Below are positions 1 through 44,927 of a stretch of DNA of 44,927 nucleotides, one piece after another (the first letter of the stretch is position 1; each line of letters begins with the position of its first letter). The notes under the pieces are model-generated. The model saw only the letters and a list, made by a program, of their open reading frames with translations, was not told where the DNA came from and made no database searches. The stretch is from IMG/VR virus record IMGVR_UViG_3300045988_159056; one strand, written 5' to 3'. The DNA comes from a virus. The translations under genes were made by a program, and so were the position numbers.

Positions 1-55
1 GTGATTCAAGTAACGTTCTTTAATCGCCTGATTATTAATTGTTTACATAATTGTA
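1..55. repeat. Terminal direct repeat copy 1, identical to 44873-44927
   Basis: gtgattcaagtaacgttctttaatcgcctgattattaattgtttacataattgta occurs at both ends. Identity stops at the boundaries (tagcc follows copy 1; ttaata precedes copy 2). Confidence 0.95.
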
Positions 56-57
56 TA

Positions 58-74
58 GCCTACAATATGCCTAC
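58..74 (+). promoter_or_regulatory. Candidate integrase arm-type sites (gcctac at 58-63, atatgcctac at 65-74) on the far side of the circular junction
   Basis: Same 10-mer, same orientation, as the copies at 44748-44757 and 44760-44769 next to int. Confidence 0.45.
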
Positions 75-93
75 GTTTGTTGTCTATTACAGG

Positions 94-399
94 TTATTTC
101 TTACTTAATAAGACTTGTATTAGACGTTCTTTCTCTTCAATGATCCTTTCTAAATCAGCTATTTTTGCATCCTTATCAAGTTCATTCGATTTTATTCCAG
201 GTATGGGAATATTATCAAAGAATACACCTACAGGAACCTCCAAAACCTTTGCAATAGCTTCAATAGTTTCCGTATTCGTTGTTCCTTTTCTGATCATGGC
301 CTGTATACTGCAATCCTTTTTCCCTATACGAGAAGCGAGTTCACGTATGGTGATTTTTTTTAGTTCACACAAATCCCTGATTAGTAAAAAATTAGCCAT
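94..399 (-). CDS. XRE-family helix-turn-helix repressor (cI-like)
   Basis: 101 aa. N-terminal HTH (ITIRELASRIGKKDCSIQAMIRKG), C-terminal coiled-coil tail. Divergent from a small HTH gene and close to int. Confidence 0.8.
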   Translation of the reverse strand: MANFLLIRDLCELKKITIRELASRIGKKDCSIQAMIRKGTTNTETIEAIAKVLEVPVGVFFDNIPIPGIKSNELDKDAKIADLERIIEEKERLIQVLLSKK

Positions 400-511
400 A
401 ATATTTCGATGTATAAAGAATTATTAACATGATTATTAATCACTAGTGGTGAAAATAAATATATCTTTGCTTTATAAAGTTATTAATAAAAAACGCACTT
501 ACAATAATAGT
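400..511. promoter_or_regulatory. Divergent lysis/lysogeny switch region
   Basis: Intergenic region between divergent HTH genes. tatctttg (TAnnTTTG) at 462-469, 43 nt before ATG 512. TTATTAA-type repeats at 420-427, 430-440 and 480-487. Confidence 0.45.
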
Positions 512-760
512 ATGGCAAAAAAAACATTAAAAAAGAACGAGGACGGCGAAAAGTTGAGAATGTATTTATACAACCTTCCTCTAAAAGAATCTGCTGCAAC
601 AGCGCTAAAACTGGCAGAAGCATGCAAAGTACCGTATTACACGATTAGTAACTGGCGCTCCGGACGTTGTCGTATTCCCGAACTTGCAAAGGATAAGATT
701 GAGGAAGTAACAGGTGTGAAAATCTTTCATAGTGAAAATCTTCCTCCAAAAAGTGAATAA
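512..760 (+). CDS. Small Cro/excisionase-like HTH protein
   Basis: Internal ATG of ORF 446-760 (MAKKTLKK...). HTH-like LAEACKVPYYTISNWRSGRCRIP. First gene of the rightward early operon. Confidence 0.6.
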   Translation: MAKKTLKKNEDGEKLRMYLYNLPLKESAATALKLAEACKVPYYTISNWRSGRCRIPELAKDKIEEVTGVKIFHSENLPPKSE

Positions 761-795
761 ATATTCGGGGCGGCTTTTGCCGCTCCATAGAATAA

Positions 796-868
796 CCGCC
801 GGAGTGTGGAGATAACCCTGAAGGGCGAAAGCGGGTGTTATTGATAGTTCGATGCTATCCTCCGGCAC
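796..868 (+). other. Structured element with a tRNA-like acceptor/T-arm minihelix (not a canonical tRNA)
   Basis: 7-bp helix 798-804/860-866 sits directly against a 5-bp helix 843-847/855-859 with loop TTCGATG. No D arm or anticodon arm can be drawn. Confidence 0.3.
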
Positions 869-882
869 ATAACAAGATAGAT

Positions 883-1377
883 ATGAAGATAATAGCAAAA
901 CAAGGTTCAGCGCTTGAGAAGCTACTGAAACAAATGAATGAACGGCTTTTGCGTGAACAAGACGAAGCTAAAGATATGATTCAGGAATATTGTGGTTCAA
1001 GACCAGATAGTATCGGTTATGTTTGGGCGTTTGGCTTCACTGCCGAGTGGTTTTATACACTTATAGGTTTTGAAAACAAGGAGTTTGTTCCTGAAAAACT
1101 GGTTCTGAATAATGAAGATAAGAAGCATCCGTGTTGGAAAATCAATAAACGAAAAAAGGAGGGGCGAGAATTTATAGACAAATGGTGTAAAAAATTCCGA
1201 GGTATAGATGGTAAGCCTCTTAATAGGTTTGGAATTCCAGTGATGCACGAAGAAACAGGACGCTACTTCCATTGGCTCCCGCTTGAAAAAGATGGTATCT
1301 ATTACGTTTCAGTAGGTTCTTCCATTCTTGAATGTATGCCATCGGCAAAAAATGAGCAGTTTGAGATAGAGGTTTAA
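883..1377 (+). CDS. Hypothetical early protein
   Basis: Internal ATG (MKIIAKQG...) of ORF 835-1377. Co-directional, no motif recognised. Confidence 0.55.
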   Translation: MKIIAKQGSALEKLLKQMNERLLREQDEAKDMIQEYCGSRPDSIGYVWAFGFTAEWFYTLIGFENKEFVPEKLVLNNEDKKHPCWKINKRKKEGREFIDKWCKKFRGIDGKPLNRFGIPVMHEETGRYFHWLPLEKDGIYYVSVGSSILECMPSAKNEQFEIEV

Positions 1378-1408
1378 CATATAACGGATTAAATAAAAGT
1401 ATACAATA

Positions 1409-1675
1409 ATGAAAGCAACAATCACCACCCCGGACGAATTAACCATACTTCAAATAGAGGGAAGTAATGGGACTTATAAAATATTCAGTAGTTTCCGGCC
1501 TACGGAATCCCCTACGTTTGTAGATGCGATAGAGCAAAAATATAACTTGATGGAAATAAAGAATCTTTCTAACGGAAAAGGTTATTTCTTGGTTCATTTG
1601 AATAAGCAGCAACAGGAAACTATCATAGAGGATCTGAACGCTATCCTTTACGAGAGTGTAACGTGTGTGTGGTAG
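1409..1675 (+). CDS. Hypothetical early protein
   Basis: 88-aa ORF packed in the early operon. Confidence 0.55.
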   Translation: MKATITTPDELTILQIEGSNGTYKIFSSFRPTESPTFVDAIEQKYNLMEIKNLSNGKGYFLVHLNKQQQETIIEDLNAILYESVTCVW

Positions 1676-1682
1676 GAATAAT

Positions 1683-1859
1683 ATGAAAGAAGATAGACGC
1701 CTGCGAAATTTACGTTATCAGATGCGTAAGAAGGGGTACCAGTTTGATAATAAAAACTTGGTGGTTATTATGCCTTCGCATGATAAACGTTCTATCCTCC
1801 AGGAAAAGAGATTAAGCAAATTTGGTTTTTCAATCCAATATAATCTATTTGAACAATGA
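1683..1859 (+). CDS. Hypothetical small basic protein
   Basis: ATG at 1683 within ORF 1665-1859. Its stop overlaps the next ATG (ATGA at 1856-1859). Confidence 0.5.
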   Translation: MKEDRRLRNLRYQMRKKGYQFDNKNLVVIMPSHDKRSILQEKRLSKFGFSIQYNLFEQ

Positions 1860-2035
1860 AGAATAAAGATTTAAAATACATTGCCCACGCTATCATTGTG
1901 GTTGCTTTTATGGGGCTGATTGCCTTTGTCATTTACTTTACGGGTAAAACCGCCTTTCTTTGGCTTCTGTTATTCGTCTTCCTGTACCAACCCTGGGGAG
2001 AAGTGAAAGCGAAGCAAACGGAAAACAACGAATAA
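1856..2035 (+). CDS. Small two-TM membrane protein (59 aa, below the ORF-track cutoff)
   Basis: Translated by hand: MKNKDLKYIAHAIIVVAFMGLIAFVIYFTGKTAFLWLLLFVFLYQPWGEVKAKQTENNE. ATGA-coupled to the upstream ORF. Confidence 0.5.
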   Translation: MKNKDLKYIAHAIIVVAFMGLIAFVIYFTGKTAFLWLLLFVFLYQPWGEVKAKQTENNE

Positions 2036-2060
2036 TAAGTAACTATGTAACTTTATAACG

Positions 2061-4967
2061 ATGATCAAGGCAGAAGACATTTACAAAGTAACCAACAACG
2101 GCTTGGATATCATCTTACATTACTATCCGCAAGCCCGGGATTGTGTAGGAACTAACCGCCATTTTAAACGCCGGCCGTCAGAGGATGATGCGTCGGCCTG
2201 TATCAAATTATTCGGGAAGGAAGGTTCCCTGCAAGTTTATAAAGTAACGGATTTTGGTGATACCGGAACGGCTCAAAGCCCCATAGACATTTGCATGTAC
2301 GAAGAAGGTCTCCGGTTTAACGAAGCAATTTTAAAACTTGCATCCATGTATAACGTAACCGACGAGCTGAACCGTAGCGTAAATAAACCGGATATCCGTA
2401 AGGTTCCGGCCAACCAGGATCAGAAAGACGGTACTAAAATATTTGAGCTTGCCGATCACCTTACTCCGGAGCAATTACGCATACTCGGCCCCCGTGTCAC
2501 CCAGGAGAACGCCGAGGCCCTGCACTGGTATTCGGCCAAATATATAGGGTATGTAAAGAACCGCGAGGTAACATATAAATACGCTACTACGACATACCCG
2601 ATCTTTATGCGTGAATGTCTGGTAAAACCGGCCGAGGGTGACGCCCCCGAAGTAAAATTCTATAAAATATACGAGCCTTTGAACCCGGACAAACAGTGGC
2701 GTTTTTCCTATACTCCGGAAGGTGTCAAGCCCAAAGACTACATAAACGGCCTTTCCGAACTGAAAGCCTTATACCGGGAATTTAATTCCAGGGAAGAAGC
2801 CGCGTTTAAAAAGAATCCGGCCAATGCTGAAAAACCATATAAGGAACAGAAGCTGCAGGAAGCCTTCATTTGTTCCGGAGAACGCGATGCCTTGTGTGTT
2901 AAGTCGCTGGGATTCCCCCCGATCTGGTTTAATTCTGAAACGTATAAACTTTCTGAACAGGACTATAAAGAGATTATGAAATACGTTGAAGTCCTGTATA
3001 ACATACCTGATATCGACACGACGGGCAGGGTGAAAGGGACGGAACTTGCACTGCGCTTTATTGATATCCACACGATTTGGCTACCGGCCTGGCTTACTAC
3101 TTATCGGGATCAGCGCGGCAAACCCCGTAAGGACTTCCGGGATTTCATGGAATTGAGAAGCAAAAGCGAGGATTTCCGTAACCTTATGACGCTTGCAATG
3201 CCCGCCAAATTTTGGTATTCCAGACTTAACGAAAAATCCAGGCAATGGGACCACAATATAGACGCGGACTGCCTTCACTACTTTCTACGCCTTAACGGTT
3301 TCTACTCCCTGCATGATGAAAACTCTAGTTCAACAAAATACATCCGTATAACCGGTAATATCGTAAAGCTAATCAAAGCAAAGGATATCCGGAAGTTTAT
3401 TCGCGGTTGGGCACAAGAGAGCTTTTTACATCGTGATATAAGAAATCTTATTCTAAACAGTCCCAAACTATCAGACACCGCACTGGACAATTTGCAAGAA
3501 ATAGAATTGGATTTTACCAATTATACGCATAATACACAAATGTTTTTCTTTCCAGGATGCAGCATGGAAGTAAGCGGGCACGGCATAAAGGAACATCCGG
3601 CCAACGGCAGCACATTATCCCACTACGTCTGGGAAGAAAACGTTTTAAAACACAAGGTGCGTCTAATGGAAAATATGTTCACCATTTCCAGGAAAAAGGA
3701 TATTGAAGGTAACGATGTCTTCGACATTACGATAAACTCCGTTCCGTCTAACTTCTTCGGCTATGTAATCAATTCCAGCCGTATTTATTGGCGCAAAGAA
3801 CTGGAGTATAATTTTGAGGATAAAGGGGTAGGGGAATCCGAAGCCTACCGGGAAAAGCATAAATTCGATATTGAGGGGGAAGGACTTACTGCGGAGGAAG
3901 TCGCCGAGCAGAAAAAGAACCTTATCAACAAGATTTTTACTATCGGCTACATGCTGCACCGTTATAAATCCCCTTCGCGCGCATGGGCACCGCAAGCCAT
4001 GGACAACAAGATAGGCGAAGATGGGGAGTGTAACGGACGATCGGGAAAGTCCTTCATGTTTAAGGCTCTTTCCTACTTTATGAAGACCGTTAAACTTTCC
4101 GGACGTAATCCTAAGCTGATGGATAATCCGCACGTGTTCGATCAGGTGAACCAACATACCGACTTTATCCTGGTGGATGATTGTGACCGGTATCTTAATA
4201 CAGGCCTTTTTTACGATATTATCACGTCTGACATGACCGTAAACCCGAAGAACAACCAATCGTTTACAATACCCTTTGAAGAATCCGCAAAATTGGGGTT
4301 TACAACAAACTACGTTCCCATAGATTTCGATCCGTCAACGGAAGCCCGTTTGCTTTATCTGGTCTTCTCTGATTACTACCACCAACGCACGGAAGATAAC
4401 GACTACCGGGAAACACGTTCTATCCGGGACGATTTCGGCAAAGACCTGTTTTCTAAGACGTATTCCGAAAGTGAGTGGAACGCGGATATTAATTTCTTCT
4501 TGCAGTGTTGCCGTTTTTATCTTTCTCTTTGTGAGGAATCCATTAAACTACTTCCACCAATGGAAAATATAATCAGGCGTAAATATAAGGCCGATATGGG
4601 CAATAACTTCGAGGATTGGGCTAATTCTTACTTTTCTCCGGATAGCGAACACCTGGATTCTTTTATTGTACGTGAAAAGGCTTTCGCTGATTACAAGAGC
4701 TTTTCCGGTGTTAGTAAAATTACAATGCAACGTTTTACAAAAGCTCTGAAAGGATTTGTGGCTCTTTGTCCCTATATCGAGGAACTTAATCCGAAGGACC
4801 TTTGCAATTCTCAGGGACGTATTGTCCGTAAAGACAACGAAGGCAAAGCCGCTGATATGATTTATCTACGTTCATGCGGCCAGATGGAAACATCCACCGG
4901 CGGAGATCCGGCACCGGTTGATCCGACATTTGTATTTGTACCCGATGAACGAACCAACGATGAATAA
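2061..4967 (+). CDS. Replicative primase-helicase fusion (Toprim primase plus P4/D5-type SF3 helicase)
   Basis: 968 aa. Toprim-like EAFICSGERDALC and NIPDIDTTGR. Walker A GRSGKS and Walker B ILVDDCD in the C-terminal half. Confidence 0.85.
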   Translation: MIKAEDIYKVTNNGLDIILHYYPQARDCVGTNRHFKRRPSEDDASACIKLFGKEGSLQVYKVTDFGDTGTAQSPIDICMYEEGLRFNEAILKLASMYNVTDELNRSVNKPDIRKVPANQDQKDGTKIFELADHLTPEQLRILGPRVTQENAEALHWYSAKYIGYVKNREVTYKYATTTYPIFMRECLVKPAEGDAPEVKFYKIYEPLNPDKQWRFSYTPEGVKPKDYINGLSELKALYREFNSREEAAFKKNPANAEKPYKEQKLQEAFICSGERDALCVKSLGFPPIWFNSETYKLSEQDYKEIMKYVEVLYNIPDIDTTGRVKGTELALRFIDIHTIWLPAWLTTYRDQRGKPRKDFRDFMELRSKSEDFRNLMTLAMPAKFWYSRLNEKSRQWDHNIDADCLHYFLRLNGFYSLHDENSSSTKYIRITGNIVKLIKAKDIRKFIRGWAQESFLHRDIRNLILNSPKLSDTALDNLQEIELDFTNYTHNTQMFFFPGCSMEVSGHGIKEHPANGSTLSHYVWEENVLKHKVRLMENMFTISRKKDIEGNDVFDITINSVPSNFFGYVINSSRIYWRKELEYNFEDKGVGESEAYREKHKFDIEGEGLTAEEVAEQKKNLINKIFTIGYMLHRYKSPSRAWAPQAMDNKIGEDGECNGRSGKSFMFKALSYFMKTVKLSGRNPKLMDNPHVFDQVNQHTDFILVDDCDRYLNTGLFYDIITSDMTVNPKNNQSFTIPFEESAKLGFTTNYVPIDFDPSTEARLLYLVFSDYYHQRTEDNDYRETRSIRDDFGKDLFSKTYSESEWNADINFFLQCCRFYLSLCEESIKLLPPMENIIRRKYKADMGNNFEDWANSYFSPDSEHLDSFIVREKAFADYKSFSGVSKITMQRFTKALKGFVALCPYIEELNPKDLCNSQGRIVRKDNEGKAADMIYLRSCGQMETSTGGDPAPVDPTFVFVPDERTNDE

Positions 4968-5271
4968 CGCTCATTTGAAATTAAACAGCATGACCGAGTT
5001 TACGGCACTTTGGAACAGCGGCGAGAAGTTCCGGAACTTTGCCGAGCAGGTTTACCACTACCTTTGGCGGATGAAGCCGGGCACTGTCTTGATATTGGAG
5101 CGTTATTCGGGTGAGCGGTTGGAATGGATCATAAAAACGGCCTGTGTCTTTATCCTGGAAGGAAATAACTGGATAGAGTATGAATTTAATGAAGACTATA
5201 CGGCTGTCATACACCGTAATGTAGCTCCGGACGTTAGAAAGTGGATATTGAACCGTTGCCACCGGGTATAA
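4960..5271 (+). CDS. Hypothetical protein
   Basis: ATG 4960 overlaps the primase stop. Last gene before a strong terminator. Confidence 0.5.
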   Translation: MNNAHLKLNSMTEFTALWNSGEKFRNFAEQVYHYLWRMKPGTVLILERYSGERLEWIIKTACVFILEGNNWIEYEFNEDYTAVIHRNVAPDVRKWILNRCHRV

Positions 5272-5295
5272 GAGAATCCGACACCGGTAAAATAC

Positions 5296-5337
5296 AAAAA
5301 GAGGGATCAGATACGAAAGTGTCGATCCCTCTTTTTG
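5296..5337. terminator. Rho-independent terminator closing the early operon
   Basis: agagggatc (5300-5308) pairs with gatccctct (5324-5332), flanked by an A-run and a T-run. Confidence 0.7.
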
Positions 5338-5405
5338 TCTGGAAACAAGCGTGCGTCCCTACTTATCCCTCCCCATACCCCACCACTATTTCATACAAAA
5401 TTTTA

Positions 5406-5656
5406 GTAACTCTGTAACCTTTGTTTGCTTGAAAGAAAATAATCTGAAAATCAAATAGATAAAGGGAAACAGAAGGTTACAAAGTTGCGGTTACAAATCG
5501 GTTACTAACTTTTTTTGTTTGTAACATCTATCTTTTCATCTATTACCGGAGGACCCGGTTACAAAGTATTTTTCTTCTATTTTTTTGTAACAGAAATTAG
5601 TAACGTTACTAAGTTGCTAAGATACAGTATTTTATCTTTACCGGTTGCCCGGTTAC
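5406..5656. repeat. Iteron-like array of GGTTAC(A/G)AA / TTGTAAC motifs
   Basis: GGTTAC at 5475, 5489, 5500, 5557 and 5651. GTAAC at 5406, 5414, 5521, 5587 and 5600. GTAACGTTAC palindrome at 5600-5609. All lie in non-coding DNA just after the primase-helicase operon. Confidence 0.6.
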
Positions 5657-5830
5657 GAAATTACAAATATTTAGTGTTGAATTATATTATATCACAGGGA
5701 AGCGGAAACAAAGTGCGGTAAATCCGGGGATAGAACGTGCTATAATTATTTTTTCACGATACATTTATTAAAATATCGGTTATCTGCCTACATTTTGGTA
5801 TAAAAAGCAGAATAACAGCGTATAAGGAAG

Positions 5831-5838
5831 TATCTTTG
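5831..5838 (+). promoter_or_regulatory. Bacteroidota -7 box (tatctttg)
   Basis: TAnnTTTG match 25 nt upstream of ATG 5863. Confidence 0.4.
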
Positions 5839-5862
5839 CGGTTGAACTTGAATTTTATTGTT

Positions 5863-6351
5863 ATGATTACCACCCGAATACAGATTGAACCCTATTTGGC
5901 CGAATATATCAGGGGTAAATACTACGATGAAACAGTCGGTACCGTACGTTTTCCTTCTCATTCTGATATCTATGTGACAATTTACGATTTGATGGAAAAA
6001 CGGCCTGTTAATTGCCCGTCCGATCGTGGCAATCTTGAATTTATGTTGCCTGATCGTAGAGAGGCTAATTTTGCCGGTGGCAAATCACCGGAGCAATTCA
6101 ATTACATTTCTATTCGTGGAACCCGTTTTCTTGAAAAGAGGTTCCGGGCATTGATGTGGGCCGAATTGCATGAGGTTATGGACGAAAACAAACATTTGCA
6201 TGGCGTTGAGTTTAAAGAAACGGTTTTTACCTTTATGAAAAGATATTCTATAGCTTCCATCCAGGAAGACGGCCTATTGAAAAACTACCAAAGATGGCGG
6301 GATAGTTTCAGGCGTAAAACCAAAAGGGCTTATAATCGAAAAAAAATGTAA
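5863..6351 (+). CDS. Hypothetical protein with a basic C-terminus (possible regulator)
   Basis: ATG 5863 (MITTRIQIEPYLAEYIRGKYY...). First gene after the iteron block and ahead of the head module. No motif recognised. Confidence 0.55.
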   Translation: MITTRIQIEPYLAEYIRGKYYDETVGTVRFPSHSDIYVTIYDLMEKRPVNCPSDRGNLEFMLPDRREANFAGGKSPEQFNYISIRGTRFLEKRFRALMWAELHEVMDENKHLHGVEFKETVFTFMKRYSIASIQEDGLLKNYQRWRDSFRRKTKRAYNRKKM

Positions 6352-6429
6352 AAAACACGGTGTTTTTTACCTACCAACTGTATCTGTTTGTCCTTTTTTG
6401 TCCGGTTTTTGGCTGAAAAGTGCTGAGTG

Positions 6430-6458
6430 ATTGATTATCAATTAATTACAATTGTAAT
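6430..6458. promoter_or_regulatory. Two adjacent palindromes abutting start codon 6459
   Basis: attgat-t-atcaat at 6430-6442, and a perfect 14-bp palindrome attacaattgtaat at 6445-6458. Confidence 0.35.
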
Positions 6459-6860
6459 ATGAAGAAAAATATAGTTTCTGCGGCTCATAGCCTCTTTCTT
6501 GTGTCCGTATCTAATGTTTTATCATTTGGGGTGGTACATTCCCGCGCTTTTATAAAAAGTATCGGGGAAGCGGAAGAAATAAAGATCGTTCCGGGGAGTT
6601 TTGTTCCGGGGGATGGTTTAAGCGACGGGCTTTATAATAAAAAACATAGTTTTAAGCTATCCGATGTTTCCGTTAATAAGACGGATTATCTGGAAAATTT
6701 GAAAAAAGGCCGCTATGTTGCTTTTTATGTCGATGAGAACGGAAACGAGCGTGTTTCAGGTTCTCCGGATTATCCTCTTTCTTTGTCTTACGAGATCAAA
6801 GGCGGTCTTTATTCCTGTACCCTGACCGGGTTTTCCATTGATCCGGACGCCTTCCGATAA
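6459..6860 (+). CDS. Hypothetical protein (head-module position)
   Basis: 133-aa ORF with a hydrophobic N-terminus, directly upstream of the protease. Confidence 0.55.
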   Translation: MKKNIVSAAHSLFLVSVSNVLSFGVVHSRAFIKSIGEAEEIKIVPGSFVPGDGLSDGLYNKKHSFKLSDVSVNKTDYLENLKKGRYVAFYVDENGNERVSGSPDYPLSLSYEIKGGLYSCTLTGFSIDPDAFR

Positions 6861-6919
6861 CTTTTCCCGTCCTTCTTTACCTATAATATAGGCGTTTTCT
6901 TTGTCGTAAAAAAGAGAAC

Positions 6920-7786
6920 GTGGATAGAATACAGGAGATTTTTACAGCACATTGGGCAATTGCCGATAACGATTATTACCGGTTGCTTTCTTTGCTTGTA
7001 CCGTGTGTTGCCGCCGGTAACCTGGACGCAATAGAGAAACGGCTCGACAAAAATAAAATAACCGCTTACGCTACTACCCCTTATCTTGCCAGCAAATGGG
7101 AACTGGACGACGATAATTTACCCGTAGACAGCGTGGCCGTCATAACATTGGAAGGCACTTTATATTCTTGGGAAACTTATCGTTTGGAAGAAAGGCTCCG
7201 GCTTGTTTTCAGTAACCCGAAGATTTGCGGTGCGGTTCTTTGGATCAACGGACCGGGAGGCATGGTCGCACATGTAGACCTGGCAGCAAAAATGATTGCC
7301 GAAGCCCCCAAACCCATAGCCACTTATGTAGCCGGTACCATGGGAAGTGCTCATTTCTGGTTAGGCACTTCCGCCGGAAGGACTTTTATTGCTTCCCCTA
7401 TGTGCGAGGTGGGTTCTGTGGGGATTATGCTTACTTATCAATCCTTTAAGGAATATTTCAAGAAACAGGGTATTGATTACCGGGAAATTTATCCGGACAG
7501 TGCAGACCTGAAAAATTATGAAACGCGGGTTATTGAAAAGGAAAATAACGAGGAGCCTATAAAAGAACGGCTTACCGTGATGCACCGTATATTCTGTGAT
7601 GCGATCAGTAAGAACCTGGGGATTTCTTACGATCCGCAGCTTCCTCTTTTCAGAGGACAGATTTTTACCGGTGATGTAGCCGTAGCGAATGGATATATCG
7701 ACCAGTTCGGCACATTGGAAGACGCTGTAAAGTGGGTATTGGCACAGGCAACCGTAAGAAAAGTAAACGAGATGTATAATATATAG
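6920..7786 (+). CDS. Prohead protease, S49 (SppA)/ClpP-like
   Basis: LWINGPGGMV, YVAGTMGSAHFW and GSVGIM match the S49 INSPGG / AAS / GSIGV pattern. GTG start. Directly upstream of the capsid gene. Confidence 0.8.
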   Translation: MDRIQEIFTAHWAIADNDYYRLLSLLVPCVAAGNLDAIEKRLDKNKITAYATTPYLASKWELDDDNLPVDSVAVITLEGTLYSWETYRLEERLRLVFSNPKICGAVLWINGPGGMVAHVDLAAKMIAEAPKPIATYVAGTMGSAHFWLGTSAGRTFIASPMCEVGSVGIMLTYQSFKEYFKKQGIDYREIYPDSADLKNYETRVIEKENNEEPIKERLTVMHRIFCDAISKNLGISYDPQLPLFRGQIFTGDVAVANGYIDQFGTLEDAVKWVLAQATVRKVNEMYNI

Positions 7787-7810
7787 TATTAACTTCAAAA
7801 TTTTGTATAT

Positions 7811-10012
7811 ATGAAATTTAAGAGCTTTTCCGCTCATATTCTGGCTTTATTGGGCTTGTCGGAATGGAGCAGGGTAGAGGACAAAAACTCTATCACAGTC
7901 GAGGAAGTGGCAAAACTGAAAAATTACGGTTTTACCGAAAAATTCCTCACGGATTTTAAGGCGTCCCTTGAAAATGATTTCCAGGACGAAACCGAAGACG
8001 GGGGACAGGGAGAGGGAAACGATGAACCCAAAACTACCGCTTTCCTCCGTGGCCTGTTGGGTGACACTGCCGCCCGTCTGACGCAGGCGCAAGAACAGCT
8101 TGAGGCACTGCAAGCACAACAGAGTGAGGAAGACAGAAACAACACGGCGGCAATAGCCAAAAAAGATGCGGAAATCAAAAAGCTTTCCGGTATTATCGCC
8201 CAACTTTCGGAGGCTTCCGAAAACGATCCGGGCAAAGGCACACAGCACAGCGCACACATGGACGGTAAAGGAAAGTTTAATTTGCAGGACGAAAAACAGC
8301 TGGGAGGCTTGCAGGGTGAAATGTTCTCACTTGACCGCCCGTATAACCTTCGCGCCAAAGCCGCATTAATGGAAGCTGCCGGTTTTGAAATGATCGCTCT
8401 TCCGAAAGCAAGTTCCATGGATTACAGCCGTTTGAAGGAAGATCTTGGAGCATTTTACCGTATCCCATGGCAACAGCGTTTGCAGTCGTTTTTAATGGAA
8501 CTTCCTTCCATTGAAAGTATTTTCCCGCTTGAATCCGGTTATCAGGACCTGGCTACGTTGGTTAATATCTGGCTGGGTGAGTTCTCACAGGCCGGTAATG
8601 AGGAATCCGACTTTGACAAGGTGACTAAGGGTTCTTATGAGTTCGACGACGAAACCCTGCGTATGTTCAACGTGATGTTTGCGCACCGTTTTAAAAATTT
8701 AAAGGCTCTGGAGAAAACCTGGATCGGCACTTTGAACAAGGAAGGTTCAAACCCTATAAAATGGTCTTTCATCGAGTACATCCTGGCCGAAACAGCGAAG
8801 AAGTTGCATAACGAGCGTGAACAACGCCGTATTAACGGAATCCGTAAAGATCCGAATTTGAACGAACCGGGCAAAGCACTTGCCGCGGCTGACGGACTGT
8901 ATGAGTTCTTGAATAAAAAAGTGAACGGACATACCGATATCAATAACGGAAAGCTCGTTTACCAGATCAAGCCGTTCGAGTTGGGAGAAATTACCGAAGC
9001 AAACATCGGTGAAAAAGTGTACAAGGGTACTTCCATGATTCCGGCCGTTCTTCGTGATAGCGGAAACCTGGCACTTTATATGCCTTCTCACTTCATTGTA
9101 TTGTATCATAAATACAATGAATTGCATTACGGACAGAATCAGGATTACAAGGCTAACATTATGTACGTCAAGGAATACCCGGGGGTAAAGATTATTCCCG
9201 TGCCTAATGCGGATAACCACCACCGTATCTTCTGGACGTTTGAAGGCAACATTAAGACGTTTGAGGACAAACCGGGTGAAATGACAGCGTTCAATCTGGA
9301 ACAGGAGGACTGGAGTTTGAAAGTCTGGAGTAACTGGCGTGAATCTATCTGGGCTATTGCCGTAGGCTTCAAATATACGAAGAAGGAAGATATGGACTAT
9401 ACGCGCCAGATGATCTTCTGTAATGAGTACGACCGCCCGGCGTCTTACTTTGTGGATGCTGACAAGGACAAGAACCCGTCGGCCAAACTTCACACGTCCA
9501 TTGTTACCGTAGCTAATACGGCCGAATTTGCTATTACCGATATTGAAGATGCGCCGGTAGGTGCGGTTATTTCCCTGAAATGCGGAAGCGTGGATAAGGG
9601 TGTTAAGATCGAGAAAAGCGGAAATTTCAGTCTTATTGACGACGATTGGGAACCTGGCAAGGGAGATGTTATCAAACTGATGAAACGTGCCGACGGTAAA
9701 TTTATCGAGATCAGCCGCGAAAATGCCTCTTCCGATGCGTTGCAGTTTGCGCCGGATGAAACGGCACCTTCCTTGCTTGACGGCGAAGTATTTGTTACCG
9801 GTGTAAATACAAAGGCAACGGCAATCACCAACTTTACTGATGCGGAAGCCGGAATCGTTTATACGATTTACGGAAACGGTTCTGAAAATGCTTCTACCAT
9901 TGCTAACGCTGGAAACTTTGTCCTTACCGAAGCTATGACGCTTTCCGAAGGCAAGTTTATCAAATTGGCAAAAGCTTCTGACGGTAAATTCTACGAAGTG
10001 GCAAGAGGCTAA
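7811..10012 (+). CDS. Major capsid protein candidate with an N-terminal scaffold/delta-like coiled coil and two C-terminal ~55-aa repeat modules
   Basis: 733 aa, immediately after the protease. Acidic coiled coil (LTQAQEQLEALQAQQSEED). Tandem C-terminal repeats at 9560-9718 and 9851-10006. Confidence 0.6.
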   Translation: MKFKSFSAHILALLGLSEWSRVEDKNSITVEEVAKLKNYGFTEKFLTDFKASLENDFQDETEDGGQGEGNDEPKTTAFLRGLLGDTAARLTQAQEQLEALQAQQSEEDRNNTAAIAKKDAEIKKLSGIIAQLSEASENDPGKGTQHSAHMDGKGKFNLQDEKQLGGLQGEMFSLDRPYNLRAKAALMEAAGFEMIALPKASSMDYSRLKEDLGAFYRIPWQQRLQSFLMELPSIESIFPLESGYQDLATLVNIWLGEFSQAGNEESDFDKVTKGSYEFDDETLRMFNVMFAHRFKNLKALEKTWIGTLNKEGSNPIKWSFIEYILAETAKKLHNEREQRRINGIRKDPNLNEPGKALAAADGLYEFLNKKVNGHTDINNGKLVYQIKPFELGEITEANIGEKVYKGTSMIPAVLRDSGNLALYMPSHFIVLYHKYNELHYGQNQDYKANIMYVKEYPGVKIIPVPNADNHHRIFWTFEGNIKTFEDKPGEMTAFNLEQEDWSLKVWSNWRESIWAIAVGFKYTKKEDMDYTRQMIFCNEYDRPASYFVDADKDKNPSAKLHTSIVTVANTAEFAITDIEDAPVGAVISLKCGSVDKGVKIEKSGNFSLIDDDWEPGKGDVIKLMKRADGKFIEISRENASSDALQFAPDETAPSLLDGEVFVTGVNTKATAITNFTDAEAGIVYTIYGNGSENASTIANAGNFVLTEAMTLSEGKFIKLAKASDGKFYEVARG

Positions 10013-10019
10013 ATTAATC

Positions 10020-10047
10020 GGAAGGGGTACTTTATCCCTTCCATTTT
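10020..10047 (+). terminator. Hairpin after the capsid gene (attenuator/terminator)
   Basis: ggaaggg (10020-10026) pairs with cccttcc (10036-10042), followed by atttta. Confidence 0.4.
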
Positions 10048-10070
10048 ATAACCTTATAAATCATTAAGTT

Positions 10071-10877
10071 ATGACATACGTAAAAGCAAGTGTAAGAAGA
10101 CCAGTCGGCAATCCCGGTAACGGTATTCAGCCCAAGGATCAGCTCGTAATTTACGACGTTGACGATATTCTTTCCTTTCCGCAGAGAAATGAGGCTGGCG
10201 TGGTTATTGAGAATGACATCGTAATGAAGGCGGGACGTTATGCGATCGGTATTTACCTGACACCCGGTACCGCTGAAATCAGTTCCAACAGTGACGGGGA
10301 AACCGATGCGGAAGGTTATACGCCTTCCATTAAGTTCAATCATCCCGGTAACGAACAGGAAATCCGTGAGTTTAAGACAAACTGGCTGTCCAAGAAATGT
10401 ATCGTTGTGCTCCGTTATTGTAGCGGAAAGCCTGCCGATCTGATCGGAACGCCTTGTAACCCGTGTAAGTTATCCGTATCTTATACCGGTTCCAATGAAT
10501 CGAATACTAACGAACTTACTTTCGCCCAGATCAGCAAGGGGGATGATATCGCCATCTATAAAGGTACCGACACTTTGGAAGAACCGGTTGCCATCGTGGA
10601 AGCTTCTGCCACAGATATAGAGTACCAGACGGACGGACAATACCAGCTTTCCGGCGGTGCCGCTAAGATTGCAGGCATTACCGGGGGAAGTCATGGATCG
10701 GTAATTACTCTTATGGGATGTTCCGGCGTTGCGCCAACAGTGGAGAAAGGGGGTAATTTCCTTCTGAAAGGTGGTAAGACGTTCACCGCTTCCGAAGGCT
10801 CACAACTGACATTGCGGGCATTCGACGACGGATCAGAGGATCTGAAATGGATTGAACAAAGTCGATATGAGGCATAA
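10071..10877 (+). CDS. Virion protein candidate whose C-terminal module matches the capsid repeats (decoration protein?)
   Basis: 268 aa. Its C-terminus (10695-10865) aligns with the capsid repeats (G-V-I-x-L...GNF-L...DG...E..R). Confidence 0.55.
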   Translation: MTYVKASVRRPVGNPGNGIQPKDQLVIYDVDDILSFPQRNEAGVVIENDIVMKAGRYAIGIYLTPGTAEISSNSDGETDAEGYTPSIKFNHPGNEQEIREFKTNWLSKKCIVVLRYCSGKPADLIGTPCNPCKLSVSYTGSNESNTNELTFAQISKGDDIAIYKGTDTLEEPVAIVEASATDIEYQTDGQYQLSGGAAKIAGITGGSHGSVITLMGCSGVAPTVEKGGNFLLKGGKTFTASEGSQLTLRAFDDGSEDLKWIEQSRYEA

Positions 10878-10899
10878 GTAAACGGCTTTAATAAATAAA

Positions 10900-10938
10900 A
10901 AGAATCCCGGAACCTTAACAGCTCCGGGATTTTTTTTA
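10900..10938. terminator. Bidirectional terminator between convergent genes
   Basis: atcccgga (10904-10911) pairs with tccgggat (10923-10930), then a T-run. Confidence 0.7.
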
Positions 10939-11187
10939 TTTGACTTTTAATTCGATCGGTTTACCACAATGGGGACAGGTGATCGTATTCTTTGTTTCCT
11001 GTACTTCCTGGCTGGATGCGAATAGTTGCCACATGGGGACATCTAAAGTAGTGGCGAATCTCTTAATAGTTTCTAAAGTCGGATTTTTCATTAATCCATT
11101 AAGATTTTGTTTTTTAATACCCAATAAGTCTGAAAAGGCGGTTTTAGTTAATCCCTTTTCTTTTAGTAATGCTTCAAAATTATCCAT
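10936..11187 (-). CDS. XRE-family HTH regulator with a C-terminal CPHC zinc-ribbon-like tail
   Basis: 83 aa. GLTKTAFSDLLGIKKQNLNGLMKN is an XRE-type HTH. One of only three minus-strand genes. Confidence 0.8.
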   Translation of the reverse strand: MDNFEALLKEKGLTKTAFSDLLGIKKQNLNGLMKNPTLETIKRFATTLDVPMWQLFASSQEVQETKNTITCPHCGKPIELKVK

Positions 11188-11211
11188 ATCATTAAAATTT
11201 AATGTTGTAAA

Positions 11212-11345
11212 ATTACGAATAGTTACTGTAGTAATGATATATGTATTACTAAATAGTGTTAAGGTAAGTTTTAAATATTACTTTTTGCTTGTTTGGTAAT
11301 GATTTATGCATTACCTTTGTGATATCAAAAAGGAAATAAAGTAAT
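11212..11345. promoter_or_regulatory. Divergent control region with ATTAC/GTAAT repeats and a -7 box
   Basis: ATTAC/GTAAT at 11212, 11222 (gttac), 11231, 11245, 11277, 11296, 11310 and 11341. The inverted repeat ggtaat-N9-attacc (11295-11315) overlaps tacctttg (11312-11319). Confidence 0.4.
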
Positions 11346-11367
11346 AACAATAAAAAATATAAAGATT

Positions 11368-11544
11368 ATGAAAACAAAAATGAATGATAACGTAAAAGGT
11401 AATTTAATAGCTCAGATCATGGGTGAAATGAAATCAGCCGCTTTATTACAAAATAAGCCTTTTGATGAAAGTATTTTCTTCGACCTCATATTTATGAGTG
11501 ATAAAGAGTTATTGAATGTTTCAAAACTTTGTGGTATTAAATAA
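11368..11544 (+). CDS. Small hypothetical protein (58 aa, below the track cutoff)
   Basis: Hand translation MKTKMNDNVKGNLIAQIMGEMKSAALLQNKPFDESIFFDLIFMSDKELLNVSKLCGIK. Followed by the hairpin gcagggc-GAAA-gccctgc at 11559-11576. Confidence 0.4.
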   Translation: MKTKMNDNVKGNLIAQIMGEMKSAALLQNKPFDESIFFDLIFMSDKELLNVSKLCGIK

Positions 11545-11592
11545 TATAACATCAACCAGCAGGGCGAAAGCCCTGCATAAATGATATAAAGA

Positions 11593-11826
11593 ATGAAGGA
11601 TATAGAAGTAAGCGGTGCACATATCACGGATGAAAGTGCCGAGATCTTAAGACAGTGGCAAATTAAAACTGAACCTGTATCCGCTTGCTATATACGGGTA
11701 ATAGAGGAGACAATCGACGATTTGACGGATGAAGGAGGTGATCCCCTTTCTCCGGAAAAGATAGTAGGACGGATAAGAACCTTGCGGATGATGAAAAAGG
11801 ATATTGAAATGTTATCAGGTGTATAA
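11593..11826 (+). CDS. Acidic 77-aa protein, paralog A (copy B at 18557-18790)
   Basis: 48 of 77 residues identical to the 18557-18790 product by hand count. The first 50 nt differ at 3 positions. Confidence 0.65.
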   Translation: MKDIEVSGAHITDESAEILRQWQIKTEPVSACYIRVIEETIDDLTDEGGDPLSPEKIVGRIRTLRMMKKDIEMLSGV

Positions 11827-11850
11827 TATCAATTTGAATAATTGTAATAA

Positions 11851-11892
11851 CAAAGGGGAGCCTTCAGGTTTATTGCCCCTTTGTCCTTTTTT
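11851..11892 (+). terminator. Rho-independent terminator
   Basis: caaagggg (11851-11858) pairs with cccctttg (11876-11883), followed by a T-rich tail. Confidence 0.55.
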
Positions 11893-11939
11893 AAAGGTAA
11901 TTGCCTTCTTTTCTTTGTACAACTAAAATTAAATGTATT

Positions 11940-12887
11940 ATGAAACAGGAAATTATTACCTATTTGGCCGGTCCTCGTAATTTTATCGAAGGCGTGGAAC
12001 TTTACGAAAAATACGGCGTTAATCGTATGTTGAAGAAATCTTTTCGCCGTCAGGGTGAGACGGAAACGATGAAGGCCATTCTTTTAGAGGAATTACGGAA
12101 GCTGGCCGGGCTTTCCGAGCGGGAATTTAAGACGATCCGCCGTAATTCCAAACAACCGGTCGTTGAAAAAGTGGAAAATAAAAAAGCAGAAACAACCCAA
12201 CCGGAAATAAAATACAGTGATGATTTATTGCTGGAGCTGGCCGAATCCTTCGGCGTCAGTGTGGAAGAACTTGTTTCGTCAGACTTCCGGGATAAGGTAC
12301 TTTCCATGGATGAAAATGCCGACCGTGTGGATGAATTGGAAGAACAGCTGGAAGAAGCGGAACAACGATACAAGGCAGCACCGGAAACCGTTACCAAAAT
12401 GATACGTTTCCGCGAGAAGTTTACATTTCTGAACTCTCCGGATTGTCCTGATATCCTCAAAATACTTGTTTCCGATATGTTCACCGCTTATGGAAAGTAT
12501 AAAGAAGCGTTTGCCCGCCTGGAAGCTGCTCCGGATGATATAAGCTCATTAACTACGGCGGAAGAGGCGCAGGCAGTTGTGGAAAATTTCATAGCCAACC
12601 GCGAGATGTGGGACGAGCTGGAATATTACCGGGAAAATGGGAAGATACTGGGCAAATGCGAAAAGGTAAAATCTTTGTCGGTTCGTAAAGGAGTTGAAAA
12701 CCTTTCGGATATTGACATACAAAAAGCGTTGAATAACGCGCGTGCCAATCTTTCCAAGAACAAAACAAAGCTGGAACAGGCCGGGGATGATGAAAAGAAA
12801 AAGGCAAATGCATTTGCACTGGTCCAAAAGTGGGAGACTACATTAAAGGCAATAGAGGAAGAAATCGAGGTACGAAAAAAAAAGTAG
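11940..12887 (+). CDS. Hypothetical acidic coiled-coil protein. Ends at a TAG 1 nt after an A_AAA_AAG slippery site
   Basis: ATG 11940 (MKQEIITYLAGPRNF...). 315 aa ending EIEVRKKK. Confidence 0.6.
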   Translation: MKQEIITYLAGPRNFIEGVELYEKYGVNRMLKKSFRRQGETETMKAILLEELRKLAGLSEREFKTIRRNSKQPVVEKVENKKAETTQPEIKYSDDLLLELAESFGVSVEELVSSDFRDKVLSMDENADRVDELEEQLEEAEQRYKAAPETVTKMIRFREKFTFLNSPDCPDILKILVSDMFTAYGKYKEAFARLEAAPDDISSLTTAEEAQAVVENFIANREMWDELEYYRENGKILGKCEKVKSLSVRKGVENLSDIDIQKALNNARANLSKNKTKLEQAGDDEKKKANAFALVQKWETTLKAIEEEIEVRKKK

Positions 12888-13051
12888 TCGAACTTATTGC
12901 CACTTTAACAGAGAAGCGGAAACGGCTCACAAAGAATCAGGGCCGTTTTTCTCACCCGTGCGACCGTTCGGAATTGGGGCACCAGATCAAAATATTAACC
13001 ATCCGGATAGAAAAAGAAGAAAGCCGGTTTAAGCAACTTTCCAATGATTAA
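12830..13051 (+). CDS. -1-frame ORF, probably a frameshift extension of the 11940-12887 product rather than an independent gene
   Basis: Overlaps the upstream ORF by 58 nt. From 12884 it reads VVELIATLTEKRKRL... Its stop overlaps the methyltransferase ATG. Confidence 0.4.
   Translation: MGDYIKGNRGRNRGTKKKVVELIATLTEKRKRLTKNQGRFSHPCDRSELGHQIKILTIRIEKEESRFKQLSND
12878..12884 (+). other. Candidate -1 frameshift slippery heptamer A_AAA_AAG within an A9 run (12875-12883)
   Basis: Zero-frame codons are AAA (12879-12881) and AAG (12882-12884), then TAG at 12885-12887. The -1 frame stays open to 13051. Confidence 0.4.
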
Positions 13052-13718
13052 AAACAAAATTTATAACGAGGATTGCCTGGAGACGTTGAAATGTATTCCA
13101 GACAACTCGGTCGATTGTATAATTACCGATCCGCCTTATTTTCTGGGAATGACACACAACGGGCAAAAAGGCTGTTTTAAGGATTTATCCATCTGTAAAC
13201 CTTTTTACCGGGATTTGTTTCTGGGGTTTAAGCGGGTGAAGAAGCCCGAGGCTTGTGTTTATTTTTTTACGGACTGGCGCGGGTATGCTTTTTATTATCC
13301 GTTGTTTGATTTGTATCTGGGAGCGTCAAATATGCTCGTTTGGAACAAGCAATCGGGACCGGGAAATCATTATGCTTTTACGCATGAACTTATTTTGTTT
13401 CATTGTGGCAAAAATGTTTCCATTGGAGCCACCAATATAATAGACAATATTAAATCATTCTCTTCCGGAGCTAAAAAGATAGAAGGTGAGAAAGTCCATC
13501 CAACACAGAAACCGGTGGCGTTGATCCGTAAACTGATTGAAGACAGTACAAAGCCGGGGGATCTGGTCCTGGACACTTTCGGCGGTTCCGGTACTACGGC
13601 CGTAGCAGCCATTGAAAGCGGCCGGAATTTTGTTTTAATGGAACAGGACGAAATTTATTATTTCACGGCACAGAAACGGATAAAAGATGCGTATGAACGA
13701 TTTAATGGTAGTAGATAG
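13044..13718 (+). CDS. Orphan DNA methyltransferase, beta-class N6-adenine/N4-cytosine type (DPPY)
   Basis: IITDPPYF (motif IV) precedes DTFGGSGTTAVAA (motif I). No nuclease gene nearby. Confidence 0.9.
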   Translation: MIKNKIYNEDCLETLKCIPDNSVDCIITDPPYFLGMTHNGQKGCFKDLSICKPFYRDLFLGFKRVKKPEACVYFFTDWRGYAFYYPLFDLYLGASNMLVWNKQSGPGNHYAFTHELILFHCGKNVSIGATNIIDNIKSFSSGAKKIEGEKVHPTQKPVALIRKLIEDSTKPGDLVLDTFGGSGTTAVAAIESGRNFVLMEQDEIYYFTAQKRIKDAYERFNGSR

Positions 13719-14037
13719 TATTTACCTGGATGCTCAGCAAAAAGAGGATGTACGGCGTTTGTCTTCTTTAGGGTATTCTCCGAAAGATATAGCCGTTTCC
13801 CTGGGGCTTTCTTTGGAAGGTTCCGGGCTTTTTGTCCGGGATGCGGAAACGGTGGGAACTTCCGTTAACTTTCTGATCCGGGAAGGGATTCTCGTAGCAC
13901 GTGCCGCACCTGAAATAAAACTTCATGAAGCGGCGGAAGGTGGAAACGTGGAAGCTATAAAACAGCTGGAGGCCGTACGGAAAAGACATACTTTCGAACG
14001 TTTAATCGAACAAATGGATGACGACGAATTTAATTAA
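13687..14037 (+). CDS. Small HTH-like protein (possible small terminase or packaging accessory)
   Basis: GYSPKDIAVSLGLS is HTH-like. Two genes upstream of the large terminase. Start is ambiguous (13687, 13693 or 13705). Confidence 0.4.
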   Translation: MRMNDLMVVDSIYLDAQQKEDVRRLSSLGYSPKDIAVSLGLSLEGSGLFVRDAETVGTSVNFLIREGILVARAAPEIKLHEAAEGGNVEAIKQLEAVRKRHTFERLIEQMDDDEFN

Positions 14038-14698
14038 GCCCTCACGAATAGACTTTGACAAGGTGGATATCAACCAGATTCAAAGGATTCTTTCTACCGG
14101 TACGCTGGAAGCACTCGCGCCCGATGAAAGGGAATATTATAGTCTTATGGAAATGGTACGGGGCCTTCGTGCCCGTATGCGTATAAATGGCAAGTTGGTG
14201 ACAAAGGCCGGTATCATCCGCCTTTTGAAGTCGGAACCTTACGGCCTTTCGGACTGGATGGCCCGCCAAGTGTACGCTGACAGCCTCAATTTCTTTTATA
14301 CACAGGATAATGTACGCCCGCAGGCTTTTGCTAACCTGTATGCGGAAAAGGCCGAAAATTGGGCGAATACCGTTTTTCTTATGGGTAATGTAAAAGAGGC
14401 CAAGAACTTGCTGAAACTGGCGGCGGAACTTCGCGGATGTTATAAGGAACAACAAACCGAAATACCGGAGGAACTGCTTTCACAGAAAAGTACGGTTATA
14501 TATACTACCAGCCGTAAGGATCTGGGTGTTCCTGAAATAGACCGTAAGGAATTGGAGGAATTTATCGACGCGATACCGGAAATTCCTGTTATTGTACGCG
14601 AAAATATCAAGGAAGATGCGCGTATTAAAGCTTTTGACCTGAAAAAACGTATGTTATATGATATCAAAGAGTTCGGGGAAGATAATGAAGGTGAGTAA
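14018..14698 (+). CDS. Hypothetical protein (small-terminase position)
   Basis: 226 aa, directly upstream of and overlapping the large terminase gene. No motif recognised. Confidence 0.45.
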   Translation: MTTNLIKPSRIDFDKVDINQIQRILSTGTLEALAPDEREYYSLMEMVRGLRARMRINGKLVTKAGIIRLLKSEPYGLSDWMARQVYADSLNFFYTQDNVRPQAFANLYAEKAENWANTVFLMGNVKEAKNLLKLAAELRGCYKEQQTEIPEELLSQKSTVIYTTSRKDLGVPEIDRKELEEFIDAIPEIPVIVRENIKEDARIKAFDLKKRMLYDIKEFGEDNEGE

Positions 14699-16379
14699 CG
14701 CCGATGATGTGGAAATAAAATACGGCCACATTATCCAGGTCTTGACGGACTGGATAGATACCACTATCCTTGTATCTATTGACGGCCGCGGTACTGCCAA
14801 ATCTACCGTTATACAAGCAAGACGTTCCGCCCGGTGTGTTGAAGAAATGCCCGGTGGGGCGTTCGCTTTTGTAGCCAATACTTACAGCAACCTGGAAGAT
14901 AACATAATGCCTGCCGTACAGAAAGGATGGCAGCTTATGGGTATGATCGAAGGGGTACACTATGTGAAAGATACCCGTCCGCCTGAATCCTGGCGGCGTA
15001 AATGTTCGGTTATTGTGGATGATTACAAGCATGTTTATAGTTTCTGGAATGGATGTGTTATTTTCATGGGGTCATTGGATAATCCTTCATTATTGGCCGG
15101 AAAGTCTGTAATACATCTCTTTTATGATGAAGCGAAGTACGATAAGGAAATGAAAGTAAACCGCGCTATGCCGATTCTTCGCGGTGATGCGATCACTTAC
15201 GGACATTCTCATTTATTTCTGGGGATAACCATTACTACCGATATGCCGGATATTGACGAAAACGAGTTCGACTGGTTCTTCCGGTACGTTAAGCAAATGG
15301 ACCCGGAACGGATCATTAAAATAGTACAGGCGGCAAGTATGCGTAATGATCTGGTAATTTCTTTATTGAAAGAAGAAAGAAAAAATAAGCCTTCCCCTTT
15401 GAAATTGAAACGTTTAAAACGGGATATTGAATATTACGACCGGGCTTTATTAAAGTTAAGAAAAGGGCAGACGTTCTTTCTTAATGCTTCTTCATTCGCC
15501 AATGTGGAGATACTTACAGTTGATTATCTAAAGCGTCTGTATAATGGAACGCTGGAATTACACGAATTTAAAAAGTCGGTAATAGGTATGCGCCCGGGAC
15601 TTCGCAGAGATTTACGCTTTTATGTTTTGTTTGGTGAAGGACATAAGTATTATAACGGTACCGCATCCGGGGAAGCTGCTTACAGTTCACGGGAACTTCG
15701 CTACTTGCACCATGATAAAGCGATTGAAGGCGGTATGGACTTCGGTAATATGCTTTCTCTGGTGATCGGTCAGCCGGACGGGGCTTACTATCGGATACAT
15801 AAGAACTTTTTCGAGATACCGCCGGGCTGGTTCCGGGAAATTGCCGATCAGTTCCTTTCTTTTTTTCAGAATCACGAATGTAAGGAACTGGATTTGTATT
15901 ACGACCGTGCGGGCAACAATTTCGAGAAACAGAAAGAAGACTACGCGAGTAAGATAAAAGACGCTATCGAGAAGGACGGCAGCGGAAGCCGTACCGGCTG
16001 GATCGTAAATCTAAAGAGCCGTAAACAGGCAGTTATCCGGCAGGATGCGGAATACGATTTTATGCAGGAGATAATGGGAGGTACGAACGAGAATTTGCCT
16101 ATTCTTTTAGTGGATGCGGTGAACTGTAAAGAAATGGTAAGTTCCGTAGAGAAGGCAAAGGCGGAAATCAAGTACCGGGGTAATTCTAAGGTCGTGTTTA
16201 AAGTGAAGAAATCCGAGAAGCTGGCACCGAAAAAACTACCAATGTTATCCACCAATTTCTCCGATGCCTTCAAATACTTGTTGATGCGTCCTGGCTGGAT
16301 AGCTCTAGTACGAGGCAAGCGGAAGCTGCAGGCCGACTCGTTTGTGGATCAATGGATAGAGAACAGGCATAAAGGGTAA
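14685..16379 (+). CDS. terL: Terminase large subunit
   Basis: Walker A-like DGRGTAKST and Walker B HLFYDEA. About 560 aa from ATG 14685. Confidence 0.85.
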   Translation: MKVSNADDVEIKYGHIIQVLTDWIDTTILVSIDGRGTAKSTVIQARRSARCVEEMPGGAFAFVANTYSNLEDNIMPAVQKGWQLMGMIEGVHYVKDTRPPESWRRKCSVIVDDYKHVYSFWNGCVIFMGSLDNPSLLAGKSVIHLFYDEAKYDKEMKVNRAMPILRGDAITYGHSHLFLGITITTDMPDIDENEFDWFFRYVKQMDPERIIKIVQAASMRNDLVISLLKEERKNKPSPLKLKRLKRDIEYYDRALLKLRKGQTFFLNASSFANVEILTVDYLKRLYNGTLELHEFKKSVIGMRPGLRRDLRFYVLFGEGHKYYNGTASGEAAYSSRELRYLHHDKAIEGGMDFGNMLSLVIGQPDGAYYRIHKNFFEIPPGWFREIADQFLSFFQNHECKELDLYYDRAGNNFEKQKEDYASKIKDAIEKDGSGSRTGWIVNLKSRKQAVIRQDAEYDFMQEIMGGTNENLPILLVDAVNCKEMVSSVEKAKAEIKYRGNSKVVFKVKKSEKLAPKKLPMLSTNFSDAFKYLLMRPGWIALVRGKRKLQADSFVDQWIENRHKG

Positions 16380-16390
16380 TTGCCTTGTAA

Positions 16391-16421
16391 CGCTGGAAAA
16401 ACGGTTTTCCGGCGTTTTTTT
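16391..16421 (+). terminator. Rho-independent terminator after terL
   Basis: Stem 16391-16400 / 16405-16414, then a T7 run at 16415-16421. Confidence 0.65.
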
Positions 16422-16527
16422 GTGTTACCAGGTTACGGGTACCCCTCCCAATAGGTCATATTTCACCTTTTAGGGGGAGGGCAACTGCTTTCCGCTTTCT
16501 GAGCGGCTCGGTCTTCGGAAGGTGTCA

Positions 16528-16706
16528 TTTTTTTAGTTTTTGAAATTTTCTCCGTTTTTTGACTGTTTTTCAGTTATTTATGTGCATTTAGACCAAAATT
16601 TCACGCGAAAAAGTGCGTTTTTTCGGCTGTTTTACTCGTTTTTTATCCGTTTTGGGGTGAATTACCGCGTATTTTAGTCGGTTGCCCGTTATTTTTAACT
16701 ACTTTT
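16528..16706 (+). other. Phased T-tract (intrinsically curved) DNA
   Basis: T4-T7 tracts centred near 16531, 16539, 16548, 16558, 16568, 16578, 16620, 16631, 16641, 16651, 16673, 16694 and 16704. Most spacings are 10-11 bp or multiples of that. Confidence 0.5.
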
Positions 16707-16707
16707 G
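16700..16707 (+). promoter_or_regulatory. -7 box tacttttg upstream of the secreted-protein moron
   Basis: TAnnTTTG match 89 nt before ATG 16796, at the 3' end of the T-tract block. Confidence 0.35.
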
Positions 16708-16795
16708 TCGTCGTCAAAACTACATTGCATACCGTCAGAACTTACGGGGTGGTACAAACCAGATTTAAAGTACACACTAATTTAAAGTTACTGAT

Positions 16796-17140
16796 ATGAA
16801 AAAATTATTTTTAGTCGTTGTATTGGCCGTATTGACAACGGCAGCCATAGCGCAAGAACCGTATAAGGCTTATTGTGAAATCGTAGGTACCGGAAATATT
16901 ACAGGAACAAAAGTAAAGATAGAAGTAGACTTCGGACAAAAGGCGAAACCAGGATTATGGGGGACAACAAACGCCCGTTTTTTAGTAGATGAGAACGGGG
17001 AAAAGATGAACTTTAATTCGATGATGGATGCCGTTAACTATTTGGCTAAGTTTGGTTGGGAATTAATATTAGCTTATCCGGTGACACCTACACAGGGAAT
17101 GAGCAAAGATCCTGTTCATCGGAAGTTACATTCTTTGTAA
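16796..17140 (+). CDS. Secreted small protein (moron) with a DUF4177-like GWEL motif
   Basis: Signal peptide MKKLFLVVVLAVLTTAAIAQE. Isolated between two non-coding blocks with its own promoter box and terminator. Confidence 0.6.
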   Translation: MKKLFLVVVLAVLTTAAIAQEPYKAYCEIVGTGNITGTKVKIEVDFGQKAKPGLWGTTNARFLVDENGEKMNFNSMMDAVNYLAKFGWELILAYPVTPTQGMSKDPVHRKLHSL

Positions 17141-17160
17141 GAAAGTAACTTCCGATGAAC
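17114..17160. terminator. 47-nt near-perfect palindrome spanning the stop codon of the 16796 gene
   Basis: gttcatcggaagttac (17114-17129) pairs with gtaacttccgatgaac (17145-17160). An inner ttctt/aagaa pairing extends the stem. Confidence 0.55.
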
Positions 17161-17217
17161 AGATAAAAGAAGGTATTAATTTGAAAGATAAATAGAATAA
17201 TAATCTATTAGTGTGTA

Positions 17218-17246
17218 ACGCTCGCCAATTTTGGTGAGCGTTTTTG
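17218..17246 (+). terminator. Second terminator hairpin
   Basis: acgctcgcc pairs with ggtgagcgt (one G-T pair), then a T5 run. Confidence 0.5.
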
Positions 17247-17307
17247 TTACGAAGTAACAATCCATCTAGCAAAGATTTTTCTTTTTTATGATAAACTATT
17301 ATTAACG

Positions 17308-17321
17308 TTTTTTTTTTTTTT
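17308..17321. repeat. T14 homopolymer
   Basis: 14 consecutive T in non-coding DNA upstream of the 17570 operon. Confidence 0.95.
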
Positions 17322-17349
17322 GTTCAGAATTTAATGCCGACATTTGCCC

Positions 17350-17570
17350 CTGTCAAAAACATACTGTTAATACAGTTTCGTGAGTCATGGATATTGGCTC
17401 AAATAAACAATGGGCTTTTTTTATGCCCGATTGATATTTATATAATATAAGGCGGTTGCCTTTCCCTATACTATTACCCGGCTTTTCGGACGGTTAGCAG
17501 TGTGTTTTTGACAGAACAGGGAAATGGTAGCCGCCTTTCTCATTTTAAAATAGTCAAAAACACACTGTTA
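17350..17570. promoter_or_regulatory. Three copies of GTCAAAAACA(C/T)ACTG (two direct, one inverted) plus an 89-nt long-stem hairpin
   Basis: Copies at 17350-17366 (+), 17498-17514 (inverted) and 17553-17567 (+, ending 3 nt before ATG 17570). The stem 17449-17467 / 17518-17537 forms 19 pairs with one bulge. Confidence 0.5.
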
Positions 17571-17824
17571 TGAAAAAAGAATTTCAATCCGGTACAAGCT
17601 ATGTACCTTCGTTCCGTACTGGTAGCACGGACGTAAACACGATCCAACATCGTTATTTTCAGGAATTGGAAAAAGATTGTTCCATAAACTCGGCTTCTGA
17701 TGCGTATTACTTATCCGCTATTGCCTGGTTCTGCCTTACTTTTATCTTCCCTCCGGCTGTTATTGGTGCGGCTGTTTGTGTGTACCGGGCAAAGAAATTA
17801 CAGAAGAAAGGAGGTAGAAAATGA
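17570..17824 (+). CDS. Small membrane protein (C-terminal TM)
   Basis: 84 aa with the hydrophobic segment AIAWFCLTFIFPPAVIGAAVCV. Confidence 0.55.
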   Translation: MKKEFQSGTSYVPSFRTGSTDVNTIQHRYFQELEKDCSINSASDAYYLSAIAWFCLTFIFPPAVIGAAVCVYRAKKLQKKGGRK

Positions 17825-18171
17825 AAGCTTATTATATAAGGCTTAACGAGTATAAGCCACAGAATCGAAAATGCGCGGAAATGACGGAGTTTGCAAACCA
17901 ATTTGATAATACATTTTGCCCTGATGAAATTTCCTTTGACGCTTTTAAAGCCGAATTAGAGGTCAAAATGAAGGAGGTGAACGAAAAATACCCTAATACA
18001 ATGCCGTTAAAATTATCTTCCGGTACCGGATATATTCATATAGACCAGGACACAAAAACACATAGTAACGGATGCGACAAGCCTGTTGTCTATTTTTGTG
18101 TTTACCAAATTAAAAAAGTATATAGGTTTTCAGAATGTCCCCAGTTAGAACAGGAAGGAGGTACTGAATGA
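17821..18171 (+). CDS. Hypothetical protein
   Basis: 116 aa, ATGA-coupled to the upstream gene. Confidence 0.55.
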   Translation: MKAYYIRLNEYKPQNRKCAEMTEFANQFDNTFCPDEISFDAFKAELEVKMKEVNEKYPNTMPLKLSSGTGYIHIDQDTKTHSNGCDKPVVYFCVYQIKKVYRFSECPQLEQEGGTE

Positions 18172-18542
18172 ATGCGAATAATCCTGATATCCTATTTTTC
18201 GTCAGACGTGAATACGGTGCGCCTTCCATTGAATTAAGAGCATACAAGGTGGAGAAGGTTAACAATGAGTTTGCTTTCCTCGAACTTGAACGTTTGCGGT
18301 TGGTTGTTTTCTCCGGTGATTTTCAGTCTGTATCACTTCATCATGAGTACGGTAAAAACAACTGTTTGTATAACAGTGCTAATAATATACCGGATTTGAT
18401 TAAAGACATGAAGAGGTGGCAGTTATCACCCATTGACAGACGTAATTACGAACGGTTTAGAAAAGTCGCCCTTGGAATATACCAACGGGCCGGAATAATT
18501 GATTTCACTACCTTAGAGACTACACCGATTAAAAACGTTTAA
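18168..18542 (+). CDS. Hypothetical protein
   Basis: 124 aa, ATGA-coupled. Confidence 0.55.
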   Translation: MNANNPDILFFVRREYGAPSIELRAYKVEKVNNEFAFLELERLRLVVFSGDFQSVSLHHEYGKNNCLYNSANNIPDLIKDMKRWQLSPIDRRNYERFRKVALGIYQRAGIIDFTTLETTPIKNV

Positions 18543-18556
18543 AAAGAACTACAATT

Positions 18557-18790
18557 ATGAAAGATATAGAAGTAAACGGCGCACATATCACGGATGAAAG
18601 TGCCGAAATTTTGAAACAGTGGCAAATTAATAAGGAACCGGTTTCCGGTTGTTACATCGAAGTTATTGAGGACTTAATCGATTACCTAATAGAAAAAGGA
18701 GATGAAATTACACCAATAGATGAGGTGTTAAGGAAGATTCAATTATTACGCATGATGAAAAAAGACATCGAAAAGCTGTCTAATCCTTAA
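18557..18790 (+). CDS. Acidic 77-aa protein, paralog B of 11593-11826
   Basis: MKDIEVNGAHITDESAEILKQWQI... Same length as paralog A and likewise followed by a terminator. Confidence 0.65.
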   Translation: MKDIEVNGAHITDESAEILKQWQINKEPVSGCYIEVIEDLIDYLIEKGDEITPIDEVLRKIQLLRMMKKDIEKLSNP

Positions 18791-18858
18791 TATTAATAAT
18801 TTAGCAAACTGGCTGAAAAGGCAGCCGTTGGGTTTAAGTCCCATGTTAGGGTTTGTTT

Positions 18859-18889
18859 GTGCCGGGGTGGTTCCCGGCACTCTCTTTTT
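18859..18889 (+). terminator. Rho-independent terminator
   Basis: gtgccggg (18859-18866) pairs with cccggcac (18873-18880), then tctcttttt. Confidence 0.6.
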
Positions 18890-18949
18890 ATGTCCTTTTC
18901 GGCTTCTGGCATTATTTCGACTTTTGTACAGAAATAAAAAAGCAGGAAT

Positions 18950-19297
18950 ATGACAGATACGATTATTACGGCGGTTATTACCGCTCTTTGTACGGGTAGT
19001 TTGACCTGGTTATTCACACTCCGATATACCCGCAAACAGGCGGAAGCGGACGCCATGAAGTCGGTACAGGAAGTTTACCAGGAGCTTATAGAAGATTTGA
19101 AGAATGACAGGCAGGAACTAAAGAAACGTTTCGACGAAGTGGATAACAAGTACAAGGAAGTCCTGCAGAAATGTAATGAAATGGAGAAAGCAATCAAACG
19201 TAATACCCGGGTAATGGATACTATGAAACCGTTCCTTTGCGGCGTGAAAAATTGTCCAAATCGGGAATCTATCACTTTTGACACTAATAATAACTAA
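18950..19297 (+). CDS. N-terminal TM plus coiled-coil protein (i-spanin-like or holin-like topology)
   Basis: TM segment IITAVITALCTGSLTWLF, then a heptad-rich region (QEVYQELIEDLKNDRQELKKRFDEV). Confidence 0.5.
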   Translation: MTDTIITAVITALCTGSLTWLFTLRYTRKQAEADAMKSVQEVYQELIEDLKNDRQELKKRFDEVDNKYKEVLQKCNEMEKAIKRNTRVMDTMKPFLCGVKNCPNRESITFDTNNN

Positions 19298-19305
19298 TAA
19301 TCATT

Positions 19306-19827
19306 ATGAAAAATGGAATCATACACTTACTTATTCTTATTTGTTTTGCAGCTTGTTTTTACGGTTGTCGTTCTCATCGCTCTGTTACGCGAGAAACGGT
19401 TACAGAAGCAACTGGAGAAGAAAAACAAACAACTGCTGATGGAGTTATCGAACTTGCGCGGAGAGATTCGGTCAGTGAGGAACATGTACTGCACGTTCAC
19501 CGGGAAGATAGTACGCATATCCGTATCAACTACGACAGCCTCGGAAGAATTAAAGAAATTGATTTCAGCAACCGAAAAACTGAAAAAAGAACTGGAAAAA
19601 ATCAAAGCAAATCCTATCAGGATCATAAAAAAACTGCCAGTCAACAGGAAACAACCGTTACCCGTAAATCCGACATTAAGCAGCAAAGCCAGGAAGAAAA
19701 AAAGACGGCAAACGGGTGTAGCTTATGGACGTTTTTAAAGTTCATGTTTTTCTTTCTATCCTTTTGTCTGATACATGATAATTGGGGTAAGATTAAAAAC
19801 TTTATTCGTCGGTTATGGAAAAAATAA
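19306..19827 (+). CDS. ORF with a lipoprotein-type signal and a C-terminal TM (u-spanin-like topology). It competes with the overlapping +1-frame ORF
   Basis: MKNGIIHLLILICFAACFYGC and a C-terminal WTFLKFMFFFLSFCLI. Fully overlaps ORF 19313-19738. Confidence 0.4.
   Translation: MKNGIIHLLILICFAACFYGCRSHRSVTRETVTEATGEEKQTTADGVIELARRDSVSEEHVLHVHREDSTHIRINYDSLGRIKEIDFSNRKTEKRTGKNQSKSYQDHKKTASQQETTVTRKSDIKQQSQEEKKTANGCSLWTFLKFMFFFLSFCLIHDNWGKIKNFIRRLWKK
19313..19738 (+). CDS. Alternative-frame ORF: N-terminal TM plus long coiled coil (i-spanin-like)
   Basis: YLFLFVLQLVFTVVVLIALL followed by REKRLQKQLEKKNKQLLMELSNLRGEI and SEELKKLISATEKLKKELEKIK. Its codons resemble the other coiled-coil genes here. 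Confidence 0.4.
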   Translation: MESYTYLFLFVLQLVFTVVVLIALLREKRLQKQLEKKNKQLLMELSNLRGEIRSVRNMYCTFTGKIVRISVSTTTASEELKKLISATEKLKKELEKIKANPIRIIKKLPVNRKQPLPVNPTLSSKARKKKRRQTGVAYGRF

Positions 19828-20093
19828 ACTTATACGTGGCTATTGAGCAAATGAAACATATTTCCGTTACCGGCGGAACGTTTTCCGTCAAATTCCGGAA
19901 ATGGAACAGACAGACACGGAACGGCGGCGATATGGTAATACTTACGGCCGCACGTTTGAGAAGGAAAGCCACGGACGAGAATATAGAAAATTCAAGCTAT
20001 AAACTATTCCTGACAGATACCACGACCGGACGCCCGCTTAATTGCTGGGAATGTCTTGTAATGGAGTTTAACGGGAAAAGAATAACTATTTAA
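19815..20093 (+). CDS. Hypothetical small basic protein
   Basis: 92-aa ORF immediately upstream of the portal candidate. Confidence 0.5.
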   Translation: MEKINLYVAIEQMKHISVTGGTFSVKFRKWNRQTRNGGDMVILTAARLRRKATDENIENSSYKLFLTDTTTGRPLNCWECLVMEFNGKRITI

Positions 20094-20097
20094 CATT

Positions 20098-21462
20098 ATG
20101 GAAATAAGACGAAGTGGAAACTTTGGAGTTATAGATACCGGAACCGGCAGAGGACTGATTTCCTTTTCTATTGGTGGACGCGGTAAGGGCTGGGAGCCTT
20201 CCAGTATCCAATTAAACCGGCGCGGCAGCTTCTTTTCGCGAAAAATAAGCGTTAACGGAACTTTCATCGTTCCAATGGGTGATAACAACGATATGCCGGG
20301 GGAAGTCATGCGCTTATTGGATAAATTTTACGCCGGTGAAGGTATTATGGGTAAGATTGCCGGTTTACAATGGGGAGAAGGGCCGCGATTGTATGAGGAT
20401 GCGATAGACGAAGAGAATAACCGTTTTTACCGACGTTGGAAACTCGATCCGAAAATAACGGCCGATCTGGAATCATGGGACTATACAACGGTTCTTCACC
20501 GTTCGCTTGTTGACCTTACACACATGCAGGGATTTTTCATAAAGTTTGTCCGGAACAGGGCACCGCGTATCGGCAATCCCGGACGTTTCGTCAGGCTGGA
20601 ACATATACCTTACCAGAAGGCGCGTCTGGTATATCCGCCTGATGGAGAGGACGAGCCGCAGGAAATACTTGTAGGTGATTTCCCTTATCCTGATCCGGCC
20701 TACACTTACCGATATCCTATATTCGATCCGGCAAATCCGTTTAAATATCCGGTTTCGGTAAAATACTATAATATTTATTCCTTTTGCAAGGATTTTATGA
20801 GTACACCGCGTTTTCTGGGAGCCTTGGACTGGTTGGAGCTGGCAGGCGGATTGGCTGATATTCTCATCTCTTATAACGAAAACGCTTCGGCTATCTCCTT
20901 ACACATAGAATCCCCGCAGGCCTATTGGGATAGAGCGGAGGAACGAATAAAGGGCGTTTGTGCTCAAACCGGTGAAACGTATTCAAATAAGATGTTGGAG
21001 GAGTTTAAGGACGCGGCTATGGAGAAATTCGCTTCTAATATTACAGGGAGAGAGAACGTCGGGAAATACATGCACACGACTAAGTTTTGGAATACGGAAG
21101 CGAATAATTTTGAGGGATGGACGGTAACACCGTTAGATAAAAAGATCAAGGATTACGTGGACGCCCAAATTAAGATATCAAACAAGGCGGACGCAGCTGC
21201 CACTTCCGGCTTCGGTCTTGATCCGGTGCTTTCAAACCTGATTATAGAAAACAAACTTTCTTCCGGATCAGAAAAATTATATAGCTTGAAAGTTTATAAC
21301 GCTTCCGAAACCGCTATACCGGATATGATTCTATGTAAACCGTTACAGCAGTATATCAATGCGAATTTTCCAGGAACTACTACAAAAGTGGGGCTTTACC
21401 GTACCATAGTGGAAGCCGAACAGAATGTTTCACCCTCTAACCGCATGAAGGAAAATGCGTAG
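20098..21462 (+). CDS. Portal protein candidate
   Basis: 454 aa. The only unassigned ORF of portal size, and it heads the morphogenesis block. No motif-level proof. Confidence 0.4.
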   Translation: MEIRRSGNFGVIDTGTGRGLISFSIGGRGKGWEPSSIQLNRRGSFFSRKISVNGTFIVPMGDNNDMPGEVMRLLDKFYAGEGIMGKIAGLQWGEGPRLYEDAIDEENNRFYRRWKLDPKITADLESWDYTTVLHRSLVDLTHMQGFFIKFVRNRAPRIGNPGRFVRLEHIPYQKARLVYPPDGEDEPQEILVGDFPYPDPAYTYRYPIFDPANPFKYPVSVKYYNIYSFCKDFMSTPRFLGALDWLELAGGLADILISYNENASAISLHIESPQAYWDRAEERIKGVCAQTGETYSNKMLEEFKDAAMEKFASNITGRENVGKYMHTTKFWNTEANNFEGWTVTPLDKKIKDYVDAQIKISNKADAAATSGFGLDPVLSNLIIENKLSSGSEKLYSLKVYNASETAIPDMILCKPLQQYINANFPGTTTKVGLYRTIVEAEQNVSPSNRMKENA

Positions 21463-22156
21463 TCTGTTTTTTATACCGAGAACGGAAGATGTGCCGGAGG
21501 AACCGGTAAGCGACCGACAACCGGAAGAGAACCGGGCCGATAACATCCCGGACAAACATATAAAGGCCCGCCGGACGAAAAACGTTCATTTTGACCGGCG
21601 GATAAAATCGGAATTGCATCTGGAAGAGTGTTTGCCATGGCATTTTGAGAAAGGGGCGGCATATCATTGTATCAGTCACGGGGATGTTGATAGCTTGACT
21701 TATCTTCGTGTGATCGTAAAGCAACAACCGGTGGAATATGTTTTAATTTCTACCTGGTGTATGGCAATTACCGATGTTAAGGAGGTGGAGAAATGGCTGG
21801 AGAGAAAAGACATAGGGCACGCGGATTTTTATGTAGGTGAAATATTTCAAGGTTCCTACGCGGATGTTTATTTATACCTAAAGAATGTGGCGGAACGTTT
21901 CGGATCACGTGTCTGTATCTTCCGTAACCATGCTAAAGTAATGGCCGGTTTTGGTAACGCTTTTGATTTTGCAATAGAAAGCTCGGCCAATATAAACACC
22001 AATCCGCGAACGGAGCAGACCTGTATAACGATAGATACCGGACTGGCCCGCTTTTATAAGGAGTTTTACGATGAAATAAACAGTTTTACAAAGGATTTTG
22101 ATAATTGGAAACCATATACCCTAAAAAGAGACCGAGCAAATGACGAAGTTATTTAA
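21455..22156 (+). CDS. Hypothetical morphogenesis-module protein
   Basis: 233 aa, overlaps the stop of the upstream gene. Confidence 0.5.
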   Translation: MRSLFFIPRTEDVPEEPVSDRQPEENRADNIPDKHIKARRTKNVHFDRRIKSELHLEECLPWHFEKGAAYHCISHGDVDSLTYLRVIVKQQPVEYVLISTWCMAITDVKEVEKWLERKDIGHADFYVGEIFQGSYADVYLYLKNVAERFGSRVCIFRNHAKVMAGFGNAFDFAIESSANINTNPRTEQTCITIDTGLARFYKEFYDEINSFTKDFDNWKPYTLKRDRANDEVI

Positions 22157-23090
22157 TAAAAACAATGATGGAGCCGGTGAAATTGTCCGTGTTCTGGGAT
22201 TGATCGACGATGATCTTGATTTTTCTAAATGGGAGCCTATCTTACCGCTAGGAATTCGGGATTTGCAGGCTATTATTGGCGTCGAACCTATCGACGCGAT
22301 AGATAAGTATTATCGGGAAGAACAAGAGCAAGGTGCGGGGATGGATAGTAAGACGGAAACCTTGCGCCTGATGCAGCAGGCGGTGGCCATGTTTACCTGG
22401 TTAAAAATTATCCCTACCCTGGACGCACAACACGGGACGGCCGGGCGTGGCAAACACCTGGGAGAGAATGAAACGGGCATGACCGCCTTACAGGAGTTCA
22501 AAGATGAAGAAAATATCCGGAATCTGGCTTATGAAGCTGTAGACGCGTTGGTGGAGTTGATGGATCGCGAAAAGTTCGATTTTTGGATAAAGGGCATTAA
22601 GAAGAAGGCTATAAACCGCCTTCTTATTCAGAATAAGGAAACGTTCGATGAATATTACAATATCGGAAGCCACCGGCTTTTCCTGGTGCTTATTCCTATG
22701 ATCCGGGAAGTACAGGACGGCCAGATAATACCGATTATCAACCGTGACCGCTATAACAAACTGATTGAGGGTGATACCGGTTTAACGGAAAAGCTGATAG
22801 AGTATGTACGTCGGCCACTCGCACTGCTTTCGATAAAAAAAGCGGTGGAACGCTTACCGGTGGAAATTCTGCCTAATGGAATCGTACAGGTACAACAGAG
22901 CACAACAGTACGGGATAAACTGCGGGCAGAAAAAGAGGCCCGGCAGTCAGTCGCTAAAAGTCTGGAACAGGACGCGGCGGCTTATCTGGATATCTTGCAG
23001 GATATTATCCGGGAACTGGATGCGGAAGTGGAACCGGCGGATTATTATATACCGGGAATTACCGTACAATCCAAAGGAATAACTTTTTAA
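22140..23090 (+). CDS. Hypothetical morphogenesis-module protein
   Basis: 316 aa, translationally overlapping its neighbours. Confidence 0.5.
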   Translation: MTKLFNKNNDGAGEIVRVLGLIDDDLDFSKWEPILPLGIRDLQAIIGVEPIDAIDKYYREEQEQGAGMDSKTETLRLMQQAVAMFTWLKIIPTLDAQHGTAGRGKHLGENETGMTALQEFKDEENIRNLAYEAVDALVELMDREKFDFWIKGIKKKAINRLLIQNKETFDEYYNIGSHRLFLVLIPMIREVQDGQIIPIINRDRYNKLIEGDTGLTEKLIEYVRRPLALLSIKKAVERLPVEILPNGIVQVQQSTTVRDKLRAEKEARQSVAKSLEQDAAAYLDILQDIIRELDAEVEPADYYIPGITVQSKGITF

Positions 23091-23099
23091 TGTCCGGAC

Positions 23100-23909
23100 A
23101 TGGAGAAGTTTACATATAATAATAAGACGGTAGAAATCCCTTCCTGTTTGGATGAGATCAATAGCGAGCAGTACAGGCAGTTTCTTATATTGTCGGTACT
23201 GATGAACCGCGGTACCATCACACCCGGACAGTTCCGCGTAAAATGGCTTTCTTTTCTTCTGGGAATGAAAGCGGATTATACAATATACCGGCGTGAGATC
23301 ATCCGGGAATTGGATGAGCAACTGGATAAACTGGACGGTTTTTTCTCTTATACAACCGGAAAAAATGGCGAACGGATTGTTACCCCCATTTTGAAAACCG
23401 GGTGTAACCTAATGCAAGACTTTGGAGGATGGCACGGTGTGGGTGATATGTTGAACGGTCTTACTTTTGGTAATTTCTGTGATTGTCTGGAATTATTGCA
23501 GCAATGTAAACTGGCGGCGGAAAATGACGATTCGGGAATAGATGAAATATTCCGGGAACTTACTTTAAAACTTTACCGGTACAAAGAACCGGAGAAGACA
23601 CCGGACGTTCCTTCCTTACTCGCCATTCATGCGATGAACTTCTTTTCCTCCGTTTGGGATATGATTCTTTCCCAACCTGTATATATCGGCGGGGAGGCTA
23701 TCGACTTTCGGATATTGTTCCAGAAGCTGGCATCCGAGGACCGGAAGGCGGACGATAAAACCGGCTGGACCGGGATAGTCTTTGAGGTGGCGGCTTCCGG
23801 CGTGTTCGGAAATAAGAAGGAGGTGGACGATACACCCTTTTGGGATGTATTGCTTTATCTGTATAAATGTAAGTTTGAGTATTTACACCAAAAACGTAAC
23901 AAGAAATGA
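23100..23909 (+). CDS. Hypothetical morphogenesis-module protein
   Basis: 269 aa. Its stop overlaps the lysozyme start. Confidence 0.5.
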   Translation: MEKFTYNNKTVEIPSCLDEINSEQYRQFLILSVLMNRGTITPGQFRVKWLSFLLGMKADYTIYRREIIRELDEQLDKLDGFFSYTTGKNGERIVTPILKTGCNLMQDFGGWHGVGDMLNGLTFGNFCDCLELLQQCKLAAENDDSGIDEIFRELTLKLYRYKEPEKTPDVPSLLAIHAMNFFSSVWDMILSQPVYIGGEAIDFRILFQKLASEDRKADDKTGWTGIVFEVAASGVFGNKKEVDDTPFWDVLLYLYKCKFEYLHQKRNKK

Positions 23910-24340
23910 GAACGACAACAGGAACAAAAAACAAGATCAAGAAATTCGAGGGGTTACGCCTGAAAGCGTATGTATGTGCCGCGGGAGTATGTACGATCGG
24001 TTACGGTCACACGATCGGCGTAAAACCGGGTGATGTTATCACCGAGGCCCAGGCCGATGCTTTCTTTGAATCGGATATCAGGGCGGTAGAAAACCAGGTA
24101 AACGCGCTTCCCCTTCATTTGGGACAGTACCAGTTTGACGCGGTAGTAAGCTTTTGCTTTAATGTAGGTATCGGAAAATTCAAGAAATCAACGCTTTATA
24201 AGAAGATCAGGACGGATGTGTATGATTCATCCATACCGGCAGAGTTTAAAAAGTGGATATACGGGGGCGGTAAGATTCTTCCGGGGCTTGTTACCCGCCG
24301 TGAATGGGAGGCGAAACGTTATCAGGGATTGACAATATGA
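23906..24340 (+). CDS. GH24 lysozyme (endolysin)
   Basis: KKFEGLRLKAYVCAAGVCTIGYGHT is the classic T4/lambda-type lysozyme signature. 144 aa. Confidence 0.9.
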   Translation: MRTTTGTKNKIKKFEGLRLKAYVCAAGVCTIGYGHTIGVKPGDVITEAQADAFFESDIRAVENQVNALPLHLGQYQFDAVVSFCFNVGIGKFKKSTLYKKIRTDVYDSSIPAEFKKWIYGGGKILPGLVTRREWEAKRYQGLTI

Positions 24341-24780
24341 TAGATATAAAGGTTTACCGTGAATACTGGGAAGGCGTGCAAAAACGTATTCCTGAAATAA
24401 AGAAAGTGCTACCCGTTACCATTGACGAGGAAATGAGTAAGACGATACAGGGACTATCAAAAGAAGAATGTCCGGTGCTCTTTATTCTGATCCCGTCGGG
24501 AACGGGTGCCAGCCTTTCGGCTGATAATGTGAGAGAAAATAATTTATGCGTTATTTTCCTTATGAGTAAGTACGATCCCCAACGGAAAGGGGCTTATGAG
24601 ACTATCGAAGAGGTGCAGCCGGTTATGGAGCGTATCAAACAAATGCTGATAGAAGATTCTGCCACCGGTTGCCCTGTCACTAAGGAACTGGATTTAACCA
24701 GCCTTTCCACTCTTCCGGAATCCGGCTTTTACCGGACGTTTGCAGGGTGGAGCCTGGCTTTCTCATTTAAAACAGAATAG
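24337..24780 (+). CDS. Hypothetical protein
   Basis: ATG 24337 in an ATGA overlap with the lysozyme stop. Soluble, 147 aa. Confidence 0.55.
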   Translation: MIDIKVYREYWEGVQKRIPEIKKVLPVTIDEEMSKTIQGLSKEECPVLFILIPSGTGASLSADNVRENNLCVIFLMSKYDPQRKGAYETIEEVQPVMERIKQMLIEDSATGCPVTKELDLTSLSTLPESGFYRTFAGWSLAFSFKTE

Positions 24781-24784
24781 CAAC

Positions 24785-24991
24785 ATGAAAAATAAACCCA
24801 AAGTTCCAACCTGTGGTAATTGTATCCATTTAAAAAAGAGAAACAATGATAAAACCATAATACGGTTGAAGTATGCGATAAGTATGTATTACTGCCCTAA
24901 CAGGTGGTGGTGCGGTGGAAAACCGCAAAATACAAATATTTGTGAACTGCATGAATTTAAATGCAAATATGACAAAGATAATGTTCAATAA
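24785..24991 (+). CDS. Small Cys-rich protein
   Basis: ATG 24785. CGNC...CPNRWWCGG...C..H..KC pattern suggests metal binding. Confidence 0.45.
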   Translation: MKNKPKVPTCGNCIHLKKRNNDKTIIRLKYAISMYYCPNRWWCGGKPQNTNICELHEFKCKYDKDNVQ

Positions 24992-25000
24992 AAATTAAAC

Positions 25001-25183
25001 ATGAATTTTACAGCTTGGTTTTTTATAACTGTAATAGTTACTATTGTTACCATTGGAGTAAATAGTACATTGTGCACCTATTGGGAATACAAGTATAAGT
25101 CGCAACAGGCTACAGAGAAAAAGCCCGATACGGAAGAAAAAGAGAGATGTCCCCGGATGAAAGTTACTGGTTTCAAACAATAA
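25001..25183 (+). CDS. Small single-TM protein (holin candidate)
   Basis: 60 aa with TM segment WFFITVIVTIVTIGV and a charged C-terminus. Lies 660 nt downstream of the lysozyme. Confidence 0.35.
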   Translation: MNFTAWFFITVIVTIVTIGVNSTLCTYWEYKYKSQQATEKKPDTEEKERCPRMKVTGFKQ

Positions 25184-25192
25184 TAGTTCATT

Positions 25193-25603
25193 ATGGCCGA
25201 GAACTTTAAAACGGATTTTTTTACCGACCGGATCGGGCGTGGAATACAGGACATATTTCAAGCCCAACTGGATATCGCTACCAAACGGATTTACCAGAAA
25301 GGCCGTAAGCGTAGGAAAGTACAGGGAACCGGGGAGATCATACAAGGGCGATCCGGTGCATTAATGGCCGCACTACAGAACCCGAATTATTCGGTCGTTC
25401 CAGACGGCGAAGGAGTAATCGCACGTTCTAACCTTCCATTATATACCCGCTTCCTGGATATGAAGAAACACGGTAATTACCAGATTTATAACCGGCAGAT
25501 ATACGGGATTCTATATCATGACACACTCGGGAAGATTAAATATGAATATCAGGATTATGTAAGGGAAAGGGTAAAAGAAATGTTTGCCAGTTCGCTAAAA
25601 TAG
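25193..25603 (+). CDS. Hypothetical protein (head-tail joining position)
   Basis: 136-aa ORF, last gene before the moron. Confidence 0.5.
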   Translation: MAENFKTDFFTDRIGRGIQDIFQAQLDIATKRIYQKGRKRRKVQGTGEIIQGRSGALMAALQNPNYSVVPDGEGVIARSNLPLYTRFLDMKKHGNYQIYNRQIYGILYHDTLGKIKYEYQDYVRERVKEMFASSLK

Positions 25604-25650
25604 GTAATAAAATTAATACCTAAATATTTGGAGGTAATGATTTTATTACC

Positions 25651-25658
25651 TATCTTTG
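25651..25658 (+). promoter_or_regulatory. -7 box tatctttg for the DUF4160/DUF2442 module
   Basis: Same octamer as at 462 and 5831. 27 nt before ATG 25685. Confidence 0.4.
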
Positions 25659-25684
25659 TATCAGTAATCAAAAGACAAAGTATA

Positions 25685-25924
25685 ATGCCAACAATATTTA
25701 TTTTATTCGGTTTTCGATTCATGTTTTATTCTAATGATCATGAACCTATACATGTACATGTAGTTAAGGGAAATGCTAAAGCTAAATTTACAATATTTCC
25801 CGTGAAGTTAGTTGAGAATAACGGATTGAAAGCGTCAGAATTAAAGCTCGTGGAATCTGTTATAGAAGAAAATCAGGAGATTATAGCAGAGCATTGGAAT
25901 AAATTTTTTAATGGTGTAAAATAG
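25685..25924 (+). CDS. DUF4160-family protein
   Basis: MPTIFILFGFRFMFYSNDHEPIHVHV matches the DUF4160 N-terminal signature (MP.I..F.G....y.nDH.PPHfH). Confidence 0.75.
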   Translation: MPTIFILFGFRFMFYSNDHEPIHVHVVKGNAKAKFTIFPVKLVENNGLKASELKLVESVIEENQEIIAEHWNKFFNGVK

Positions 25925-25931
25925 TGTAGTT

Positions 25932-26345
25932 ATGGAAGATATTATTAAAGTGGATAAAGTGTGGCTTACTGATACAGCTATATGTATACGTACTTCCGAC
26001 GGTAAGGAAGCAAGTGAAAAATTTGCCGATTTCCAGAGGTTAAAGTGGGCTACTCCGGAACAAAGGGGTAATTATGAAGTAACTCCTTATGGGATATATT
26101 GGCCGGAACTTGATGAAGATTTGAGTTTTGAGGGTTTTTTTATAAAAAAACAAAATAATGTGTTGTATGATTTATTTATAGCACATCCGGAACTTAATGC
26201 ATCTGCAATCGCTCGACGGCTGGGAATATCACAAAGTTTATTTGCCCAATATATAAGCGGAACAAAGAAACCTTCACAGGAGCGCGTAAACCTTATATTA
26301 GATACTATTAAAAATATAGGGAAAGAATTGATCGCGGCAATATAA
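25932..26345 (+). CDS. DUF2442 domain fused to a C-terminal XRE-type HTH
   Basis: N-terminus KVDKVWLTDTAICIRTSDGKE...YGIYWPELDEDLSFEGFF. C-terminus IARRLGISQSLFAQYISGTKKPS. Confidence 0.7.
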   Translation: MEDIIKVDKVWLTDTAICIRTSDGKEASEKFADFQRLKWATPEQRGNYEVTPYGIYWPELDEDLSFEGFFIKKQNNVLYDLFIAHPELNASAIARRLGISQSLFAQYISGTKKPSQERVNLILDTIKNIGKELIAAI

Positions 26346-26355
26346 AAAGACTTCC

Positions 26356-26589
26356 ATGTTACGGGTTATCGATGTAGATTATATCAAGGCTTATAAACTT
26401 GCTATAACTTTCAGTGACGGATGTAAGAAGAAAGTGGATTTAAAACCTTATCTTATGGGTGAGATTTTCGGAGAATTATTGGATGATGATAAATTTATTC
26501 AATATGGTTTAACTCGTGTAACAATCGAATGGGCGAACGGTGCGAACTTTGCACCAGAATTTTTGTATGAGATTGGTATAACCGTATAA
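26356..26589 (+). CDS. DUF2442-family protein
   Basis: VIDVDYIKAYKLAITFSDGCKKKVDL...IEWANGANFAPEFLYE. Confidence 0.7.
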   Translation: MLRVIDVDYIKAYKLAITFSDGCKKKVDLKPYLMGEIFGELLDDDKFIQYGLTRVTIEWANGANFAPEFLYEIGITV

Positions 26590-26601
26590 AATTAAGACGC
26601 T

Positions 26602-26844
26602 ATGAATATAACGTATGAAGATATTTTCTTTCTTATCGGCTTTTTCCTGGTAATAGCTTTTTTCGTAGGATGTAAGCATAAACCGGCTACTTTATCCGGG
26701 TGGCTTGCTTTTGCCTTTCTTTCCTTTACCGTGACGCCGCTTATATCGGTTCCTCTAACCTGGTACGTTTGCCGGATGATAGATCGGGCAACAATTAAGG
26801 ATAAAGAATGTTTTGATCCTTCGGATTTTACCTTTAAGAGATAA
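26602..26844 (+). CDS. Small multi-TM membrane protein
   Basis: 80 aa with two or three hydrophobic segments. Co-directional and followed by a terminator. Confidence 0.45.
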   Translation: MNITYEDIFFLIGFFLVIAFFVGCKHKPATLSGWLAFAFLSFTVTPLISVPLTWYVCRMIDRATIKDKECFDPSDFTFKR

Positions 26845-26869
26845 AATACTTTCTTCTTAGTATAATAAG

Positions 26870-26898
26870 CCTGTAGAATGGTTCTACGGGCTTTTTTT
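26870..26898 (+). terminator. Rho-independent terminator closing the moron
   Basis: cctgtagaa pairs with ttctacggg, then a T7 run. Confidence 0.6.
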
Positions 26899-26927
26899 GT
26901 GTCCTTTTCCGCCATTTTGCACCAGGA

Positions 26928-26935
26928 TAATTTTG
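26928..26935 (+). promoter_or_regulatory. -7 box taattttg upstream of the tape-measure gene
   Basis: TAnnTTTG match 20 nt before ATG 26955. Confidence 0.4.
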
Positions 26936-26954
26936 CCTTATAAAATTTAAGTTT

Positions 26955-29900
26955 ATGGCAAAATTAAAACCTGACTACATCGAATGGGTGTTAACCCTGA
27001 ACGCATCCGACGCACAGAAAGAAATACATAATCTTTCAGAAAAAAACAAGGAACTCCGGGATAGCAATAAGGAGATAAAAAAGTCCATGACCGATTTAAT
27101 CGCCGCCGGAAAAGCCGGTGGTAAACAATGGAAAAATCTAAATGAACGGCTGAAAGAGAATAATAAAACGATCGGTGAAAATAATAAGAAAATTGCCGAG
27201 TGCGAGAAACGGTTGGATAAAACCACCATGAGCGCGAACCAGCTTGCCAGGAAAGCCAATGCCTTACGGAAAGAGCTTCGCGATACGGTGAAATCCTTGC
27301 AACCGGAAAGATATGCCGCTCTGGAAAAAGAACTGAAAGAGGTAGAGAAAGCATACGGGCAGGCAACGAAAAAAGCCGAAGGGTTCGGTTCTTCCCTTCT
27401 TTCCTTGAATAAGATAAAAACAGTTCTGGCCGGTGTGTTTGTAACTATCGGTGCGATGATTACCGGGCAAATTGTCGGCGGGTTGAGAGATGCAATCAGT
27501 ACTATTGTGGAGTTTGAGAAGAAAAATAGTACTTTGGCCGCTATCCTGGGAACCACGAAAAAGAGTATCAAAGATTTAACGGATGAAGCGCGCCGACTGG
27601 GTGCTACTACTTCTTACACAGCCGCACAGGTAACGGAACTTCAGATAGAGCTTGCCAAGCTGGGATTTTTTAAGGAAGATATTAAAGCGATGACGCCTTC
27701 CGTGTTGAAATTCGCTAAGGCGGTAGACACGGATCTTGCTTCGGCTGCTACGCTTGCCGGTGCAACATTGCGTATTTTCAATCTTGATGCAGAAGATACG
27801 GAACGGGCTGTTTCTACCATGACTATGGGATGTAACGCATCCGCTTTAAGTTTTGAATATTTAAATACCGCTATGTCTACCGTTGGTCCGGTTGCTAATT
27901 CCTTCGGATTCACGATCGAAGAAACTACCGCTCTTTTGGGGGCTTTGGCAAACAGCGGTTTCGACGCTTCTTCCGCAGCAACGGCAACGCGTAATATCCT
28001 GCTTAATCTGGCTGACGGTACCGGCAAGCTTGCTCTTGCGCTTGGCGGTCCGGTTAATAACCTGGCGGATTTGGTAAAGGGACTTAAAAAGTTAAACGAT
28101 GAAGGAATAGACTTGAACAAAGCTCTTGAAATGACCGATAAACGTTCCGTTGCAGCCTTTAATACTTTCCTTAACGGGACTGATACCGTATTGGCTCTTT
28201 CCGGTGCGGTTACGGGTGCGGAAGACGCTTTTAACGCCATGGCCGAAGAAATGGGTGACAACGTGCAGGGATCATTAAACGTATTAAGTTCCACTATTGA
28301 AGGAGTTGTTTTACGGTTCTACGAATCGAAGGGAATTTTACGTGATTTGATCGATTTTGTTACATTCCTGGTAGAAGGCGTTGGTAACATGATTGATATG
28401 TTTAATAAATGGGGAGTTGTCACTTATACCGTTACAGCTTATCTGGTTGCTTATTACGGCGGGTTGAAGATCGCTACTATGTGGCAGGCGCGTTTTAAAA
28501 CGGCTACGCTTGCTTCGGTTGTCGCTGAAAAGGCGCACGCCGTACAGCTATATATTAGCCGTGCGGCTGCTTTGGCTTATGCGGCAGCCCAGGCGTTACT
28601 ACACAAAAATACTACCAGATGTACGGCAGCACTTCGGTTAATGAGGATCGAACTTTTGAAGAATCCTTATACGGCTTTGGTTGCGGTTATATTGGCGGCG
28701 GGAGTTGCTATTTACCAACTTGTTAAAAAAAATAAGGAGGCGACAGAATCGGTTAAAGCCTTGGGATCGGCAATGGAAAGAACTACAAAACGATATGATG
28801 AACAGAAAGCGAAAGTTAAAGCTTTGATTGACGCCATACATGATGAAAATATTTCCAATACATTACGGGAAAAGAAAATACGTGAATTGAAAGAGCTAAT
28901 TCCCGATTATAATGCGGAGTTAAGCAAGGAAGGAAAGGTTATACGAGAAAATAAAAAAGCCATAGACGAATATTTAACTTCCCTGGAAAAACAGATAAAG
29001 GCGGAAGCATTCAGGGAAGAACTGATCGAGTTATACAAAAAGAAATTTCCGAAAGAAAGGGAATTGGAAAAGAATAAAGAGGAAGAAGCAAAGGCTTCCA
29101 ATTCCTTAGCCGGTGCACGTATTGGGGCTTCCATGCGTTCTTCCACTCTTTCAACACCCGGGACAAAAACTCTTAATCAGGGCTTAGACCAGAATGTTAA
29201 GAGCATGGAAACAGAGTATCGAAATGCCAAAAAGAAAACGGAACAAACCGAGAAGGATTTAAAGGAAATAACAGACGCTATTGCTGTTATTAATCGGGAA
29301 CTTTTAACTACGGAAATGCAAATTTCATCCGTAGGTACCACTAACGTAGACAACGTAGTAAAAGAAACTTCAAAAATTAAACTATTGGAGGCTGAAAAGA
29401 AAAAGGTTCAGGAACAGTGGGCGGAAGACAGCGAAGCGAATATCGCCAAGAAAAACAAGGAAATAGAACGCATTGACGCTGAAATAAAACGTTTAAATGA
29501 ACTGGGGAAGGTCAAAAAGAAAGCGGAAGCTGGGGAGTATAAAAATACGGAAACGGACGCTACATTAAAACCTCTGGAGATTGAACATCAAAAACGTATG
29601 CTTCTTATCAAACAGAACCGGGAGAAGGAAAATAAGACGGAAGCCCAGTACATTCTCGAAGGGACGGCGGAAAATCTTCGTTATTACCGGGAACGTATTA
29701 ACGCACTTCAAAAACTGGAGGCAAAAACACCGGCTAATAAAAAGAAATTACTCGATGAAATCCATAAACTCGAAACCGAGGCGGAAACCGCTATTTTTAC
29801 AGAAACCGGCAAACAGGAAGACGCCCGTATCAAGCTGGCACAAGAGAAACGGGATGAACGGTTAAAGATTGAAACCGCTTATTACAATATCCAGAAGGAC

Positions 29901-31298
29901 ACCATGGAAAAAGCGGTATTAAATCAAAGTATTACACAGGAAGCGGCTGACGCCTATATGCTGGAAGTTGAAGCGGAACACACTGCGGAACTCCTGGAAA
30001 TAAACCGTACCTATCAGAATGATATAAACGCTTTGGAATTTAGCGGGGAACAGAAACGACTGAACGCGGTTACGGAAGCGGCGGATGCTGTTCGTAATTC
30101 TGAAATGCAATTATTACGGGATAGAGCGGCTATTGCTCAAAAAGTTCGTGAAATAACATCCGTTCCGATAGGAATAACCGGTATGCAAGAGGCACACCGG
30201 AAACAGGTTCAGGATGTAGAAACGACTTATAACGCCATAATTGAGATAGCAAGACAGGCCGGGATTTCTACGGTCAGTCTGGAAAAACAAAAGCAACAGG
30301 AAATTAATCGGTTAGATTTCCAGTATCAGAATGATTTATACCAGATACAAGCACAAATCGGCGTATCATGGGCACAAGAATACCAAAACGAACTGGCATT
30401 ATTAAGAAACTTACACGATCAGGGATTAATAAACGAAAAGACATATCAGCGTAAGAAGCTGCAACTGCAGATGAATAATGCTAAAAAATACTTTGACTAT
30501 TATTCCGGTCTTTCCTCTTCCATGGTGGAAGCTATTCAGCAAGCCGAAATCGACCAGGTGGAAGCGAAATACGATGTTCTCATACAAGAGGCTGAAAACA
30601 ACGGGGAAGATACTGCCGCTTTGGAAGAAGAGAAAGAAAATAAGAAACTGGAGATTCAAAAGAAGTATGCGGATGTAAATTTTGCCATCAAATGTTCCCA
30701 GATCATAGCAGATACGGCCGTTTCAATAATGAAAGCATATGCAGACCTCGGCCCCATTGCCGGAACCGTAGCTGCAGTAATGTTGGGGGCTACCGGTATT
30801 GCCCAGCTTGCATCCGCTAAGGCCGAACGGGATAGAATTAAAAATATGTCCCTGAAAAATACTACCGGTAGCAAAAAAAATACGGCGGAGCGTGTTGTTT
30901 CCGGATCTTCCGGTGGGGGATACTCGGAAGGTGGTTATACCGGTCCCGGTGGTCGTTATGAAGTGGCCGGAGTTGTTCACAAAGGGGAATATGTCGTACC
31001 ACAACCGGAGATGAATAATCCTAAAGTAATTGACGCGGTTAGCACGATCGAAGCGATCCGGCGGCAGCGTACCAGTGCCAACCCATTACCACAAAACCCG
31101 GGTGAATATGCGGAAGGCGGTTACGTCACTTCTCCTGCAGGGGATTCTTCTTACCGGGAGTTTCTGGAAGCAACTAAAGAGCTTCGCGCCTCTTGTGAGG
31201 CTATCAAGCTTATAAAGGCTTATATCGTATACCAGGATTTGGAAAAGGCTAAAGAAACCATAGATAACGCCCGCGATACCTTTACACGCGGAAAATAA
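26955..31298 (+). CDS. Tail tape measure protein
   Basis: 1447 aa. Long coiled coils, a TP901-type core (AILGTTKKSIKDLTDEARRLGATTSYTAAQVTELQIELAKLGF), central TM segments and a Gly-rich C-terminus. Confidence 0.9.
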   Translation: MAKLKPDYIEWVLTLNASDAQKEIHNLSEKNKELRDSNKEIKKSMTDLIAAGKAGGKQWKNLNERLKENNKTIGENNKKIAECEKRLDKTTMSANQLARKANALRKELRDTVKSLQPERYAALEKELKEVEKAYGQATKKAEGFGSSLLSLNKIKTVLAGVFVTIGAMITGQIVGGLRDAISTIVEFEKKNSTLAAILGTTKKSIKDLTDEARRLGATTSYTAAQVTELQIELAKLGFFKEDIKAMTPSVLKFAKAVDTDLASAATLAGATLRIFNLDAEDTERAVSTMTMGCNASALSFEYLNTAMSTVGPVANSFGFTIEETTALLGALANSGFDASSAATATRNILLNLADGTGKLALALGGPVNNLADLVKGLKKLNDEGIDLNKALEMTDKRSVAAFNTFLNGTDTVLALSGAVTGAEDAFNAMAEEMGDNVQGSLNVLSSTIEGVVLRFYESKGILRDLIDFVTFLVEGVGNMIDMFNKWGVVTYTVTAYLVAYYGGLKIATMWQARFKTATLASVVAEKAHAVQLYISRAAALAYAAAQALLHKNTTRCTAALRLMRIELLKNPYTALVAVILAAGVAIYQLVKKNKEATESVKALGSAMERTTKRYDEQKAKVKALIDAIHDENISNTLREKKIRELKELIPDYNAELSKEGKVIRENKKAIDEYLTSLEKQIKAEAFREELIELYKKKFPKERELEKNKEEEAKASNSLAGARIGASMRSSTLSTPGTKTLNQGLDQNVKSMETEYRNAKKKTEQTEKDLKEITDAIAVINRELLTTEMQISSVGTTNVDNVVKETSKIKLLEAEKKKVQEQWAEDSEANIAKKNKEIERIDAEIKRLNELGKVKKKAEAGEYKNTETDATLKPLEIEHQKRMLLIKQNREKENKTEAQYILEGTAENLRYYRERINALQKLEAKTPANKKKLLDEIHKLETEAETAIFTETGKQEDARIKLAQEKRDERLKIETAYYNIQKDTMEKAVLNQSITQEAADAYMLEVEAEHTAELLEINRTYQNDINALEFSGEQKRLNAVTEAADAVRNSEMQLLRDRAAIAQKVREITSVPIGITGMQEAHRKQVQDVETTYNAIIEIARQAGISTVSLEKQKQQEINRLDFQYQNDLYQIQAQIGVSWAQEYQNELALLRNLHDQGLINEKTYQRKKLQLQMNNAKKYFDYYSGLSSSMVEAIQQAEIDQVEAKYDVLIQEAENNGEDTAALEEEKENKKLEIQKKYADVNFAIKCSQIIADTAVSIMKAYADLGPIAGTVAAVMLGATGIAQLASAKAERDRIKNMSLKNTTGSKKNTAERVVSGSSGGGYSEGGYTGPGGRYEVAGVVHKGEYVVPQPEMNNPKVIDAVSTIEAIRRQRTSANPLPQNPGEYAEGGYVTSPAGDSSYREFLEATKELRASCEAIKLIKAYIVYQDLEKAKETIDNARDTFTRGK

Positions 31299-31307
31299 AT
31301 AACCATT

Positions 31308-33455
31308 ATGCTAAAGATCAAGACGAATAAAGGATATTTGGATCTAGGAGGGGATTTTACCATGCAAATAGATGAAAAGTCCCCGGTAATGAATGACAGA
31401 GGAACGCAGACGGTACCCGTAACCGTTCCTTATACTCCAAATAATGCAAAATTAACGGGGTTTGCACATCGGATCGACCTTTGCCGTAAACCGCTTGCGG
31501 ATGATGCGACGTGTACCGTCCTGGATGGGGTTTATAAACGGACCGGAAAAATAAATATCGTTTCAGCCGGAAAAAAAGAAGGTACGACTTTCAATATAGG
31601 TTTTGATAATTCCGAAGCTTACAACGCATGGAAAGCCAAGAAATTAAACTCCATGGAATTACCTGTAAAGGAATATAGCAGCGTTACTTCTTTGTGTACC
31701 CATCTGTTACAGGTTCTAAACGGATATAAGACGGATTTTGCGGTATTCCAAATAATGACGGCTAACGAATCCCTGAACGGTGTTTCTTATCCGAAGTATC
31801 TTAACTATATTTATCCGACAGCAGAGGGAAGTACTATTTATAAGTTGAGATATGAAGCAAGACAGGAAACATTTTTAGTAAATGGCACTCCAACGGAAGT
31901 AACTTTGCCTTTAGGCTATGGTATTACCGCTTTTTTATATGTATGGCGTGTGCTGGAACTTATTTTCTCGGAGTTCGGATATACTATTTTGGAAAACCCA
32001 TTTAAAACGGATAAGGATCTTTCCCGACTTGTAATATTAAACAATGCAGCCGATTGTTGCGTAAAAGGGGTATTGAAATATGCGGATTTAATGCCGGATT
32101 GTACCGTAGAAGACTTCCTGAACGCTTTATATGTTCGTTTTGGTATGGTATATAATGTATCATCCGATACTATGACGGCTACGATCCGACTTATCAGGGA
32201 TATAATAAAATCATCTCCGGATATTGATTTTTCCAAAGAGATAACCGCTTATCCTATTACCACCTATGAAACTGCCAAACAGATAAAGTTATCGGCAAAA
32301 ACTTCATTTACCGGTGCAGCTCCTTCCGTGGAACGCCTGGAAGATTATTTGAAAGAAAATCAGAATATTGCAAAATTGAACAGGGTTGACACTTCAAAAC
32401 GTGTGAACTATCTTAATTTTGAGAAAACAACCGGCAAATGGTATAAGTGGGATTCTGAAAACAACCGGCTTACTTATTCGTCTTCCAGCTTCTTTAATTG
32501 GGACAGGAAAACCGGCAATATAGAAGATAATGAATTATCCAGTGATGACGAATGTGTGCCGATGGATTTTGCCGCGAACAATATTCTTACACCTCAATAT
32601 CTTGCTTCTTATGTACATCGGTATACTTATTTGAAGAACAACAATACCTCCAGTTCTGATGAAGATTCAGAAAGCGAGGAAACACCGCTTTCTTTTGCCT
32701 TCTCTTTTGTAGGTACGGCGAATTGTGGTTATCCTTTCGGTAGTTCTCTTTCTGTTGGACCATCTGGTGACAATGTACGTTTTTATGACGGAACAGAACA
32801 TAAAATATCCCTTCTTTTCCAATTTGAGAACGGATTATTTGTGAACTTTTGGAAAGGATACGACGCTGTTTTAAGACATTCTTTTAATCAGATAGAAGCA
32901 AATATACTACTTCCGATTCATAGTATTGCGAAAATAGATCTCCTTAACACCGTATCACTATGCGGGCAGATATTGCTTCCCGATAGTCTCTCTTATTCAT
33001 TACCGGCAAATAAGATTGTTCCGGTAAATCTTATGTTGCGGACACTTCGGTTAATTGAACCTTATAATCTTGATGAAGAACATTATATCCCGAATTTTGG
33101 AAATACTTTGTATATATGGGAGTTTAGAAGTACGGATATAGAAAGTATGATGGAAAAGGAAAAAGAAAGAGCTTATCATGAAGCTTGGACACCTGGCGCA
33201 ACTAAAATAGAATTCGTCGAATATAGTTATTCCATAGATGGGTATACAAACAGGCATAACGATAATTACCTTGTTGAAAATTATCCGGACAATGAGGAAG
33301 CAACACTGGTTCGAACATATAGATGTAAGACCTCTGTTACTTTTAAGATATATAGCTATATATCAAATCCCAATGATCCGATATCTTATAATAAAACTAT
33401 CGAATCGGAAATAGAATATACGGATACATTTATATCAGTTCTATATAATGGATAA
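31308..33455 (+). CDS. Tail tip/baseplate protein (Dit/Tal position)
   Basis: 715 aa, directly after the tape measure. Confidence 0.5.
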   Translation: MLKIKTNKGYLDLGGDFTMQIDEKSPVMNDRGTQTVPVTVPYTPNNAKLTGFAHRIDLCRKPLADDATCTVLDGVYKRTGKINIVSAGKKEGTTFNIGFDNSEAYNAWKAKKLNSMELPVKEYSSVTSLCTHLLQVLNGYKTDFAVFQIMTANESLNGVSYPKYLNYIYPTAEGSTIYKLRYEARQETFLVNGTPTEVTLPLGYGITAFLYVWRVLELIFSEFGYTILENPFKTDKDLSRLVILNNAADCCVKGVLKYADLMPDCTVEDFLNALYVRFGMVYNVSSDTMTATIRLIRDIIKSSPDIDFSKEITAYPITTYETAKQIKLSAKTSFTGAAPSVERLEDYLKENQNIAKLNRVDTSKRVNYLNFEKTTGKWYKWDSENNRLTYSSSSFFNWDRKTGNIEDNELSSDDECVPMDFAANNILTPQYLASYVHRYTYLKNNNTSSSDEDSESEETPLSFAFSFVGTANCGYPFGSSLSVGPSGDNVRFYDGTEHKISLLFQFENGLFVNFWKGYDAVLRHSFNQIEANILLPIHSIAKIDLLNTVSLCGQILLPDSLSYSLPANKIVPVNLMLRTLRLIEPYNLDEEHYIPNFGNTLYIWEFRSTDIESMMEKEKERAYHEAWTPGATKIEFVEYSYSIDGYTNRHNDNYLVENYPDNEEATLVRTYRCKTSVTFKIYSYISNPNDPISYNKTIESEIEYTDTFISVLYNG

Positions 33456-33499
33456 AATCCGTCCTTTTCTCTTTACTTCTTTACTAAGACTTTTGCAAT

Positions 33500-33712
33500 A
33501 TGGAAAAACAGAATAATGTATTGCTTGCATATACATCCGTACAAGTTGCGGAGATTTACAAACAATGGAAGGATCATTATACGGGTAACATGTCCGACTT
33601 TTACACGTTTATGACATCCCCTTCCATTGAAAGGGAACGTTTTGTTATATCTCTGGAGCTTCAAAGTGAATTAACAGGCGGTTTTATCGCAACAAATCTG
33701 ACAGTAAAATGA
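33500..33712 (+). CDS. Hypothetical small protein
   Basis: 70 aa, ATGA-coupled to the next gene. Confidence 0.45.
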   Translation: MEKQNNVLLAYTSVQVAEIYKQWKDHYTGNMSDFYTFMTSPSIERERFVISLELQSELTGGFIATNLTVK

Positions 33713-34875
33713 GTGCTAACGACGAAACTTTAAAAGTGAATATATACCCGACGGGTAATGCCTTCACGCGTAACCCTATTTTCCTTTCCGTGTCTTCCGT
33801 TTCTATGGCTACGTATAGTATCCGGATGAATGACGAAGAAATATTCAAGGGGAACGGAACAGGGGATTTTAAGGTTAATATATCCGAAATCGTCGAAACC
33901 GGAATAAAGACCGTCCCCGTTTTGCGTGGCGGTACGGAAAGCATAACCGGAATTACCGGATTATTTGCCAGAGCCGATATACATGTGGAAAATGAGGGAG
34001 CGGAAGAAGCCGACTTGTTTTTTACCGCCTGGGCTGGGGGAATTTCAAAGAAAGATTTCAAGCGGTTGCGCACCATGGGTACCGATATCTTCACTTTAAA
34101 ATTTCTCAATCCCTATTGCAATTTCTTTTTTACTACCCGGTCGGCCGACTGGAAAATAGCCGTCAGGGAAACGGAACTTTATCCATTGCCTTTTATTTTT
34201 CCTTCTTCCGGAGAAGAAGTGTCCGTAACGGAACTGACCGGAAAGAACAAGACTATAGTGGAGGGTACACCCGGAAACCTTTATGCTTTGGATATCGCAG
34301 CGATACGGCGGGCATTTTTCTTTGATAATGGGATATTGGCCAGTTGTTTCGATGTGCGTGTAGGGGAAAATTTTGCTTGCCGTATAGCAGTGGAGCAAAG
34401 CCGGGCCACAAAAGAAAGGTATTTGCTCCGCTTCCTTAACAGTTACGGGGCCTATGAACTGTTGGAGGTTCAAGGAAAAGCTTCCGTAACCCCACAATTT
34501 CCCGAAGAAGGGGAGGGGGCAACTTTTAGCCGTTACGATGAAATAACAGACGATTTCAACCAGGAAAGAAAACGCCCGGAAATACAGAATATCATAACGG
34601 TAGGTATCGGATACCGCCGGTCGGGTGAAATACCCTTTTTACTTGATCTTCTTTCCTCTGACGACGTTACGCTTCTGGGATACGGGGAAGACGAAATCAG
34701 GGTAATACCGTCCGTAGAGGAATTTTCTTTTATGGTCCATCCGGAAGAGCCTAAAGATATTACGTTAAAACTCATTTTCACGGAAACAGAAAGCAACTAC
34801 ACGCCGGATATAACGGAAAACGGATTCAGCAAGCCGCGGATACACTCTAAACAGTTCAGTAAACAATTTAATTAA
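33709..34875 (+). CDS. Tail/baseplate protein
   Basis: 388 aa, within the tail module. Confidence 0.5.
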   Translation: MSANDETLKVNIYPTGNAFTRNPIFLSVSSVSMATYSIRMNDEEIFKGNGTGDFKVNISEIVETGIKTVPVLRGGTESITGITGLFARADIHVENEGAEEADLFFTAWAGGISKKDFKRLRTMGTDIFTLKFLNPYCNFFFTTRSADWKIAVRETELYPLPFIFPSSGEEVSVTELTGKNKTIVEGTPGNLYALDIAAIRRAFFFDNGILASCFDVRVGENFACRIAVEQSRATKERYLLRFLNSYGAYELLEVQGKASVTPQFPEEGEGATFSRYDEITDDFNQERKRPEIQNIITVGIGYRRSGEIPFLLDLLSSDDVTLLGYGEDEIRVIPSVEEFSFMVHPEEPKDITLKLIFTETESNYTPDITENGFSKPRIHSKQFSKQFN

Positions 34876-34883
34876 TACAGCTT

Positions 34884-35105
34884 ATGAAGACGCAGAAACA
34901 GATAGATGATCTTATCGAACAGATCAGGACAGCAGAGGAAAAGGAAAGTGTAACCAACGAAATGGAGGCGGACGTACTGGAGTTCCTTAACGAGAAAACA
35001 AAACCTTTTGATAAGAAACACGAGGTTATGAGCGAGGAGGAATACAGCAGGATCGAAAAGCCGGAACCTAATACTTTCTATTATACCTATGAAGCGGAGG
35101 AATAG
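34884..35105 (+). CDS. Small acidic protein
   Basis: 73-aa ORF between tail genes. Confidence 0.45.
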   Translation: MKTQKQIDDLIEQIRTAEEKESVTNEMEADVLEFLNEKTKPFDKKHEVMSEEEYSRIEKPEPNTFYYTYEAEE

Positions 35106-35108
35106 GAC

Positions 35109-35282
35109 ATGCTTATAAAAGGGGGACATAAGATAACCGGGATATTTGTTGAAGGCAAAGCGATAAAAGCGGTGTATTACGCCGGTCGCCTTGTTTGGGA
35201 AGGCATAAGGAGTTGCTTTGGCTCCGGTAAGTGGATAGACAAATACCCGTGGTTGGATAAGGAGTTATGGAAAGATAAATAA
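35109..35282 (+). CDS. Small protein (57 aa, below the track cutoff)
   Basis: Hand translation MLIKGGHKITGIFVEGKAIKAVYYAGRLVWEGIRSCFGSGKWIDKYPWLDKELWKDK. Confidence 0.4.
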   Translation: MLIKGGHKITGIFVEGKAIKAVYYAGRLVWEGIRSCFGSGKWIDKYPWLDKELWKDK

Positions 35283-35304
35283 TTAATATCTAATTGTTTG
35301 GTAT

Positions 35305-38300
35305 ATGGATATAAAGAATTTTAAAGACGGTGATTCAGGGAAGGAAGTTCGCCAGTGTATTGAGGAAAATTTTAAAAACCTGAACGAATTTAAGACGGGG
35401 TATCAGGATAAGGTTGACGGACCGGACGGAAAATCCTCTATTTTACGTTCGTTTGCTTCCGAAGCTGACAGGGATCTATACGAATCGGACACGGAGAAGT
35501 ATGCGGCTAAATTGCTATATCAGGTTATCATACCGGCCATGAACGCTTCCTCCAGTATAGCGACTTTACGGATATCCGTAACGGAAGCACCGTCCGCGAT
35601 TGTGGCGGAAAACGCACGGGTAGCACTGGGATTTACTTATTACTCGTTTTACGATGAAATAACGGAACCGAACGCGACAAAAGGCGTCGTTAAGTTTACA
35701 ATTAACGGAACACAGGTCGCCGACCTGACAAGTGAACTTGTACACCGTGAAAGTTATGTGTTTGACTTGACACCTTATTTGATCGTAGGGGATAATAGTA
35801 TAATTGCTATCGTGAACAATAACGACGGATCGCAGCGTACGCTTTCCTATAATGTAAGTGTAAGGCAGCTTTCTGTTTCCCTTGTCGGTTTTAACCAGAT
35901 GGAGGCAAAGGCGGGAGCTTTTAATATAACGGCTAAAGTTGTGGGATCGGCGGCAACTGTATTTGTATTGGTGGACGAACAGCAAGTGGCGGCAGGCACC
36001 GTTAACGCCGGGGCACAACGGGCATTTGTCATTCCGGCACAGGAAACAAACGGGGTGCATACAATTTCGATTTACGCGACGGCTACGGACGTAGCGATAA
36101 CGACAGACACGCAAGTGTATGAGTTTATTTCGGATGTTGACGGATCACCGGCTATCGGAGTGGATTTTCCCGTTCAGGCGGCAACGGTCTATGATACCAT
36201 TGTTTTAAGATATTGGGTGTTCAGTAAAGCCGTCGAGGGAGCAATACCGGTAAGAATGAGCATAGAATCATCCGACGGGCAGGAATTGTTTGCGGGAGAG
36301 GATAACGTAACGTTGACCGGCGGAGTTTCCGCGATGACCGCCTGGAATATCCCATTAACAAACGAAGAGTATATCGGTGATATAACCCTGGTGCTGGAAG
36401 CGGCTGGCGTAAGAAGGGAATTGCCGTTACATGTCAATATGATTGATGATGTAACCCTTGCACCTGCGAGTGATTGCCGTTTATTCCTTGCATCCGCCGG
36501 ACGTTCCAATACCGCATCAAACAAGGCGCAATGGATCAGCAAAGAGAAGGACGCACCGGAAATTGCGGCCATTTTCTCGGAAAGCTTTGATTTTTCGGAA
36601 AACGGAAGCGGCTGGAATACGGACAGCGACGGAAATGTGGCGTGTCATATCAGAAGCGGGGCACGCGTTACCATACCTTATACGCCTTTTGATAAAAATT
36701 ACGGGCAAGGTAATGACTTGGATAATCCGGGAACCAAGACGGGTAAAATGATAGAAGTGGAACTGGCAACACGTAATTGTGTAAACATGAATGCGCCGGT
36801 TCTTACCTGTTATGATTCGGTTAACGGTGTGGGTATTAAAATTTTTGCCAACGGTACGACTTTTTCTTCTTCCGGATCATCCACGTTTACAGACTTTAAA
36901 GAGGAAACCCACATAAGACTTGGATTTATGGTCGAATGTGACGAACAGGCCGACCGCTGTTTTATGTCTGTAATTGCCGACGGTGTACCACAAGGAATTA
37001 CGGTATATAGCAAGGCGGACACCTTCAAACAGGCAACCCCGCAGCAAATTGTGATCGGTTCCGATGAATGTGATGTGGATCTATATGCGATCCGTGTCTA
37101 TGACAAAAGCCTTACTATACAGGAGATTATAGGAAATTATGCTTATGATACCCCGAAAGCGGCCGATAAAGTGGCAATTGCCCGGAGAAATGACGTTTTC
37201 GATAATGCGGGTAATGTCAATTATGCGAAATTGCGCAAGGCACTTCCGAATCTTCCGATCCTGGTACTGGAAACTCCATCCTTACCGGCAGTAAAAGGGG
37301 AAAAAACACCGGTACCAAGTACCACCTTTGAAAACCCGCTTTCTACGGGGGTGGATGATGCACCCTCATTTACTGCGGAAAATGCGGTGAATGATGTACA
37401 AGGTACGTCTTCTTCCAAAATCGAGGCGACGGAACCGGAGGGGGAGTTCAAATACCGGAACTACAAGGAAGATTATAAAGAAGGATTCCTTCCGGTCGGA
37501 TTGCCGGAAAAATTAATCAAATACCAGTTGAAGAAAGGGTTGCCCGGCGAAAAGAAATTTTGCTATAAAATAAATTATATGTCTTCCGAGATGTGTAATA
37601 ATACCGTCCTTGCAGAATTGTATAACCGTGTGGCCGTCAGTGCGGGACTTCTTACCGGGCCACAGCAGGAACAGGAGGAAGAAGGGAAGGAAGTGACATA
37701 CCGACAGACTATTTTCGGTTTTCCCATGTGCATATATTGGAAGAAACCGGGAGAATCCCGGATGAAATACGTCTCAATGTTCGATTTCAACAATGACAAG
37801 GGAAACTTGAATATACTTGGTTTTGACCGGGACAAATATCCGAAGGCTGAAATATGGGAAGTATCGGACAATATTACATTTTTCGATCATCCATATCGGG
37901 GATGTTGGGTGGATGAAACGGGTAAAATCCAGAACGACATAACGGCGGAGTTTGAAAGCCGGTTGCCGGGAGATTCGGAGGTAAACGAGGATTGCGCATA
38001 CGGGGAAGCTAAGACAGAAGGACAGGTGGAACAGGCTAATAAGGAATGCGCCTCCCTTGTACGCTTCTGTAATTGGATGTATTCAACTAATCAGGAATTA
38101 GCAACAGGGAAACCCCTTTCACAAACATACACAGATAAGGACGGAAAAGAATATACGGTCGATAATGCGTCTTATCGCCTGGCTAAATTTTTGACGGAGA
38201 AAGACGAGTATCTGGACTGGGAAAAGGTGACATATTACTACAATTTCACGGCACGCCACCTGATGATTGATTCCCGGGCAAAAAATATGCACCTGGTAAC

Positions 38301-40713
38301 AGAAGACGGAATACACTTTTACCCCGTTCTTTATGACGCCGATACAGCGGAGGGCAACGATAATAACGGTAAGTTGAGTTATCCCTATTATTATGAGGAT
38401 ACCGATCTGGATGCCGGGGGGAATGTCGTGTTTAACGGTCAGAAAAGTGCCTTATGGATAAATGTCCGGGAAGGGTTTGCGGAAGCGATTGCCACACAGG
38501 ACAGGACTTTACGTTCTTCCGCCGGTTATAGCTACGAAGAGGAAAAGGCCCTGTTTGATTCTCACCGCGAACAGTGGTGTGAGGCTTTATTTGCGTATGC
38601 GGCATGGGCTTTATATAAGAATAATCCCGCGTATATAGAAGCCGCGCTCGGAGATAAAAAACATCAGCGTAATTACTGGATGTACTATTCATACCGGTAT
38701 TGGGACAGTAAGTTTCATTCCGGGGATGCACCCAAAAATAACCTGGTGTTACGTGTTTGGGGACGTGGCGCGGATTTAACCGTAGTGCCTTACTGCTGTC
38801 TGTATCCGCGTGCGGAATGGGGATCTACAAATAAAGTGACAACGCAGCGTTGCCTGGATTTGAAAAACGGGGTGACTTTCAAAAATCAGATTGATTCGGA
38901 CGTTTCTAACTTTATCATTTATGTTTTTTCTTCTGATCTGATTGTTGATCTGGGGGATTTGTCGCAGATGGGAGATATACAGATTGATGATGTAGGAGCG
39001 GCACCGAGATTAAGACGGTTGCTCATCGGAAGGGACGAAGAAGGATTCGTAAACAAGCGTACAAAAACACTCTCTTTGAATAAGAACCGTATGCTCGAGG
39101 AGTTGGATATTTCTAATTGTGAGGGATTCGGATTGCAAAACGACGGGACTTATAAAAATTATACACTGGATTTGTCAAACAACACATTATTGAGAGCGTT
39201 ACGCGCGAAAGGAAGTACGGTAACAGGATTCAGTTTGCCACAGACGGACAAACTGGAGACATTGCAGTTACCCGAAGGACTTACTACGCTCGCACTTATC
39301 AACCTTCCGAACCTGGGAAAGAACGGCGGAGATTTTTCCATTCTCGATACTTCCGAACTTGTTTCCGTTTCTATTCGTAATTGTCCGGCGGTGGATTCGC
39401 GGGCAATAATCGAGGACTGTTTGTCGCATGAAGTACAAAAGTTGGCAAATGTAAATATTACCGATATCCTCTGGAATGATTTCTCTTTGGATTATCTTTT
39501 CAGACTTGCAGAGATGAAGGCGGAACTTACAGGAGTCATTAACTTGAAACAGGATTCTGCCAATATGCCAAATTTTGCACAAAAAAGAGCGATGCTCGAA
39601 GCTTTCGGAGACATTGACGATCCGGATAATAAATTATATGTAACTTATCGGGTAATGAGAATGAACGCACCTGTAATTTCCGGGAATGGCTATTATCCGG
39701 ATACCGGTACTTACCAGATGGTATATGCGGCAACGCCTTCCACGGCCAACAACTTCCGCCGGGCAAAATGGAGTATAACAACAAACAGCTACGCCGATAT
39801 TACGGAAGATGGAGTTTTAACCGTAAAGAAAGTCGGCGGGGCAGGAGCTGCGGAAGTTACCCTTACAATGGAATTATTAGGCGGAGAGGAAATATCATCT
39901 ACTAGAAAGATCTTCTTTTATTTGCCTGATCCCAAACCGGGGGATTATGTATATTGTGACGGTTCGTATTCCGACATTTACGACGCAAACCGTTCCGTAA
40001 TCGGTATTTGTTTCTATGTTAACGGAAATGACAGACGGATGATCGCTATTGATAATCTGGCAACCGTACCGTGGGGACGTAATGACCTGGATATACCGGA
40101 TTTGAAAAATTATACTGTTGTGGACGGGGCCAACAGTTCGTTGACCATTAGCGATGAAACTTACCGGGAAAATGACAATACGACATTTAAAGAGTTTATT
40201 TCGGGAGCCCTTTCCGACTGGGACGGCAAGAAGAATACCGATAGGATGCACGAACAGGCTTTATATGCACTGCAATCCAATGGATTATATATACCCCAAA
40301 ATATGCGCGAACTGGTTCAGGAAATGGCAAATATAACCGACGACACAACAAGGAGGCTATATTATCCGGCTTCATTCTATTGCAAGATGTATGAGCCTAA
40401 AATAAAAAATAATGAGATGTTGAACGGGAAGTTTACGGCGGGAAATTGGTACCTACCGTCATGCGGAGAATTGGCACGTATTGTTTTCTATGCCCTGAAA
40501 GGATACATCAAAGGGGAAGAAGGTACGGACCTGGCAATATTTGCGGATGCGGCAACAAACGGAATATTTGCGAAAATATCGGCTAATTGGATTTGGTCGA
40601 GTACGGAGTGCCATTCGAACTTCGCGTGGAACGTGAATGGTGCTTCCGGTCAGGTGATCAGTGGTTACAATAAGGCGAGCAGTAGCGTCGTGCGTTGTGT
40701 CGCCGCATTTTAA
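35305..40713 (+). CDS. Giant tail fibre / receptor-binding protein, the DGR target, with a C-terminal DUF1566/C-type-lectin-fold-like domain carrying the VR
   Basis: 1802 aa. LamG-like DLYAIRVYDKSLTIQEIIGNY. Leucine-rich repeats (about 39040-39420). Big_2-like ITEDGVLTVKKVG. C-terminus NWYLPSCGELARI...WIWSSTECHSNFAWNVNG...VVRCVAAF. Confidence 0.85.
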   Translation: MDIKNFKDGDSGKEVRQCIEENFKNLNEFKTGYQDKVDGPDGKSSILRSFASEADRDLYESDTEKYAAKLLYQVIIPAMNASSSIATLRISVTEAPSAIVAENARVALGFTYYSFYDEITEPNATKGVVKFTINGTQVADLTSELVHRESYVFDLTPYLIVGDNSIIAIVNNNDGSQRTLSYNVSVRQLSVSLVGFNQMEAKAGAFNITAKVVGSAATVFVLVDEQQVAAGTVNAGAQRAFVIPAQETNGVHTISIYATATDVAITTDTQVYEFISDVDGSPAIGVDFPVQAATVYDTIVLRYWVFSKAVEGAIPVRMSIESSDGQELFAGEDNVTLTGGVSAMTAWNIPLTNEEYIGDITLVLEAAGVRRELPLHVNMIDDVTLAPASDCRLFLASAGRSNTASNKAQWISKEKDAPEIAAIFSESFDFSENGSGWNTDSDGNVACHIRSGARVTIPYTPFDKNYGQGNDLDNPGTKTGKMIEVELATRNCVNMNAPVLTCYDSVNGVGIKIFANGTTFSSSGSSTFTDFKEETHIRLGFMVECDEQADRCFMSVIADGVPQGITVYSKADTFKQATPQQIVIGSDECDVDLYAIRVYDKSLTIQEIIGNYAYDTPKAADKVAIARRNDVFDNAGNVNYAKLRKALPNLPILVLETPSLPAVKGEKTPVPSTTFENPLSTGVDDAPSFTAENAVNDVQGTSSSKIEATEPEGEFKYRNYKEDYKEGFLPVGLPEKLIKYQLKKGLPGEKKFCYKINYMSSEMCNNTVLAELYNRVAVSAGLLTGPQQEQEEEGKEVTYRQTIFGFPMCIYWKKPGESRMKYVSMFDFNNDKGNLNILGFDRDKYPKAEIWEVSDNITFFDHPYRGCWVDETGKIQNDITAEFESRLPGDSEVNEDCAYGEAKTEGQVEQANKECASLVRFCNWMYSTNQELATGKPLSQTYTDKDGKEYTVDNASYRLAKFLTEKDEYLDWEKVTYYYNFTARHLMIDSRAKNMHLVTEDGIHFYPVLYDADTAEGNDNNGKLSYPYYYEDTDLDAGGNVVFNGQKSALWINVREGFAEAIATQDRTLRSSAGYSYEEEKALFDSHREQWCEALFAYAAWALYKNNPAYIEAALGDKKHQRNYWMYYSYRYWDSKFHSGDAPKNNLVLRVWGRGADLTVVPYCCLYPRAEWGSTNKVTTQRCLDLKNGVTFKNQIDSDVSNFIIYVFSSDLIVDLGDLSQMGDIQIDDVGAAPRLRRLLIGRDEEGFVNKRTKTLSLNKNRMLEELDISNCEGFGLQNDGTYKNYTLDLSNNTLLRALRAKGSTVTGFSLPQTDKLETLQLPEGLTTLALINLPNLGKNGGDFSILDTSELVSVSIRNCPAVDSRAIIEDCLSHEVQKLANVNITDILWNDFSLDYLFRLAEMKAELTGVINLKQDSANMPNFAQKRAMLEAFGDIDDPDNKLYVTYRVMRMNAPVISGNGYYPDTGTYQMVYAATPSTANNFRRAKWSITTNSYADITEDGVLTVKKVGGAGAAEVTLTMELLGGEEISSTRKIFFYLPDPKPGDYVYCDGSYSDIYDANRSVIGICFYVNGNDRRMIAIDNLATVPWGRNDLDIPDLKNYTVVDGANSSLTISDETYRENDNTTFKEFISGALSDWDGKKNTDRMHEQALYALQSNGLYIPQNMRELVQEMANITDDTTRRLYYPASFYCKMYEPKIKNNEMLNGKFTAGNWYLPSCGELARIVFYALKGYIKGEEGTDLAIFADAATNGIFAKISANWIWSSTECHSNFAWNVNGASGQVISGYNKASSSVVRCVAAF
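40603..40708 (+). repeat. DGR variable region (VR)
   Basis: Aligns without gaps to 41197-41302. The 6 mismatches are all opposite TR adenines. It ends 5 nt before the target-gene stop. Confidence 0.9.
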
Positions 40714-40751
40714 ACTTTAAACTTTAATATACAACAAGGTACATTAAGAAC

Positions 40752-41108
40752 ATGGGGAAAGTTAGCGATCTGAAAGTGTATAACGATGTTGAATTATTGG
40801 CCGGATGGGTGTTGGACATATCGGCCAACTTTCCTAAACAATATAGATACATTACGGAACGGCTGGTAAATACCATCTTTGATTGCATGGATGATATAAC
40901 ACTTGCTAATTTACGTGAGGGTACCGAACGGGCAATGTTTCTTGACGCATTCGTGGTACATTTTACATCGGTGAAAACCATTCTAAGAGTATGCACCCGG
41001 AAACGGATTCTTTCTGTTAATAATGAAGCCCTTTTTTTGCGGTCGTCCGCAAATATAGGCAGGCAGATAGCCGGATGGAAACGGGCAGCATTGAACCAAA
41101 ATCGTTAA
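40752..41108 (+). CDS. avd: DGR accessory variability determinant (Avd-like)
   Basis: 118-aa basic, predicted helical protein between target and TR, the canonical avd position and size. Confidence 0.7.
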   Translation: MGKVSDLKVYNDVELLAGWVLDISANFPKQYRYITERLVNTIFDCMDDITLANLREGTERAMFLDAFVVHFTSVKTILRVCTRKRILSVNNEALFLRSSANIGRQIAGWKRAALNQNR

Positions 41109-41115
41109 GGCGGTT

Positions 41116-42528
41116 ATGGCAGTGTATAATTTAATTCCAAATGGGTGCCCTACTGGAAAGATACTTCCAGTTACGAACAAGATACAGGGTATGATAACGG
41201 AGTACCATTCGAACATCGCGTGGAACGTGAATGGTGCTTCCGGTCAGGTGAACAGTGGTAACAATAAGGCGAACAGTAACGTCGTGCGTTGTGTCGCCGC
41301 ATCTGGGGAATTATACAGTGTACTGTTAGAATCATTTGTAGAAGCGTACCACGATTGCATTCTAAATAAAATGTCAAGTCCGCAATGTTGTGAATTTAGG
41401 GCCGATTACGAAGACCGTTTGTATGACCTTTATTTGCTGGTTATACAGGGTGTTTATTTCCCCTTGAAATCACGTTGTTTTATTGTTACCAGACCATTAT
41501 ATAGAGAAGTGTTTGCTGCGGATTTTCAGGACCGTATAATACATCATTGGATTTGTCTACGGTTAGAACCCTTGTTTGAGAAGCGTTTTACAGAGTTGGG
41601 CAATGTTTCGCATAATTGCAGAAAATATTTTGGAACGGAAAGCGCGGTACGGGCACTATCTAAAGATATATATGATTGTAGCAACGGGTTTACAGAAAGT
41701 TGCTGGGTAGCAAAATACGACATTTCCGGTTTCTTCATGTCGATAGATAAAAGGATCGCATGGGAATTACTTAATGAACTTATCAATACACATTATCACG
41801 GAACCGATAAGGAATGTTTGTTATATCTTACACGCATAACGGTATTTCATTTGCCGCAGGAACACTGCATAAAGAGATCACCGGAGTGCTTATGGGATAT
41901 GATACCGGGTAATAAATCATTGTTCGGGAACGATCCGTTTAAGGGTATGCCAATCGGTAATCTTCCCTCTCAACTGATAGCAAATTTCTATCTGTCTTTC
42001 TTTGATGAGTTTGTTTTATCCTTGGGATTTGAGTATTACGAGAGATACGCGGACGATTTTGTACTGGTGCATAGGGATAAGAACTTTATATTAGAAGCGA
42101 TACCGCTTTTTGAAAGATTCTTATGGGATAAATTGAAATTAAAACTACATCCGGACAAGAGATACCTGCAGCACTACACAAAAGGAATACAGTTCGTAGG
42201 AGCCGTTATTAAAATGGACCGGATATATGTAGGAAATAGAACCGTCCGTAATACCCGGCAGGCTATAAGATGTATAAATAAAGAGTTGGAGGCCGGAAAT
42301 CCATTATCGGACGGTATGATATCACGTCTTAACAGCTATTTCGGGTTTATGAGGAAAAGAAAGGCATACGCCATACGGCGCGGGCTTGCAAAGGAATTTT
42401 CCCCTTTACTCTGGAACAAGGTGTATATGACAAATCATTTTTTCACGGTTAAAATAAAAATGAAGTATGATGAATTATTCCAATATCGACAGGAAACGAT
42501 TAGGAACACCCGACACCGTGTTGCTTAA
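41116..42528 (+). CDS. DGR reverse transcriptase (start codon uncertain; the ORF contains the TR in frame)
   Basis: MPIGNLPSQLIANFYL (DGR-type motif 4) and RYADDFVLV (YADD). In-frame start candidates: ATG 41116, ATG 41191, GTG 41227, 41248 and 41284, ATG 41371. Confidence 0.9.
   Translation: MAVYNLIPNGCPTGKILPVTNKIQGMITEYHSNIAWNVNGASGQVNSGNNKANSNVVRCVAASGELYSVLLESFVEAYHDCILNKMSSPQCCEFRADYEDRLYDLYLLVIQGVYFPLKSRCFIVTRPLYREVFAADFQDRIIHHWICLRLEPLFEKRFTELGNVSHNCRKYFGTESAVRALSKDIYDCSNGFTESCWVAKYDISGFFMSIDKRIAWELLNELINTHYHGTDKECLLYLTRITVFHLPQEHCIKRSPECLWDMIPGNKSLFGNDPFKGMPIGNLPSQLIANFYLSFFDEFVLSLGFEYYERYADDFVLVHRDKNFILEAIPLFERFLWDKLKLKLHPDKRYLQHYTKGIQFVGAVIKMDRIYVGNRTVRNTRQAIRCINKELEAGNPLSDGMISRLNSYFGFMRKRKAYAIRRGLAKEFSPLLWNKVYMTNHFFTVKIKMKYDELFQYRQETIRNTRHRVA
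41197..41302 (+). other. DGR template region (TR)
   Basis: 106 nt, about 27 adenines by hand count, rich in AAC/AAT codons. A-free 3' segment gtcgtgcgttgtgtcgcc is identical to the VR. Confidence 0.9.
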
Positions 42529-42532
42529 ATCC

Positions 42533-42862
42533 ATGGCGTTACCGGTAGAATATGAGGACGGGATTTATATTGTCCGGTGGGATATACGGACTATTTTTCC
42601 GGATGATGGAACACAGAAAAATCCCCTGGTTACGTTCGCATCCTGGACCGGTAGAGAATATCCGGGAATAGAACGGATAAAGACATGGTTAGAAGAATAT
42701 TATAACGGGAAAATCCCGGGAAACATAAACTTAAAAGATTACAGGTATGAAAGAATTAGAGTTTACAACCTACGTAAAACGTCCGGAAATGCTGGAGAAA
42801 AGCGTCCAGGCGTGCGTGCCTCACTGGACGATAAATATCGACAGTCGGCAGATAGAAAATGA
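42533..42862 (+). CDS. Hypothetical protein. Its 3' third overlaps the next ORF
   Basis: ATG 42533 (MALPVEYEDGIYIVRWD...). The last ~38 codons are Arg/Lys-rich and overlap ORF 42747-43118. Confidence 0.4.
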   Translation: MALPVEYEDGIYIVRWDIRTIFPDDGTQKNPLVTFASWTGREYPGIERIKTWLEEYYNGKIPGNINLKDYRYERIRVYNLRKTSGNAGEKRPGVRASLDDKYRQSADRK

Positions 42863-43118
42863 GTTGGGAATATTGGTTTATAAACAGGAAGTTGTAAGGC
42901 TGGAAGGGGAATTAACCTATGATAAGATAGTTTCCGCGATCATAAACGCGAAATATTCCATAGACGACCAGACGGCTATATTAATGAACGCAATGAACCC
43001 GAATCTTCTTACAGAAGAGAAGGAAGCGGACTACTATCAGGAGATGAAAGACTTTCAGGCATGGAGGGACAAAGCTAAAAATATAGCTTCCGTAATAATG
43101 GATAAATTGCCGTTCTGA
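42747..43118 (+). CDS. Hypothetical protein
   Basis: 123-aa ORF with normal-looking composition. Confidence 0.5.
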   Translation: MKELEFTTYVKRPEMLEKSVQACVPHWTINIDSRQIENELGILVYKQEVVRLEGELTYDKIVSAIINAKYSIDDQTAILMNAMNPNLLTEEKEADYYQEMKDFQAWRDKAKNIASVIMDKLPF

Positions 43119-43161
43119 AACGGAAAAGATACGTTTTGTTAAATGATCAATTTTAGGAGTT

Positions 43162-43509
43162 ATGAAACAGCTTATTAAAAAACTGTTCGGGTGGATGAAG
43201 GAAAGTAACCGCCCGGCACACATGAAGGCGGGCAATACAATTTTTGTAATCGTCTTAATTGTTTTTACACTTTTAGGGGGAATATTGCTTAACCCTTTGT
43301 TAGAAGGTTATTCTTATGAAGGCAGCAGCCGTTTGTTTATTCTGGCTATGATCCAGGCTCTTATTGTAGTCTTTATTGCAATGTGTTCAGTAGAATATAT
43401 TCAAGAACGGATGGGGTGTAAATGGGACTGGCTGGATATTGCGGCCGGATGTTTAGGTTCTGTTTGTATAACCGTGTTTACAATCTTGCTTGTCTTGCTG
43501 ATAATATAA
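43162..43509 (+). CDS. Multi-TM membrane protein next to int (lysogenic-conversion/exclusion candidate)
   Basis: 115 aa with three hydrophobic segments. Last + strand gene, convergent with int. Confidence 0.55.
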   Translation: MKQLIKKLFGWMKESNRPAHMKAGNTIFVIVLIVFTLLGGILLNPLLEGYSYEGSSRLFILAMIQALIVVFIAMCSVEYIQERMGCKWDWLDIAAGCLGSVCITVFTILLVLLII

Positions 43510-43519
43510 GGGATAGGCA

Positions 43520-43553
43520 GCGGAACCGGCCATCAGCTTCCGGACGGTTCCGC
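43520..43553. terminator. Bidirectional hairpin between convergent genes
   Basis: gcggaaccg (43520-43528) pairs with cggttccgc (43545-43553). Confidence 0.5.
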
Positions 43554-43569
43554 CTTAACCTCTCTTGCT

Positions 43570-44715
43570 TTATAGCATATCATCAAAGGCACGTATTCCT
43601 TTTTCGCGTTCGTCTTCCAAAGCGTGGGCATATACCATTGTCATGGTTATAGAACTATGTCCTAAAAGATGGGATAACGTTACAATGTCATGCGTTTTTT
43701 TATAATATAATGTAGCAAAGGTATGTCGGCCTGTTTTCGAGCTGATATCCTTTGTTATTCCCACTTTACCGGCTATTGTTTTCAATACCCGGTTTATATC
43801 CTGATCAGTGGGAAGGTTCATAAACAGGTTTCCTTTTGTGCGTCCGCCTCGGTAGTACTCATAAATGTAACGCGCCGGATCCGATAAAGGTACGGTAACC
43901 TGTATCTTGGTTTTGCCCCGTGTGTAATGCAGTTCATCACCTATAAACTGGCTTATCTGTAACGCTTTTGCATCACTGATATGTAGAGATGTGAAGCAAA
44001 GGAATAGAAAAAAGCGAAGCACGTTCTGGGTACATTCTTCCAGACGGCCGGAACGGTACAAGGCAGTAAGGCGGAGCAGTTCTTCTTCCGTCAGGTATAC
44101 GACTTCACTTTTAGGACGGCGTATTTTGATTGCCGCGAACGGGTCCTGATCCATATAACCGCCACGGATGGCGGCACCTACATATATTTTTATCGTGGCC
44201 ATATTACGCCATGCCGTAGAATCCCTGTTGCCTATTTTACGAAGATGTGCAAAGAAGGACATGAGAAATTCGTGAGTAATTTCTGAAAACACAAGGCCGG
44301 GTGCAAACGTTTCTAATTTCTTAATAATGGATACATGATGTTTGTAAGTGCCGAAAGAAAGTGTTTTGCTTATCTGTTTTAAATAAACCCTTGCGAAATC
44401 AAAGAAGGTACCAAAATCGGAAGGATTGTTATACCGGCGGAAAAAACTTTCCTTTGTCAGCGTCTCATTTTTAAGACGGGCACGGACAAATATGTCGCTT
44501 ACACGTGATCGGATATTAGAAATAATTAAATTCTTGTCTTTGGCTTCCTTATCCCGGCCTTTCACCATTTCGTTTTGTTCATCCCATTCTTTGGAGGTAA
44601 CACTCATTTTTACCGCGATCCTTATTTTCTCACGGTTGATATAAAATTCCACATACAGGGGGAGTCGGTCGGTCTTGCCTTTTTTGCCTTGTCTTACAAT
44701 TCTTATTGCCGTCAT
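43570..44715 (-). CDS. int: Tyrosine recombinase / phage integrase (Bacteroides type with an N-terminal arm-binding domain)
   Basis: 381 aa. GRHTFATLYY and LLGHSSITMTMVYAH (box II with the catalytic Tyr). Box I reads CFTSLHISDAKAL. Confidence 0.9.
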   Translation of the reverse strand: MTAIRIVRQGKKGKTDRLPLYVEFYINREKIRIAVKMSVTSKEWDEQNEMVKGRDKEAKDKNLIISNIRSRVSDIFVRARLKNETLTKESFFRRYNNPSDFGTFFDFARVYLKQISKTLSFGTYKHHVSIIKKLETFAPGLVFSEITHEFLMSFFAHLRKIGNRDSTAWRNMATIKIYVGAAIRGGYMDQDPFAAIKIRRPKSEVVYLTEEELLRLTALYRSGRLEECTQNVLRFFLFLCFTSLHISDAKALQISQFIGDELHYTRGKTKIQVTVPLSDPARYIYEYYRGGRTKGNLFMNLPTDQDINRVLKTIAGKVGITKDISSKTGRHTFATLYYKKTHDIVTLSHLLGHSSITMTMVYAHALEDEREKGIRAFDDML

Positions 44716-44718
44716 TTT

Positions 44719-44769
44719 TATATGCCTATTTTATGCCTGTAGAGGGGATATGCCTACAAATATGCCTAC
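44719..44769 (+). promoter_or_regulatory. Cluster of ATATGCCTAC-type direct repeats (candidate integrase arm sites, attP P arm)
   Basis: atgccta at 44722-44728, atgcctg at 44733-44739, atatgcctac at 44748-44757 and 44760-44769. Immediately upstream of the int start. Confidence 0.5.
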
Positions 44770-44872
44770 ACAGGCTGGTTATTAAAAGTTAAACGGGGCG
44801 AAAGTAAAACGTTTAATATCAGCTATTTAAAAGAAAAATCCGATAACATTTAACTGTTACCGGATGTTAATA

Positions 44873-44927
44873 GTGATTCAAGTAACGTTCTTTAATCGCC
44901 TGATTATTAATTGTTTACATAATTGTA
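44873..44927. repeat. Terminal direct repeat copy 2, identical to 1-55
   Basis: Exact 55-nt identity with the window start. Confidence 0.95.

Follow-up and report, generated by a model that had tools for sequence, protein, structure and literature searches.

The window analysed here, the whole 44,927-nt stretch of phage DNA, carries four tightly spaced plus-strand genes, with gaps of 7–12 nt, between a promoter and a terminator (25602–26898; all positions are those of the window). The locus and its flanks comprise the following features:

25193–25603, plus strand: left flank, "up136", a conserved phage gene of 136 aa, directly past whose stop codon a variable slot opens
25602–25621, no strand: O1, an upstream operator-like palindrome, AGGTAAT-N6-AATACCT, one mismatch from perfect
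25627–25658, plus strand: Bacteroides-type promoter, with a −33 TTTG (25627–25630), a 20-nt spacer and the −7 box TATCTTTG (25651–25658)
25632–25651, no strand: O2, a perfect palindrome, AGGTAAT-N6-ATTACCT, which takes up the promoter spacer and reaches into the −7 box
25685–25924, plus strand: predicted toxin gene, DUF4160 (Pfam PF13711), DhiT-like, "W subtype", 79 aa
25932–26345, plus strand: fusion of DUF2442 (residues ~7–70) and an XRE-type helix-turn-helix (HTH; residues ~77–136), 137 aa
26356–26589, plus strand: stand-alone DUF2442 protein ("DUF2442b"; Pfam DUF2442), 77 aa
26602–26844, plus strand: small membrane protein with two hydrophobic segments, 80 aa
26867–26898, plus strand: intrinsic terminator with a 12-bp stem (stem-loop 26867–26893), a 3-nt loop and a T-run
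26955–31298, plus strand: right flank, tape-measure protein gene (Pfam PhageMin_Tail, E 1.1e-33)

The features described by the first-pass annotation were recovered at the positions it gave using the ORF list, Pfam and signal checks. Its view of these genes as a unit with its own promoter held up; the start that it placed at 25651 did not, and the unit begins at about 25602, with palindrome O1 lying upstream of the promoter. The full promoter consensus occurs just twice in the whole 44.9-kb window, which is not significant by itself; cassette classes A–E, otherwise of unrelated types, show no variation in its TTTG and TAnnTTTG columns. The terminator has a folding z-score of −5.2 and is kept in 47 related loci; the DNA that follows the terminator shares homology with the short intergenic stretch of relatives without the cassette. 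An Rfam scan of positions 25000–27500 returned nothing close to any gathering score. The toxin gene was assigned the ATG at 25685, because the longer alternative ORFs of 95 and 98 aa would start upstream of the −7 box, which places the promoter inside them; chromosomal homologues begin MPTIF. The left-flank protein, 87–99% identical across 62 close relatives and about 49% identical in distant ones, has no family match in Pfam, PHROGs or NCBIfam.

The domain calls made from the letters alone proved correct, each lying well above the Pfam cutoff: the 79-aa protein matches DUF4160 (PF13711) with an E-value of 1.2e-20 (73.8 bits vs a cutoff of 23), and DUF2442 (PF10387) is found in both the 137-aa fusion (E 3.2e-13) and the 77-aa DUF2442b (E 5.2e-11). 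The statement that these families are experimentally uncharacterised is, however, out of date. [quoted passage not shown] NCBIfam now includes models for both DhiT and DhiA. The window's cassette is a member of this known DUF4160/DUF2442 toxin–antitoxin family, and the toxin–antitoxin-like layout originally proposed is borne out by the family assignment, by the toxin-first order and by a slot that is shared with other toxin–antitoxin pairs.

Within the family, the pair stands apart from both precedents. As in Dickeya, a DUF4160 toxin is followed by a DUF2442 antitoxin on one strand, with tight spacing (7 nt between 25924 and 25932) and its own promoter. Unlike in Dickeya, the toxin's partner is a DUF2442::HTH fusion, which is missed by the DhiA model (NF048016; no match), there is an additional antitoxin that comes from another subtype, and the pair is carried by a temperate phage of a Bacteroidota host. 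The Thermus module resembles the window in being a DUF4160–DUF2442 tandem on a mobile element, but that element is a plasmid rather than a phage, and neither an HTH fusion nor a third gene is described there. Against the NCBIfam toxin_DhiT model (NF048015), the toxin aligns over its full length with an E-value of 2.3e-9 and 37.7 bits, short of the equivalog cutoff of 100, and DUF2442b matches antoxin_DhiA with an E-value of 1.1e-12 and 48.6 bits, short of the cutoff of 200. With scores this far under the equivalog cutoffs, we regard the window's pair as a distant superfamily member rather than an equivalog.

The toxin's biochemical activity is a guess, as comparison of its structural model with the PDB using Foldseek gave no match with an E-value below 0.7. 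Three histidines (H19, H23 and H25) are invariant, and the toxin probably acts through this cluster on a nucleic-acid target. A likeness to histidine-triad (HIT) proteins appeared as weak recurrent Foldseek matches (TM 0.4–0.5, probability ≤0.2) and was not trusted. In Menshen antiphage systems, DUF4160 also serves as an NsnC effector domain, standing where PIN, BECR, Toprim or PLD nuclease domains are otherwise found (PMC12065111), and this usage is the only hint at a DUF4160 activity and at a link to defence. In Menshen the domain is part of a larger defence protein, whereas in the window it makes up a toxin on its own, paired with a DUF2442 protein, and a PADLOC search with the four proteins found no Menshen components here.

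The C-terminal region of the fusion scores under the Pfam cutoffs for HTH families (HTH_3, 18.5 vs 23 bits; HTH_31, 17.5 vs 27 bits), and its assignment as an XRE-type HTH is nonetheless supported by structural modelling. The AlphaFold2 model has a pLDDT of 87, and residues 77–136 form four predicted helices (pLDDT 82–92). This half of the model matches XRE/lambda-repressor-type domains in Foldseek with probabilities of 0.92–0.99 and E-values of 0.3–0.7; matches of the model include 2x8n, 2auw, 3k8r, 3bs3 (rmsd 1.6), 3omt, HigA2 (5j9i) and the lambda repressor (3kz3, rmsd 1.6). By sequence, a PDB search with the fusion gave 2x8n as its sole match (E 0.02), and a profile built from eight fusion proteins found nothing in the PDB. 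Over its whole length, the model matches NE0471 of Nitrosomonas europaea (PDB 2AUW, "putative DNA binding protein"), which likewise combines a DUF2442 fold with an HTH (134–139 aligned columns, probability 1.00). Identity between the two is only ~15%, and the low TM-score of 0.36 indicates that their domain arrangement differs.

A candidate target for this domain lies in the promoter itself. Palindromes of the AGGTAAT-N6-ATTACCT type have two matches in the 44.9-kb window, where 0.24 would be expected, and both lie in the promoter region, 30 bp apart. The conserved core GGTAAT-N6-ATTACC accompanies the pair of W toxin and DUF2442::HTH within the promoter. Of 79 homologous toxin genes, 68 are preceded by the palindrome, in no fewer than 35 distinct contexts, and it is present at chromosomal loci L083–L086 as well. 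Each cassette class has a palindrome of its own at the same promoter position, which co-varies with the HTH of that class. We thus presume from these sequence patterns that O2 is the binding site of the HTH antitoxin. Autoregulation, suggested by the first-pass annotation on the basis of the DNA-binding fusion, would fit these data, the palindrome being kept in the promoter together with the gene pair across those contexts.

We then considered how this slot, defined as the interval between up136 and the membrane-protein gene, varies across a comparison set of about 240 related loci (L numbers). All 60 close relatives have a cassette in this slot: 28 carry a HicA plus HicB::HTH pair, of two types, and 32 carry DUF4160-based cassettes in three DhiTA arrangements. 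The 16 distant relatives lack any cassette at this place. Where HicAB replaces the cassette in sister phages, the flanks are 97–99% identical. The GC content of the window's cassette is 0.30–0.38, vs 0.44–0.49. The element encodes an integrase, and BT-TP2, a relative of this phage, is temperate (PMC12694917). A detectable W-type toxin homologue occurs in just 2 of 50,697 deposited phage genomes, and isolated phages are therefore of little comparative help beyond BT-TP2. The earlier description of the cassette as a moron thus appears sound on comparative grounds: it comes with a promoter and a terminator of its own and has a lower GC content, is absent from distant relatives and swapped in close ones, and sits in a temperate element. 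The slot immediately precedes the tape-measure gene, and the gene 15 moron of HK97 has the same position (PMC3594210). We counted against the moron and toxin–antitoxin explanation that, given a terminator amid late structural genes, it does not account for expression of the tape-measure gene in lytic growth.

The position within the late/tail block, just ahead of the tape-measure gene, also raises the question of whether the cassette serves lytic development, as tail assembly chaperones or as a late-gene regulator. Many siphoviruses have chaperone genes directly upstream of the tape-measure gene. We rejected the tail-chaperone reading, given that HicAB is swapped in among sister phages, that the slot is empty in distant relatives, and that the same gene pair occurs amid housekeeping genes in bacterial chromosomes; since the unit also has its own promoter and terminator, any lytic role is close to refuted, and we give it almost no weight.

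The HicA/HicB cassettes of sister phages (L004–L007, L045, L058–L062 and others) share with the window's cassette their position, promoter type, toxin-first order and an antitoxin with a C-terminal HTH, as well as a palindrome that occurs once in the promoter spacer and again further upstream. One protein in the HicB position has almost the same last ~13 residues as the DUF2442::HTH proteins. Neither the HicA toxin (Pfam PF07927) nor the neutralising domain is related to its counterpart in the window, and the operators differ (GCAAATTTGC; ATAGTAAAATTACTAT). The proteins in the HicB position have no Pfam or NCBIfam HicB match, hence their antitoxin role is assigned from position.

An exchange also occurs within the DUF4160-based cassettes. 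In class C sister phages, a toxin of a second DUF4160 subtype ("TP2") together with DUF2442b replaces the W toxin while the fusion is retained, and in class B the same two genes replace the W toxin and only the HTH half of the fusion is retained. From these replacements, the DUF2442 domain of the fusion is likely the toxin-specific part. In omega-epsilon-zeta systems, regulator, antitoxin and toxin are three separate proteins. Class B sister phages resemble this organisation, with an HTH-only regulator, a DUF2442b antitoxin and a toxin all separate, although the protein families are unrelated and, in the window, regulator and antitoxin are fused.

The cassette had initially been read as a three-part system, and partner statistics argue instead for a complete two-gene module accompanied by a heterologous orphan antitoxin. 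The W toxin is partnered by DUF2442::HTH alone in 75 of 80 metagenomic loci, as well as in L081–L086, and loci with only toxin and DUF2442::HTH also lie between housekeeping genes in bacterial chromosomes. In about 27 of 34 genomic loci, the gene immediately ahead of DUF2442b encodes a TP2-type toxin, and outside this phage it never encodes a W-type toxin. BLASTP detected no similarity between DUF2442b and the DUF2442 domain of the fusion. Because its usual partner is another DUF4160 subtype, DUF2442b looks like an orphan here, and it is probably, judging from these associations, an orphan antitoxin of the TP2 subtype. The alternative is a true three-component system in which both DUF2442 proteins control the W toxin, for instance through a hetero-oligomer of DUF2442b and the fusion's domain. 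Toxin, DUF2442b and DUF2442::HTH do occur together in class C phages and in chromosomal locus L087 (in the variant L117 the toxin is missing), and DUF2442b is intact and within the same operon in the window. However, the toxin in such three-gene loci is always of the TP2 subtype, and this goes, along with the two partner counts, against joint control of the W toxin. In a comparison of the window with L055, DUF2442b also has a dN/dS of 0.50 vs 0.11–0.18 for its neighbours, a ratio based on just 12 substitutions. Taken together, we consider a three-component system improbable.

The same low ratios bear on whether the cassette as a whole is an inert remnant, intact by chance, unexpressed or non-toxic, and without present function. 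Chromosomal toxin–antitoxin loci often decay, and toxin remnants and orphans of this family are found at L093, L095 and L117. In the window, however, all four ORFs are intact, the toxin (dN/dS 0.18, indicating purifying selection) and the fusion (0.11) are constrained, the three histidines are invariant, the promoter and its perfect palindrome are conserved, and the slot is filled in 60 of 60 close relatives, which makes an inert remnant very unlikely.

We therefore favour, with a probability of about 70%, the reading of this region as a moron in a temperate Bacteroides phage whose core is a two-gene type II toxin–antitoxin module of the DhiT/DhiA superfamily. In the scheme that we infer for toxicity, neutralisation, DNA binding, expression in the lysogen, trigger and biological role, the TTTG-N20-TATCTTTG promoter would drive the toxin gene first and the antitoxin gene next, the N-terminal DUF2442 domain of the fusion would bind and neutralise the toxin, and its C-terminal HTH would bind O1 and O2. 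As O2 fills the promoter spacer, we propose that the antitoxin or the toxin–antitoxin complex shuts the promoter off. Should the supply of antitoxin fail, through prophage loss or curing or because an invading phage stops host expression, the toxin would be freed and growth would stop. For the biological role, the abortive-infection, exclusion or addiction functions first suggested translate into options of graded strength. Defence or competition against other phages is a substantial possibility, if somewhat short of even odds; a PADLOC-DB 2.0 search with the four proteins, which gave no defence-system match below an E-value of 0.01, was counted against it. Prophage stabilisation is a plausible role to which we assign a lower probability, and neutral selfish persistence takes up the remainder.

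Within this toxin–antitoxin moron, DUF2442b may have been left behind when cassettes were exchanged, or may serve as a spare antitoxin to the toxin of the other subtype. A more speculative possibility, which we hold to be unlikely but well short of negligible, is that the slot is an arms-race locus of sister prophages in a very common gut Bacteroides phage lineage, in which each phage would use one toxin–antitoxin pair to retain its host or abort rivals and the orphan DUF2442b of this phage is kept as a weapon that disarms the TP2-type DhiT toxin of a sister prophage or host and thereby enables superinfection or prophage displacement. The cognate TP2 toxin occupies the same slot in 29 of 60 loci, which represent the commonest sister phages, and is also found in many Bacteroidales chromosomes; toxin-less orphan DUF2442b genes recur in genomes (L097, L107, L109, L110 and L116), and the window's copy is full length in an expressed-looking operon. 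On the other hand, it shares no more than about 76% identity with the class B and C antitoxins, which makes cross-neutralisation uncertain, and its relaxed dN/dS is equally compatible with a decaying relic. If the arms-race reading is true, the locus would represent a phage-borne anti-addiction or anti-abortive-infection antitoxin adjoining the phage's own toxin–antitoxin pair, and cross-neutralisation of the sister toxin would provide a clear natural case of antitoxin-based prophage competition in the gut. If there is no cross-neutralisation, the locus would be an ordinary, well-annotated toxin–antitoxin moron. In either case, it places a barely studied superfamily in a lineage of temperate phages that is widespread in Bacteroides of the human gut, with a comparative series of two toxin subtypes, antitoxins with and without HTH and with and without DUF2442, orphan antitoxins and HicAB replacements, which points to a likely operator, a likely toxin-binding domain and likely catalytic histidines.

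The last gene of the unit differs in its evolutionary behaviour from the genes ahead of it. The 80-aa protein has hydrophobic segments at residues 8–24 and 34–52 by hydropathy and no family match in Pfam or database searches, and the gene is real, with 18, 13 and 47 variable sites at the three codon positions and a dN/dS of 0.19 among 27 distinct sequences. An antisense ORF across the same interval (26592–26915, 107 aa) was rejected: substitutions track the codon phase of the plus strand, and the ORF is truncated in L062. The membrane protein had been counted as part of the mobile module, but it occurs behind every cassette type at 79–95% identity and matches just 35 database clusters, none below 63% identity, and is hence better described as a constant, lineage-restricted neighbour, which would be co-transcribed here yet belong to the phage backbone of the clade. 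The gene 15 moron of HK97 encodes a small inner-membrane protein that is expressed from the prophage and blocks superinfection (PMC3594210). Encoded just upstream of the tape-measure gene and with two hydrophobic segments, the 80-aa protein is a positional and physical analogue of HK97 gp15, with no sequence relationship found and no sequence family of its own; HK97 gp15 is not linked to a toxin–antitoxin pair, whereas the gene in the window adjoins one.

The window represents a temperate Bacteroides phage or prophage, with genes for a portal, a lysozyme and a PhageMin_Tail tape-measure protein and, at its end, for a tyrosine integrase. Across 20000-32000 it shares 88% identity with Bacteroides phage BT-TP2, which infects B. 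thetaiotaomicron as a temperate phage, has a mitomycin-inducible twin and counts numerous relatives in databases of gut phages (PMC12694917). Ahead of the tape-measure gene lies the cassette that the first-pass annotation had placed there, with promoter, four ORFs and terminator all found:

25602-26898, + strand: compact unit of promoter, four ORFs and terminator
25627-25658, + strand: Bacteroides-type promoter, TTTG (25627-25630), 20-nt spacer and TATCTTTG (25651-25658)
25685-25924, + strand: DUF4160 toxin ORF, 79 aa (Pfam DUF4160, E 1.2e-20)
25932-26345, + strand: DUF2442::HTH fusion ORF, 137 aa (Pfam DUF2442, E 3.2e-13)
26356-26589, + strand: stand-alone DUF2442 ORF (DUF2442b), 77 aa (Pfam DUF2442, E 5.2e-11)
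26602-26844, + strand: membrane-protein ORF, 80 aa, two hydrophobic segments
26867-26893, + strand: terminator, 12-bp stem, then a T-run (folding z-score -5.2)

Successive ORFs are separated by only 7, 10 and 12 nt. Pfam bore out the proposed DUF4160 domain and both DUF2442 domains, whereas the HTH of the 137-aa protein stayed under the Pfam cutoff (18.5 vs 23 bits) and was recovered by structure prediction. In the AlphaFold2 model (pLDDT 87), the N-terminal domain is beta-rich and four helices come after it. With Foldseek the entire protein matches PDB 2AUW (NE0471, DUF2442+HTH), its N-terminal half the DUF2442 structures 2x8n and 3k8r, and its C-terminal half XRE-type domains, HigA2 and lambda repressor among them.

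The view that such pairs are experimentally uncharacterised is out of date, and the cassette adds a member to an already characterised family. In Dickeya dadantii 3937, the DUF4160/DUF2442 pair dhiTA is co-transcribed, toxin gene first; DhiT proved toxic to both Dickeya and E. coli, an effect abolished when DhiA was co-expressed, and the antitoxin represses the promoter, the complex doing so more strongly (PMC8198452). On Thermus plasmids, a DUF4160/DUF2442 tandem raises plasmid persistence, and its second gene is not deletable (PMC12724237). NCBIfam toxin_DhiT matches the window's toxin over its full length (E 2.3e-9) and antoxin_DhiA matches DUF2442b (E 1.1e-12), both far under the equivalog cutoffs, and neither model detects the fusion, so that the window's genes are distant superfamily members. 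A 219-aa protein from a 1.5-kb ENA contig (P0210) joins DUF4160 and DUF2442 in a single chain, either as a natural toxin-antitoxin fusion or through a sequencing frameshift.

The toxin model (AlphaFold2, pLDDT 86.6) is built of two helices and five strands. Nothing in the PDB matched it with E below 0.7, in agreement with the published absence of structural homologues, and matches to histidine-triad proteins were recurrent but weak. Across 37 homologues His19, His23 and His25 never vary, and they are conserved in a second DUF4160 subtype, that of BT-TP2 (TP2 toxin). Given these histidines and the company of DUF4160 in Menshen proteins, our guess is an enzymatic, nucleic-acid-directed activity.

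We surveyed the slot by fetching 79 IMG/VR loci with the 136-aa protein encoded upstream (25193-25603) as probe and classifying their contents:

Contents of the slot before the tape-measure gene
Class A, 3 loci and the window: window-type (W) toxin, DUF2442::HTH, DUF2442b
Class B, 24 loci including BT-TP2: TP2 DUF4160 allele, DUF2442b-type protein, 75-aa HTH-only protein
Class C, 5 loci: TP2 toxin, DUF2442b, DUF2442::HTH
Class D, 22 loci: HicA and a HicB-position protein bearing a C-terminal HTH
Class E, 6 loci: second HicA and partner
Class F, 16 loci with probe about 49% identical: slot empty, tape-measure gene about 116 bp after the probe gene

Judged by these contents, the slot is an exchange site for predicted toxin-antitoxin cassettes. 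The TP2 and W alleles share 32% identity over 38 residues, and the HicA proteins of classes D and E match Pfam HicA_toxin (E 8.5e-10 and 4.4e-15). None of the 60 loci with a readable slot and a probe protein 87-99% identical was empty. Directly past the terminator, the window is homologous to the short stretch between the two genes in class F, which identifies everything from the stop codon of the probe gene through the terminator as an addition; its GC content is 0.30-0.38 vs 0.44-0.49 in the flanks. Since a textbook toxin-antitoxin pair, HicAB, takes up this position in sister phages behind a promoter laid out in the same way, comparison argues strongly for a similar function of the DUF4160 cassette. 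A slot that is never vacant in close relatives and is quickly exchanged suggests a role in competition or defence; PADLOC gave no support for a defence role, and addiction is just as classical a function of these modules.

The three-part system first proposed is probably not an obligate one. When metagenomes were scanned with the toxin of the window, 75 of 80 loci had the W toxin followed by the DUF2442::HTH gene only, and the two loci that added DUF2442b belong to the same phage as the window. The pair also stands alone amid housekeeping genes in MAG contigs labelled Paraprevotella and Marinifilaceae. Among 34 close DUF2442b loci that a genome scan returned across Bacteroidales, about 27 had this gene directly after a TP2-type toxin and none after a W-type toxin, while five were toxin-less and three carried toxin remnants. 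From these partner statistics, the window holds a complete two-gene module, W toxin and DUF2442::HTH, plus the antitoxin of the other subtype, whose toxin is absent; BLASTP found no similarity between the two DUF2442 domains. Sister phages present the mirror image, with TP2 toxin and DUF2442b in place of the W toxin and the fusion either kept (class C) or cut to its HTH with loss of the DUF2442 half (class B). This pattern would be expected if the DUF2442 half were a W-toxin-specific neutralising domain and the HTH half regulated the shared promoter. That the orphan DUF2442b is retained as a means of disarming the toxin that sister prophages carry seems to us rather unlikely. On metagenome contig OIWQ01001331.1 (2501-3160), a W-type toxin and fusion pair with the same palindrome adjoins an HTH regulator and unassigned ORFs in a different mobile-looking element, indicating that the module moves between elements.

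This palindrome, AGGTAAT-N6-ATTACCT, occurs in the window as two copies 30 bp apart, at 25602-25621 (one mismatch) and 25632-25651 (perfect), the second occupying the spacer between -33 and -7. They are the only matches window-wide with up to 2 mismatches (0.24 expected; two reached in 3 of 100 shuffles). The palindrome or a close variant precedes 68 of 79 homologous toxin genes, followed by TAnnTTTG in 61, and the association spans at least 35 distinct upstream contexts among the 61 loci whose upstream sequence reaches 700 bp or more. Both HTH and palindrome are common to classes A, B and C, and classes D and E carry their own palindromes at the same place (GCAAATTTGC and ATAGTAAAATTACTAT). 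Because the palindrome lies in the promoter, is conserved with the toxin genes and is class-specific alongside the HTH, autorepression by the HTH on these putative operators is well supported at the sequence level. With its own promoter and terminator, and with HicAB in the same slot of sister phages, the cassette fits the proposed autoregulated, toxin-antitoxin-like prophage moron. A conserved GTAATCAA motif just 3' of the -7 box (25659-25672; about 290-305 in L158), shared by the phage and other W-type loci, looks like a third operator half-site or the transcription start region.

The 80-aa protein is a real gene (variable sites 18/13/47 per codon position and dN/dS 0.19 across 27 distinct homologous sequences), a pattern that rules out a 107-aa antisense ORF. 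Its inclusion in the module is contradicted, since a copy 79-95% identical stands behind each type of cassette, with a hairpin between it and the cassette in classes C, D and E. It is a backbone gene of the phage clade, outside the mobile toxin-antitoxin unit. Here it begins 12 nt past DUF2442b with no hairpin between, so co-transcription is expected. A 5.8-billion-sequence database yielded only 35 clusters, all at least 63% identical, and no family. Its position may be likened to that of the HK97 gene 15 moron, which lies after the tail chaperone gene and before the tape-measure gene and whose product is a small inner-membrane protein of superinfection exclusion (PMC3594210).

Two class A loci (L055, 5873-6271, and the same place in L056) have an extra 132-aa ORF, without family match, between the membrane-protein and tape-measure genes, which suggests a second insertion point within this intergenic region. 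Cassette-less relatives (L063, about 4450-4510) have a near-consensus promoter, TTTG-N18-TATTTTTG, directly upstream of the tape-measure gene. The homologous window stretch (26896-26954), which lies past the strong terminator, keeps just the TAATTTTG box (26928-26935) without a properly spaced -33.

Elsewhere, the window contains a diversity-generating retroelement with 106-nt repeats (40603-40708 and 41197-41302, 94% identical). At all six positions that differ, the downstream copy, which is the template, has an adenine. The variable copy forms the 3' end of an 1802-aa gene (35305-40713) with an Lcl_C-like C-terminus, and an RVT_1 reverse transcriptase ORF (41116-42528) follows; as annotated (470 aa), this ORF runs into the template repeat, and its real start therefore probably lies farther 3'. 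A 92-aa ORF (19815-20093, + strand) sits where BT-TP2 has gp27, annotated as "Maintenance system killer protein"; Pfam and NCBIfam support no family for this ORF, leaving that annotation unsupported. Finally, about 220 bp of low GC (24780-25000; 0.31-0.35), overlapped by a cysteine-rich ORF (24740-24991), separate a DUF1834-like gene from a small 60-aa gene; the BT-TP2 counterparts of these neighbours abut, so the stretch is apparently absent there and may be a second small insertion.

Follow-up and report, generated by a model that had tools for sequence, protein, structure and literature searches.

An adenine-specific diversity-generating retroelement at the end of an 1802-residue protein gene in a phage genome

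What does a pair of near-identical 106-nt repeats do between a very long tail-region gene and a gene for a reverse transcriptase (RT)? The repeats lie in IMG/VR virus record IMGVR_UViG_3300045988_159056, the whole 44,927-nt stretch of which is here called the window. A preliminary description had proposed a complete diversity-generating retroelement (DGR) at this site, with a target gene that ends in a variable repeat (VR), an accessory gene (avd), a template repeat (TR) and an RT gene in that order. We found a complete cassette in the order target-avd-TR-RT, with an Avd that exceeds its Pfam threshold, an RT that falls within the DGR clade and VR/TR differences that are specific to adenines. 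Taken together, these features indicate that the locus is, with high probability, a functional DGR in a temperate tailed phage of Bacteroides-type gut bacteria, where it diversifies the end of an 1802-aa target (Table 1). The element belongs to a well-known system type, and a few details of its cassette packing are unusual.

Table 1. Features of the DGR cassette and its target gene, in window coordinates
Feature	Coordinates	Strand	Remarks
DGR target gene, 1802-aa multi-domain protein	35305..40713	+	ORF in tail-gene region; VR at extreme C-terminus
Conserved body of target, aa 358-1361, CotH-like and leucine-rich-repeat-like	36376..39387	+	tblastn homology to Hankyphage target and other gut phages
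C-terminal 252-aa module ending in DUF1566/Lcl_C C-type-lectin-like domain	39955..40710	+	Pfam match 40414-40701; AlphaFold2 model
Variable repeat (VR)	40603..40708	+	differs from TR at TR adenines only; hypervariable between near-identical genomes
VR-specific 3' flank, TTTAAAC TTTAAAC TTTAA	40709..40727	+	contains target stop codon; candidate discriminating part of IMH
avd (accessory variability determinant), 118 aa	40752..41108	+	Pfam bAvd PF22296; phrog_3206
avd-TR spacer	41109..41196	+	most conserved cassette segment
Reverse transcriptase ORF, 470 aa	41116..42528	+	RVT_1, phrog_1423, PDB 8ub7, DGR clade; conserved core from ~41308
Candidate TR-bracketing RNA duplex, upstream strand	41123..41132	+	pairs with 41308-41317
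Spacer hairpin, ACTGGAA-AGATAC-TTCCAGT	41152-41171	+	within avd-TR spacer
Template repeat (TR)	41197..41302	+	nine AAY codons in the VR frame; nearly invariant in close relatives, whose VRs are not
Candidate TR-bracketing RNA duplex, downstream strand	41308..41317	+	pairs with 41123-41132

VR and TR form a gapless alignment with an offset of 594 nt, which is a multiple of 3; a direct read and a script agree on this alignment, and a repeat finder returned the pair as a family of 106 nt with 94% identity and a spacing of 594. Six differences separate the copies, which from TR to VR are A41204>G, A41215>T, A41252>T, A41260>T, A41273>G and A41279>G. All six fall on adenines of TR, which comprises 27 A and 79 non-A positions (P=1.7e-4 by chance, hypergeometric), and the affected codons are AAC in four cases and TAC and ATC in the remaining two. 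The alignment, the six sites and the share of AAC codons had each been noted in the preliminary description and were recovered independently here. VR comprises the last 35 codons of the target ORF, stops 2 nt short of the last sense codon and encodes a C-terminal end that reads ...VRCVAAF. An A-masked scan of both strands across the whole window returned two copies only, which indicates that the element has a single VR.

The identity of the RT is supported by matches to RVT_1 of Pfam (E=7.4e-12) and to phrog_1423 (E=1.1e-63), and its ORF contains both of the motifs that had been reported for it, IGNLPSQ (41953-41973) and YADD (42046-42057). In DGR RTs, the signature [I/V/L]GxxxSQ replaces QGxxxSP (10.1101/2020.04.29.068544), and the group II and retron RTs that we sampled carry QGxxxSP or EGxxxSP, in contrast to IGNLPSQ. 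The best PDB match is 8ub7, a 328-aa chain titled 'Reverse transcriptase', which we identified as Bordetella bRT because its aligned residues match the translation of BPP-1 Brt. Within this alignment, the equivalents of bRT R74 and I181, which promote adenine mutagenesis (10.1101/2020.04.29.068544), are conserved. A neighbour-joining tree, with three group II intron RTs and one retron RT outside the DGR clade, places the RT in a clade of 100% bootstrap support with bRT, the RT of a Legionella plasmid DGR and the RT of Bacteroides phage F2; the phylogeny that had been suggested as a check thus sets the enzyme apart from the group II intron and retron RTs. NCBIfam models for group II, retron and Drt RTs gave only matches far under their cutoffs. 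The 118-aa ORF previously described as Avd-like scores 45.7 bits against Pfam bAvd (PF22296), above the gathering score of 40, matches phrog_3206, 'Avd protein of DGR' (E=8.6e-14), and shares 30% identity with the Avd of Bacuni_F1, while its score of 32 bits for NCBIfam DivGenRetAVD is under the cutoff of 80.

Comparison with related genomes extends the adenine pattern beyond a single copy. Eleven related elements were harvested with the VR flanks alone as the search pattern, which leaves the sample unbiased with respect to the VR interior, and 94 of their 97 VR/TR mismatches lie at TR adenines, with the other 3 at non-A positions. Lineage-specific non-A changes in TR (columns 10, 28-29, 48, 51, 58-63, 78, 81, 84, 87, 90, 93, 94 and 96) are mirrored in the cognate VR, which indicates a directional flow of information that covers at least columns 8-96. 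In close relatives the TRs are identical or nearly so and the VRs differ. Two such contigs, L001 and L002, show 13 differences over 10,226 nt, of which 12 are inside VR (Fisher P=1e-23), and between the window and L001 there are 8 differences within the 106-nt VR against 24 across the remaining 10,120 nt (P=9e-10). Because these contigs are 99.7-99.9% identical elsewhere and their VRs differ only at TR-A sites, the rewriting postdates almost all other divergence. A TR/VR pair immediately precedes the RT in 73 of 79 RT relatives that share 41-48% identity, and in these more distant cassettes TR adenines account for 717 of the 763 VR/TR mismatches. The preliminary description had asked whether variation in related genomes tracks TR adenines, and it does so in both samples.

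These comparisons bear on two other explanations for the repeats. An ordinary duplication, followed by random drift or recombination that yielded the adenine pattern by chance, could appeal to the small number of mismatches (6) in a single copy, but it is refuted by the all-adenine patterns of L001 and L002 (P=4e-7 each), by the counts in both samples of relatives and by the completeness of the cassette, and we assign it virtually no weight. It is also very unlikely that the cassette is a fossil, which diversified VR in the past, is now inactive in this genome and retains inherited VR differences. The window VR departs from TR at no more than 6 of the 27 adenines, a count near the bottom of the range, and TR is not strictly invariant, since position 41216 is T in the window and A in 10 related TRs, so that one mutable adenine has been lost. 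However, near-identical contigs carry VRs that differ at TR-A sites only, every ORF of the cassette is intact, and all catalytic motifs are present. From these comparisons of assembled contigs, the DGR has evidently been active recently in natural populations.

What the DGR diversifies is the end of a large protein encoded downstream of a tape-measure gene (26955-31298, PHROG matches) and two unannotated ORFs. The protein matches phrog_14959 and phrog_24896, PHROGs whose function is not known in either case. An exhaustive search returned dozens of proteins of 1.8-2.4 kaa with the C-terminal module of the target; 56 of the 151 proteins retrieved (150 matches and P0001) are longer than 1500 aa, and among the first 60 listed, most proteins of such length end in this module. 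By tblastn, the body of the target shares 24.8% identity over about 1000 aa with a region inside the VR-bearing 2245-aa ORF of Bacteroides phage p00 (Hankyphage) and 31.7% identity with a 1673-aa protein of phage NatCom_3357; it also shares 25% identity with a separate 2098-aa ORF in L019, and a homologue gives weak scores on the CotH and LRR models of Pfam. The target fits the description of 'domain group 3' among Bacteroides DGR variable proteins, which exceed 2000 aa and combine CotH-like, carbohydrate-binding and LRR regions with a diversified C-terminal lectin module (Macadangdang et al. 2024, 10.1101/2024.11.15.621889), although at 1802 aa it is slightly below the quoted length.

The tip of the target is confidently modelled as a lectin-like fold of the DUF1566/Lcl_C class. 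The Pfam Lcl_C model matches it with E=1.3e-6 and 29.2 bits, under the gathering score of 34.9, and the AlphaFold2 model of the module has a pLDDT of 90.9 and a pTM of 0.90. Foldseek comparison of this model with the PDB returned a Bacteroides ovatus fimbrial protein (4eps, E 5e-4), the C-terminal domain of Legionella Lcl (8q4e, 27% identity, rmsd 3.0) and weak matches to invasin and C-type lectin CRDs. Structural matches in BFVD are phage DUF1566 proteins (best TM 0.82), and some of the neighbours there carry a tail fibre or Peptidase S74 annotation. A target like Mtd was considered and rejected, as the tip is of the DUF1566/Lcl_C class and Mtd is absent from both its PDB sequence matches and its Foldseek matches.

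The preliminary description had placed the diversified part at the receptor-binding tip of a tail fibre. Gene position and fold together suggest that this module could be the ligand-binding tip of a virion tail protein, putatively a fibre, used in adsorption. We consider it rather unlikely that the DGR is real but acts on another kind of module, such as an adhesin for mucus or glycans, although several observations point that way: the protein has no match to a family of known function, the top structural matches of its tip are the fimbrial protein and the Lcl adhesin domain, the CotH-like and LRR-like regions of its body are atypical of fibres, and Benler et al. 2018 (PMC6199706), who settled on no function for the homologous target of Hankyphage, raised adherence to mucus as a possibility. 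Its location among tail genes downstream of the tape measure argues for the fibre instead, as do the tail fibre and Peptidase S74 annotations in BFVD. In Hankyphage, the homologous gene comes after those for the tape measure, baseplate hub and minor tail protein, and its product is treated as a putative tail fibre (PMC12135933).

How VR could be distinguished from TR is a further question raised by the repeats. The GC-rich segment GTCGTGCGTTGTGTCGCC (18 nt, starting at 40687 and 41281) is free of A and the same in VR and TR, as had been described when it was proposed as an IMH-like boundary. The description of the segment holds, but the segment alone cannot tell VR from TR: the shared repeat contains no IMH/IMH* difference, and because the segment is identical in both copies, any discrimination between them must lie in the flank that follows. 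The tandem TTTAAAC flank is present after VR and absent after TR. Of 21 non-redundant related lineages, 13 have units of the CTTTAWC type after VR, as does the Legionella plasmid DGR, and the 5-mer CTTTA is 27-fold enriched at the post-VR position. No GC-rich hairpin was found after VR, where the fold is no better than that of shuffled sequences (z=+1.2), and the tandem flank may stand in for the GC hairpin in the IMH role. Neither an IMH/IMH* difference nor a hairpin is a defining DGR feature, since Wu et al. 2018 (PMC5758913) found IMH and IMH* to be identical in some DGRs and high-quality hairpins in 34% only.

The region around TR contains candidate RNA elements. Compared with a lineage of 81% identity, the avd-TR spacer is 92% identical, the flanking coding DNA 82-84% and the VR-avd spacer 69%. 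The predicted spacer hairpin shows a single change, which provides one more G-C pair in the stem. In the MFE fold, a 10-bp helix, TGTATAATTT/GAATTATACA, brackets TR; helices of other sequences are similarly placed in other lineages, with cognate flanks only slightly above non-cognate ones (p=0.013; p=0.11). No Rfam match was found. A duplex across the TR flanks, termed cPRT-Stop, and an Avd-binding stem-loop reportedly act as cis-acting RNA elements in DGRs (Handa et al. 2024).

The same region raises the question of where translation of the RT begins. There is no ATG, GTG or TTG between the end of TR and the conserved N-terminus of the RT, and the coding sequence must therefore start inside or upstream of TR, with GTG 41284, ATG 41191 and ATG 41116 as candidates. 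The RT frame is open from the ATG just after the avd stop, continues through the avd-TR spacer and spans the whole TR, an arrangement that is kept in 20 of 27 related lineages. TR is in the RT frame in all 16 compact cassettes in which this could be determined, and the RT frame contains 0 stops in 13 lineages of <80% identity, compared with 29 and 37 in the other frames. It is an even question whether, in this cassette and most of its RT clade, the RT is translated from ATG 41116, 8 nt past the avd stop, such that TR is read in the codon frame of VR as part of an RT leader of ~64 aa, which together with a TTTAAAC flank in place of the GC hairpin would constitute a compact variant of the DGR. 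Alternatively, the RT may start inside the 3' end of TR at GTG 41284, which would leave the long frame untranslated and give TR no role but that of an RNA template, the usual assumption. This second reading is a tentative possibility. In many lineages a GTG is located 7-32 nt ahead of the end of TR, the pre-TR frame shows little third-position excess in its substitutions (40/26/46 by codon position, p=0.06), conservation of the avd-TR spacer extends to every codon position, which would be expected of an RNA element, and Wu et al. (PMC5758913) described TR as not translated. The open frames argue against it, as do several lineages in which the closest in-frame start is 56-73 nt within TR. If the leader is translated, one RNA segment would act as the template for mutagenesis and at the same time form the 5' coding part of the RT mRNA, cis-priming RNA elements would be packed into coding sequence, and translation and templating could be mutually exclusive or coupled in cis.

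The anatomy of the cassette, its adenine-specific, TR-to-VR-directed pattern, its recent activity in natural populations and the clade of its RT can be read from sequence comparison, and the established biology of DGRs, from Bordetella BPP-1 and related work, suggests how the parts would operate through an RNA intermediate, an Avd-RT complex, cis-priming and a homing step. A transcript of avd-TR-RT would supply the template, which RT and Avd would copy into cDNA with misincorporation opposite template adenines only, and the cDNA would replace VR at the 3' end of the target gene. The expected outcome is the recoding of about 12 codons, mostly AAY, within the last 35 residues of the lectin-like domain, and about 10^11 protein variants would be possible at the sites actually seen to vary.

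Among known systems, the DGR of BPP-1 has the order mtd-avd-TR-brt, and the preliminary description had likened the window to it. The order does match the BPP-1 record, but closer relatives are known, namely Bacuni_F1/F2/F4 and the Legionella plasmid for the RT and Hankyphage for the target body. BPP-1 and the window have in common the adenine-only TR-to-VR differences, an Avd, RTs of one clade with the IGxxxSQ motif and equivalents of R74 and I181, and a lectin-fold target whose gene lies among tail genes and whose C-terminus contains VR. They differ in that the RTs have low identity and the BPP-1 target is the 381-aa Mtd, in contrast to an 1802-aa protein with a DUF1566/Lcl_C-type tip. BPP-1 also has a GC-rich inverted repeat after VR, where the window has no GC hairpin, and a 140-nt non-coding spacer between TR and RT, which the window lacks because its RT core begins 6 nt past TR and the frame runs through TR.

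By RT, the nearest phages in culture (39-41% aa identity) are the Bacteroides phages Bacuni_F1/F2/F4 (Hedzet et al. 2021, PMC8143477), although no nucleotide-level similarity to the window was found. They share the order target-avd-TR-RT with a recombinase encoded next to it on the opposite strand after the RT, a DUF1566-type VR domain (35% identity over the tip) and adenine-specific mismatches (13/14). In contrast to the window, their target is a stand-alone 253-aa protein rather than the tip of a giant one, and their RT starts at an ATG of its own downstream of TR, which is not in the RT frame.

Outside gut phages, the top RT match (40.5% identity) is that of the Legionella pneumophila plasmid DGR, which is of the LdtA class (CLec2/DUF1566 'category d'; Wu et al. 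2018, PMC5758913) and has a target described as a surface lipoprotein in the same work. It resembles the window in its DUF1566 target, its four-helix-bundle accessory protein, its order target-avd-TR-RT and a CTTTAAC-type motif directly after VR. However, it is a cellular or plasmid element rather than a phage, and it has a GC-rich hairpin after VR and a non-coding TR-RT spacer of tens of nt, neither of which is present in the window.

Hankyphage has an RT of a distant lineage (22% identity to the window RT, E 5e-4), a VR-bearing tip with no sequence relation to the tip described here and no megablast match to the window. It is also described as carrying a putative transposase and possibly replicating by transposition (PMC12135933); the window encodes a tyrosine integrase. 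Nevertheless, the two target bodies are homologous, and the architectures are alike, with a giant tail-region protein that ends in VR followed by a small ORF, which Benler et al. 2018 (PMC6199706) liken to Avd, and by TR and RT. For the DGR of Hankyphage, activity has been demonstrated experimentally (PMC12135933).

A direct read of the sequence, a repeat finder and a script each recovered the 106-nt repeat pair of the preliminary description at the same positions, with an offset of 594 nt between the variable repeat (VR) and the template repeat (TR). All six mismatches between the copies occur at TR adenines, four of them in AAC codons, and for a TR composed of 27 adenines and 79 other bases, six random mismatches would all fall at adenines with P=1.7e-4. 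The 18-nt adenine-free segment GTCGTGCGTTGTGTCGCC, which had been noted as shared at the 3' end, is identical in VR and TR, and when adenines were masked and the entire window was scanned on both strands, neither a third repeat copy nor a second VR emerged. The product of the gene first described as Avd-like scores 45.7 bits against Pfam bAvd, which exceeds the curated threshold of 40, and the same protein hits PHROG 'Avd protein of DGR' with E=8.6e-14. The reverse transcriptase (RT) contains both motifs attributed to it, i.e., YADD and IGNLPSQ, which conforms to the signature [I/V/L]GxxxSQ of diversity-generating retroelements (DGRs). None of 50,697 phage records matched the cassette in a megablast search. 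We consider it very probable that this region of the window is a DGR.

Features of the DGR cassette, its surroundings and the scaffold comparison
Feature	Sequence	Position	Strand	Description
Tape-measure gene	window	26955-31298
Target gene	window	35305-40713	+	1802-aa ORF
Scaffold comparison locus	window	36376-39387
VR	window	40603-40708		106-nt repeat
VR-only 3' bases	window	40709-40727		TTTAAAC TTTAAAC TTTAA
avd	window	40752-41108	+	118-aa ORF; Pfam bAvd and PHROG 'Avd protein of DGR'
avd-TR spacer	window	41109-41196
RT gene	window	41116-42528	+	470-aa ORF; RVT_1, phrog_1423
Candidate TR-bracketing helix	window	41123-41132 with 41308-41317		10 bp
Spacer hairpin	window	41152-41171
TR	window	41197-41302		106-nt repeat
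Small ORF	window	42467-42862		131 aa; overlaps the next
Small ORF	window	42747-43118		123 aa
Small ORF	window	43162-43509		115 aa
Tyrosine integrase	window	43570-44715	-	Arm-DNA-bind_5 and Phage_int_SAM_5, Bacteroidota-type domains (Pfam)
Scaffold comparison loci	L019 (related contig)	387-6680 and 7498-8307
Scaffold comparison locus	L102 (related contig)	8548-13566

The RT matches Pfam RVT_1 and the phage RT family phrog_1423 (E=1.1e-63), and its scores against the NCBIfam group II intron, retron and Drt RT models all lie far under the cutoffs. Its top match among solved structures, 8ub7, is titled solely 'Reverse transcriptase'; because the aligned residues agree with the translation of BPP-1 Brt, we identified this entry by sequence as Bordetella bRT. 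The equivalents of bRT Arg74 and Ile181, which promote adenine mutagenesis (10.1101/2020.04.29.068544), are kept in the alignment. A small neighbor-joining tree (372 columns, 100 bootstraps) groups the RT, at 100% bootstrap, with bRT, gut-phage RTs, a cyanobacterial RT and the RT from a Legionella pneumophila plasmid DGR, which bears out the expected placement among DGR RTs. Outside this clade lie one retron RT and three RTs of group II introns, each with QGxxxSP or EGxxxSP, and also the RT of Hankyphage (Bacteroides phage p00). The nearest RT beyond gut phages is that of the Legionella plasmid (40.5% identity), whose own cassette consists of a DUF1566 protein, a four-helix bundle, TR and RT. 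The nearest cultured phages by RT are the Bacteroides phages F2, F4 and Bacuni_F1 (39-41%), which are published DGR phages (PMC8143477). Relatives with 81% RT identity occur in a mouse-gut MAG and on a contig of Bacteroides acidifaciens DSM 15896 (L016). The latter is NODE_151, 2849 nt long with a coverage of ~152x per its contig name, a high value that could stem from a phage that replicates actively or is present in several copies in a type strain.

We judged the activity of the cassette by comparing assemblies. Over 10.2 kb, two IMG/VR contigs, L001 and L002, share 99.7% identity with the window, and 12 of the 13 positions at which they differ from each other lie inside the 106-nt VR (Fisher P=1e-23); between the window and L001, 8 differences fall in the VR and 24 in the remaining 10,120 nt (P=9e-10). 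Using the VR flanks alone as a pattern, with the interior left free, an unbiased search of a metagenome collection yielded 7 additional elements with both repeats. Across 11 elements, 94 of 97 VR/TR mismatches are at TR adenines. Among more distant loci (RTs 41-48% identical), a TR/VR pair lies immediately upstream of the RT in 73 of the 79 that could be evaluated, and TR adenines account for 717 of the 763 mismatches there, so that the adenine tracking anticipated for related genomes was found in both sets. The pattern also holds for four phage relatives in GenBank (Bacuni_F1, F2 and two unannotated fecal-phage scaffolds). Furthermore, non-adenine TR substitutions that distinguish lineages recur in each cognate VR, at repeat columns 10, 28-29, 48, 51 and 58-63 and also at columns 78, 81, 84, 87, 90, 93, 94 and 96, which indicates repeated copying from TR to VR along a tract that reaches at least column 96 of 106. 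That the VR/TR pattern arose by chance, by plain duplication or as a fossil cassette is very unlikely, because these comparisons show adenine-tracking VR variation, including a pair of contigs that differ almost solely in the VR, as well as TR-to-VR copying. To judge from the assembled sequences, the cassette is evidently active. Dataset 3300045988 is the source of L001 and L002 and of ~35 of the related contigs L021-L100, a large share of related DGR phage contigs; because this one IMG dataset identifier supplies so many, calling L001 and L002 products of the same sample needs caution.

The TR itself has drifted in some lineages. At 41216, the window TR carries T in place of the A found in 10 related TRs, which turns an AAC codon into ATC; T is also present at the matching site of the VR in L001, L002 and another relative, L008. 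At TR column 82, the L003 lineage (L003/L013/L014) has TAC in place of the AAC of others, which explains the single non-adenine mismatch of L003. Both changes look like a favoured residue hard-wired in the TR. In related contig L006, one mismatch, at VR column 15, replaces a guanine of the TR by T; non-canonical differences of this kind have been reported for some DGRs by Wu et al. (PMC5758913).

We also examined how the RT reading frame relates to the TR. The conserved RT N-terminus ELYSVLLESFVEAYHDC, as aligned to relatives, starts 6 nt past the TR end, and no in-frame ATG, GTG or TTG occurs between the two, so the start of the RT coding sequence must be in the TR or 5' of it. Upstream, this frame stays open as far as an ATG at 41116, 8 nt past the avd stop; it reads the TR in the codon phase of the VR and would there encode ITEYHSNIAWNVNGASGQVNSGNNK. 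A TR-spanning RT frame is present in 20 of 27 related lineages, and the TR is in the RT frame in all 16 compact cassettes with a determinable VR frame. Upstream of the TR, 13 lineages below 80% nucleotide identity contain 0 stops in the RT frame and 29 and 37 in the other frames. The seven lineages that lack the TR-spanning frame, including Bacuni_F1, have a longer TR-RT gap; six have their own ATG after the TR, and L020 has just a GTG. A loose motif (L..NG..TG ... VKNK) recurs among the pre-TR peptides, and a codon-position test for purifying selection gave a weak third-position excess (p=0.06), which may point to little constraint on their sequence. Among the architecture classes of the DiGReF survey is 'TR overlaps the annotated RT ORF' (PMC3521204). 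Wu et al. (PMC5758913) assumed the TR to be untranslated. Because the frame through the TR into the RT is kept in 20 lineages, the TR may be translated; whether translation starts at ATG 41116 we rate as about evenly balanced. If confirmed, the TR-spanning frame could matter for mechanism.

No part of the cassette is better conserved than the avd-TR spacer, which has 92% identity with the 81%-identity lineage compared with 82-84% in neighbouring coding DNA; within its hairpin, the divergent lineage shows a single change, by which the stem gains a G-C pair. A candidate helix would bracket the TR in the manner of the BPP-1 avd:Sp 'cPRT Stop' duplex (10.1101/2023.10.23.563531), and other lineages have helices at similar places with different sequences. 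Individually, these helices were no better than shuffles (window p ~0.3); cognate flanks outperformed non-cognate flanks at p=0.013, and a version of the test tied to the start codon failed (p=0.11). We therefore regard the TR-bracketing duplex as a weak candidate. A search of 40000-44927 with Rfam at a permissive threshold returned no RNA family.

The 3' flank of the VR departs from the BPP-1 pattern in that the 3' segments of VR and TR, which correspond to IMH and IMH*, are identical and no GC-rich hairpin or cruciform follows the VR, where the fold is no better than shuffles. The first bases to distinguish the VR from the TR on this side are instead a tandem repeat of TTTAAAC. Tandem CTTTAWC-type units lie just after the VR in 13 of 21 non-redundant related lineages, with heptamer-like units, absent from the TR flank, in L003, L017, L019-L021, L070, L071, L076, L081, L083, L084, L089, L095 and L104, and they likewise follow the VR of the Legionella plasmid DGR. 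For a motif defined post hoc from the same data, the 5-mer CTTTA was observed 26 times after the VR against 0.95 expected, and two or more CTTTAWC-type units occur in just 0.4% of background windows. Lineages without such units have a GC hairpin immediately 3' of the VR. The tandem units are a candidate mark that would designate the VR as recipient and distinguish it from the TR; if confirmed, this would bear on the unsolved question of how cDNA chooses VR over TR.

Upstream of the target gene are the tape-measure gene and two unannotated ORFs; for the 715-aa and 388-aa ORFs on this side, neither Pfam nor PHROG gave an informative match. Against Pfam, the target gave only a sub-threshold Lcl_C (DUF1566) match at its tip (the last 252 aa) and a weak Big_2 match, and the tip had no meaningful match among PDB sequences. 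A word-index search found a single homologue of the tip; an exhaustive profile-free representative search found 308. Among 151 retrieved relatives, 56 exceed 1500 aa, and most of the long ones among the first 60 listed finish with the same module (WSSTE...AW...K...VRxVAAF). We modelled the tip with AlphaFold2 from an alignment of 52 relatives (pLDDT 90.9, pTM 0.90). Leading Foldseek matches in the PDB included 4eps, a Bacteroides ovatus fimbrial protein, and 8q4e, the C-terminal domain of Legionella Lcl (27% identity, rmsd 3.0), with invasin and C-type lectin CRDs weaker; among viral models, phage DUF1566 proteins were best (TM 0.82), and some neighbours bear automatic annotations as tail fibre or Peptidase S74 proteins. 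Mtd, the BPP-1 target, was not among the structural matches, which together with the DUF1566/Lcl matches places the modelled tip in 'category d' (CLec2/DUF1566) of the Wu et al. scheme (PMC5758913) and not in the Mtd class. The TR could encode ~10^15 peptides if every adenine is mutable and ~10^11 at adenines seen to vary.

The body of the target (aa 358-1361) is 24.8% identical to the 2245-aa VR-bearing ORF of Hankyphage, 31.7% to a 1673-aa protein of NatCom_3357 (Ca. Heliusvirales), which terminates in BspA-type leucine-rich repeats without a lectin tip, and 25% to a 2098-aa ORF of L019, a giant protein that also lacks the tip and is accompanied by a separate 270-aa DUF1566 protein as DGR target. 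The body corresponds to 'domain group 3', the large CotH/LRR variable proteins of Bacteroides DGRs (10.1101/2024.11.15.621889). Homologous bodies thus carry a DUF1566 tip (window), an unrelated DGR tip (Hankyphage), an LRR tip (NatCom_3357) or none (L019), so that the scaffold is conserved while its ends are modular. Based on gene position, fold and the treatment of the Hankyphage homologue as a putative tail fibre (PMC12135933), the target can reasonably be taken for a tail fibre whose tip would bind a host receptor; for that homologue, Benler et al. proposed mucus adherence instead (PMC6199706).

The tyrosine integrase points to a temperate phage, and in the Bacuni phages an integrase likewise lies beyond the cassette on the opposite strand. 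The three small ORFs between RT and integrase match no family of known function, only phrog_35068 and phrog_11557 (function unknown); in this interval the Bacuni phages encode an amidase and an Arm DNA-binding protein. No tRNAs were found in the window, and one near-identical contig comes from a human gut metagenome.

Among the known means of targeted protein hypervariation in gut phages, DGRs are the main one, and the window adds a well-documented, evidently active DGR from an uncultured temperate phage lineage with Bacteroides-type hosts. It is a further DGR of established type, in which nothing is out of the ordinary apart from the RT frame that spans the TR and the tandem motif after the VR. 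We rejected the designation 'Hankyphage variant', as the RT and VR tip of Hankyphage are not close to those of the window. In RT and tip, the element is nearest to the DGRs of Legionella and the Bacteroides Bacuni phages, and in target architecture to Hankyphage. The window thus has an RT and a DUF1566 tip of the Legionella/Bacuni type together with a giant tail protein of the Hankyphage type, a combination that illustrates modular exchange of DGR cassettes and binding tips on a conserved scaffold.
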